Assembly (NCBI GenBank): GCA_964016885.1
Contig: OZ024743.1
Coordinates: 105,958,001-106,022,000 of the forward strand
Direction: 5' to 3'
Source: Eledone cirrhosa
Taxonomy: Eukaryota
Length of the DNA stretch: 64,000 bases
Notes under the pieces: model-generated
What the model was told of the DNA's origin: nothing
What the model saw: the letters and a program-made list of their open reading frames with translations, nothing else
Databases searched by the model: none
Shown: piece by piece, positions 1 to 64,000 of the stretch
Position numbering within the stretch: position 1 is the stretch's first letter
Layout of the letters: every line of letters starts with the position of its first letter
Made by a program: the position numbers and the translations under genes

Positions 1-904
1 TGTTAAAGATGGAGCGGTAGTTGTGACCTATGGGAAAGAGTCTATCTATGTGTGTATATATATATATATATATATGTATATATAATTTCTTGACACTTCT
101 GAGAACCTATACATTTATTCTGATGAAAGTCCACTTGTCATGAAATGATGTTAAATTTATTTATCAATATATTTTGATAAGCAACCAACATATAATATGA
201 AAATTAACATGCATTTCAGGACAAATCTATGAATGATAGGGTATATAAGCACCACGATAACATATTCCACTGCGGCTGTTTCGATAATCTACAGGTCCCA
301 TGACGAATTCTCAATTACGCTTGGAAAACTGGAAATGTAAATATCTCTTCAGTTTTAATGAAAATATTTGGTTGGCATCTCTTTACGTCTATTTACTAAA
401 CTATATATACGGATCTGGGTGGGCGGGGGTCGAAAAGAGAGACAGGGGGTGCGTATTTCATACATATATTATTATTCTGATTGTACAATGTATTATTGGG
501 ATCTGAGACATTTAGGCATATTTCTTAGCTACAGAACCATAGCTCTCTCAACATATGTCACCTTATACTTGAAAATAGAAAAATAATTAGGAACAAAAAT
601 ACCACATCAACCCTGTCAGTGCCACAAAAGTTAGAAATGTTCCAATAAATTCAATTACCACCGTATCCGGAAAACAATCCGTTTGTTCAAATAGCAATAA
701 CTTGGAGTCAATATCCTAGATCCAGGTTTAATATGGTTTGTATTGAATGAGAAAATTAAAAGGATCAGTTATAATAAGGTTTCCCAGAAATTTCCTTTCA
801 CATCAGGCGAGATGTAACTTCATTTGACATGCTTTGAGAGTAAAGGACACATCAACTACTGCCAACACGTACTGAGCCATAAACTAAGCCCACCTTGGCT
901 GTTG

Positions 905-1885
905 ATGCACATATGTACACTATAATGATTGGAGACGTTGAGGTTCATCCGGTGAAAACTAGGATGTGGAAGATGTGGGTCAGCATATGCCGACAATGTC
1001 ATTGTAATAATGTCGAACACCAAACTGATTGAGTTGATCCGCACCACCCTCAGGGAGTACGAATCAGTAACAGGAGCAGGAATTTACCAGTCGTTGGTCT
1101 TGTATCTTGGCACATGAAAAGGCATTCCTTGCTTCCAACAGCGTCTGCCAATGCCTGGACGGACTGACAGCTTGAATTGCTAGGTGCCTGGTTTATACCT
1201 GGCCTCCAGAATGACAAAAACTGGGACAGGTGTAAACGTGCCGTGAGCGGGACCTTTCTGAGATACGCATAGGGAGACGAACCCGTCTTGCACGCACTTA
1301 TCGAGTATACGAGGATTGCTGAATTGTGGGTTTATGTATAACACTAGGAGTCCAGGGACGGACCGATATGACTATCAGCTGAGTCCATAGTGAAGACTGC
1401 CTCACCGTTTTCCCTCAACCTGGAAGGGCAGTCATGTTTTATCTGCCTGCTGGCCATGACGAAAAATGTTGTGTTGTGGACACGTCTGAAAGGGTTGACG
1501 ACAAGATGTTTCCTCTTTGTTGATGCCCCACTTTAAGAGGAAATTCAGGATGGGGAAGGAAGTCCTGCTTTTCAACAATTTTTTGAATGGTGGGTAAATA
1601 AGTTGAGTATGGCCCGAGTGAATGTATCTGTTCTGAGTATGCGCCTGTTCATTAGAGGAGAATAACTGACAGGAGGCATTCATCGTAGCCCTTATGCTGA
1701 CCATGGGCTTTTCCATGTGTAACACTCGAAAGTATCCCCTATTGGGGAATTTATTCTATTTTCATTATTACGTTTCCCTTGCTTTTTGATAAAAAATGTT
1801 TACATGCGGAAACTCACACTGTACCCTCCTGTGCTGTCCTTAATATTTTCTTAATATGAGCTCTGCGTAGTTAATAAAGAAATCG
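905..1885 (+). pseudogene. Degenerate 5'-truncated L1-Tx1 LINE (ORF2 RT/C-terminal remnant plus 3' UTR), same family as 6678-12580
   Basis: DNA resembles the reverse complement of the Tx1 at ~6680-8400. Examples: ctaggatgtggaagatgtgggtcagcatatgccgacaatgtc matches LGCGRSVSAYADDV, and tcagctgagtccatagtg matches SAESIV. It ends in taataaagaaa followed by (TTA)n and has many stops and indels. Confidence 0.85.
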
Positions 1886-1923
1886 TTCTCATAATGATTA
1901 TTATTATTATCATTATCATTATA

Positions 1924-2113
1924 GGGCGATGTATTGGCAGTATCGGTAGAGAGTCGGGCGCCATGCTTTGCAGCATATAGTTACGTCCCTTTTCGTTCTG
2001 AGTTCAAATCCCGCCGAGATTAACTTTGCCTTTCATCCTTATGGGGTCGATAAAATAAAGTACCAGTCATGCACTGGATTAATTGCTGGCCTTCTGCCAA
2101 AAGCAGAAACAAT
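1924..2113 (+). mobile_element. tRNA-derived SINE (~190 bp family)
   Basis: A-box-like tggcagtatcgg, B-box gagttcaaatcc, body actttgcctttcatccttatggggtcgataaaataaagtacc and tail agaaacaatt. Many near-identical copies occur in this window. Confidence 0.9.
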
Positions 2114-3189
2114 TTTTATTATCATTATTGTTGTTGTTGTTGTTGTTATCTACCAAATATTAAAATGAAAGCCAACTCTCAAAATAATTACTATCATCAG
2201 AAGCTAATTTCAAGTATACTGTTTGAATACCTAATTAAAACGTAGCTTCAGGCCTCTCAGGAAGTTGTATGTATTATGAGATTTTTCTTGTATTCACAAC
2301 AAATAGGTTTTCATAAATATCTTAAAATAGAAAAAATAAATTAAACAAGAAAAGTTTGTAGATTTAAGCGATTTCTATATCGCTTTCCCTATTTATACAA
2401 CACATTCCTTAAAATATCGACCACAGATCAGATATCAGATATTTACGACTCAGCTGAACTTATTAATCCTACTACGGAAATCTTTTCATTTTCATTTTGT
2501 TGAAGTAGTTGGAAAACATCAATTCAATCTCATTCAAGATGACTATATGATCTTAATGTCTTTTGATTTCTGGTTGTTTCCCAAAATGAACATGTTAGTG
2601 AAAGGCTCCTTTGAAAGCTGAGCGCACATCATGTTGAGGCAGTTCAGACGTGCTTTGAAAACTTGTATGATCGCTGTGCTACGAGTGTGGAAGTAAAATT
2701 GTCCATTTGTCATGGCAACTTGGTCGTTGTTGCTCTTTAGCAACGGAGTTAGCCTTGTTACTGTTTAGTTTCAGGTGTCCTGATCAAACCAACTTATAAT
2801 CAGAAATGTTCCAACTGTGATAATTATGCATTTAGTTAGTTTTAATCATACTTGAATGCGGACTGCATCAGCAAAAAATATCTTTCCTGGTTTGAGACAG
2901 CAGGGCGTACAGTTTAGAAGGTTGGGTTGCTGTTAATAATATATAGAATGATTGAGCATAAAAATCGTAGATGTTTCATAGAAACTACAATTTGAATGTC
3001 ATCTGGAGAAAATCTGATTTGTTATTTCAAAATATAATAATACTAACCATATTACTGAATATATATATATTCGATTCTAATAAAATTAATTTAATTGCTT
3101 TTGTAATATTATTTTCAATGTCTATGTAAAATATATGCATATAAAAAAAATAAGAGGAGCATCAAATCGACATGCATAGAAACACCGGA

Positions 3190-6100
3190 GAGGAAAATGA
3201 GAAAAATGTATATGTATAGACATAATGAAAATCAACAAAGCAACGACCAGATACGTGACCTGGGAACAGGATCCTGAAAACTAGTTGAAACCGTACGTCA
3301 TGGTGTCGGAGGAAGAAGAAGAAGGAAGGGACCAGAACCAACTGGACGAAATAATTGAATAGAACTGTTATGCAATGTTACCTGAAGAGTAACCCCAATG
3401 AGAAAGGCTATAGGAAACGGATGCATAACATCTGGAACGAGATTGGTCTATTTAAATTAGATGAACAAAAACTGGCCGGGCAGGCTCGGGTAATAAGAAC
3501 TAATGGGTGGATAAGAGAGCTGGAACTGGAGGAACTGAGCAGAGAGATTAGCTTGGAGATGGAGAGTGGAGTATGCCAGGCAAATGAGCCAGTGGGAAAT
3601 GAAGGTGAAGAGGTCGAGAGAACGGAGGAACCACCCGAAGCAGACAATGATCTGAATGCTGAGATAAATAATACCTGGAACAGAGATACGGCCACTGAGG
3701 AGATGAATGCTGACGGGCTAGGACAAGATTTGGTTGATATCCTAAACTTAGTGGTAGATGAATTGAACAATGATAGTGGGAGACCTATGAACCTAAGATT
3801 TGTAGACAGGAAAAAGTTAAAAGAAACAATAGCTAAGGTAAACAAAGTCATCCCATACCTTGAGGCGAGGAGCCTTCACCAGTGCAAAAATATCCTAAAA
3901 GCAACAGCAAACACGGTGAGGAAACTACTTGGTATAAAAGCGAGAGGAAACAACAGACAAGAAAGAGCAGAGCCTTGGTAGAAGAAACGACTGAGTGGTC
4001 AAATCAGGGAAATGAGAAATGACATTGGAAAGCTTGAGTACCTACTGAATGGGACATAAAAAAAACATAGACATTAAAAATAGACTGGAAATAAAGTACA
4101 AAACTAGGAGGAAAAAGCTAAATATTATCATAGAGGAACTGAAGCAACGCATTGTAGCAAAGATTGCAAAAATTAGGCGATACGAGAACAGAGTCAGTCA
4201 GTATAGACAGAACCGCATGTTCGACAACAACCAGAGGATGCTGTTTGGACAGCTTGAAGGGATAGAAAGAGGCAACGACTTGATCCCTGAGGCGGAACAA
4301 ACTAAAACATTCTGGAGAGGAATATGGGAGCAGGCTGTTAAACATAATGACCAGGCAGTGTGGATTGAAACAGTACAGAAGGAGATCAGTGAACAGGCAC
4401 ACCAACAAACTGATTTGAGTATCACAGTTGAAACTCTTAAGGGGCAGTCCAAAAAACTAACCAACTGGAAATCACCAGGCCCAGATGGTGTGCAGGGGTA
4501 TTGGATTAAAAATATAACATCCCTCCACCCGAAACTGACAACCATGTTCAATGACTGCTTGATGTCAGGTGAGGTACCAGAGTTGTTGACAAAAGGTACC
4601 ACAGTTCTTATAATGAAAGACTGAATCAAGGGTAATGATGTTACCAACTATAGACCTATCACATGTCTGTCCGTAATGTGGAAACTGTTGACAAGCATTA
4701 TGTCTGAGGAAATCTACCATCACCTCCACACAAACAACTTGTTACCGGACGAACAGAAATGATGCCGAAAGAAGTCACGTGGTACAAAGGACCAGTTACT
4801 TATTGATAAGATGGTAATGAGGAATTGCAAGATGAGACACACTGGTCTTGCCATGGGCTGGATAGACTACAAAAAGGCATTTGACATGTGCCTCATTCTT
4901 GGATCACCAAAAGCCTGGAGATCTTCAAGGTGGCAGATAACATCAGACAATTGTTGGGCAAAAGTATGAAGTCCTGGGAAACAGAGTTAACATCAACTGG
5001 AGAATCCTTGGGAAGCGTGAAGATCAAGAGAGGTATCTTCCAGGGAGATAGTCTGTCCCCTCTGTTGTGTGTCCTTGCCCTGATGCCCCTGACCAGTGTA
5101 CTGTGAAAAGTGAGAGCAGGATGCAGGTTGGGAAAGGGAGGGCTTACCATCAATCACCTCCTCTTCATGGAAGATCTTAAGCTCTTCGGGAAGAGTGAGA
5201 AGGAGTTGGATGTGCTTGTTGAACCTGTCCGTATTTTCAGCAATGATATGTGTATGCAATTTGGTATTAGTAAGTGTGGAGCCATTGTGATGAGGAGGGG
5301 TAAGTTGAGCAGAAGTAACGGAATCCAGATACCAACAGGTGAGATGATAAAGGAAACTGACTCTGAGGAAGGATACAAGTATTTGGGCGTTCTGGAGGCT
5401 GATGACATCAAGAACAAAAAAATGAAGGAATTGATAAGAACTGAATACCTTCGGAGAGTAAGGAGCGTGTTGAAGTCACATCTGAACAGTAGGAATGCCA
5501 TAAGTGCAGTAAATTCCCGAGCTGTGTCTATTATTAGGTACAGTGCGGGAATTCTGAGATGGAATGTTGCTGAACAAAAAGAAATGGATAGGAAGACTAG
5601 GAAGATATTGACTATCTACAACATGTTACACAAGAAGAGTGATGTCGATAGACTCTACTTAAGGAGATCTGAAGGTGGAAGGGGTCTTATCAGCATAGAG
5701 GACTGTGTTCAGATGGAGAAAAACAACCTACACAAATACGTGACTGATAGTAAGGAGCCAATGCTCAGAACTGTACTGAAGGAGGGGACAATAGGCCAGG
5801 GGATGTCCAAGGAGGAAATAACATCAAGGAGAAAGAGCAGTACCTTCTTTGACAAAACTGAATTTAGAGATCCACAGACATGGAACTGGTTGAAAAGAGG
5901 AAACCTTAAAAATGATACAGAAATAATGTTAATGGCTGCGCAGGAGCAGGCCCTCAAAACGAAGTGGTTTAAACACCATATTTACAAGGAGGAGGCTAGC
6001 CCACTGTGCAGGATCTGTGGAGAGAGAGAGGAGACTGTGGCTCACATTGTATCCGAGTGTAAACACCTAGCCCAGAGTCACTATAAGGGCTGGAGACATG

Positions 6101-6660
6101 ATGTGATGGGCAGGGTGATCCACTGGCACCTATGCAATGTAAACAATTTACCACATTCTGAGAAGTGGTATGAGCATAAGCCAGAGGCGGTTATAGAAAA
6201 CGATCAGGTGAAGGTGCTGTGGGATTTTAGGATACAGCCGGACAAGAAACTGGAACACAATAGACCTGACGTGGTGGTTTTGGACAAAGAAAAAAGATCG
6301 TGCCTGATTGTGGATGTGGCCTGCCCATTCGACACGAGAGTGCATGAGAAGGAGAGGGAGAAAATTAACCGATACCAGGACTTAAAGTGGGAGGTAAAAT
6401 GGATTTGGAACTGCCATGAAGTCAAAGTGATCCCGATTGTCATAGGCGCACCAGGGACTATCTCAAAACGTTTCCAGGGATGGTTAAAGAAAATTGGCCC
6501 CTTCACGCTTTTTGGAACGCTTCAAAAGGCATGCTTGCTGGGAACAGCAAGAACCCTCCGATACGTCCTGAATATCTGAGGCTGCAGGTAGTGGCTTGAT
6601 ATTCATTTTAACCAACTTTTCAGTTAACTAATATCAATGACTGAGACTCAAAGAGTAATG
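3190..6660 (+). mobile_element. Decayed R4/Dong-like non-LTR retrotransposon (RT plus C-terminal restriction-like endonuclease)
   Basis: Collinear ORF pieces 3355-3981, 4049-4624, 4888-5106 and 5110-6579 carry WKSPGPDG, NYRPITC, IFQGDSLSP, HLLFMEDLKLF (YxDD degraded), the CCHC motif CRICGEREETVAHIVSEC, RHD and RPD..IVDVAC..KINRY. There are in-frame stops and frameshifts. The 3' end runs into (TAA)n and the 5' boundary is approximate. Confidence 0.9.
5110..6579 (+). pseudogene. Longest open segment of the decayed R4/Dong-like ORF (RT C-half, CCHC finger, RLE)
   Basis: 489-aa ORF collinear with the C-terminal part of the intact 12833-16483 protein. The catalytic motif reads FMED. Confidence 0.85.
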
Positions 6661-6921
6661 ACAACAATAATAATAATGTTTTCTTTATAAACCACATGGG
6701 TTCACATAAAGTAGACATTAAGGACAGTACAGGACAATACAGGACGGTACAAATGGGCATTTTTGCGTGTAAAAAAAACGGAGGTTGAAATAAAATAACA
6801 AAGAAAAATTCCCCAATAGGGGGGAGACTTCCAAGGGACATTTGTGGAGAAAGCCCATTAAAAGACCACAGTGGCCCTGACCACAAGGGCAAGTGCCCTC
6901 TCCCAGTTTTCCACCTTTAAT

Positions 6922-9900
6922 TTACAGACACATACTCAGAGAAGGCCCATTCATTCGGGCCATACTTGCTTCTCTCACCCATCTTTCAACAAAATGCTGG
7001 GAAGAGAGCACTTCCCTCTCTACCCTGATTTTCCTTTTCAAATGATATTTGAAAAAGTTAATCAGGGCATCACCGAAGAGGTAAGTGCTCGTCTTCAGCC
7101 CTTTCAAACGTGTCCACCATACTATCTGTTTCGCCATGGCCACCAGACAGATAAAAACTGCCTGCCCTTCCAGGCTAAAGGAAGGGGGCGGGGCAATCCT
7201 CACGATGGACTCAGCTGATAGCTGGATCCGTCCTACACGTGACAGCAGGTGTTCGACATAAACCCACAAGTCAGCAATGCTCGGACACTGGACGAGTGCG
7301 TGCAGGACGGTTTCGTCGCCCTGCGCGCATCTCGGACATGCCCGGCTGACGGCACCTCCATGCCTGTAGAGTTTATCCCGAACTGGCAAAGCTCCTCGGT
7401 AGCACTGCCAGGCCAGGGATTTCTGGAAGTTGTCCATAGGCCCCGGCCCGAAAGTCCTTCCGAAGAGATTGGCTAGTTGATTTTCGTCGACGCCTAGAGT
7501 TTCTCCAAGTACGTTGTCGCTCTTCCCCTCCACTAATCCCCTATAGAACGCCAAGGTGGAGTTTCCACCGATCACATTGCCCGATTGGTCGAGGGCTGTG
7601 AGCGCCTGAAGACATTCCAGTCTCCAAGCGCTCCCGCTCGGTCTTCGCTTGACCCAGGACTGCAGCTCCGTCAAGGAGACGAGCTGGGGAAAAACGCGTC
7701 TAGCAAACGGCGACCACACCTGATCACCGTCGAGGAAGAGGTGGAGATGTCGTAGCCTGAGCGCGTGTCTGCGCATCATCAGCCACGGCATGCCCAGCCC
7801 TCCACGTAGCGGGTGTTCACAGCAGATTGACCGCCTGACCATCGGAGCGCGTCCCTTCCACAAGAAGCGAAAGAGCAAGCGCTCCAGCGCAGTCAGGCGG
7901 GGCTTAGGACAAGGTACCACGGTCAGGCGGTAGTAGATGACGGATGCGATGTACGCATTCGCCACCTCCGCTCGACCTTTCAGGGATAGCTTCCTCTCCG
8001 CCCATTTCTGGGTGAGAGAAGCCACCCTGCTCGTCACCTCGTCCCAATTTTTGTCTGTCTGGAGGTCTGGACCGAACCAGACCCCTAGCAATTTAACCGG
8101 TCCGTCCGTCCAGCGCCCGACGACGCTGTTGGACGGCATGGACCTGCCTCTCCAGGTGCCGAGCTGCAGGCCCACTGACTTTTCCTGGTTGATCATTGCT
8201 CCTGTCACCGCTTCGTATTCTCTTAGTGTAGTGCCGATCGCCTCGATGTGTTTGGCGTTCGACACCACTACGGTGACATCGTCGGCATATGCTGACACGG
8301 ATCTTCCGCATCCTAGTTCGCGCGGGACCCCCCTCAACGTCTCCAGTTTGTGCAGTAATGGCTCGAGAGTCAATACGTACAATAGGGACGAGAGGGGACA
8401 TCCTTGGCGGACCGAGCGCATGATGTTGAACGGTTCCGAAAGGTGACCGTTCACTCTCACTACAGAGCAGATGTCGCTGTGCATGGCAGCGATCCAGCCT
8501 CTGAAGACGGGCCCAAAGCCAGCCGCCCTCAGGACTGCCGCTAGGTAACGATGGTCGACCCTATCGAAGGCTTTCGATTGATCTAAATTGATCAAAGACC
8601 CACCCTTGCCAGGTTCCCTAGCTACCCTCTCTACGATGTATCGCATGAGGTGGAGGTTGTCGTGGATGGATCTGTCGGGAATGGCGCATGTCTGTGCCTC
8701 TCCCACCAGACCACCAACGACAAGCGCCAACCTCTTTGCTAGCACCTTGGCCAAAATCTTGAACTCTGTGTTTAGCAGAGTTATGGGCCTAAAATTATCT
8801 ATGTTATCCCCCTTTTTCGGATCCTTTCTCAGCAGCGCCACCGCTCCTCGGCTCACAGAGCTGAGAATTCTCCCGTTCTGTTGCCAGTTGCAGTAGACGT
8901 CCGCCAAGAGGCCTCCGAAGAAGTTTGGCATTTGTACGTAAAGTTCATAGGGCAGACCATCGAAACCAGGCGATTTACTATTGTGCAACTAGTCATTGCA
9001 TCCCGTACTTCAGCGGTTGTTATCGGCTTTTCGCAACACTCCGCCTCAGTGGCCGAAAGCCGCGGCAGTCCGTCGAGGTAGACACTAAAGTCCATCCCTC
9101 GATCCGGCTCGCCACTGCCCCCGAACAGTTGAGCGAAGTGTCGCTGAAAAGCTTCACACATTTGCCCGGGATCGAGTAGCATGCGCCCGTCGTGGTCCAC
9201 CAAAGACCGGATCGTGGATTTGTTTCCACGACGCGCCTCCGCCACTCGGCCCCATTGAACGGCTTTCGTCCCCTCGTGTCTGAGAGCACGCACCCTAGCT
9301 CTGACAACGCAGCCTTCGTGCTTTGCATTGAAGAATTGGTCAAGGGCCAATTTCGCCGCAAGTACGTCGGTCGCGATGCCTTTGCTAAGCGCCTCATCTA
9401 ATTTTCTAACTAGTTCTCCCTCTGCTCTATTTTTCTCTATTGCTAAAGTCTTACTAAACCTAATGGACTCTATTCTAATTGCTCTTTTCAGAGCAAACCA
9501 CCACTTGTTGTTGACGATGGCCCCCGTCAGCGCCCGCTTAACTAGTTCGCTAATCCGGTCTCTGTAGGCCTTGCGCGATGGTAAGGACGCGTTTAGCTTC
9601 CAGTAGCCGGGTCCTCGCCTATGAAGCCTATCTAAGTCAAGCACACAGATCACGAATTTGTGGTCCGTGTAGCTGACTATCTTGAATTGTGGACAGCCTA
9701 TGCTAGACTTATCTATTTCCCTACAAAATACTCTATCTAGATATGATCTGGATGACCCTATGCGATTTGTCCAAGTCCACATTGGTACATTCGGGAAATC
9801 CATTCGGTACCTGTCAGACAGTTCAAAACGTCTGAGCAGGTTGGTGAGACTCTTGCACCCTCCTTCCCTATCCACTAATCCCCCACAATCCCAGCGTGCA

Positions 9901-10340
9901 TCTAAGATCCCGTTCCAGTCGCCCACTAACACTAAAGAGCGGGACGTTCCAAGAAAAGTCTCCAGACGCCGGAAGAAATCAGGCCGCCCTGCTCCTGTCG
10001 GGGCATAGACGGCCACTAACCTGAAAGCTTGCCCGTCTCCGCTGGTCACGTCCAGCACCACCAACTTACCTTCTGGGTCCAGGAAGATGGCCCGTATGGC
10101 AAGATCCAAACCTCTCCGAAAAAGCACAGCAACTCCTCCCCCCGATCCCGGACGGCTGGGAGATGCGTACACATCGTAGCCGCCGAAGATCGGTGCGAAA
10201 GCCTGTGCTTCGGAGATTCTGGTCTCGCTGATGGCCACTACATCTATGTTTAGTGACCTGAGGTCGTTGAGCAGGTGGCCCTGCTTCCATGACGACCCCA
10301 AGCCACGCGCATTTATGCTGCCTATTCTGAGTGAGGTCAT
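6922..10340 (-). CDS. Tx1 ORF2: apurinic-like endonuclease, reverse transcriptase and CCHC finger, split by a frameshift near 8985
   Basis: ORF 8853-10340 has SINARGL, ISET, VYAP, GDWN, YLDR and TDH (APE). ORF 6922-8988 has KSPGFDG, NFRPITLLN, DQSKAFDRV, RQGCPLS, YADD and CPRCAQGDETVLHALVQC. Confidence 0.9.
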
Positions 10341-10374
10341 GTTGAAAAGGAGTGGAAAAGATGGGAAAGACCAC

Positions 10375-12374
10375 TTACCTTACTTCTCGTAGGGGAAGGA
10401 CGGTTTTTCCATCCTTTTCACTGCTTGTGGCCTCCTCAGGAAGGATGTCCTTATAAATCCTCCTGGAGAGTGCTTGTCGGAAGTCTCCGATGTCTTTGGG
10501 GAATTTTTGTTTTAGTGTCATGTACGTTTTCTGTGTGATGCGAGTGATTTGTATGTGTGGAGGTGGTGTGAATTTTGGGGTTGTTGTGTAGTCTTTTTCT
10601 GTGATGCTGGTGTTGTGTTGGATGTAGTGTAATAATTGCTTGTTGTTCAAATTTAATGCTGTGTAGTGTGTATCGTTTTGGTTGTTTTGTTTTGTTTGCG
10701 TTTGTTGTGGGTTTGTTTCTGTTTCGCATTTTGGTGACTTTTGTGGTGTAGGTGATGGTGGTATTGGAGTTAATGATGGTGATGGTGTTGGTGTTTGGGT
10801 TGATGGGGTTGGTGATGCTGGTGTGGATGGTGGCATATCTGTCCTAACTTTTTTGTTTCTTAGTTTATTTGTTTCCCTCTGTATTTTGTTTTTGGAGGGG
10901 GAAGGAAGAGAATTTTTTCTTTTTTGGTTTCTTTTTTTTTTTCCGGATATCGTTTCCCACTCCTCGTCGTCACAATCTGTCTCCAGTTGTGATAGGCCGG
11001 GGAGTGGAAAATCCTCCACAGCCGTTAGTTTTGGTTGTGGTGTGGTGGATGGTGTAGGCGCTGGTGCTAGTTCTGAAGCGTTGGGTGGTGGTGGTGTTGG
11101 TTTTGCTGGTGGTGGTAGTGGTGTTGGTTTTGCTACTGTTGCTGGGGTTGTTGCTGTTATAGTTGCTTCTGTTGTTGCTGCTACAGTTGTTGCTGCCATC
11201 TCTGCTACTGGTGGTGTTGATGGTTGTGTCACTGGGGTGGGTTGGAGAGGTGGCATCAACCTTTTAGCCTGAGGGCAGAAAGCCCTTAGGTGGGTTCCTT
11301 CACCACAAACGACACACCTAGGTCTTCTGCCCTCGACAATTACCGTGAGGTGGCTGCCGTCAGTGAGGTCTATTACCTCTGGGATCTCCTCAATGCTTTT
11401 TTGGTCCGCTTGGATTAGGAGCTCCATCCCAGATCCGGACCAGTTTTCCTGCTTTTCTTTTGCTATTGCTATTGTTTTCGTGTTGGCTTCGATGCCGGCG
11501 AGGACAGCCGCTATTAGCCAGGGAATTTCGATGGTCGGTGGAACGTGGATCACCCTGATCTTTACGAGTCTCTGGCCACAATAGCTTGGGACGAGTGTGA
11601 AGTCGTCACTTTTTAATTGGGCCATGGAGTGTTCTCTAGCCTCCTCTGGTGTTTCAAAGAACACATCCACGGTTCCATACTTTTGCCCACGTCTGATGTG
11701 GGTTTTTCTTGCCCACACATGTCCCAAAGCTTTTTGGATTTGGGACTCGGATGCCCGTTCCACTCGGCGCGATTTTACATTTATTGTTCTATACGACACG
11801 GTGCATAGGCGCCGATGCTCCATTTTATTAGGTGTGGGGGGGGGGTGAGGCTGACCCTGTACCCATCTTTCTTTACCATTTGTTTGGCATTTTCTAAATC
11901 CTCTTGAGTTACCGTGAATGCTTCGAACTGTTTTGCTACTATGGCGAAACTGAGGGTCGGTTTTATAATGTCATTGTTGTTGTTGTTGCTATCGTTATTT
12001 GTGTTAATATTAATTTTAGTTTCAGTTGTGGTGGTGGTGACGTTAGTCGTCTTTGGTGCGGAAGAGTCCATTTTGCTTGATTTCATTTCGACATCACGAG
12101 TTAATTTATTTTTTTCTTCTTTTGTTTCTGTTGTCGCGGTGGTGGTGGGGGTGGTGGTTGTCGCGGTGGTGGTGGTGGTGGAGGCTTTAACACCTGCAGT
12201 CATTGGTAATGGCGGGAAATGAATGTCTGCCTGAGACAAATTTAAAATATTGCTACTGCTTATATTTTTTTTTGTCTTGGCAAACGTAGTAACATTTACA
12301 ATGGTGGTGTCGGTGTGAGGTGTTATTTTGTGAGGAAGGCTTTCAGCTGCTTCGTGCAGAGGGGAATTAGCCAT
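10375..12374 (-). CDS. Tx1 ORF1 (gag-like nucleic-acid-binding protein with CCHC knuckle), split by a frameshift at the G10 run 11836-11845
   Basis: ORFs 11781-12374 and 10375-11823 overlap at a homopolymer. CVVCGEGTHLRAFC is CX2CX4HX4C. It has Thr/Pro-rich linkers and a basic tract, and sits directly upstream of ORF2. Confidence 0.8.
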
Positions 12375-12580
12375 TTTTTTTCAAAGAAATTTTTGGATAA
12401 TAATAACAGTTAAAATTTGGGCACAAGGCCCCAATCTTTTTGGGTGTCCTTTTCGGAAAACAATGTATGTGTGCTTATAAACAGTTAACAATAAAATTTT
12501 CCATAAATGGCAATTTTTAACAAACGGAAATAACAAACCTTTGCGGAGCTCACGATGATACGATTTACTACGTAGGTCGC

Positions 12581-12581
12581 C

Positions 12582-12634
<53 letters not shown>

Positions 12635-12646
12635 TAATAATAACAA
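12581..12646. repeat. (TAA)n microsatellite separating the Tx1 and the intact R4/Dong-like element
   Basis: Read directly: caataataataat...aacaataataataacaat. Confidence 0.95.
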
Positions 12647-12649
12647 TTT

Positions 12650-15600
12650 AAAAAAAAACAACAAAAATAAAACCCCGTGACCAAGAAATACCGGGATGGC
12701 GGCCGGCGGGGAATAGCCATGTCTCTAGGGGAGAACGACCCCTCTAGTCTTGGTTGACACTCGTTCTAGAAGTGGTAACACGAAAAGATTACCCCTTGGC
12801 GGATAAGGATAAAACGCGACAAAATAAAGTAGATGTCTAATGATGAAATCTCATACCGGATCGGCCGTCACCCGGGTAAAAAAGGGCCGCGTCCCTCAGA
12901 GAGGAACCAGACTGGGGTCGAAAAATCAGCTAATGGTTCAAACCTTCCCATCACTTCGGAGCTGGAGACCTCCCATAACCGGAATACTCCTACTGTTGGC
13001 CCTCCATGCTCACCACCAAGAAATCCAAAGAAAAAGAGAGAAAAATGGTCAAGGGAAGATAATAAAGAAGTCCTTGAGGCTTTCTATACTGCCATGTACT
13101 ACCCATCAAATACATCGAATACAGAGCAAACATATATCAACTGGAAAAAGAAACATCCCGAAAACAGAGGCTATATTGACAGTAACAAACTAGCCAATAT
13201 ACGAAGAAATATTGTAAGAAAAAAGTTACTAACTGATATAGAAATTGATCAGATCAAGCTAGTAGCACAAAGTCAGCGAAGGGAAAATGAAGCACGTGTC
13301 AGTGAAAACGAGGTAAACTGTAACACTTCGTATCCCAGAGTTGGGGCGGAATCACTGGCAACAGAACAAATTAAAGAAAGGAGCGAAAAAGTGGAGGGAG
13401 TGCATGCTCAGGATGAAACTCCAAATGAAAATAATGAGATCGTAAATGATAAAGAAATGAATGAGAATGAACTTGCCAACTTGAAGGATGAAATTATGAT
13501 CGAATGGATGAAAATGAAAGAAACTGACATGGGGGAACGAGACACCCTCCCTAAGATCCAGAACTCCAAACAGAACCAAAAGATAATACACAAGACTAAC
13601 ATAATTCTCAAAAACATTATCATCACAAACAAAATAAACATTACTGACTTAAATCATCTCTATTATGCATCGGCTAAAGTCACCACTCACTTATGTGGAG
13701 TGAAGATGAAAAAACAAAGGAATTCCCACAAGAAATCTACTTGGCAAGATAACATCAATCGCCAAATAAACCTTCTCCGATCTGACATAGAAATTTTAAC
13801 AAACTATAAAGTAGGTGAACATGTTAAACAAACTAAACTTAGAAAATTGAAAAAAAAGTACAGTATAAGATCAACATGTGACATAGACATGCTGATAGAA
13901 ACAATCAAGCAAAAAGTGTCGGCCAAAGCTGCTCGTATAAGGCGCTTTGAAAAACGATCTAGATTCTATAAGGACAATAATATGTTCAAAAACAACCAAA
14001 GAAACTTCTACAGAAAAATTGGTAAGTCAACAATAACTGCTAAATCAATACCACCCAAGGAGGAAGTGCAAGAATTCTGGGAAAAGATCTGGGCCGAAGA
14101 AAAAGTTCATAACATACATGCCCCATGGATAGACAGACAAATGAAAGAAACAGCTCACCTTGAAGAACAAACATGGGAAAATATAACAGTTGAACAGCTG
14201 CGCTTGGCTCTAAGAAAAACCAGCAAATGGAAATCCCCAGGAAAAGACAAAATACAAAACTTTTGGATAAATGCCTTCACAGAGTCTCATGAGCTGTTGG
14301 CCCAACTTTACAATGAAATAGTTAAGGAGCCAGAAAAGATACCATCATGGCTAGTTAACGGCATTACATTCCTGCTACCGAAGAATGATGAGACAAACAA
14401 TCCCAAAAATTACAGACCGATAACCTGCTTGACCACAATGTATAAAATTTTAACATCAGTCCTAACTGAATACACATATGACCACCTGATAACAAATGAC
14501 CTATTTCCCATTGAGCAGAAAGGGTGTAAACGAGGCTCATATGGCTGTAAGGATCAGCTTCTGGTTAACAAAATGATACTGGAAGATTGTCATAATAGAC
14601 ACAAAAATCTATCGATTGCTTGGATAGATTATAAAAAAGCATTTGATAGTTTGCCACACAGTTGGATTGAAAAATGTTTAGAGATTTTCAAAATATCCCC
14701 CGTTGTCAGGAGGTTTTTGTCATTCAGTATGAGGACATGGAGAACGACACTCCTTTTGAATAGTGAAACAAAATCACTGGAAGCTGGAGAAGTTAACATT
14801 AATTGTGGAATTTTTCAGGGTGACTCTTTATCACCGCTTTTATTCTGCATCGCACTTATACCATTAAGTAAAATGCTCAATGAAACAAAACATGGATATA
14901 GAGTCTATGACAAAACCATTAATCACCTGTTCTACATGGATGACCTGAAACTATTCGCAAAAAATGATGAACAATTGCAAGGGCTATTATCCACTGTGAA
15001 GCAGTTCAGTGATGACATTAAAATGGAGTTTGGACTGGATAAATGCGCCAAAGCAACGTTCACCAGAGGAAAGCTACTGAAGAGTTCAGACATTAATCTT
15101 GATCGGGGGAACGTGATAAGAGAGCTTGATCAAGAACAAACTTACAAATATCTAGGTGTTTGTGAAGGAGACGGAATCAAGCACTCGACAATGAGGGAAA
15201 GGATAAGGAAGGAATGTTACCGCAGAGTCAGAGCAATCTTAAGAACGGAATTGAATGCAAGGAATAGGATCGATGCCATAAACACGCTTGCCATACCAGT
15301 AGTAACCTACAGTTACAATGTCATCAACTGGTCAAGCACAGAGATCCGTAGGCTCGATACAAAAATCCGAAAATTCTTAACCATGCACAGAATGCATCAC
15401 CCTAAGGCAGACATAGATAGAATATATCTCCCTAGGAAAGAAGGAGGACGTGGGTTAATCCAGTTAGACATTGCGTTGAAAACTGCAACAATTGGATTAT
15501 CCACATATCTAAGGGAATCACATGATTGGATGATCAAACTCGTTTTGAAACACGAAAGCACCAAAAGATCATATTCCATTACAAAAGATGCACAAAGATA

Positions 15601-16625
15601 CAGTAATGGACTACAAATTTCAGAAGTCCCATTTACTGCTGAAATGGAAAACACAGAAAAAGCAAAGCAGGTAAAAGTAACTGCAAAGAAAGAACTGCTA
15701 CAGAAACTGGCTAAGAAATGGCAAGAAAAGCCTCTGTATGGAAAATACCCAGAGCGAGCTAACAATCCTGATGTTGACAAAACTTTAACCCATCAGTGGT
15801 TGGCATCCTCTGGACTGAAATCGGAGACTGAAGGACTGATTATCTCCGCACAAGATCAGTGTCTGCCAACAAAAAATTACCAAGCCAACATAATAAAAAA
15901 TGGGTGCAGCCCATTATGCCGTGTATGCAAAAAACAACCAGAGACCATTGACCATATAATTTCAATGTGCAGTCCTATAGCTCCAACCGAATACCTAAAC
16001 AGGCATGACAGAGCTGCACAATACATACATTGGATAATGTGTAAGCATTTTGACCTGCCCCATCAAAAGAATTGGTGGGAGCATCAACCACTTCCCATAC
16101 TTGAAAAAGATCACATCTCAATCTTGTGGAACTTTAGCATCCAAACAGACCGAAAAATAGATGCAAATAGACCTGATATAATATTGAAGGACTTTCAAAG
16201 GAGGGTATGCCTGCTAATTGATATGTCTGTTCCAATAGACAAGAATGTATCTATAAAAACATTTGAAAAATTGAGCAAGTATAAGGACCTGGAGATAGAA
16301 ATTGGAAAAATGTGGAAATTGAGAACTAAAACAATACCAGTGGTTGTAGGCGCTCTGGGAATGATACCTAAGGGGTCTAACGACTACTTATCGCAAATCC
16401 CAGGAAACCCGCGTATAGGAGAAATACAAAAGATAGTACTAATGGGAACTGCCCATATACTAAGGAAGATCCTGTCAATATAAGTACATCACAAGTCTAA
16501 ACACTAAGGATGCATGTGTGAATATGTGTGTTCTTTCTTGAACATGGCGGACCTTGTTGTCTCTTGAGGTCACTGGTTGTGACTTGGTGATAACTCGTAT
16601 AAACATAAAGCAAGATAAATGCAAA
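12650..16625 (+). mobile_element. Apparently intact full-length R4/Dong-like RLE non-LTR retrotransposon
   Basis: Single uninterrupted 1216-aa ORF with short UTRs and (TAA)n on both sides. Dong elements are known to target TAA repeats. Confidence 0.92.
12833..16483 (+). CDS. Reverse transcriptase / restriction-like (PD-D/ExK) endonuclease polyprotein
   Basis: [76 protein letters not shown] and RPD..LIDMSV..KLSKY. No APE domain. Confidence 0.95.
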   Translation: MSNDEISYRIGRHPGKKGPRPSERNQTGVEKSANGSNLPITSELETSHNRNTPTVGPPCSPPRNPKKKREKWSREDNKEVLEAFYTAMYYPSNTSNTEQTYINWKKKHPENRGYIDSNKLANIRRNIVRKKLLTDIEIDQIKLVAQSQRRENEARVSENEVNCNTSYPRVGAESLATEQIKERSEKVEGVHAQDETPNENNEIVNDKEMNENELANLKDEIMIEWMKMKETDMGERDTLPKIQNSKQNQKIIHKTNIILKNIIITNKINITDLNHLYYASAKVTTHLCGVKMKKQRNSHKKSTWQDNINRQINLLRSDIEILTNYKVGEHVKQTKLRKLKKKYSIRSTCDIDMLIETIKQKVSAKAARIRRFEKRSRFYKDNNMFKNNQRNFYRKIGKSTITAKSIPPKEEVQEFWEKIWAEEKVHNIHAPWIDRQMKETAHLEEQTWENITVEQLRLALRKTSKWKSPGKDKIQNFWINAFTESHELLAQLYNEIVKEPEKIPSWLVNGITFLLPKNDETNNPKNYRPITCLTTMYKILTSVLTEYTYDHLITNDLFPIEQKGCKRGSYGCKDQLLVNKMILEDCHNRHKNLSIAWIDYKKAFDSLPHSWIEKCLEIFKISPVVRRFLSFSMRTWRTTLLLNSETKSLEAGEVNINCGIFQGDSLSPLLFCIALIPLSKMLNETKHGYRVYDKTINHLFYMDDLKLFAKNDEQLQGLLSTVKQFSDDIKMEFGLDKCAKATFTRGKLLKSSDINLDRGNVIRELDQEQTYKYLGVCEGDGIKHSTMRERIRKECYRRVRAILRTELNARNRIDAINTLAIPVVTYSYNVINWSSTEIRRLDTKIRKFLTMHRMHHPKADIDRIYLPRKEGGRGLIQLDIALKTATIGLSTYLRESHDWMIKLVLKHESTKRSYSITKDAQRYSNGLQISEVPFTAEMENTEKAKQVKVTAKKELLQKLAKKWQEKPLYGKYPERANNPDVDKTLTHQWLASSGLKSETEGLIISAQDQCLPTKNYQANIIKNGCSPLCRVCKKQPETIDHIISMCSPIAPTEYLNRHDRAAQYIHWIMCKHFDLPHQKNWWEHQPLPILEKDHISILWNFSIQTDRKIDANRPDIILKDFQRRVCLLIDMSVPIDKNVSIKTFEKLSKYKDLEIEIGKMWKLRTKTIPVVVGALGMIPKGSNDYLSQIPGNPRIGEIQKIVLMGTAHILRKILSI

Positions 16626-16730
16626 TAATAATAATAATAATAATAATAAGAAGAAGAAGAAGTAGAAGAAGAAGAAAGAGAAGAAGAATGATGATGATGA
16701 TGATGATGAGGAGGAGGAGGATGAGGGTGA
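16624..16730. repeat. Compound trinucleotide microsatellite (TAA)n(GAA)n(TGA)n(GGA)n
   Basis: Read directly, immediately after the LINE 3' end. Confidence 0.9.
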
Positions 16731-17252
16731 TGTGTGGCCGCCCAAAATATATCCAGTTAGATCTGACGCTTCTGTTCATCATTTAAAGGTGAAGTAATGG
16801 ATTTAAGCGTTGATTTCTACCTATTGCTTGGATTTTATGATCCTTTGCCTATATTTCAAACCAATATTATGAAACCATTAGAAATACTGTCTAAATGACT
16901 CGGAAGATCACATTTTCATTTGAACCTTCCAAGGTCGAGAAGTGCAAGTGACTTACTAGACTGTATATCTCAGATCATAATGCACTACATAGTGTATAGT
17001 TAAATTCAATACATGGAAAACTATAATTTCAGAATTTTTTGTTTTCAGTTTTCATATTAGGTGGACAGTGCAATATGGAACTAGTGGTCAACGGGGAAGA
17101 AATTTGCCGAGAGAATTCGACGAAGAACCTTTTCTAATTTTGTGCCGGGAGGAAGGCGGAATGTGGTTCATATGTGCATAAATTTTAACAATGTAGCAAG
17201 TAAATTATAATTTCAACTACATCGAATATAACTTATTATTTGTGTACAGAGA

Positions 17253-17437
17253 GGGTGGTGGATTGGCAGTATCGGTAGAGGGTCGGATGCCATGCATTGC
17301 AACATAGAGTTACGGCCTTTATTATCTGAGTTCAAATTCTGCAGAGGTTAACTTTGCCTTTCATCCTTACGGGGTCGATAAAATAAAGTACCATAATGCA
17401 CTGGGTAATTGCTGGCCTTGTGCCTAACGTAGAAACA
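17253..17437 (+). mobile_element. tRNA-derived SINE with 15-bp TSD
   Basis: Family sequence flanked by attatttgtgtacag at 17235-17249 and 17438-17452. Confidence 0.9.
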
Positions 17438-17682
17438 ATTATTTGTGTACAGGATGGATATGCTTTTGTTCTGATAATTCTGTCTATTTTACAAGCAGAG
17501 TTAGACTTATCATAGTGCATTCAATCGTGATAAAATATAGGCCTGTCCAGATGTAACTAAAACAGATCTGTTGAAGGACAGCTGAAGATCAGGAACTCCC
17601 AGATTGGTTTCCGATTTTCATTCGTTTTTTGTCTCCAACCCTCACTCTCTTGTTTCCATTTTGCCATCTCTCTGTCTCAATC

Positions 17683-17810
<128 letters not shown>

Positions 17811-20203
17811 TGAGTAAATGTATATATAGAGTCGGTTAGAGGGCAACGTTTTTTAATTACTGTACGTACCTACGTACCACTACTACGAACCCCCAACGCT
17901 ACAACGCATAGAGGGTGATTCCTGTTTAAAATGTGTTAATGTATTCAGCATATATATATATATATGTAAGAATAATTTGTGAAACGAACATTTTATATTG
18001 AATATCTACTCCGAATATTGCATGAATACTAGCTTTGATGCATCACATGGAATATAGAAGTGCAGAGTAGTGTACACATATAGGCTGTATTATTCTGTCG
18101 TCCCACCGAAGTATATTACTATGTTTTGAATATAGTGAGCCGTTGTTTGCTAGTCTGATTCTATTCTCGCTGCTTTCTGTCACGTAAATCCTCGATGTTA
18201 AATATAGTAATATAGTTATCACACACGATTTTAATGCTTAATATTATATCGATTTTGTGATAATGTATCGATTTTTGTTCCTTTCCATATCTTGCCACGT
18301 TGTACAATAGCATTCTTTCTGAACGGCTTTAGGATAACGTTAAACATTGTGAAAAAAAAATGGTTCTATTTGTTGCAGTCTTTTAACGAAGGAAATAAAT
18401 GCATTAACAATAAATTCACGAGTTAAATATAGCATTTTGTATGATAGATTGTTAAATTCAACCTTTGTATACCACAGACCATATTTAATATTGTAAAGCA
18501 TTCTAGTTAAAGTTAAGGTTAAGATAAAAGAATGCCATATTTGCAAACAATTCTCTTTCATCTTAACAATATGACTAAATAAATGATAACGTATTATTAG
18601 GAAAAGGGTTTGTTATTTATCTATTCAATATATGAAAAAATAGCACGCGCTTTCATAGACAATATCTAAAACTGTTCCGAGCAAAATATTCTTTTAATTC
18701 ATTCACGTTATCTTTGTAAATGTCACATGTACAAGATGGGCAAGGTGGTAGAATGTCAGCCATCATTTATGTTTCCCAATCGAATATCTCATTTGTGTTA
18801 TTTCACTCACACTTACATTTCATCCGGTCCCTGACCGGAGAATAAATACATATAGTGTACAATAAACATTTCACAATATTTATGTATATAAACAAGTTTT
18901 CGTTGTGTTTATTCAGAATAACTAACTAATTGTATTGACTCTCTACTTTTAGTCTATGAAGTAGAAATGATAAGCTATTGAAATTTCTCCTAACGCGCTA
19001 GTGTTTTTAAATGTGCTGCATATAATAATCATTAGAGGATGCTCTTTATTTTATAAATGGCCGCTTGCACCTACCTGTCGGGGAAAAATTAATGGCGGCT
19101 TAAATATGTTATTCACATTCGGAGATTTGACTTCCATTTGTTTAGTGCTTCATAAAGCGGATTAAATCCTGGACATATTGATCTGTGATTTTCGTCTACC
19201 ATTAACTAATCCTTTCTCCTGGGGATTTAACATGATAGAATTAAATACATAATACGAAGATTGATTAAATTGTAATTAGTAGTTGTATCTTACACACAAC
19301 ACAAAGGTATTCTATCTTTTTCTGCTCATGAAAACACCCTAATTGCACATGTTTTTATATTCATTTTTTTGTTATAAAACACTTTGATATGAGGGTGAAT
19401 TGGCTGCTGTTTCAGACAAAGCACTACATTGGACGTTTCGTAATTCGCTTGTGGAATGTATTACTCAATGTATATGACAATCAATTCAATGAATTTTTTT
19501 TATTATAACTTTTAAAAATGAACTTTTGAATATTAGTAATCACATGCAGCATTTATTTTTAAGAACTGAGACTATCATTCAAACTCATTGTTCTATGCTC
19601 ATATGACATACATATCTGGAATACATTAAATATGTTTTACATAATTTAGTTCATAAAATCTATATCAAATATATATATAAATTCCAACCTCTACTTAATG
19701 GACTAAACTTCGGACTAAACTAAAACTGGAACGAACAATGAACCATAGCCCAACATTCTTACGTTCTCTAAAGAGTTACCCCCCTAACACTCTACCTAAT
19801 CCTTTTTCTTATATAAATGAATTACCCCCTCTCCTCTCTTTCCCCTACCTGACCATCCTGAATTACCTTTCCCTGCATATTAACTCTCTAAAAAGGGAAA
19901 ACATATCCAACCCCAGACTACCATTTGCCTCCATCATGGATCAACTTCTCCAAGCGCTCCTGGTATAATAACACTTTTTGAACTGCTTATCCTCAAGAAC
20001 TATGGCTGTAAATAATATTATTCTTTCTTTCCCATTACCTTATCATGTTCCACATCACCCATATTTTTTACTTCAAAAACCTTTTTTGTAAATAATACTA
20101 TTCTTTCTTTCCCATTTCAATAACATGTTCAACATCAGCTTATTTTCTCTCCTATATTTTATACCAATATAAATTCCCCCCTTTTTTTCTCTGACACTCA
20201 CAT

Positions 20204-20240
20204 AATTTGATAATGCATAAAATGCCGAAACCGGTAATTG
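20204..20240 (+). ncRNA. Degenerate minimal hammerhead ribozyme motif
   Basis: aat-TTGATAA-t-gcat-aaa-atgc-c-GAAA-ccgg-TA-att. The stem III palindrome is ACCGGT. The core has two substitutions relative to CUGAUGA. Confidence 0.5.
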
Positions 20241-20439
20241 ACAATTATTAAATGAATAAATAAATAAATTCTATTGCTAATTAATAAATAATTTAACTAA
20301 TACCTTAACACTTCACACAAAGTCAAATATTTTATTTTAAACATTTTCTAGCCCAGAAAAAAAAGAGAAAAAAATAAAGGAAAAACAAATATTTTTCTTC
20401 CTAATAATCGTTTTTTTCTCCCTATTTCCACACACACAC

Positions 20440-20528
<89 letters not shown>

Positions 20529-20617
20529 GCATATATATATATATACATATACATATATTTATATATATATATATAAATATAGAAGGGGAATTTAATTTGG
20601 AAATACGACAAATATAA

Positions 20618-20884
20618 ATGTTTATAATTGATTTAGAGCACTCAACAGTTTCTCTTTCAAACCTGATATGGAACTTAAAATGCAAGAATATAGACTATTC
20701 ATTAGCTTTGGAAAGAGTTTCAAAAGCACCCGCGAACCGAAACACAGCTTTATCTAGATTCGGCAAATTGTCTATTGAGGACATTTTTTATATACTTAAC
20801 TGTAAAAACTCAATTAATCTAAGAACGAATTTATTTAATTCTTGTAGACATTGCCAGAATTTCAACATTCAGAACTATATATAA
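20618..20884 (+). pseudogene. Penelope-like element endonuclease C-terminal remnant
   Basis: SLSNLIWNLKCKNIDYSL...FYILNCKNSINLRTNLFNSCRH resembles, from memory, the LS.YIW.LK...LLN.RSEL.SKCRH tail of PLE GIY-YIG proteins. A hammerhead-like motif lies 400 bp upstream. Confidence 0.55.
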
Positions 20885-21032
20885 CTTATAATTATATTTA
20901 TAATATTCCTATTAATCTCCATAACAATCTCATCTACTTGGTTTTAATATATTGATATATCTAAATCATAATATCTCTAACATTTGTTTTACTTCCACTT
21001 CTTAAAAGTGTTCATGCAATATATGCGTATAT

Positions 21033-21125
21033 AATTCTAATTTTTTAAAATTCTAATTTTTTAAAATTCTAATTTTTTAAAATTCTAATTTTTTAAAATT
21101 CTAATTTTTTTAAATTCGAATTTTT
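21033..21125. repeat. 16-bp minisatellite (aattctaattttttaa), about 5.5 copies
   Basis: Read directly. Confidence 0.9.
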
Positions 21126-21815
21126 TTTTTTTTTTATTTCTTTAATAATTACTTATCGCTTAAAAAATTATCTTTTTAAAAAGATTTTTTCAAAATTTTC
21201 TCAAAAATCTTTTCAAAAATTTTCTCAAGATTAAAAAAAAAAATTGTTTTTTTAATTTCTATTTTTTTTTCAATATTTTTTCAATATAACTTTTCAATAT
21301 TTTTTCAATAGATTAATAACACTAACTGACTCTGGCTAAATGTATCTTAAACATCTATACTTATTTTGAATAAATAGTCTCACACTAACAAATAAATAAA
21401 TAAAACCGATATTTTTTCCTTATTTTCCCTTTCCAATCATATAAATATAAATATTCTTACTTAACTCAGTTAATTTAATTTAATTTAATTTTAAATCATT
21501 CTCAATTTTAAATACATATTTATTTACATAAAATACAAAACCAATATCCCTCATAACTCATTAGAACAACTATCTATAACATGATATACACATCTATTTA
21601 TTTATTTATTTATCTACTTATAAACGAATGAAAAATATTATATTATAAACAAATCTTAAACAACTAATAATCGTAAAATATCCTCTTAATATAAATATAC
21701 ATATTATTAAGATATATATTTACATATATACAAATATAATTGTCCGAATATATTTCCCTCAAATTAACGTTATATGATGTTTTTTTTATATATCTTCGCT
21801 TTTTTCCTTCTCTTC

Positions 21816-21882
<67 letters not shown>

Positions 21883-22044
21883 ACTATTTTGTCCTTCTTC
21901 TCTTCTCTCTTCTCTCCCTCCATAGTCGTTTAAATAAAAGGTTGTTTTTCATTATTTACATATTCATTTGCATATTCACCCATAAGTTTGAAAAATCCCT
22001 AATACATGTCCACTATCCAGAGAATATCCAACTGATAAGGTATA

Positions 22045-22184
22045 ATTTTCCTGGGTATGTCTCTATTTATTATACAAACTTTGTATTTTAACTGAAGAAA
22101 CGTACCAAAGTCTTTTGGTACCCTTGAATCATATATAATAAAATAAATATGGTTTTATAAATGTAATTTCCATTTATTTAATAT

Positions 22185-22190
<6 letters not shown>
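22045..22190 (+). mobile_element. Short hammerhead-bearing repeat module (family A) ending in (TA)n
   Basis: Homologous to 30670-30800 and 37601-37738. It contains CTGAAGA (22092-22098), a stem II hairpin gtaccaaag/ttttggtac, GAAT (mutated GAAA) and catata-TA-ataaaata. Confidence 0.75.
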
Positions 22191-22244
<54 letters not shown>

Positions 22245-23339
22245 TTATATATGAATACGATTTCGCAGTCGTATACGTATTGCGGAAGCTTAATTTTTAT
22301 TGGACATATAATTTGACGTGTTTTCTTATGAGGTTGAGGAAATTATTTTAATTTCATTTCATTATAGACAAATTTCCAGACTATATAACTACGTAAATTG
22401 TAACCAGTGACAAATATTAGAATAAATAATATTCTCATGGAATCTTTTGGCTGTAATTTACCAATCACATTTGATCTGATTTCTCTTTGTTATTCTAGAT
22501 GTTTTTATAATCGGTTTAATTTGACTATGCTAAATGGTCTCCATGTATAAAGAACTCGATAGCATAACATACTCTCATTTTCAAAAATAGAATAGAGATG
22601 CAAATTGAACTACATCATATCAAACGAGTAAATGAGTAGTAAAAACTGAATTGATTGAACAGCAATTTTCGTGTTGATGTCGAGTGTTTATTTCGTGAAT
22701 CCTAACTTGATTTCTTTTTTGTTGAAAATTGGGAAACTGTGTTGGAATACTACACATATCGTACACCGTACTGAGTAATTTAAAACACTTTTTTTCTTAT
22801 CTTTCAGCATCATATTTTATATCCTAAAGCTTCGATTATTTTTTTAAAAACATTTACGTTAGGAACAATATTCTAGAAGACTGTGTTATATGACAATTAC
22901 CCTTTCATATAAATTAGTAATCACGTTACAAGCCAAGAATTAATTTAGAATACATTACATTATAATTATTGACATACGCTGTCTAGGGTACTGCTATATA
23001 TAAAGCAATAACATATGGGCTACTGAAAGGAATATATATAAATCAAATAGGAGATATGATTGGTAGGCAAACCCTGAGTTTAGTATAGAGAAAAATTTAG
23101 TGAATACTTTCAGTTTCCAATTTTACAAAGATTTAAATTATGATGTTTCTAGCCAATGAATCTGAAATGAGGACTTTCAAAGATGTGCTGATATATGGCT
23201 ACATATATGGAATACTTTTAAACTCAAATTATATAAATATTTAACAACAAAATAATCATATATTTGCTCTCATAAAAACGGCATTTATATATATTACACA
23301 CACACACGCACATATGTATATATATATATTCTTTTTTTC

Positions 23340-25010
23340 TCACCCACTTAAGCCTGAGAGGGTCCTTGAGGGCAGATTCCTCAAACACTTCTTCCAATGA
23401 GTCCTGTCAGATGCAACTGTCTCCAACTGGTCCTGCTGGATCCTCAAGCAAGACCAGCCAAGCTCATGGAAGTTATCTAAACTTCTTCCTCGGTTTGTCT
23501 GCTGTCGGTTTGTTTGGCTCGTAAAATCTGCCCATGGATTCTTTCCTGGGACAGTCTAACCATATGCCCATAGTATCGGTGTTGTAATATCTCAATTCGG
23601 AGGAGTACCGGCTCTACATGGAGTGATTCTCTTATCTCCGAGATACGCACTCTATCGAGTAACGTTACTCCAAAAACCCTTCGGAGTAACCTCATTTTGG
23701 TCGCTTGAGTTCGCGATCGTATTATATAAGACATTACCAAAGATGCATGACAATAGTTAAGAGTTAGCACAAATACCTAATTGAATATTGAAAATGTTGG
23801 TTATACACCTGATGACCGAATGCTGAAGCTGGCGTATTACTGCACCAATTATCTGCTGCACTTAATTCAGTCTCCTGTCTACCATTACTCGTGAACAGGG
23901 CCCTGAGCTACTTGAAGTTCTCCACCTGCGTCAGTGGAACGCCAGCTAAATGTAAAGTGGGACGTGCAGGACTTTTTTGAGAGGGCGAGTATCTCTGTTT
24001 TCTGAATGCAGAGCTTCATTCCAGCCATAGAGGAGACGGCATCAAACCGACCATTTGGAAGTCGGAGATCACCTTCTGTCAAGTTAAGGAACATCATGTC
24101 TGCAAATTTCGACCGACTTATTTTACACACCCGCCTGTTGTAATAACACTTCCAACCCAACTGTGCAAGTCAAACTTGTTCATGTAAATAATTGTCCCTA
24201 CTTTTGGTACAAGGCCAGCAATTATTCCAGTGTATTACTCGTACTTTATTTTATCGACCCCGTAAGGATGAAAGGCAAAGTTAACTTCGGCGGGATTTGA
24301 ACTCAGTCCGTAAAGGGACGTAACTGTGCTGCAAAGCATGGCGTCCGACCCTTTACCGATACTGCGAATCCAATGTAAATAATGACTTGCAGAGCTGCGA
24401 ATACGCACCCATGGTGGAGTGTGACTCCCACATTGAGTGGTTTAGACGTAGCACCGTTTATCCGAACACAAATACTCGGGCATTTGCATAGAGACATCAA
24501 TGCAGCAAAAAGCTGACCATCTATCCCATCCTCCTACAGAACCTCCCACAATAAGTCCCGAGGAACGCAGTCGTACGTCTTTTCGAGGTCTACAAAATAA
24601 TAACATACCTCTTGGCAATTCTCCCTATATTTCTTGAATACCTGCCGCAATGTGAGTATTTAGTCGGTGGTGCTGCATCCGTGTCGAACACCGCACTGTT
24701 CATCAGCTAGCATGGATCCGACAATATTCCTGCATCATTTTGCCAGACACTTAGCATAGACCTTACCGGAGGGACTTAACGAGGAGATCCACTTTACTTA
24801 GAATAATCTTACTTGTCTCCCTTTTTGAAAATTGTGATTATCAATATGGATTGCCATTGCTTAGTTGTCTTTCCAGAGATCCAGCCCTCCTGGAACACGG
24901 GAGTCAACCAACGAATACATTTTCTATTTAAGGCTTTCAATACCTCAGGCTGTATTTCATCTTTCGCGGTGGCCTTGCCACGTTGGACGCTCAACTGATG
25001 GACCGCAGAA
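23340..25010 (-). pseudogene. Degenerate RTE-clade LINE remnant interrupted by a SINE
   Basis: Minus-strand fragments: DEIQPEVLKAL, IITIFKKGDK, ADEQCG, DLEKTYD, KPLNVGVTLHHGC, MRLLRRVFGVTLLDRVR and RYYGHMVR. Homologous to 41340-42500. Confidence 0.8.
24190..24372 (-). mobile_element. tRNA-derived SINE inserted in the RTE remnant
   Basis: Reverse complement of the family sequence, with atgtaaataat on both sides. Confidence 0.88.
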
Positions 25011-25885
25011 ATTGCTCCGGTTCTGTTTCTCACCGGACCGCTATGTAGATAAGAACAGAGACGAGATAACGAGAAGTTTGGCCACTCTCAGCAGAAATAT
25101 GCCGAGAAGAATCCATCTTTGAAGGTGGAGGTGGCGAACGCGTACATCGTATGTGTCATCTACTACTGGCTGATCGTCGTGCTGCCCTGCCTTCGTTCGC
25201 ACATCACCAAATTCGAATGTCTGTTATTCATCTTTTTTGTGAAAGGATCAGATCCCATTGGTGTGGTAGTGCATCTACGGCTAGCACCCTCTACGTGGAA
25301 GGCTGAATATACCGTGGCTGATGATACACAAACACGCGCTGCGGTTGCGGTATCTGCCGACATTCTGGTCAAAAGGTGAACAAGTGAGGTCTTCGTTTGA
25401 GGGTCAGCTCTTACTTTTATCTTCAATTTCTAACAGTTTGTTCTCTTGATACAATTGGTAAACACATAAAGACACATAACACACGACAAGTATAATTCTG
25501 TATCGACACAATGGAAGCCCTCCTTAATAATTCCCATACACACACACATTAATTACTATCTGGCTATTCGTATCAATAGTTAAGAACATTTTGAATTTTT
25601 AACCAAGTGAAGTCAATTGAATTCCTGACCTGTTGAACCCCACCTTCAACACCACCGTCACACCTTCATATATACACATATATATAAAACGAAATTTTGA
25701 CAGAAAACATAAATATATTGATCCTGCTCACATAATGCATCGGGATACATTTTTCACAATATTTAATATTTAATATCTAATAATTATGTCATAACATAAT
25801 TTTGAATTAAAATTCATAAGATTGGTATACCAAACAACTGCATGAAAAAGGCTTCCAAACTGACTATTTTTCATATACCACAATG

Positions 25886-26154
25886 CAAATGAGATGTAAA
25901 TATCCATTGGTATGTTACCGGTCATATGTGTTATTCACTTCGTCCACCAGCAAGCATCTGTCTGAAATTCTCAAGTAGCAGTTCATATGTGTGGGAGATA
26001 GATATTCCAATTGGCGTTGCTGCTGTGAACTTTTTTTTCATACTGGATTTTATTCACTTACATACTAATTAGAATTGGTATCACTTAGATACTAATTAGA
26101 AGTGAATAACACACATGACCGGTAACATATCAATTGATATTTACATCTCGTTTG
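25886..26154. repeat. Imperfect 56-bp inverted repeat pair (25886-25941 / 26099-26154)
   Basis: caaatgagatgtaaatatccattggtatgttaccggtcatatgtgttattcacttc versus the reverse complement of gaagtgaataacacacatgaccggtaacatatcaattgatatttacatctcgtttg. Confidence 0.85.
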
Positions 26155-26157
26155 GAT

Positions 26158-26229
26158 TTTTGTCTGAAGAGAATACGTAGGGTGGTTGTTAAACGACTGC
26201 CATATGTCTCTGACATTCGTATAACAAAA
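26158..26229 (+). ncRNA. Degenerate type I hammerhead ribozyme motif
   Basis: Stem I ttttgt/acaaaa, core CTGAAGA (26164-26170), stem II hairpin ggtggttgt/acgactgcc, GACA in place of GAAA, then ttcgta-TA. Confidence 0.55.
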
Positions 26230-26366
26230 TAATTAGGGATGTACAAATGAAATTGTCTTTCTTGTTTTAATGTTTTGACAAAACTCCGGATGAAGAAAAA
26301 TCCTGGAGTGCTTTATATTTGTTATGAAAAATCGGTGGACATTCAATCAACGAATTGTCTTCACTA

Positions 26367-26412
<46 letters not shown>

Positions 26413-26427
26413 TTATATTTATAGTAA

Positions 26428-26609
26428 TAACTGTTTCTACTTTTGGCACAATTAACCAGTTCATTACTGGTACTTTATTTTATCGACCCCGTAAGGATGA
26501 AAGGCAAAGTTAACATCAACGGGATTTGAACTCAGACCGTAAAGGGACGTAACTAGGCTGGAAAGCATGGCATCCGACACTCTACCGATACTGTCAATTC
26601 ACCGCCCTT
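26428..26609 (-). mobile_element. tRNA-derived SINE
   Basis: Reverse complement of the family sequence, with tatagtaataa flanking both ends. Confidence 0.88.
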
Positions 26610-27133
26610 ATATATAGTAATAATAATAATAATAATAAATATGAAGACTATTTCACGCATATATATATATATATATGAAGGAAATATATTGACTGAATCA
26701 TATATTGAGATATGATGTTTCAACAGTCGTCTCAGTTGTTTTTTTATATTTATGTCTTAAATCACAATTTAGTCCACGTACCGATGTACACATCAAGCCG
26801 CATTTAATGCAGATGGCAGGATTTTCAGCAGTGTCAGATATTAGATCTCGAAGATGGATCAGACGAGATTTTTTAAAGTTCTTTATACCTTCATCGTAGA
26901 GAGTCCAATATTTTTTACGATCTGAAGATAGGGATTAATATTTATGGATTTATTTAAATTGCTCTGAGTTATGTTTGACTAGTTACTCTGTAACTGAATA
27001 TATACGCATTGCAGATTATAATTGTACAGTAGGTTAGTAAAATATTGCTCTGTATCGTAGGAAACATATGTTAAACTTGTTGGGCCTGGTCCTTTTCTCC
27101 ACAAGCACTTATTTTTCTATGAGTTTAGATAAC

Positions 27134-27235
<102 letters not shown>

Positions 27236-28669
27236 GTGTGTGTGTGTGCGTGTGCGTGTGTGTGTATGTGAGTGTCCGTGTGTGTGTGTTTTATGAATGT
27301 ATGTATATGTGTGTGTGTGTGTTTAGGTGTTATTACTTTCAATAATTGATACTCTATATTCATGAGTACAGTACAAAGAAACTGAAACTAAAATTCTACC
27401 GAATATAACCTCAAATTTCATTACTTTGATACAATAATTCTGACCTGTCTGCCACTCTGTCAAACATTCATTCAAATTGTCCCTCAAGCGCCTAGAAATT
27501 GCACAAAAATATTTCGAAATCATGTCCTGCCATCCTAAAAATGAAAAGTTATTGGAATATTGAGATATCTATAAAAATATGTACAATTTATTTGATTAGG
27601 CTACATTTGGTGAAACAACATATTAAATTGAAGACATGTCATCCTGACAATCTCCGTTTTAAGTTTTCCGCTATTTTGTCATATGTAACGCCGCTCAATA
27701 AAGCCGGTGCAGGTCTCGATATGAAGAAACTAATAACTAAATAAACGAAAGGAAATCCATTTACTGTGAATCAATTCTTGTTACAGAAAAGCCTAGCTGC
27801 AACTTGATCGCAATTCTATATTTTATACTTGAGATTCATATATATGTTGTAATCATATTTCCATCTATGTTCACTCTATTTACATTTTTTTTCAAGTGGA
27901 ATTAGCTAATAAACATCATGCTAAATGAAACCCTCTCTTGAAGTCACGATGTACCCAACGGAAATGTAATAGAATTGTGAATTGATATAATTAGTTACAG
28001 ATATGTAGCATATACTGCTAGGTAAGCAGTATATGCTACATATCAATTTTGCTTAACTTATTTTTGACCACAGGTGGTAGTCACTTAACTAAATATAATA
28101 AAAACCACATGAATTGACTGACTACTACTTTGTTCTTACATTCTAAGTTTTATCTTTAATTATTTATATATTTATGATATTTATGTTTGATTTATATAGA
28201 TTTCACCGTTTAAATGTTATCACACGAAGTCAATATCGATTTGCACCCTACTGATGATAGACTAGCGCACTTAGAATGATGTCAGTTTATTAGATTAAAA
28301 GAACAAGAGATCGATTTTATATTAATTTGTTGGTGGTGTGATTTCGTTTGTATTTTGATATTTATTTCTCTTGTTTTATTCTCCTGGTCTGTAAACAATC
28401 CGCAGTTGATCAAACAAACTTCCTATGAAATGTAAAAACATAAAATAGAAACAGATAATATCAGTATCATGTATAAAATGCACAAAAGGTGATAGTTTAA
28501 TTTAATCTCGCGGAGATAGGTGTTAATTTACTTAAACAATATTTTCTTATTCTACGGTCTAAATTACTAATCAATATCTGCCCCCTTTCCAAAACACAAA
28601 ATATAAAGATCAACATCGAAACCAACAAAAAATTAATACAAATTCACACAAACATAAATACATACATTG

Positions 28670-28673
28670 ACAT

Positions 28674-28766
<93 letters not shown>

Positions 28767-28784
28767 CATATATATATATATATA

Positions 28785-28842
<58 letters not shown>

Positions 28843-29012
28843 GGAGAGAGAGAGAGAGAGAGAGTTAGATATAGCTATAGATAGGCACACACACACATAT
28901 ACATATATACATATAAATATAGATATAAATATATATATAAATATACCCACACACACACACACACACTCTCTCTGTCTCTCACACCCACAAACACACATAT
29001 ATATATATATAT
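28670..29012. repeat. Compound (CA)n/(TA)n/(GA)n microsatellite block
   Basis: Read directly. It explains the poly-YI/HT/RE ORFs. Confidence 0.95.
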
Positions 29013-29485
29013 ATTATTTATATGCCCTGCTTATTTTTATTCATATCAGTTAAGGCCATTTATTACCCTTCTTCGAAGCATTTAGCTATAGTTGTTATAT
29101 GTGATCCCATTCATCAAAGGGAAATTAATATGACAAACACAATGTAATTATGGGCGATATCAAAGAAAAACCGTACAGCATATTTATTTGATATTTTTTT
29201 AATAATACGTGGCGGAGTTTTTATTCACTTTCATTGGAAATATTCTGTCAGATGACTGGCGCATAAAATATAAAGAAAAAATCGTCTGCTATATGTTACA
29301 ATTCCTGATTATGACTGTCCCAAAATACTAGATTCCCCCCACATAGTGGATACAACTATGAGTACTAGAACTGTATCTTTCTTTCTCTCTCACCCCACTC
29401 TCTTTATCTTCATCGCCTCTCCTCGCTCTCTCAATCTTTGTCTACCCCCTCTCTCTCTCTATATATATAAAAATATAAATATATT

Positions 29486-29557
<72 letters not shown>

Positions 29558-29615
29558 CACACATACACCAAAATACATACATACATACATACATATATAT
29601 ATATATGGTCATTTA

Positions 29616-29979
29616 ACTGTTGTGCGTCACAACGCAAATCGCCATGATACTAATCGATGACAGTAAATAATATTTGAGAAAATGGATAATGAACACAAGA
29701 AGACGCAAAAATGCGTTTTATTGACACCTGCGAGAAATCGAATCTAACATCACCCGTTTGCCGGTCGAGTACGTTAACCATTACTCTAAAGATCCACTGA
29801 CCACAGTCTTCGTCGTTTAGAAGTCTTTTAAGGTTGAAATGTAAACAATATGGTTGATATTCTGTCTTCGCATCACTTCCACGTATTTCCTCCTCCAGAG
29901 GTATTTTACCTTATTTTCTCAACTATTATTTGTAATGTTAGACGTTTATTTTTGTCATTTGCGTTGGGACGCAAACAGT
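29616..29979. mobile_element. ~360-bp element bounded by ~24-bp inverted hairpin repeats and carrying a tRNA-like module
   Basis: actgttgtgcgtcacaacgcaaat (29616-29639) versus atttgcgttgggacgcaaacagt (29957-29979), with an internal tRNA-like sequence on the minus strand. Confidence 0.6.
29722..29795 (-). pseudogene. tRNA-like sequence (tRNA pseudogene or SINE head)
   Basis: The minus strand reads ggatctttagagtaatggttaacgtactcgaccggcaaacgggtgatgttagattcgatttctcgcaggtgtca. It has A-box-like TAGAGTAATGG and B-box-like GATTCGATT at tRNA spacing, but the acceptor and T stems pair poorly. Confidence 0.6.
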
Positions 29980-30667
29980 AAGCAATTTCTCACTGCCTAG
30001 ACATGCACTAGAAATATATGAATAAAGAAATCTTAAATGTTAAACTTGAACATTGGTTCATTTTATTTTTAAGGACTGAAGATCATTCGAATTCTGACTC
30101 TTTTTTGTCAAGCTGACAGAATGAAGATGAACTATAAATAACATTCGTATAATCCAAGTTAAATGGCATCAGGCAAAAATGTGATCTGAACCGTATGCGG
30201 TTATCAAAAGATGCATTTTTCCTACCCCAGACAAAACTATTTATTTGGCAGGGTGTTCGACAACCTATCTATAATGTATCACGATAGCTTATTATCTACA
30301 TATATTCACGCATACATATGCACGCACTCATACAAACAATCACACAGGCAGATATACACGTACATACATATTTACACATATATCATTTTATCGACACCGA
30401 ATTCGGAAATCTCCAGTTACATAAGTCATTCAGATGGTTTTTCAAAAGGAAAAAAAGAAAACAAAACAAAAAACAAACTACAAACCATGTTAAACACATG
30501 GCAATGTCGCATATACATTACTGCGTATTTGGATGTTTCCGCCATGGGTCTGACATAAAGTAATATATATATATATGCCTCTATAGTTAGGTATCATTCT
30601 TTAGTGATCATTCTTTAGGATCATTCTTTAATGATTACAATCCGACACTCAGGACAGAATAGGTCTC

Positions 30668-30800
30668 ATTCCTGGGTGTGTCACTATTTATAAAACAAAC
30701 TTCGTATTTCATCTGATGAGTGCGTACCAAAGTATATAATAGATATATAATATAATAAATATGGTTTTATAAATATAGTTTCCATTTATTAATATCATTG
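30668..30800 (+). mobile_element. Family A hammerhead module with the 3' half of stem II and GAAA deleted
   Basis: ctatttataaaacaaacttcgtatttcatCTGATGA...aataaatatggttttataaatatagtttccatttattaatatcattg, then (TA)n. Confidence 0.7.
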
Positions 30801-30938
30801 ATATATATATATACGAGATATATATATATATTTACATATATAATTTAAATTAAATGGTATATGTATTGAAAGAGAGAGAGAGAGAGAGATAGAGAGAGAG
30901 AGGGAGAGAGAGGAGGATATGAAAAGAGAGAAACACAT

Positions 30939-31036
<98 letters not shown>

Positions 31037-31363
31037 CATAATATTTTGGAAACATGATATCCTTTAAACTAGAAAAGCCATTATTATCCTTGTCGTACCG
31101 TTTCATAGTTTGCAAACCGAAGCAATAATCGATTATCGATTCTCAACTATTGATTTTGATACACCTAGGGAAGACGGGAAACTAGTGATAAGTCGTCAAT
31201 ACAGTACAAGACACCTTTATATATGTCAAGAGTCGAGTGATAGTAAAAGCGATACACCGCATACGAAAATAATGGCTTTTCCACCTTATAGTATGTACCT
31301 TTTACTCAATATTATGTGTTACATATATGCATGTACAAAATATTATGTGTTTCTCCAACGATA

Positions 31364-32572
31364 TAGGTGCGGACGGTATTTGAGGACACATTATTTTATT
31401 TGACTAATCTTTATTGAACTTCTATTTCAGAAAATACAATGAAAATAACTATGCTTACTAATGAAATGAAATGGCATGTTGTGATTGTTACTTTGATGGC
31501 TAAGCATGGTGATTTAGATATTTCTCATTTTCTGAAAGTTGCAAGATCTTTTGTCTACAAGATACGGTGTGAGTTACAGAAAGAAGATGGAAGCGTATTA
31601 CCTGTATCAAAATGTTAAAAACATTCCAAACACTCTGATTCTCTCAGGACACCTGAATTTATTCAGGAAGTTAAACAAGACATTGATGACAATCCAGTAA
31701 AATCAATGAGGTCAATTGCAAAAAATGTTAGTGTGTCAGAAAAAACAATCAGAAATGTTGTTCATAAAAACATCAGATACAAAACTTACGTGATGAGCAG
31801 AGGTCAATTCATGTAAGAAGAAAAACAAAAACAAAAAAAAAACGTTTAATCAGATCCAAAAGAGTTTTGAACAAATTTAAAAATCCATCAGAAGTTGATG
31901 TGATTTGATTTTTCTCATCTGAGCAAACCTTGCTATGTGCAGAATCTTATGAGGTTCCAAAACGCAACATTTCCTGCAAGTGTCATGGTTTGGGGTGTTG
32001 TTAGCAATGAAGGACACGTGATGCCTCCTCAATTTTATCCACAAGGCCTTAGGGTGAATGCTGCTCCGTATATTGAGGTTGTGGATAAAGTTGGTAAGTC
32101 TTGGATCAACAGTGTGTGCAATGGAAGGCCTTATGTCTTTCAACAAGATTCTACATCATCACACAAGGCTCAATTGACACAAGAATTGATGGCTGACAAT
32201 TTGCAACATCACATCACCTCCAACATTTGGCCTCCTAATTCTCCAGATCTCAATCCACTGGACTACTATGAATGGGGCATCGTTGAGAAACATGTCAATG
32301 AACACCCCCATATCACCAAAGATTCTTTGAAAGCTGCAATAGTTCGAGTCTGTCTGATATGAACACGGAGCACTTAATCCGAACATGTAAACGATTTCGA
32401 CCTCCCGTAGAGTTAGTTATTCATGCTTATGGTGGTTTTATTGAATGAAATTATTAAATTAATAATTCAGCTTTATGTTTATGTTATTTTTATAAGGATA
32501 CAGTCTTTTTCTGTTATATAAGCGTTTTTTTTTCTAACCTTAAATATGTCCTCAAATACCGTCCGCAACCTG
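31364..32572 (+). mobile_element. Tc1/mariner superfamily DNA transposon, DD37D (maT-type), defective
   Basis: ~30-bp TIRs (taggtgcggacggtatttgaggacacatt at 31364-31392 and aatatgtcctcaaataccgtccgcaacctg at 32543-32572) with TA on both sides, enclosing a transposase remnant. Confidence 0.92.
31937..32362 (+). pseudogene. Transposase catalytic-domain remnant
   Basis: VMVWGVVS, FQQD and WPPNSPDLNPLDY, with 37 residues between the second and third Asp. The N-terminal part (~31450-31930) is broken by stops and a deletion. Confidence 0.88.
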
Positions 32573-32860
32573 TACCTATATATTTTAATTTCAATTATTA
32601 TTGCTCTGGGCCAACGTCCATTGAAATGTTCTACTGGGAAACAATCATCTTACATATTATATATGTTATGATACCTTAATATAGAATATAACTGCTCTAA
32701 ATTCCTAATTTATTGTGCTGCTTAAACTGTAAATAGTACTTATCACATAGCCCTTCATATTACCTATTACCACATTCAACTGTGTCAAGTATCGAGTACT
32801 CTGGTAAGTAATCATCTAACTGGTTTTCACTGCATCCATTCTGACACACACTATATATAT

Positions 32861-33240
32861 ATAAATTATTAAAAAAATAATGAATAAACAAAGAAACAGT
32901 TCCTTATGTTAAACAAAAAAAGTTCATTATTTTACGATCGTTTCTAGGACATATATGTGTTAGAATTGGTATGCATATTCAAAAGATCTATGTACAAAAT
33001 TATACAAACTATCAGAGGGAATATACATACCTTCACATATATATGCTGTCTTCAGAAATAATATGTATAGGTATGTATATTCCCTCTGATAGTTTGTATA
33101 ATTTTGTACATAGATCTTTTGAATATGCATACCAATTCTAACACATATATGTCCTAGAAACGATCGTAAAATAATGAACTTTTTTTGTTTAATATAAGGA
33201 ACTGTTTCTTTGTTTATTCATTATTTTTTTAATAATTTAT
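32861..33240. repeat. Near-perfect fold-back: 180-bp arms (32861-33040 / 33061-33240) with a 20-bp spacer
   Basis: The arms are reverse complements with about three mismatches seen by eye. Confidence 0.95.
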
Positions 33241-33372
33241 CTTGACTCTGTTTTCCGTTTATCTTTCACCGAAAGTGATTTTTGAATGCATCTCTTCTTT
33301 TCATGATATCCGGATTACATTGAGTTCTTCATACGGATTGGACACTACCGTAAACTTTTGGTAGATTTATCT

Positions 33373-33592
<220 letters not shown>

Positions 33593-33840
33593 AATGTAAC
33601 GTCCGTATACATTTTATATGTACCTCACTATAAGTTACTCTCCAACATTGCGCTTTGTATTAAGATAATCTATATATTTCTGTACGCACAAACCTATGTC
33701 TATTGGTTTCTATGTGTGCTTACAGGCACGCATACAGCTGAATCCCTATTACGCACACTTTTCTATAATAAAGGTGCCCTTAATTATTATTCTTCATTCA
33801 AGCAAGAAACTACTAGCTACTACCACTACTACTACTGCAG

Positions 33841-33875
<35 letters not shown>

Positions 33876-33912
33876 GTCATTGTTGCTGTTGCTGCTATTA
33901 CTTCTCATCCTA

Positions 33913-34545
33913 ATAATTGTCTCTCCCTTTGGCAACAAGGCTGGCAATTTTGGGGACTGGGAAAGCCGATTAAATCGACTCCAGTGCCTTACTGGAGGTT
34001 TATATTATCGACCCCATAGGGATGAACGGCAAAGCTAACCTCGGCGGTATTTGAACTCAGATCGTAAAAGAGCGTAACCCTATGTCATAAAGCATACTGT
34101 CCGAGGCTCTACCGCTACTGCCAATCTACAGCCCTGCTTCTACTACGAACAATGAAAATGTCTTCCGATTTAGATACAAAGCCAAATATTTTGTGTGACG
34201 GAAAACACTATTATCTTGACCCCTGCGCTTTTTTGATACTTTGTTTTATCGATGCCCTAAGCTATTCTCGGCGGGATATGAAATATAAACGAAAAAGGAC
34301 GTAGCTATAAGCTGTAAAGCATGTTATTTGATGGATTACAGATAGTGCCCTAACAATTGTTTCTACTATTGGCATAAGGCCAGCAATTAACCAGTACATT
34401 ACTGGTACCTTATTTTATTGACCCTGTAAGGATGAAAGGCAAAGTTAACCTCGGCGGGATTTGAACTCAGAATGGCAAGGGCCGTAACTCTATGCGTCAA
34501 AGCATGGCGTCCGACCCTCTACCAATACTGCCAATCCACCGCCAT
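33913..34545 (-). mobile_element. Cluster of three minus-strand SINE copies (33913-34135 long variant, ~34160-34330 degenerate, 34353-34543)
   Basis: Reverse complements of the SINE family at different degrees of divergence. Confidence 0.82.
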
Positions 34546-35037
34546 AATAATAATAACAATATATATATCTGTATGTGCGTCTGCATATGTGAGGAATTTG
34601 TACAGGTCTAAAAAAATGTTATAGGGCAGAATGACTTTAGCGCATAATTATACCCCAAATATATAATACTGGACACGTTAGGTCATTGGTCCCTTTTGAC
34701 ATCCACCCCACACATACATACACTGTCACAAACACATACAACCGTATTATGCACGGACACAATCTCCTATATGTACCAGCACAAACACATATAGTCAGAA
34801 CATCAATTATACGCACTCACAAACTCACACTTAATCACACATGCACACAAATACACTCAAGTACACACATATCTAATTATCTTCTTCCGTGTCTCTATAT
34901 GAAATATGTATTCATTTTCGCTGTCGTTCCCTCATTTATATAAATGGAACTTTCATATATATAATTTTTTTTTTCTTAATGTCTTTATTTCTTTCCCTTT
35001 CTTGAAATCCCCGCTTTCATTATTTCTATATTTAAAA

Positions 35038-35464
35038 GGGCGGCGGATTGGCAGTATCGGTAGAGAGTCGGACGCCATGCGTTCCAACATAGGAACGTCT
35101 CTTTACGGTCTGAGTTCAAATCCCGCCGAGGTTAACTTTGCCTTTCATCCTTACGGGGACGATAACATAAAGTACCAGTAATTTACTGGGTAATTTGCTG
35201 GCCTTGTGCCAAAAGTAGAAACAAGTATTTCTATATTTATAAGGGGGGCGGATTGGCAGTATCGGTAGAGGGTCAGACGCCATGCTTTGCAGTTTAGAGT
35301 TACGGCCCTCTATGATCTGAGTTCAAATCCCGCCGAGGATAACTTAACCTTTCCTTCTTACGGGGTCGATAAAATAAGGTACTAGACACGCACTGGGATC
35401 GATTTCATCGACTTTCCTCACCTTCAAAATTACTGGCCTTGTGCCTGTAAAAGAAACCATTATT
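35038..35464 (+). mobile_element. Two tandem SINE copies (35038-35224 short variant, 35243-35464 long variant)
   Basis: Family sequence. tatttctatattta is duplicated around the first copy. The second copy has an extra ~30-nt segment before ctggccttgtgcc. Confidence 0.88.
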
Positions 35465-35619
35465 CTTTATCGGTTTTGTTTTTGTACCTACTGTTATATG
35501 ACATGCTAAAGATATGTTCCAAAAGGTATTGTCAGTGATGACGAATGCACGAGTATTTTATATAATAGTTTTATGTAATAGGACGAGAAGTATTAACATT
35601 ACCACAGTTATACATAATA

Positions 35620-36490
<871 letters not shown>

Positions 36491-37484
36491 GAATTCATAA
36501 ATTTCTGGTTGGTTGGTTGGTTCCACGACCAGACGATTGTTCATATATTGTCAAAGTTCTTTCGTCACACATTCTGTGACTTCTTCGGTGATTGGGGATT
36601 ATTTTCTTTGTTTTTGTGCCTCTCCTTTGTTCTGTCCTACGCCATCTTTTTTTGTGTGTTTTGTGTGCTTAGTTTGCGCATGTGTTACATCCGGGTGTCT
36701 GTGTGTGTTTATATTTGTTTATTTATTTGTTTATTTACATGTTACTGGTTGGTATGTTACTGTTTATTTATTTGTTTATTTACATGTTACTGGTTGGTTG
36801 TTTGTTCTATGTGTGTGTGTGTTTTCATGTTGTCCTTAATTGTAAGTTGTGATGTTGCTATTCCATTCATGCTTTCTATTTAATTTTGGTTAAGTCACAT
36901 TTCATCTATATACATTTTTAAGTATCAAGAAAGCAGCCCCCTTAAACTGCTAGAAACAGCAAACATTAAATTTACAAAACAAACAAATAAAGAACGCAAA
37001 TAATTAGACTGAAAACAAGAATCTTCCATTACAAAAATAAAATTAAAAATTGTCTAATTAACTGGGGAAAATACATAAACATTATTTGTTCCCACCCGAG
37101 AGACTAATTAGGTACAATAATTAGCACTAGTCTGGTCTTGTTTGTCGCAAGATTTTTGCCAACGACAAAATATTTTCTTTACCAAGGGAGAATAAAAATA
37201 CATCTAAATAAATCTTCTAAAATAATCTAATAATTTCTATATTTCTAAGATATCTCGAAAAAAATATCAATAAATGTGTCATGGGATTATCTATTTTCTA
37301 TTATTCCTATACACAAACACATGAATACACACACACACAAATATATATATATGCAGAAGTATTTAATTTGTTGGAAGTCTGACAAACATAAATATTTGTA
37401 ACTGATTTAGAGCACTCAACAAGTAACTGGAGTAAATATTCAATGATATTAAATAAATGGAAACTATATTTATAAAACCATATT

Positions 37485-37549
37485 CATTTTATTATATATA
37501 TTTCAAGGGCAACCAAAACACCATTGGTGCGCTTTCATCAGATAAAATA
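37485..37549 (-). ncRNA. Minimal type I hammerhead ribozyme (family A)
   Basis: Minus strand: tattttat-CTGATGA-aagcgcaccaatggtgttttggttgccctt-GAAA-tatata-TA-ataaaatg. Confidence 0.8.
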
Positions 37550-37629
37550 CAAAGTTTGTTTTATAAATAGAGACGTACACATCAAAATCATACCTTATCG
37601 GTAGGTCTCTATTTATAAAACAAACTTTG

Positions 37630-37694
37630 TATTTTATCTGATGAAAGTGCACCAATGGTGTCTTGGTTGCCCTTGAAATATATATAATAAAATA
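37630..37694 (+). ncRNA. Minimal type I hammerhead ribozyme (family A)
   Basis: Stem I tattttat/ataaaata (8 bp), CTGATGA 37638-37644, stem II aagtgcaccaa/ttggttgccctt, GAAA 37675-37678, palindromic TATATA, UA. Predicted cleavage is after 37686. Confidence 0.82.
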
Positions 37695-37733
37695 AATATG
37701 GTTTTATAAATATAGTTTCCATTTATTTAATAT

Positions 37734-37784
<51 letters not shown>

Positions 37785-37811
37785 TTTACATATATATATA
37801 CATATATATAT

Positions 37812-38253
37812 ACGTGTTTTGCAACTGGTCACTTTGTGGCTCAATGAAAAAATTAATAAATTAAATAATCAGAGCTATATATCATAAAACATGTCTATAG
37901 AATCACAAGATAAAATATATACCATTTCCTCTCCCAATTAGCATAATTAACTATATAAAAATGAGGCTTCTATGAAGAAATCTCCGACAAATAACCGAAA
38001 CTAGCCCTTCGCGTCGGCCGCAGCGGAATATTTATCGAATATCTCGACAGCGTAATCGCCCAGATACAGTCAACTAAACAGAATTAGGTGTAAAATAAAC
38101 TAGGAGAAAATAGAATATATTTAAATACCTCTACCATGGTTTCGTCCGTATTTTGAGATTTCCAATAATTATGTAATAATTTTGAATGAATTCTTGGCGC
38201 GATCACTTTGGAAAATTTAGTGTCTAAATAAGAGCGAACTTCCTGATGAATCC
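37812..38253. mobile_element. Family B module: minus-strand copy (37812-38168) followed by a short plus-strand piece (~38180-38253), with a split hammerhead
   Basis: Homologous to 62485-62868 and 63140-63212. ggac-GAAA-ccatgg-TA-gaggta is on the minus strand (38126-38147) and aacttc-CTGATGA-atcc is on the plus strand (38237-38253). Confidence 0.78.
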
Positions 38254-38302
38254 ATAACGCACCAACGTACTCAATACTTAGGGTAGTAGAGTGGGTAATA
38301 GG

Positions 38303-38402
38303 AACGAGTAGGACCCCGACGGCTGAGCTCAAGCTGTTTCGACAGCTAATTCTGGACAGCCGTCGAAACGGCTTGAGCTCAGCCGCTGGGGTCCTACTCG
38401 TT
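38303..38402. repeat. GC-rich hairpin with 45-bp arms and a 10-nt loop
   Basis: aacgagtaggaccccgacggctgagctcaagctgtttcgacagct / agccgtcgaaacggcttgagctcagccgctggggtcctactcgtt. Confidence 0.9.
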
Positions 38403-39399
38403 GCTATATATATATATATATAAGTATCATTGAGAGAAAGGAAACGAAGATATGTATAAATAAACGCACCACACACACAAACACACACATATATGAGAAT
38501 ACGCAACAACGAAAATTATCACGGGGGGACAAAGCAAAAATATAGGTTTCTTATTTAGGCAAAAGGCCAGCAACTTTTCGGTGTGGGAAATTTGATTAGT
38601 TCGACCCAGGTAAATGCTTCAAAATTTAAGATATATACCACCTAATGGTGAACAATAATATTGATCTAAACGAGAAGACATTCACAGGTTTACAAAAATA
38701 CGTTGCTTTACCTGTTCTTCAAATGACGAACCCTTTTGTATTGTGTGTCACACAAAACTCCCTGAAATTTACGCCAAGGACATACGCGCCTGCAGAATAC
38801 TCAACGACTTGCACGTTACCTTCTCGAGCAGGATGTTGTATTGTCCGGACAACCATTGGTTGTCCGGACCGACATATGTCCAACACATGTGTGTGTTGGT
38901 TGCGTGTAAATTTAGAATCACAAAAGAAAAAGCGATAGATGCCTATGGTTATCATATATTCGCTATCAAATTTGTAAAAATAAAAATAAATAGATTCTGT
39001 GCGTGCTGTTAAATATAAGAAATAAGAATTGTGAATAAAGATTTGTAATATGCAATGTAACTATAAAATGGGAAACCAAATGTGTATACCTCAGACGTTT
39101 TTTTAAACAGCTTCTCGCGTAGTGTTCGATATATCATTGAATACTTAATTTCAATATAGAAATTGTAATTAATATTTGTAAAATGTGTAAGGTAAACTAC
39201 CATTGATATTCAAACTATTCCATCTTTTCAGATGTATGATGTCCTATTTTGATATGTTCATGTTAAAAAGAAACGCCTTTTCTGTAGAGCCATATTTGAA
39301 TAGTATATGTGATGGTTAAGACAGAAAATGTTAACAGGATTATTATGTCACAAGGGACCATGTGGTGCAAAGAACTTAGGAAAGTACATATAAGAAATA

Positions 39400-39582
39400 A
39401 TTGTTTCTACTTTAGGCACAAGGCCAGCAATTATCCAGTGCATTACTGGTATTTTATTTTGTCGATCCCGTAAGGATGAAAGGCAAAGTCAACCTCGGCG
39501 GGATTTGAACTCAGATCGTAAAGGGACGTAACTATGCTGGAAAGCATGGCGTCCAACCTGCTACCGATACTGCCAATCCACC
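39400..39582 (-). mobile_element. tRNA-derived SINE with TSD
   Basis: Family sequence with gtacatata(a)gaaataat on both sides. A more decayed copy follows at ~39605-39790. Confidence 0.88.
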
Positions 39583-41339
39583 GTACATATAGAAATAATG
39601 GTGTTTAATTGAGGTACAAGATCAGCAATCTGGGATAAATGCAAAGTCGATTATATCGACTTCGGTAATTCACTGGTACATTATTTTACCGACCACCGGA
39701 GGAGGGAAATGCAAATGTGATTTTGGAGTAATTTAAACTCAGGGACAAATGGGCCGTAATTAAATTCTACAAAGCATTTGTCCGATGCCGTAACGTTTAT
39801 GTTAATCCAAGACAATAACTTTAGTTTTTTTCCATGGAATGCACATGACAAGGTTTTCATTCGTTCAATTAGAACCCAAATAAAAAAGAGGATAATGTAA
39901 GAAGTTCTTGAGAAATGTGGAAGATTCAAATTGATGAATCTAATTGGTTAAAATACTGAAATATAATTTAATAAGATTGAGAATGCATATTTTACACTGG
40001 ATATGATAATTAAACATTGAAGGAAGGCTTTCAAATGCAACTCTTTTCTCTCTTATCGTTTACGGATATTGCTTCAAGATGTCTACATCACAACAGAAAA
40101 TATTCGTGGAACTGAATATGACAACAAGCCTTGAGGGTAGGTTGCCGCCATGAATGACATACCGAGGAAGAATTATATTAAAATCTTACCAAATAGAGAT
40201 AGAAATACTGCCGATAATATTCATGACATTTTGACCACATCCCCCGGCCCATGGTCTGGAAATGTTTAAATTGAAATCATTATAGATATTCATTTCTTAA
40301 AATTGAAAGGCCACTACTCGAGAAAAAAAAACCGGATGTCAAGGGCAGAGTAGCGAAACGAAAAACCAGCTCTTATTAGACAAGTTTGTATTAAAGGATT
40401 GACAAAACAAAACATGTGAACATAGAAATATCCTGGGTAGATTACAAGAATTCGTATGATTCGTTTGCTACCCAATGGACAAAAAAACGGACAACACTCT
40501 GAAGAATGTCTTAATCCTCTTAAAGTAATCTGACATTTTCATTTCTAAATATTTAATATAGTATTGTCTTCTGCATAAGTTTTGGTAAAGGGTTAGGTTA
40601 ACCCTAAATAACATTTAAAAAAAATGTAAATATTGATTTATATCGTATAAGCGAAAAAGTTTAATTTTTTGTTTGTTTGTTTTTTTTGATATCACCGAAA
40701 CCATGATTTATATTTGTTTTGAATAGAATATAGTAGAGTAAAATAATACCCAGGAAAAAATCGATTATACAATCGTGTTTAAATTCTCTCCTGATATCAA
40801 ACCACCACACATAAAATTGCTATGCTGCACAAAATTATTCCATTCGATTATAAATTTGTGAGTGACCTTAAGAAGGATTAATATGAAATATTGATTTCTA
40901 ACATTACTACAAGGTTATCAGTTTTAGATGGTGAGTATTGTAAAATCAACCACAGTTTAGGGGTTAATGTATATTTTACTGAATCAACCAGCATTAAATA
41001 ATACACAACTCTTGTGAGAAATGTTCATTGAGAGTCGAAACGGCGTATTATATAAAAATTACATTCGTCACTTACCACTGAGTATGACTAGCTTTCACCA
41101 AGGAGTCAGGTGCCCATGCAGTTGAACGCAGACGCATACACTCTCTTGACACGAAATCTGATTCAGAGTAACATCCAGAATGAGTCAGATGGAGAGAAAT
41201 TGGGTCGTACCAACAATACAGGGTTAATACTTTATTAATGTAAAGCTGAAAGGCAAAGAAGATGTCAGCGGGATTTGAATTCTGAATGCAGATACCTTAG
41301 AACAAATATCACGAGGTGAATAGAATACTCTGCTGACGT

Positions 41340-42500
41340 CCTAAACCTTATCACAACAGCATCTTCTCATATAAACGGGGTTTATCTGGGAGCGATAACT
41401 AATCTCTCAGAGGCTGAGGTCACTAGAGCAGTGAAAGAGCTCAAATGTGGCAAGGCCGCTGTGAATGATTAAATCTGACCCAAGATATTGAAAGCCTTAA
41501 ATAGAGAAAATATTCTCTGGCTGACACATGTGTGCCGGGTGGGCTGGATCTCTGGAAGGCACCTAATCAATGGCAATATGGAGTAATAATTCCAATTTTA
41601 AAAAAGGGAGACAAAAGAGATTGTTCCAATTCCAGACGGGTCTCCTAGTTAAGCACACCTGGTAAACTCTATTCTAAGTGTCTGGCAAAGATGCTGGGAG
41701 ATTGTCGAGTCCAAGCTTCCTGATGGACAGTGTGGTTTTTGCGCCAATCGCAGCACAACCGACAACATATTCACACTGCGACATGTCTTTGAGAAATAGT
41801 AGGAGTATTGCCACTGTGGAAGATTCTGCAGGAGTATGGGATCGATGGCCAGCTTTTCGCTGCCTTGATCATTCTATACGAATGCCTGAGTATTTATGTT
41901 CGGATAAATGATACTAAATTGAAACCATTCAATGTGGGATTCGGACACTGCCAAGGGTGCCAACTGTCACCTCACATTTTCATTATTTACATGAACCGGA
42001 GGGGCATGCGTAGTCGTGTTAGAAGTGATATCATGATTGCCAGCATCAGCGTTCAGTAATCAGAAAAAGGTAGGTAGGCGTAAAAGCCAAACTAGCTAAC
42101 TTCAATTCGGTATTCGTGCCAAGCCTTACCTAAGGTCATGAAACTTGGGTTAATGACTGAACAAATACGATCGCAGAATGGGGTTCCACCGAAGAGTATT
42201 TTATGTAACGTTACTCAATAGAGGGCGTTGGTCGGAGATCAGAGTGTGACTGCAAGTAGAGACTCTACTTTTCCGAATTGAGAGATCACTGCTCCGATAT
42301 TATGGGCAAGTCGTTAGAATGTCTCAGTAAAGAATCGGTAGAAGACCCAGTGGTAGACCCCCAAACAAGATGGTCTTTGCTTGTCTCGCTTGGGGATCCA
42401 GTCGGAGAAGTTGGAGACGGTTGCATTGGATAGGACACGCTGGAAGAATTGTTTGATGACTCTGCATCCATAACCCTCTCAGCAATAAGTGGGGAAAGAA
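41340..42500 (+). pseudogene. Degenerate RTE-clade LINE remnant
   Basis: ELKCGKAA, IIPILKKGDKRDCSN, DGQCGF, STTDNIFTLRH, LWKILQEYGIDG and GHCQGCQLSP. Same family as 23340-25010. Confidence 0.8.
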
Positions 42501-42550
42501 GATGAGACCACAGAATAAATATGAAGTGCTATAACGAATGAAAAATATAT

Positions 42551-42629
<79 letters not shown>

Positions 42630-42630
<1 letters not shown>

Positions 42631-43620
42631 CCGGTTAGGATACCCGCTACACTGACAAGACAACCTCATACGCGCCTGTAGTTTCGTCTGCACCAGTGCC
42701 TTTACACCACCCCACTACGCCCGCACTAACCGGCTACTGTATACGTCACCTACCATCCTTCACTCCTTCTCCTCCAGAGGACAATCCTGCGCGACTTCCG
42801 CCGCCTTCATTCACTTCTATGAATCTCCCCATTCCCCCTCCCATTTTCTTCTCTTTTAAACATGCATGTCCCAACAAGAACCTTCTCGTCCACAGTTCCC
42901 GTCCTCCTTCCGACACTTCTCCTGGATCCCTTTCCTGCTCCCGAATCCACTGTTACATATGCAGCTTCATTACCCACACCGCCACCTTCATCTGACCTAA
43001 CAGCCATCTCTGTTATATGCTATTTACGTTGGTCTGACTGACTGTCAACTAGCCGTCGTTGACGAACTACAAGACATCCGGGTCAGTAAGTCGTCCTCGG
43101 AGACACGAGATTTCTGCTCTGCCGGTCATTCCACGCATCTTCTGACTGTGATCGGACTCGCATCCTGCAGAGGTCCCCTAACAAGTACCGCCTGAGTTAA
43201 CGGAGGCTTGTATTGTTTTTCATAATCCCTCTACACCCCGTGGAATTAATACATCTCTTCCTATGTTCTGCCCTTCACATTCCATCCAACACCGTCCCTC
43301 ATCCACACTTGCATTCTGAAATACTCACAGACGCTTAGATACCGTACACTTCAACCATTACTCTCACACACTACATAATAAAAATACACGCAAACACACT
43401 CTGATAGACACATACATATCACCACATATAAGCGTTTTATTTTGTTGCTTTGACGCCTATAACTGACTTTCTTTCATTTCAAAATTAGCTTTTCCCCCTA
43501 CGTTACATGTCATATTAATGAAATAGTTTCTCTAAAATGTTGTTTTCTATTTTTAAAATGTATCCCCTGACGAAGGTCTATAGTGAGATACGGTGAATTC
43601 TTCTTTTCTCCCTTTCATCT
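42630..43620 (+). pseudogene. Penelope-like element 3' remnant (GIY-YIG region plus decayed pLTR)
   Basis: LPLHHPTT, NLLVHSS and PGSLSCSRIHCYICSFI parallel the 48600-49260 region. A decayed hammerhead ccc-CTGACGA-aggtctatagtga-GATA-cgg lies at 43564-43595. Confidence 0.65.
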
Positions 43621-43639
43621 AAGCGTAGAATATCAGTAC

Positions 43640-45960
43640 ATGAATAGCATTAAGAAAAAGATAGGGAAGGCTAACTCATGGTATGAGAGCCAAATATACC
43701 AGAGTGTCAAGTTCGATCATACTACCCGTAGAGGGGAACTAGTGTATCGATTTGAAAGATCCATAGTATTAAATAGTAGAAAAAGCAGGAGTACCATAAA
43801 GTCCCAGGTTATTAAGACATACCCTTTAATAAAAACGCCGTGTACCTATAGAAACTGTATAGTCTCTAAGATAAGCCCACAGATAAACTGACAAACTTGA
43901 AATGTAGTCTGTAGGATAATATATATAGATGGACAATACAGAGACGAAACAATGGCATACATAGGAGAGAGATTGAAAGAACACATTTGAGAACAGAGGA
44001 GGACGTTTTTTCAGTGTTATACCAACACGTCATACTAAACTATAACACGAGGGCTCTATAGATGACATCGAATACAGATCCTAACAACTTATAGAACTGA
44101 TGCAACACTCAGACGAGTAATAGAAATAATAGAAGATAGACATGAACAGAAAATACAAGTGGAATAGTAACAGCCCGTAACTTAATGACTGACGACAGAA
44201 TAGAGAATAAACGACACAAACAATACAAACTCCCACACAAAAAAACACACATTGTTCAGCAAGAAGACCAACCACGTGAGATAAACGTAAATTGCAAATA
44301 TGTTTTGAAAGTACATAAATATTAATTAATGAAAGAGACAATCCCAAAACCAATTGTGGTACTATACTCACACCAAATAATCTAAAACTACCATCTATTA
44401 TAGCAGTCCAAATTTGCGAAACACCCCGTCTAAGTAATTTCTTAGACCTCTTATTGAAATGTCTTCCGAAATACATTCGTATTTTCATACGAGATGATTT
44501 AGATTTTCTCAACTATCTCCCGGAAAATGTAAACCAGAACACTTTTATGGTCTCATAAGATGTTGTGAACTTATACAGTAACATTCCTCACATTTACCGA
44601 TTCAAAGCCATCAAATACTAACTAGACTCATTTCCTTGTGAACTATGAGACAGCTTCTATAAGAGTTTCATCGTAGATGGGCTGGAATTCATTAAAAAAA
44701 AAATGATTTCCTGTTCGATGATATTGCTTCCCGACTGAAATCAGGAACAGCCATCCGGACGGAAGTTGCATCATATTATGCCAACATAGTCATGGGATAC
44801 CAGGAATTACGAATTTACAAAAAACAAAGCCAAAAAAACAGAAGACATTCATAGGAATAATTTAGGCGAGTACATAAAAGAAAACTGGACGAGGAATTTG
44901 GACGACTGCTTTATATTATGGAGGGAGAATCTTGGCCAACTACAGACATTGCACGCCATCATCAATGGTATAAACCTATGTAGCAATACAAAACTTCCAT
45001 TTTTAAGATATCCTAATAACAGAAAGAAACATAACATTAGAAACTGATATATATTTGAAACCTATTGACTCTCGACAATACATACGTTTTACATTTCATG
45101 ATCCATCACACACCCGTACCAATATCTGTTTTAACTTAGCCAAGCGAATCTGTACAATAGATTCAAACACAATAACCAGAGACTACACATTAGAGAAGAT
45201 AAAACAAATGCTTTTCAAGAGACAATATTCTCAGAATTTAATCAACAATAATATCTCAAAAGCATTCTAATCAATATCCAAACACACTGAGAATCAAAAC
45301 CAAAGCAAGGAAAATGGTCATACCATACGTCTCAACTTTTAATCCAAAGAATAGAGAGATATACACACACAATTAAACCTATCTATCTTACTATAGTACA
45401 AGAAAATAAAAAAAAACAACTTACCAAAACACCCAATCATAAAAAGTAAACGACAACCAAAATCACTCTAAAAGATACTAACGAATACAAAATTGGAAAC
45501 TGTTACTAAAGCAACTGAAGTAAAAAGGTGCAATCGACCTCACTGTGGAGTATGCTGCTATGTGTTAGAAGGCAACGAATTTAATTTCAAAGAATGTCTT
45601 CTCTTTATAATTATAAATGACATCGCTTGCATCTCGGGAAATTTAATATACATTATAACGTGTAAAGGTTGCCACGAATACTATATTGGACAAACAGGCA
45701 CCATTAAGCAAACATATGGAGAACCTATTCTGCTACATTTCGATCTCTTCCCATTCTACCAATGTAGACAACATTTCACTCAAGATAAAGATATTAGTAT
45801 ATAAAGAGTTTTTATAAGTAAATTCAACTAAAACGCAATTACTTAGGCACATAAAAACATTTTGAAACAAACGAAAAAAAACACGAAAATAGAAAAAAAA
45901 ATAAAGCCTGAATTCTGCCCTTTGAAATTCACATATTGTTCTCGATATAAGTGACGAAGA
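43640..45960 (+). pseudogene. Heavily decayed Penelope-like (Neptune-type) element
   Basis: DVVNLYSNIPH, SGTAIRT..ASYYANIVMG, LDDCFILW, KPIDSRQYI..HDPSH, CNRPHCGVC and NLIYIITCKGCHEYYIGQTG. Confidence 0.8.
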
Positions 45961-46241
45961 TAACACGAGTTGCATTCAAAGAGAACACAAGCGTCCAACC
46001 AGATGAGAAAATAATAAACGAAAAGCATTTTTCAAAAAGACTTTAGCGTAAATCTTTTTCAATATGGTCTAAGCACAACGTAATCCGGTTAAATTAAGGA
46101 AAAGAATATAAATAATCATCCAATTACTTGGCCCACTAATACAAAAATCTCAGGAATGATCAGACATCGCATCTTTCAAAGCATATTTTCTCTATAACAC
46201 GTAATTTGTAAAGAAACTTCTGAAGTTTGTTTAAATTGTTT

Positions 46242-46308
<67 letters not shown>

Positions 46309-46315
46309 ACACACG

Positions 46316-46372
<57 letters not shown>

Positions 46373-46539
46373 TGCAGAAAGTAAGTTGCTTATACGTGGT
46401 TGTTACGTTGTAACTACTTAAGGATAAGCATCAGATGAAATCACATGCACAACAATGTAACAGAAATATATATAATGCAATAAAGCAATTATGGTGAAAT
46501 GATTCCATCTTAATTATATTTGCTATCTACTCTCAAGCG

Positions 46540-49500
46540 CTTCCTTCAACCTTTCCCCCTATATACATCCAATCCTCCCTGCATCTCTCCAACCTCATCT
46601 TCACCAAAACACGATACAACAGTCACATCACATTTTTAAGTCGCTGTCTCCACCAGCACCCCATTCCCCGCTGTTTTCGTCTCAAGTTTCACCCCACCTC
46701 TTACTCTGCTCCCACCACTGAGTCCATCCTTACCCGCTCCTCTCGCCAGCTCATGCGGGCGACTATTCGTTCAACTCGCGCCCAAATCCGTTCTCTCAAC
46801 CGAGATCTCCCTAAGGCCTACCTCCATTTCTCTTCCACTTGCCAACCTTTCCTCGTCCAAACCCTTATCCAATTTATCCTTTACCTCAATCGCCTCCTTT
46901 TCAATTTCCTCACTTCCTTAAAAAACCGTAAACTCGACTCTCTCCGCTCCCCGACTACCGTCACAAACCATACTCATTCACTTTCAACCCTAACTCCTCT
47001 ATCCCGTCTCCTACCACTGTATCTGCACACGCTTTGGCCAACCACCTGACCCCTCCGCTTCCGCCACTTTCACTCCCTCACGTCCTTGCACTGTAGTTAC
47101 CATACCCCAGGGCTTACGACTCTACAAAACTGAGCCCTCCTTCCTCACCCATGGTTTGCGTTTTATACCAACCACATCTACCTGCGACGAGTTCCGCTCA
47201 CGTGCCGAGATTGATGGGTTCTTCCGTCGTTTAAAGCTGAAAGCTTTTTTTCACGACACGCCACCATCAGCACAGACGGATGACTTCACTCATCTCAGTC
47301 GCCGGCAATCACACTGGACGCCGAGCTCTGGCCAGTTCAGTACCCTCGACTCCTCTGTCGATACCTGCCGGCGTACTGTGAATCGGTTCCGTTTCCACCA
47401 GCAGTCTCGTCGCTCTAACATCACGCGAACTGAGATCTCCGCTCTTCGCAACCTTCGGTGTCGCGATGAAATTGTCATGAAACCCTCTGAAAAGGGTGGC
47501 GCTGTGGTGGTTTGAAGCGCTGACCTCTATATGGCTGAGGCTCTCCGCCAGCTTCACAATAACCTTTTTTACCGCCCTTTATCCTCCGACCCCACTCCTG
47601 GCTACAAACAACTCGTGTCCTCCACCATCCACGACCTCATCTCCTCTTAGCCCCCCCCCCCCCCCACCAACCTTATTGTACGCACTCCTAGCACACCCAC
47701 CATCTACTTCCTCTCTAAAATACACAAACAAAATAATCCTGGCCGTTTCTGCGTGCAACTGCCCCACCAAGATAATTTCTGAATATTTAGACACCATCCT
47801 CGCCCCGTTGGTCAGCAATCTCGCCTCCCACATCCACGATACAAATCATGCCCTTACACTTTTCAACTCTTTCTCCTTCCCTCCTGGTCCCTCCCACCTT
47901 CTCTTTAATGGACATCGCTTATCTCTATACCGTCATCCCTCATGATGACGGCCTCCACGCACTCCAGCATTTTTTAGATTTACGCCCTACCCCTTACCCC
48001 AGCACTACCACTCTTCTCTGTCTGGCTGAGCTTGTTCTCACCCTTAATAGATATCTTTTTGGGGTGAATTTTACCAGTAGGTCTCTGGGGTAGCGATGGG
48101 AACCAGAATGGTTCCAAACTATACCAACTTGCTTGTTGGCTACGTCGAAGCCCAGATCTTCTCCCAGTACGCTGGACCGACTCCTGAGCTATACGGTCGT
48201 TATATCGACGACTCTATCGGCGCCACCTCTCTATCACGAGAAGAGCTCGACTGTTTTCTTTCTTTCCAACCTGCTCTGAAATTCACCGCCTTGGTCTCCG
48301 ATTATTCTGTCGCTTTTCTAGATATCTCTGAATCTATTAATCACTCTCACCATACCGTCTCTACTTCCATCTACATTAAACCAACAGACTCCCAATCTTA
48401 TCTCGACTTCACCTCCTCCCATCCAACCCACACCAAATTCTCCATAGACTATTCCCAATTCCTCCGTCTTCGTCGACTCTGTAGCCAGACTGACGATTTC
48501 GAAACCTATTCCCTTCGCATGGCTTCCTGCTTCATCCAGCGTGTATATCCCCCCCCCCGACCTTGATCCAAGCTGCTCTCACTCACGCCCGTGAAACTGA
48601 CCACGCCGCATCCCTCTCACCTCACCCCGCCCTCCCAATGCTCGTGTTCCTTTTCCTCTCACCTACCACCCCATCACCCTATCACTCTCGCGACATATCC
48701 TCCATTCCTTCCGTCCGCTCTTCTGACCCCGTCACTTCTCACTTTTTCCAGCCCCACCCATTACTGATTTTAAGCGCGCCCGAATCCTCCGCGACATCCT
48801 GGTTCGCAGTTCTTTTTTGTCCTCTCCCACGACTCCACCCGGCCCTTATCCTTGTTCCCGTTGCCGCTGCAACACTTGTCCCTTTATTGCCACCCTCACC
48901 ACTCTTACGTATCTTTCCGGGTCTTTCCGTATCCACCATTCATTCACCTGCACATTCACCCACGTTGTCTATGCTCTCCGGTGTTCTCTTTGCGGGTCTT
49001 TATATATCGGACAAACGGGACACCGTATGGCGGACCGGTTTGCCGAACATTTGAGGGACATACTACTCGGTTTGGATACTCCTGCCGCCCGTCATTTCTG
49101 TTCCCCTGGTGATTCTTCTCTACATGTTTCAGTCCTGGGTGTCCTTTTACATCATGGATCACAGGCCTCGAGCACTAGGACTGTACAAAGTCTGATTCAC
49201 CGTCATGGGTCCAATTCCCCTCTTGGACACAACTCACCTCCCCGTCCATTATCACACCCCTAGATTCCTATCGTGTTCTTTGCTCATAGCTTCGTACTTA
49301 CATGCACACACACTCTTTTACTCACATATACACACATATAACTTCTTAACTTCGTACGGGCCCTATAATAACACACACACGCACACACACACACAGACAC
49401 ACACACATACGCACACACACACACACACCCATGCTTACGCACGTGCTCAAGTATAGCTCTTTTTACAATACGGTTTTTTTTCCATTTCAGGTAGACGCGC

Positions 49501-49790
49501 GCCATCATCCACTTTTCTAAAAAACAAATCATACACAAAACGCCAGCACCAACAGTTTGGCAAGAGATGTCAACATGAATGGACCTATTATTTTCATCTA
49601 AAGATATTTTTCCCAATTCCATTCCGCCCGTCCCCTTAATCTATTTTATTTCTCATTCTTTGTTCTGATGAAGGACTAGCGTCCGAAACGTTAGGCCCTC
49701 TTCCTGCTATATCAAGCGTTAACCTAATATATACCTTCCATGTACCGTACCGATTGTGTTGTTATTTCTGTTTACCTTTTAAATACATAC
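46540..49790 (+). mobile_element. Near full-length but frameshifted Penelope-like element, Neptune-type (RT, Cys linker, GIY-YIG, 3' pLTR)
   Basis: KPSEKGGAVVV, MDIAYLYTVIPH, AMGTRMVPNYTNL, GRYIDD, YIKPTDSQSYLDFTSSHP, CSRCRCNTC and VYALRCSLCGSLYIGQTG..RFAEH. A hammerhead core lies at 49665. The element is flanked by TA/CA tracts. Confidence 0.9.
49661..49697 (+). ncRNA. Minimal hammerhead ribozyme core in the PLE 3' pseudo-LTR
   Basis: CTGATGA-a-GGAC-tagc-GTCC-GAAA-cgt-t, with palindromic AACGTT at stem III. Stem I pairing is weak (about 2 bp). Confidence 0.68.
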
Positions 49791-50512
49791 ATATATATAT
49801 ATATACAATATCCGTCCCTATGTAGGGTGTGTGTATATGTGTACTCCGTGTTTTGGTTGACGTAGTCTGCGAATATATGTGTATTAACATGTAGGAATGT
49901 GTGTGCGTGCGTTATATACGTTTATATAATTATATGTATACACGCACACACAGACACTTATAAATATATATTTTCGTTATATATATTTTTATATGTATTT
50001 GGTGTATACGTTCGTATGTGTGCGGGTACTGGTGCTGCGTAGTATCTGTATGTGCGTGCGTGTTTTTTGTGTACGTGCTCGTTTTAGCATACTCATAGCG
50101 AGTGTTTTCGCGTATGCATGCGTATGTACGTATATGGATGCGTGCATGTATATATTTAATTTCAATTACCTCTGTAATTTATTTACTTTATTCTTAACTC
50201 TGAATCCGAGAACCATTCGGTTTCCCCAATAGAATTTTAGTCTACGATTTCAGTTATACCATATACGTGGTTTTGTCTTTGCGTGTTCTCACCGATCCAC
50301 ATAAAGACGTATTAACTTTGTTTTTTCTATTCATTGCCAGTGAACCTGTCCACGAACCGCCTAACAAAATATTAGTCTACGACTACATTTATACCATAAA
50401 CGTGGTTTTGTCTTTGCGTGTAATTGTTTCACCTATTACCCACTCTACTACCCTAGGTATTGAGTACTCTGGTGCGCTACGGCCTATCTGGTTCCTTACC
50501 ACAACTCCTTCG

Positions 50513-50560
<48 letters not shown>

Positions 50561-51184
50561 AGGAAATATTTAAATTTAAATACAACTTAAATTACCATGT
50601 ATTAATATCACCTAACCTGAGATAATTTTAGCCTTGAAAATTTTATATCACTCAATATATACCCATATTGCAATTACAATTGACCTTTAATTTCTATATG
50701 GCTTATGAATAAACCTAAACAAGCTATATAATTAGCACAATCTTCTTCCACTATTCATACTTTATTACCTATCCTAAATCACCATTGAATTTGAAAAATA
50801 ATTTTCTTTCTTACTATATATGTATTCATGTATACACATATAACCTCTATTAAGAAACAAGTCATGCCTTCAAAGTTAGATTTTTATTAATCATTGGGGT
50901 CGATAAAATAAAGTACCGGTAATGTACTGGGTAATTGCTGACCTTGTCCCAAAAGTAGAAACAATTATTAATTCATCAAATATTACTTTCCAAGTTAGCA
51001 ATTCATTAACTTTTGAATTAATCTAATAGACTTGTATAATAACCGAGTGATTTCCCTGTATCTAAATTAGAACACCCATGTAAAAAGGTATATTTATTAT
51101 TAACCAAATGCTTACCATCCTTCAAATAAGACATCTTTTCCCAGAAGATTCATTACCCCTAGCACAAGGCACTCACAACTATGA

Positions 51185-51381
51185 TCTTCTTCTTCTTCTT
51201 CTTCTTCTTCTTCTTCTTCTTCTTCTTCTTCTTCTTCTTCTTCTTCTTCTTCTTCTTCTTCTTCTTCTTCTTCTTCTCCTTCTTCTTCTTCTTCTTCTTC
51301 TTCTTCTTCTTCTTCTTCTTCTTCTTCTTCTTCTTCTTCTTCTTCTTCTTCTTCTTCTTCTTCTTCTTCTTCTTCTTCTTC
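51185..51381. repeat. (TTC)n microsatellite, about 65 units
   Basis: Read directly. It explains the poly-L/F/K ORFs. Confidence 0.97.
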
Positions 51382-51743
51382 TCTAACTCCAATATTTTTT
51401 CTTCTTCGTCCACTTACTCCTCAAATGTTAGTGGTGCCAAGATTCTAGAACACTCGTTCCACTATCTTTATCAATCAAAGGAGGCACTCTTGAATATATA
51501 TTTGTATGGTATGTATATTCTTATATCTACACTGTTTATATACTACCAATAAAGATTCTAACTTCATTGTTTCCGAAGAAGAGGGTTTCATCGAACCAAT
51601 ATATTATGTCTGATAGTACACCGTTCTATAATTGCTATAGCTAAGTGAATATATCAATACAATCAACCCTCCGAAACGATCGCAAAATAATGAATTGAAT
51701 ATGTAAAATAACTTTCCTTCGTTATTATTATCATTGTTAAACT

Positions 51744-51931
51744 GGCGGTGGATTGGCAGTATCGGTAGAGGGTCGGACGCCATGCTTTGACGCATAGAGT
51801 TATGGCCCTTGACATTCTGAGTTCAAATCCCGCCGAGGTTAACTTTGCCTTTCATCCTTACGGGGTCGATAAAATAAAGTACCAGTAATGCACTGGGTAA
51901 TTGCTGGCCTTGTGCAAAAAAGTAGAAACAG
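51744..51931 (+). mobile_element. tRNA-derived SINE with ~22-bp TSD
   Basis: Family sequence with ttattatta(t/a)cattgttaaact at 51722-51743 and 51932-51953. Confidence 0.92.
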
Positions 51932-51958
51932 TTATTATTAACATTGTTAAACTAATAT

Positions 51959-52000
<42 letters not shown>

Positions 52001-53237
52001 CGAATGAAGTGTGCTAAGGAACCAGATGGACCAAACCCACCAGAGTACTCGGTCCACATCTGGGACCTCCAAGATAACAACATAACATACAATCTTACTT
52101 GGAGCTTACTGTCCAGGGCTAACTCCTACTCGGGAGGACGCCGTCCGTGTAACATATGCTCGGAGGAAATAATATAAATGCTATTTACGAAGGGGCACTC
52201 CTAAACAAAAAAAGACGAACTTGTAACTGCATGTAAACACCGATTGCGTAGGACTTACTTCGACCTCAGACCGCCTCATGACCCGGGTGGGTAGACAATG
52301 ACTGCAACATCCTTCTTTTCTACACTTGCCGAACAAGATAGAGGAAACGCCAGCATCCTTCTTTTCTTTTTTCCTTTATCTCTTCTTATCACTACCTTCC
52401 ACTCACTCTCATCTTCCGTTTCCCTTTTCCTCTTTCGCCTACCCTGAGGAAGCCCATCGGGCTTCTCTAGTCTCAGTACCCCCATTCCAGTAAATTCTAT
52501 ATATCATTGGCCGAAAACGCAATACCAGCTAAAAATATAGCAGCTGCTTTAAACTCTGGAGATTTTTTTTATTATTATTTACTATTTAATTTTTAATTTT
52601 TATTATCTTTTAATCTCAATTTATTAACCACTCAATTTTATAACGTCCCGCTCTAATTTCATACACACTCCTTAGAATTTGCTGTATAGAATTCACCTTC
52701 AACGCTTGACCAACTCCACCCACTGCCTCAATATTCTTCAGGCAAGTTCAGGCAAGCTCCACCTCCCACCCACCGCCATGAAAGATTTACCAATTTTGAC
52801 CAATCCTTTTGACAACTACAATTTTCCCATATAAGGAATTACCCCTTGAAAAATTCGGCTATTTATTACCACGCTAATAAATGTTCTGCGGTCGGGGTTA
52901 AACATTTTCCTATATATATATATGAAATGAGGGGCGGAGATAAAAGAAGAGTTAACGGGGATAAAAACGAACAAATCCTTTTCTTAAATCAACCTCTGAA
53001 AAATCACTATATATTTATATATATATATATATATATATATAATGTGTGTTTGTATGTGTGTCTGTGTGTGTGTTTGTGTGTGTATACGGTAGAGGATTAG
53101 ACCTAAATCATATGAAACTGCCAAAATGTGATATTTTACTTAGATATAGTTGTCGGCGATATATACAACGTCTTTCCTAAAACTGTATACTCTCAATCAC
53201 TCACTCATTCACCCACACACATACACACACACACACA

Positions 53238-53337
<100 letters not shown>

Positions 53338-54135
53338 TTGTCTCAATAGCAAGGTCGATCTTACCAGGCCCTTGTGGCAGCTTGACCGACAGTTATGTCA
53401 TAGACTCAACCATTGAAACGGAATACATTCGTAGATATTAATTGAGAATAAAAGAATATCTCCCATGTCCATTCCAAACTGTTAATGAAAAATCAACTTA
53501 TGTTCGTGGATGTTTATATATATGTACAAGCCAACGTGGCAGCAAGACCCTGTCGATTATCGGTTGTCAAACTACTCTAACTCACGTTCGTTCACTCGCC
53601 CTCGCTGATGTGCCACATCATAGACACAGGGTTATGCCACATCATAGACACAGCCAATGATATAATAGAAAAAGGTTTACCATGGGAGATAATAAGAGAG
53701 ACACGCTGAATTAACTAATACGGCTCTCGTGGCTAACTCCTCCGAAAGACTAACACCGCCTTATACGAGCGAGGGTCGTTGTCTTTCTGGGCCGGGGAAC
53801 GGTACAAGTCTTCAGCATTCTCTGCGTCAAGGGCATTGTTAAACGAAATATTTTTCATTTATTGAGTGTAAAATACTTGTGCGAGGATGCTATACATATA
53901 AGTCAACCATAGAGAACATTTATATATTAATGGTACTTATTTTATCCGGCTCCAAATCGATAAAAACAGTAAAAAATGTATTTTATATCCTCGATCCAAA
54001 ATCAAAGAACATATCGCCATGCACCGACCTAGATAACGTAAAACATAAAAAACCTAAAACCCTGACAACTGTGCTAATGGAAGTTATATAAGTTTTCCAA
54101 TGAACGGTAAAAAATGCTCATACATTACACACATG

Positions 54136-54201
<66 letters not shown>

Positions 54202-54258
54202 ATATATATATATATATGTATATATATACATATACATATATATATATGTCTATATATG

Positions 54259-54296
<38 letters not shown>

Positions 54297-54857
54297 GAAT
54301 ATATAGCGTGCTTTAATAACATAAATGTGTTCTTTCACGTTTGAAAATATCACTAGAAATTCAACTCTAACATATTAGCAGTGTGGCCTTGTTTTGCTTC
54401 GTTTTCAGATATATTATGCAATTCTTTCTACAAATAGATTGTTGCCGATTCTAATATTGACATATTCTTTTCAGATCTCTAAGATTTCCCAACAGTAATT
54501 TCAGTTGGAATATATTACATCCATGTCAAATAAGCAAATACAGTCACATGCATATATACAGACAAACATACACACACATACACATACACATAAACACAGA
54601 AATATATTTTTATGTATAAATATATTTTATCCCCTAAAAACATCCATTTGTAGGTTCCACCATTTTGTCATTCTACCCGCCGCTGGTAGCAACAGGGAAA
54701 TGGTGAAGCTTATAAGTAACTGTCAACGTTTATGATATAACATTTATTACTTTTACTTTAAATTTCGTATCGAATTCTATATTAGATAGTGTTTTACCAA
54801 TATAGTAATTTATAATACACAACTATAACATTATATTATTTATATATATATTCATAT

Positions 54858-56275
54858 CTTGGTTGTCCATCGTAAACGATGATGACATCTTCTTTATTTT
54901 ATTTTAGTTCCTGTCTGCCATGGGCACGTGGGTGGCTGTGGAGGCCGATCCTTGACTTGCAGGTCCGGGAACAGTGGGGGCAGGGGAAGAGACCGGAGTC
55001 GCTTGGGGCAGCTGTTGATGCCTTTATCCTCCTTTCACGGGCGTCAGTGACATCTGCCCATCTCTTCTTTTCAAAAGGGTATTTGGCGCGTCTGGTTAGG
55101 GCTCCCGACTCAGTCCTGTCCTGAGCATGAGACTCGAGTTGTTTTGGCGCGATTCCAGTGTTGTTTACCCGAACAGAGTTCCCCATACATCAATTGCTTC
55201 GGAAGCCTGTGTTCGTCCATCCGGATGACATCTCCCACCCTTCGAAGTTGGCTCTTCAGTATCATAGCTTCGACACTGGTTGTCTCAGCCATGTCAAGAA
55301 CTTCGATGTTGGAGACATTGTCCTGCCATTTGATGTTTATGATTGACCGCAGGCTGCGCATGTAGAACCGTTCCAGCTGCTTCAGGTGCCTTCTGTACAG
55401 TGTCCATGTCTCACATCCGTAGAGGAGGCTGGTGAGAACAACGGCCCCGTACACCTTGATCTGGGTGGACTGCTTGATGTTGTGCTGGTTCAGGACGCGT
55501 GTCCTCAGGCGGCCAATGGCTTGCCTGGCCTTGCAGATTCTGGCATTTATCTCCTTGTCGAGGCTTCCATCGCTGCAGATGACACTGCCGATGTACTTGA
55601 AGTCGTCCACCGTTTCTAGCTGGGTGCCTTCGATGGAGATGGAAGGAGGGTGGGAGACGGAGGAAGGTGCAGGCTGGAACACGACCTCAGTCTTGTCAAG
55701 GCTAATTGTGAGACCGAAGAGTCAGGAAGCCTCCGCGAACTTGTTGAAGATGAGCTGGAGGTCAGAATCCCTGTGGGCCATGAGGGCACACTCGTCAGAA
55801 AAAAGTGCCTCCAGAACGATCCTCCGCAGGTCCTTGTCTTGGCCGTCATACCCCGTAGGTCAAACAGGGAGCCTTCCAATCTATATCGCAGATACACTCC
55901 GTGCTTGAGGTCCCTGAGGGCATGATTGAGCGCGCAGGTGAAAAACAGGTTGAAGAGGACGGGAGCCGGCACGCATCTTTGGTTGACGCCGTTGGTGATT
56001 CCGAACGGCTCCAATGCCGCTCCGCCCGAGCGCACTTGCCCGGTCATGGAATTTCCGTATCAGGTTCACAAACATTTTTGGGCATCCAAACTACAACAGG
56101 ATCGACCCGCCAGCCAAGGCGGTTTACCAGGGTGTGGCCGCTTTCGCATGCTACAGCTTCTTGGGGCCACACTTGAGAGCTGAGTTCAGGTGGGACCCAA
56201 TGCAGGACGAGCTGTCCTGAAAAGGGAATGGCTAGCCCTCCCTACAGAGGTACATGCCCCTCCCCTACATCCCCG
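54858..56275 (-). mobile_element. RTE/BovB-like LINE derivative: 3' RT portion plus C-terminal zinc finger, joined to a short GC-rich 5' segment
   Basis: Minus-strand fragments: FGCPKMFVNLIRKFHD, GVNQRCVPAPVLFNLFF, DDFKYIGS, LLYGCETW, RLPKQLMYGEL and CPHCSRTCKSRIGLHSH. The 3' end is gtcatcatcgtttacgatggacaacc. GC content is much higher than the flanks. Confidence 0.85.
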
Positions 56276-56628
56276 GCATATACACACATATATACATACG
56301 CATACATATGCACAAGTGTATATACATATTTACACATTTTTGGAAGGCCGTTGACTCTTATCAGATCTTCCGCCTTTTGTCAGGTTTGGTTTTTTCCTGC
56401 AGGGTGTCCAAAATGTCGCCCCTCACCAAGTAAACTTGGTGGGGAATGCCAGTTTAGTCGCCGACGACCCGACCATGCGACATGATGTACTGGTTTACAT
56501 GTTGGCAGTAGCACACAAGAGTGACCTGACATGTATATATTCATATAAATGTACACATATATATACCTCTATACATGCATACATACATAGTCTCACACAC
56601 ACACAATCACACAAACACATGCACGCAC

Positions 56629-56709
<81 letters not shown>

Positions 56710-57208
56710 GGTGTGTGTGTGTGTGTGCGTGTGCGTGTGTGTGTGTGTGCGTGTGTGTGTGTGTATTAATATATTATAAGAGTGTATGTTCATTTCTTTC
56801 GTGACTAAATGTATTTTTATTTCATTTGGTGGTAGATAACAATTCTGTTTTCAAGGCTATATTTTTATGCAGTCACACTATTCATCTTCCACATACCAGC
56901 TGCTTTGCATCTACCTAATCTACTATTTATTAGGTTCCTCAGTTCATATTTTATACTGCTCGTGGCTATTTGTACCCACAAATCAAATATAGTTTCTCGT
57001 AAGAGGAATAGAGCACAAGCATTGACATACTCATTCAGTGGAGAAACGACTACAGTAATAAAATCTATACCATTTTACATCTTTCACCCAATGCAGAGAA
57101 TTTCAACCGTGCTTGTATAGATGGCTTTGTCATGTTTAACTATCAGTACCCACTCACACAGTTCTTGAGACAGCTGTGACACGACCAAAGATTAAACCCG
57201 GAGAAAAT

Positions 57209-57391
57209 AATTGTTTCCACTTTTGGCACAAGGCCAGCAAATTACCCAGTGCATTACTGGTACTTTATTTTATCGACCCGTAAAGATGAAAGGCAAAGTT
57301 AACCTCGGTGGGATCTGAACTCAGATTGGAAAGGGCCGTAACTCTATGCATCAAAGCATGGCCTCCTACCCTCTACCCATACTGCCAATCC
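57209..57391 (-). mobile_element. tRNA-derived SINE
   Basis: Reverse complement of the family sequence, with agaaaataat flanking both ends. Confidence 0.88.
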
Positions 57392-57485
57392 AGATACGAA
57401 GAAAATAATATTTATCAGATATGATCTAAACATGTATTACTTCATATACGCCACTACTAACTATGTAATATTATTGTCTTTACAA

Positions 57486-58062
57486 GGGCGGTGGATTGGC
57501 AGTATCGGTAGAGGGTCGGACGCCATGCTTTCCAGCATAGTTACGTCCCTTTACGATCTTAGTTCAAATCCCGCCGATGTTGACTTTGCCTTTCATCCTT
57601 ACGGGGTCGATAAAATAAAGTACCATTAATGAACTGGTTAATTGCTGGCCTTGTGCCTAAAGTAGAAACAATTATAAAGGGCGGTGGATTGGCAGTATCG
57701 GTAGAGGTCGGACGCCATGCTTTCTAGCATAGTTACGTCCCTTTACGATCTGAGTTCAAATCCCGCCGAGGTTGACTTTGCCTTTCATCCTTACGGGGTC
57801 GATAAAATAAAGTACCAGTAATGCACTGGGTAATTGCTGGCCTTGTGCCTAAAATAGAAACAATTATTGTCTTTATAATTCGCTGGATTGGCAGTATCGG
57901 TAGAGGACGGACCCTTGCTTTGCAGCATAGAGTTACGGCAATTTATGATCTAGTTCAAATCCCGCCGAGGTTAACTTTGCCTTACATCCTTACGGGGTCG
58001 ATTAGATACAGTACCAGTTATGCACTGGGATAATTGCTGGCCTTGTGCCAAAAGTAGAAACA
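57486..58062 (+). mobile_element. Three tandem SINE copies (57486-57672, 57679-57862, 57881-58062)
   Basis: Three head-to-tail family copies. attattgtcttta(c/t)aa recurs at 57470, 57863 and 58063. Confidence 0.92.
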
Positions 58063-58694
58063 ATTATTGTCTTTATAATTACACACTCTCTATGCTGTAA
58101 GTTTACATCCGAACGTAAGTTCACTTTTCAAGATCCCCCCTTCTCTCTCTCTCCCTCTCTCTTTATATATTTTTATATATATGTATATTTCTTCTGGAAC
58201 TAATCGTGCCTGTGTTCAAGATCGGAGAGGAAATGTTCTGCGCCAGTTTTAATATGCCCAAGACACGCCGTATATCAATGCCATGCTCTTACCACTTCCT
58301 CAAGATTTATGTCTCAATACATACATACATTCAACACAAACGTAAAAGACGCACAGATGCACATCGTTCTGTTTATCTTGATTATATATCATTCATTGAC
58401 TAAGTTCCCTATTTAACAATCTTGGCATTCATCATTTTCTCTCTCTCATGATGAACTTAAGTTTAAGGTAGGCGCTAAAACACTGGTGGATGGTTTTACG
58501 TACCGAACAGACCTAAGTTTACATATTAGTATATTTCACCATTTACCTAGCTTACGATGTATAAAACAATCCTGATATAGTTTAACTTTTATGGTATAAC
58601 TCATCTATTACACCTCTGATGTTAAGCATTTCGTCAAAATATGTTTTGTTTCTCTTTAAGATAATCAACTAAAAAATATGTGACTTTGCTTTAA

Positions 58695-58751
58695 ACATAG
58701 TTAAACTTAATCTCATAGTTAAAACTTAATCTCATAGTTAAACTTAATCTC
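58695..58751. repeat. Short tandem repeat (catagttaaacttaatct), 3 copies
   Basis: Read directly. Confidence 0.85.
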
Positions 58752-58952
58752 TCGCTTAGTTTGAAGCTATCTTCAAGGTACATTATTTGAAGTCAGGCGG
58801 ACTATCTGTCACTGTAAGTGTTAGATGCTGCACAAAACGTCTTTACTTTCAAAATATCCTACACTAAGCAGGGTGCTTACCCCTTTCTGATTATAGTAAA
58901 TGTATAAAAACATATAAACCTATCATATAGGATGTTTACTTATCAAATAATT

Positions 58953-59099
58953 GTTTCTACTTTTCGCTCAAAGCCAGCAATTACCCAGTGCATTTCTGGT
59001 ACATTATTTTATCGACGGGATTTGAACTCAGACCGTAAAGGGACGTAACTATGCTGGAAAGCATGGCGTGCGACCCTCTACCGATACTGCCAATTCACC
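58953..59099 (-). mobile_element. Internally deleted SINE with 19-bp TSD
   Basis: gtttacttatcaaataatt at 58934-58952 and 59100-59118. The body segment between atcgac and gggatttgaac is missing. Confidence 0.88.
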
Positions 59100-62000
59100 G
59101 TTTACTTATCAAATAATTTAAACCAAATAAACTGCCAATAATCTAAATCCTAAACCATACACATTGCCAGCCAAAAATGGTTGATTCTATACAAATCAAA
59201 TAAACACTTTATAGATTCTGCCTAGTTGCTTTCGACTATCTAGAGTCGTAGTTGTATAGTATGTTGAGCCTCTGAAACTTGTTACTGTCGTACAATATAG
59301 GAGTAAACATCATCATACATAAATATGTACCTAAGTTAGTTTATGTTGCTTATGACACGGCGCCAAAATATATTCTCCTACTTTTGTCATAAAGTTGACA
59401 ACTTCACATTATCAAATGTTTTATTTACAAGCCATGGGATATTTGTGAATTTTCTCATATGCTAGAGATGTTTACAATATGGAACTCTTCGTTTCAATTT
59501 CATACATAAAACATACTTGAAAGGTTCTTATGCGTTCTATTATATATCTTGTCATTTAAAAATATGATGTATAGCAAAATAATATTCTTGTTCCTTCATA
59601 AATGGAGTTTACTGGGAATTCTGAGAAATAGATGCGATATTTATATTGTTCTAAATTCTAGAGAATATGTCATTCGCTACATATTCTAGGATGATCATAT
59701 CTCATGAGTAGTGTTGATACGAGTTATTATGTCTGTTTTCCCTTATTATTCAGCATTTTTAATATGTTTGAATCCAAACAAATAAGTGTATCCACAAATG
59801 CTGTAATGCTGCTTACAATACTGAACGTAACGTCTTATGTAATATATAAATATATACTATAAATCCTATAAAACCTTACAAGTACAAAAGTATAGAAGAT
59901 GATATCCCAAAAGTTTCAATCTATCTACAAAATATCTTTTACGTCAAAATTAAAAGAAACATATTTGTTATAGAACCTTCAAGCGGAATCATGTTTCAAT
60001 TCTATTACGACTCATTTTAGGCGAACAAACAGCGAATTATTCTGGTGGTATTTATTTTCTTAACATCGTGTTCCACATAAAAATATACTTGAACAGTATA
60101 AAACGGCCCTAGTCCTGTGAATCCTTTACTCAAATACTGCAAAATTTACTAAATAACTGCCCACTAATGAAGCCTCTGTAAATATTTCATTTGAGAAACA
60201 TAATATTAGATATTTTCTGCTAAATCATTACAGGGTGATTATAGTTAATGCAAGTATCCGCTATATTAGCACAGTGAATTGTTTGAAATACTATAATTGT
60301 GAGCATGAAATTGCATGCTAAGTAGTTCAATTTTAACGTAAAGAGATTCGAGAAATATAGAACTGATAGTTTCATTTTAAACTATATTTTCTTGGAAAAG
60401 TTGAATAAACCGAAATAAATGCGGAGTTGTTTTGGTAAAGTTCAAAGATCCGACTCACCACCCACTGCATTTCATACATTGATTAATACATTCTTATATC
60501 GAGTTATCTCCTTTGCTCCTCTTCACGAGAATTGTTATTAAAGCTGATGTATTTCCTGTTGATTACAAGAAAAAATTTCAGTTGATTAAAGGTTAATTAC
60601 GTTATAATGATTGACATATTCTAGGCCACGCGTAAATATGTCCATGATACTGAAGGGATCTCTAAAACGATTTCTAAATCCCGGAGTAATGGTTCAATTT
60701 CCTAATAGATCTTTCTGTCGAAGATATATCATAACAGAAAAATCTCAACGCACGCTTTCTGCCGCTCTGAGTATGGTTAGAGCGGTGACTTAAGCCACCT
60801 CAAAAATTGGTTTATTTTGTATTGAGAATTACGGATTTTGGCTATAAAAGGCCTAGTGACAGATTAATAAACACTAATGGCTTATCCGATTGTTTTGTAT
60901 TTATAAAATTTGGTAGGCAGCTAATTTGGAGATTAGTTAGAACGTCGGATAGATTGATGTGCAGTATTTGTTCCGAGTTTCTGCATTTTGGGATCAAATA
61001 GCCGAGGAAAACTTTACATTTCAATATGTTGATAAAAAGTACCAGTTCAGTACTATGAACTATACTTCTATAATCTTTTTCTAATTTCTTCTCATTTTCT
61101 CTTTCTCTCTTTCTCTGGAAGAAATCGGCTGTGTTCGGAACTAGAGAGCTAATGCTCACTGCCTAGATTAAAATGCCAAGGCAGGTAACATATCTCGACG
61201 AAGATCCTACGATACCACCAGGAGTTAGCAAATGAATAGTAAACACGGTTTCCAAAATAGAATCATATTTAAAATATCAACGATACACAAACGAATGTTG
61301 TAATCAGTGTAATAAATATTCCTTTGTCCCTTAAATATTTAATATTTAGTTGATAGTTTTCGTTTAGAGGAAACACTAAAAATATTGATTTTGATTTGAT
61401 TTATTAAGGAAGAATGATTAATAATTTGGAAATCAATGACTGTTGAAATAATCGCCACATGCGCTTGACAATGAACTATAAAACACTGCACTAAATGGCA
61501 TTAGTATGTACGGTACTTCATCTCACACGATTCTCTTAAAAATATTATATCGATTTTTTTTTCTTAAGCAATGTACATATATTTTAATCGATTTAAATTG
61601 TCCTCGATTCAAATGATCTATAAAACTTTAAAACAATTTTTGGTAAAGCCCCAAAACAACATCGAATTTCATGTGGTGATAGTAATTCAGCATAATTTCT
61701 GCTCTACATATTCAATGTAAAACCTATACTCGAGAATTAACCGAACTGCAAAAGCTTAATCCATTATCGAACCTGTTTCAACATTCCGAATTTCCATCAA
61801 ATCTGTATAATGTTATTGCATTTAAATCGACAGACACTTGAATGTTTTGTTTATAGATTTGTTACAATGGATTAATATAAGGGGTATATTATAAAGAGTG
61901 ATCTAAGTAGCTTAAGGTTGTGAAGAAAAGAAAATACGCTACCCATCAATTATAACTATGACACAAGAAGAGATCAGTTTCCACTCTAACATTCTTTACT

Positions 62001-62367
62001 AGCGGACATAATTTACCAATTTTAGGGAAAACGAATTGTAACGATGTCTCAAATATGCAACAGTTATTCACTGCAATTTCGATGTGGATGTATCATGTAT
62101 TATTTGCAAATCTGGGTGCCCCAAACACAGAAAATAATTGTTATAACTTTCAACCATTAAATGAAAAGGTAAACAAATTGGACACATTACTCTAACAGAC
62201 GGAACATGAGGGGCACAGGTGCTGATGCTCCCCTAATCGTTTTGGTGAAATCTCTTCAATGAAATGTATGTAATTTGTTATGCCATACGCACAATGTGGC
62301 AGATGTCTCTCGGTTGATACTGATGACTGGTTATTTGATTCTTAGACAAGCAAGTACAATTTATCCG

Positions 62368-62441
<74 letters not shown>

Positions 62442-62447
<6 letters not shown>

Positions 62448-63547
62448 TAAAGGTTAACATATACATAAAGTTATAGATATATATATATGTTGCAACTGGT
62501 CACTTTTAAGCTCTATGAAGAATTAATAAATTAAAAAATCAGAGCAATATATCATAAATCATGTCTTTAGAATCATCAGATAAAATATATACTATTTCTT
62601 CTTCTAATTAGCATAATTAACCATGTAAAATTAGATCAAGCTATAAGAAGAAAGGCTCTTATGGAGAAATCTCCGACAAATAACCGAACGTAGCCTCTTC
62701 GCGGTGGCGCCAATCGAGTATTTATCCAACATTTCGACAGCATGTAGAAACTGACTGAATATATCATCAACCATACACAATTAGGTGTAAAATTAAACTT
62801 AGAAGAAATGCGTACATACCGTAATCATATCTCTACCATGATTTCATCCGTATTTTTAGACATCTAAATTTTTAGACATCAAAAGACATGATTTATGATA
62901 TATTGCTGTGATTTTTTAATTTATTAATTCATCATAGAGCTTAAAAGTGACCAGTTGCAACATATATATATCTATAACGTTATGTATATGTTAACCTTTA
63001 TATTTAGTAATCTCCCGAAAGGTTGAGATTAAATTTGGCGATATTTGGCTGCGCTTTTTAGCAGCAAGCCTACCCGCCGTAAGCAACCAATCACATTCTT
63101 TCTGGCTTGACCACAGCCACATAGCGATTCTTAGCCATTTTTGAATCTATTTTTGGCGGAATCGGGTTGAAAAACTAGATGTCTGATTTTGAGTTTGTCT
63201 CCTGATGAATCCTAATTCAGGACATTCCTATTATTTGGATGTCTAAAAATACGGATGAAACCACGGTAGAGATATGATTACGGTATGTACGCATTTCTTC
63301 TAAGTTTAATTTTACACCTAATTGTGTATGGTTGATGATATATTCAGTCAGTTTCTACATGCTGTCGAAATGTTGGATAAATACTCGATTGGGGCCACCG
63401 CGAAGAGGCTACGTTCGGTTATTTGTCGGAGATTTCTCCATAAGAGCCTTTCTTCTTATAGCTTGATCTAATTTTATATGGTTAATTATGCTAATTAGAA
63501 GAAGAAATAGTATATATTTTATCTGATGATTCTAAATACATGATTTA

Positions 63548-63555
<8 letters not shown>
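62442..63555. mobile_element. Family B composite inserted in (TA)n: nested inverted duplications around an intact hammerhead
   Basis: 62442-62568 is inverted at 62883-63006, and 62548-62868 is inverted at 63234-63555. (TA)n lies on both outer flanks. Confidence 0.88.
63196..63274 (+). ncRNA. Type I hammerhead ribozyme (family B) with extended stem II
   Basis: Stem I tgtctc/gagata, CTGATGA 63202-63208, stem II atcc/ggat with inner gacat(t)cc/ggatgtc, GAAA 63257-63260, stem III ccacgg, GUA triplet. Predicted cleavage is after 63268. Confidence 0.85.
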
Positions 63556-63634
<79 letters not shown>

Positions 63635-63678
63635 AAGTTAAATAAAAGTCAAATGATTAAAATTTAGCTTCGTTTATT

Positions 63679-63733
63679 ACTGCTATATATATTTCAGTGA
63701 CAGCCATCTTTGGCTGTGACCTCTTCAGGCAGT
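63679..63733 (-). ncRNA. Minimal type I hammerhead ribozyme (family C)
   Basis: Minus strand: actgc-CTGAAGA-ggtcacagcca-aaga-tggctgtcact-GAAA-tatata-TA-gcagt. Stem I is 5 bp, 10 of 11 stem II positions pair, and stem III is palindromic. It is followed by aataaa and (TA)n. Confidence 0.88.
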
Positions 63734-64000
63734 TTGAATTAGTATGGTATAGACAAGTAAATATGTTGTTTAGGTGTATGATATTGTCAATACTCTGATA
63801 TGCCCAGTTCCTTGTTGGGTTGTTAATTCACTGGGGAACTGGAGTCATATGAATTCAAACAAACGAATTTTAGTGTCACAGGTCCCCTTCTCCTCTCATT
63901 GGTCAGTTATTAGTGTTGTCATTGTTGGAGTTAGCTTACAAATTGATAAAATGGTAGAAGGGACAAGGTGTTGAAGGAACAAAATATCAAAAAATGTGTC

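Follow-up and report, generated by a model that had tools for sequence, protein, structure and literature searches.

A probable non-coding PLE-type insertion with a long-stem-II hammerhead motif in a (TA)n tract of Eledone cirrhosa

Positions 62442–63555 of the window raise the question of how two pairs of inverted arms, a hammerhead ribozyme motif and two flanking (TA)n tracts came to form one composite. The window is a 64,000-nt stretch of Eledone cirrhosa DNA (assembly GCA_964016885.1, contig OZ024743.1, positions 105,958,001–106,022,000, forward strand), and all positions are counted from its first base. The first-pass annotation had described a doubly inverted composite, built around an intact ribozyme by multiple template jumps on ribozyme-processed RNA. 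The feature is real and its kind is ordinary: it is probably a young, non-coding insertion of the Penelope-like element (PLE) type with a weakened hammerhead. The composite is best read as the outcome of retrotransposition that involved priming or template switches, and with high probability the element is a non-coding PLE-family insertion, whether as a short non-autonomous derivative or as the 3' end left by 5' truncation of an autonomous one.

The order reported at first, (TA)n, A and B, A', a spacer of about 230 bp, B' and (TA)n, is borne out; both tracts and all arms are located, and the gap between A' and B' measures 226 bp (63007–63232). Arms A (62442–62571) and A' (62879–63006) match in 124 of 130 columns, arms B (62547–62869) and B' (63233–63555) in 317 of 323. 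A and B have 25 nt in common, and an older family member (37773–38169) carries them unbroken; they therefore form a single inverted copy and not a double inversion. The inverted copy contains a hammerhead 3' half, B, A and then a degenerate TA-rich tail; upstream of this 3' half the 5' core is absent. Outside the junction, A' differs from the inverted copy by three substitutions and one 2-nt indel. The short duplication described at the B/A' junction is present, appears in TRF with period 16 and 2.1 copies, and has AGACAT in common with the start of A'. The main copy on the ribozyme strand, 63007–63555, follows A' and stops once 25 nt of A have been repeated, which makes the sense part (62882–63555) a partial tandem with a period of 652 nt. 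With the ribozyme strand taken as sense, the element's 3' end lies outermost on either side; the right end of B' stops about 103 nt short of the 3' end in the other copies. No TSD is readable. A search for tandem direct copies of the unit had been advised; within the window there is no array of 652-nt period, and one complete motif.

Table 1. Coordinates of the insertion, of the older copy of the same family (family B) and of neighbouring elements in the window.
Feature	Position	Strand	Description
Left (TA)n tract	62370–62443	.	Target tract; abuts the inverted copy's 3' end
Inverted 5'-truncated copy	62442–62869	-	Starts in the stem II apical loop (equivalent of 63233)
Hammerhead 3' half in inverted copy	62828–62869	-	Stem III variant ATCATGGT; cleavage site after 62834
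Junction duplication	62868–62880	+	13 nt, templated; 62852–62864 again, at the head-to-head junction
A', pseudo-LTR-like: short, direct, 5'-truncated repeat of the 3' end	62882–63006	+	
Spacer, non-coding family sequence 5' of the ribozyme	63007–63195	+	
Type I hammerhead	63196–63274	+	6-bp stem I, complete core, 48-nt stem II, GUA
B', body 3' of the stem II loop	63233–63555	+	Ends 25 nt into A at GATATAT
Right (TA)n tract	63550–63629	.	Common, tail to tail, to another, minus-strand hammerhead element
Older copy, same family	37773–38256	.	Inverted arm 38169–37773, filler of about 10 nt, sense arm 38180–38256
Head-to-head palindrome	32861–33240		177/180 identical; complete type I hammerhead in minus arm
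Palindrome	37433–37746		140/146 identical; each arm has a complete hammerhead (plus, 37638; minus, 37541)
Other hammerhead element	63630–63740	-	Core 63728–63684, 26-nt stem II
Decayed RT + GIY-YIG ORF	46552–49242		Several frames; then minimal hammerhead core (49665) and TA tract, to 49790

The insertion is non-coding. The spacer was tried as coding sequence and rejected: six-frame translation gives short open stretches, and tblastn nothing. A query set of 27 PLE-type proteins (those of at least 650 residues among 95 homologues) reached a best tblastn E of 0.24 against 61501–64000, so the element has no RT + GIY-YIG ORF, and no protein-coding sequence linked to the family was found in this interval. 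For lack of that ORF the insertion is not filed as an autonomous PLE. A second CUGAUGA occurs inside B (63511–63529 and 62573–62591); the 8 bases preceding it are those before the core of the 37.6-kb family, and the older family-B copy differs in sequence at this position. A second complete hammerhead at these cores (63523/62579) was considered and rejected; there is no matching 3' half, and neither core scan detects one.

The hammerhead at 63196–63274 has the full core and GUA triplet first attributed to it. Stem I has 6 bp (63196–63201 with 63269–63274), the core consists of CUGAUGA (63202–63208) and GAAA (63257–63260), and cleavage is predicted after 63268, the last base of the triplet (63266–63268). 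The required order of CUGANGA, GAA, A15.1-U16.1 and an NUH triplet is present. Stem III (63260–63267) is near-palindromic, with 2 bp closed by 4 nt. Four loose cores are found in the window and two in 30 shuffled windows; the strict filter passes this motif as the only one of the four, and none in 30 shuffled windows. A relaxed hammerhead scan returns five in the window; 100 shuffles average 0.39 and never exceed 3. Rfam gives no hammerhead match at gathering score in the whole window, the other hammerhead motifs included, and three weak matches, none of them a hammerhead, in 62300–63700 at E up to 10.

The stem II region (63209–63256, 48 nt) has a 4-bp base, an interrupted middle, an 8-bp bulged apical helix and an 8-nt loop (63229–63236). 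Its length and internal loops are thus as first described, but the adjective unusual needs tempering: 32 of 1000 shuffles fold as well (-11.3 kcal/mol), and a stem II of 104 nt lies elsewhere in the window, at 33 kb. The hammerhead is slightly unusual only in this stem, and the length is modest. The 5' strand of stem II is seen in one copy only. A short hairpin at 63210–63222 was tried as the true stem II and rejected, with a probability of at most 0.02 in four of five contexts and 0.07 in the whole composite.

The ribozyme had also been called intact, which is correct for the core and does not extend to the rest. The palindrome of the sense copy is broken by a private T>C at 63264, and pair 10.1-11.1 (63209/63256) is A-U in place of the conserved G10.1-C11.1, a pair at which natural hammerheads do depart (PMC3088659). 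Pair probabilities in a 96-nt fold are 0.76–0.91 for stem I and 0.83–0.88 for the stem II base; that of stem I is at most 0.04 once 201–674 nt of context is folded. Folding of the 96-mer is unremarkable against shuffles (z -0.21, 75 of 200 as good), and the hammerhead-constrained fold lies 2.6 kcal/mol above the minimum. In the fold of a transcript across the whole insertion, the hammerhead 3' half is buried in a 320-bp duplex. Each young arm departs through its own mutation from the family palindrome, ACCATGGT, and the dimer helix has -11.2 kcal/mol with the palindrome of the older copy, -3.9 with the sense arm and -6.0 with the inverted arm. The ribozyme appears to be a PLE-type motif suited to dimer cleavage, of which the 63196–63274 copy is probably weak or silent.

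Family B is represented by two loci, both within the 64-kb window. The older copy has the inverted-plus-sense layout of 62.4–63.6 kb but a different junction. Its inverted arm (37773–38169) matches the young inverted copy (62442–62869) in 324 of 425 columns (76% identical) and holds the perfect palindrome ACCATGGT at 38133–38140, around which the young stem III varies, as had been noted. Its sense arm ends just after the CUGAUGA core (38243), the hammerhead 5' half thus lying on the plus strand and the 3' half on the minus strand. In the alignment, 5 bp of stem I still pair through one two-sided and two one-sided changes. The 3' third of the spacer matches 38180–38242 with a score of 37, attained in 0 of 2000 shuffles; for the match without the core, 2 of 2000 shuffles reach the score. 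A deeper reach of the older inverted arm into stem II was tested and rejected, the best local score of 12 being equalled by 1404 of 5000 shuffles; a loose MAFFT alignment nevertheless sets this extension and stem II together. Only a few bases of stem II are left on the older sense arm; beyond them, within 38257–38410, come an unrelated repeat (present also at 50432–50482) and a G+C-rich palindrome, 44/49 identical, ending in TA.

The young arms outside the junction differ at 9 of 448 positions (2.0%; JC 0.020) and by a 2-nt indel. With the older copy as outgroup, three changes fall to the inverted arm and four to the sense arm, and two are unpolarised. Separate ages for A and B were considered and find no support (3/125 against 6/323 differences, Fisher p 0.71). 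The event, first described as recent from its highly similar arms, appears young relative to the 76%-identical copy and, with the differences counted, not brand new. Derived changes on both arms fit drift after insertion and argue against an assembly echo. An assembly artefact, by a fold-back read or a misjoin between TA tracts, is suggested by the long microsatellites at both flanks and by the trouble that PLE structures of this type give assemblies (PMC8557442). It is nevertheless extremely improbable, given the arm differences, the 226 bp of the sense part missing from the inverted copy, and a window without N.

A DNA-level event is very unlikely, whether a foldback or MITE-like transposon or a replication-repair inverted duplication of one prior copy at fragile (TA)n. 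Long inverted arms, TA flanks and templated junction insertions, all of them present here, also arise in DNA repair, but the left end is the end of A and the right end lies 25 nt into A. The termini therefore differ in sequence and are not terminal inverted repeats, as a MITE or foldback transposon has. Read on the ribozyme strand, the element faces outward with its 3' end on either side, and the same geometry is seen at a second, independent locus (76% identical) and in two hammerhead families unrelated to it. The distance of about 103 nt between the two 3' ends could reflect the optional tail of PLEs, and loss of sequence between TA-like tracts after insertion would give the same picture.

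The template is indicated by where the arms start, as placed by eye. All three family-B arms that span the cleavage site keep 5' sequence (262, 36 and 38 nt), and all four arms of two other families keep 83–137 nt upstream of it; 0 of 7 start at a cleavage site, which makes a cleaved linear RNA template unlikely. Serial template jumps on an RNA already cut by the ribozyme, the route first proposed, would fit the junction duplication, the three segments and the full core of the motif, but are very unlikely in the light of this count. In the PLE of Anolis, moreover, ribozyme mutants insert normally, no reads end at the cleavage site, and the main substrate is described as unprocessed RNA (PMC11167929). 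An uncleaved transcript or a re-ligated circle fits as template. Template jumps are plausible, but the multiple jumps first proposed need not be invoked, since a terminally redundant transcript copied once could give the sense part.

Under the preferred reading, a PLE RT-GIY-YIG protein would cut the (TA)n tract, and each target strand would prime cDNA on uncleaved family RNA. One cDNA, the future inverted copy, would reach some 430 nt and halt within the stem II loop. The other would copy about 550 nt and then run into a second 3' end, giving A'; this end would be reached by a template jump, or because the transcript is terminally redundant. The two cDNA ends would be joined through the AGACAT microhomology and a 13-nt templated slip. 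About 1% drift per arm would follow, including the change that breaks the stem III palindrome. The 103-nt offset at the right end may mean that RT also started at GATATAT, or that sequence was deleted afterwards. For an Anolis PLE protein, Frangieh 2024 (PMC11167929) reports cutting and extension of both strands of AT-rich target DNA, with RT starting at two internal RNA sites. An alternative route to head-to-head junctions is self-priming on an antisense template (Arkhipova 2013, PMC3846280). A simple fold-back at the stem II loop is rejected, because the bases past the junction repeat the antisense strand and not the sense strand. The 3' ends of 7 of 9 arms lie within 7 nt of a TA tract of at least 10 nt, while 4.6% of the window lies within 15 nt of such a tract; the count is not a clean test, since the ends are partly set where similarity runs into TA. 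Against the PLE reading stand the DNA dissimilarity of the element to the 3' end of the PLE at 46.5–49.8 kb, the missing linked coding sequence, the ~103-nt 3'-end difference, the unreadable TSD, the number of loci (two only) and the failure of the Rfam hammerhead models to match.

A re-ligated circle as template leads to the non-LTR retrozyme, in which the 652-nt unit (A', spacer, hammerhead, B') would be the repeating monomer in an RNA that is tandem or circular, with the sense part as a 1.03-unit rolling-circle copy. This is rather unlikely, and since mobilisation would still need a PLE protein it overlaps the preferred explanation. The sense part is a circular permutation with 22–25 nt of terminal redundancy, the copies cross the cleavage site as on a ligated circle, and retrozyme monomers are described as 51–972 bp long and related to pLTRs (bioRxiv 10.64898/2026.07.22.740005). 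The locus nevertheless has one complete hammerhead, where the definition in the sources asks for at least two tandem units (bioRxiv 10.64898/2026.07.22.740005, PMC7229834, PMC7761336); its 652 nt exceed the 150–450 bp given as usual for animal retrozymes (PMC7229834); the A-to-spacer junction (63006/63007) is seen once, the older copy not reaching that far; in both inverted copies the A end lies next to (TA)n, the position expected of a fixed linear 3' end; and stem I is absent in 549- and 674-nt folds.

The window is repeat-rich and AT-rich, with 67 tandem-repeat rows, many of them (TA)n. It holds three hammerhead families other than family B, and the same insertion style recurs in two of them, in the head-to-head palindromes 32861–33240 and 37433–37746. 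The hammerhead at 33 kb has its core at 33055, a predicted cut after 32933, an 8-bp stem I and a palindromic stem III, ACGATCGT; its stem II region has 104 nt and -32 kcal/mol, with the first base pair mismatched, and the plus arm of the palindrome starts inside stem II. This element is a better long-stem-II candidate than 63196–63274. The hammerheads at 37.5 kb have a 30-nt stem II and a stem III of TA repeats; their palindrome has one TA tract in common with the older family-B copy, and decayed relatives occur at 22028–22259 and 30669–30843. The minus-strand element at 63630–63740 enters with its 3' end the same TA tract as family B, tail to tail, and no further copy of it was found in the window.

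A past source of PLE protein is present in the decayed ORF at 46552–49242. Its RT fragment finds 95 homologues; in tblastn with the 27 longer ones (E down to 9e-171) the ORF aligns along full-length RT + GIY-YIG proteins, the Pfam domains being those of three homologues, and a CxxC linker suggests the Neptune/Nematis type. Pfam on five fragments of this ORF gives no family, a PDB sequence search nothing significant, and the nuclease fragment, used as query for homologues, none out of 785 candidates. Since family B has no DNA similarity to the 3' end of this PLE, the ORF attests past PLE activity in the genome and does not identify the mover of family B. A second, more decayed PLE ORF lies at about 44364–45747, with weak traces near 42858–43159.

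Other repeats of the window include a 190-bp repeat in more than 15 copies, with partial tandems and inverted neighbours of PLE-like geometry at 57205–58078 and 33981–35442; it has no hammerhead core and no tRNA gene (ARAGORN, 0 genes), and may resemble octopus SINEs. The uninterrupted 1216-aa ORF at 12833–16483, with an RT domain (Pfam E 2.6e-29), is apparently a young LINE. It has an older relative at 3355–6579; another LINE type occupies 6922–11970 on the minus strand. A DDE transposase fragment is present at 31904–32362 (Pfam DDE_3, E 2.4e-07).

Both family-B inverted copies start in the stem II apical loop (equivalents of 63230 and 63233), with different junction sequences; the second arm at 33 kb starts inside stem II and those at 37.5 kb do not. 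With three cases, noticed after the fact, stem II breakpoints are a lead only. It is conceivable, though doubtful, that the PLE-mobilised elements of this genome carry a very-long-stem-II class of hammerheads (48 nt; 104 nt at 33055–32933) missed by short-helix descriptors and Rfam, in which the hairpin is the RT stall or switch point and so fixes where the inverted copy begins. Taken furthest, this reading would make the 652-nt unit a circular RNA that cleaves only as a dimer. The literature searched includes no paper devoted to long-stem-II PLE hammerheads or to stem II breakpoints; supplements may list such variants. Naiad has eight cases with hammerhead core halves 35–50 nt apart (Craig 2021, PMC8557442), so long core spacing has been noticed before. 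Should breakpoints cluster in long stem II hairpins genome-wide, they would offer a testable cause of the unexplained inverted pseudo-LTR; PLE hammerheads might then have a non-catalytic role, and such ribozymes would be undercounted.

As found, the locus is one more PLE-type insertion among several within 64 kb, and it matters little. Its use is as a small natural record of copying from uncleaved (or re-ligated) RNA with both target strands able to prime, in agreement with the in vitro work described for the Anolis element (PMC11167929). As read from the sequence, its layout is already known: an inverted copy, a direct pseudo-LTR and a body in a TA microsatellite are the published PLE architecture. 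Craig 2021 (PMC8557442) describes PLE insertions as partial tandems that often have a 5'-truncated copy in inverse orientation next to their 5' end and may carry a 3' tail, and the partial-tandem and inverted-copy layout is also reported by Goubert 2022 (PMC8969392). An inverted pLTR that overlaps the direct one by 15 bp, and microhomology junctions, are described by Arkhipova 2013 (PMC3846280), and (TA)n targeting by PLEs hides TSDs (PMC8557442).

The insertion resembles EN+ PLEs (Penelope/Poseidon, Neptune, Nematis, Hydra) in its partial tandem with an inverted 5'-truncated copy (PMC8557442, PMC3846280, PMC8969392), in a head-to-head junction with a short overlap or duplication, in an apparent 3' extension at one end only, in a microsatellite target without readable TSD, and in a hammerhead within the repeated 3' part. 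Unlike them it has no ORF, and its 3' ends are offset by about 103 nt, whereas a tail of 30–40 nt is described (PMC8557442). pLTRs hold type I hammerheads with a small palindromic helix III, including opposite-strand pairs 100–700 bp apart (Cervera 2014, PMC4209133), and the activity described for PLE hammerheads is weak and dimer-dependent (PMC4209133, PMC6765202). The family-B hammerhead shares with these sources' type I motifs the topology, the complete core, a short palindromic stem III apparently suited to dimers and a helix II longer than the canonical 4 bp. It differs in a 48-nt stem II with internal loops against the 6–8 bp described there, in the A-U at 10.1-11.1 where G-C is conserved, and in the broken palindrome of the 63196–63274 copy.

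Like animal non-LTR retrozymes as described (PMC7229834; bioRxiv 10.64898/2026.07.22.740005), the insertion is non-coding and low in GC, with a type I hammerhead and a permuted unit of 652 nt; like them, it is probably PLE-mobilised. Unlike them, it has an inverted copy and no two tandem complete ribozymes. In Poseidon of Anolis carolinensis (PMC11167929) the ORF starts inside the ribozyme, whereas no ORF follows the ribozyme of family B; common to both are an AT-rich target, two 3' ends, priming from both strands and copies that cross the cleavage site, as deduced from sequence at the present locus. The insertion has the features of PLE insertions: a pLTR with an inverted 5'-truncated copy, a (TA)n target and, within the repeated 3' part, a hammerhead whose stem III is of the palindromic kind.
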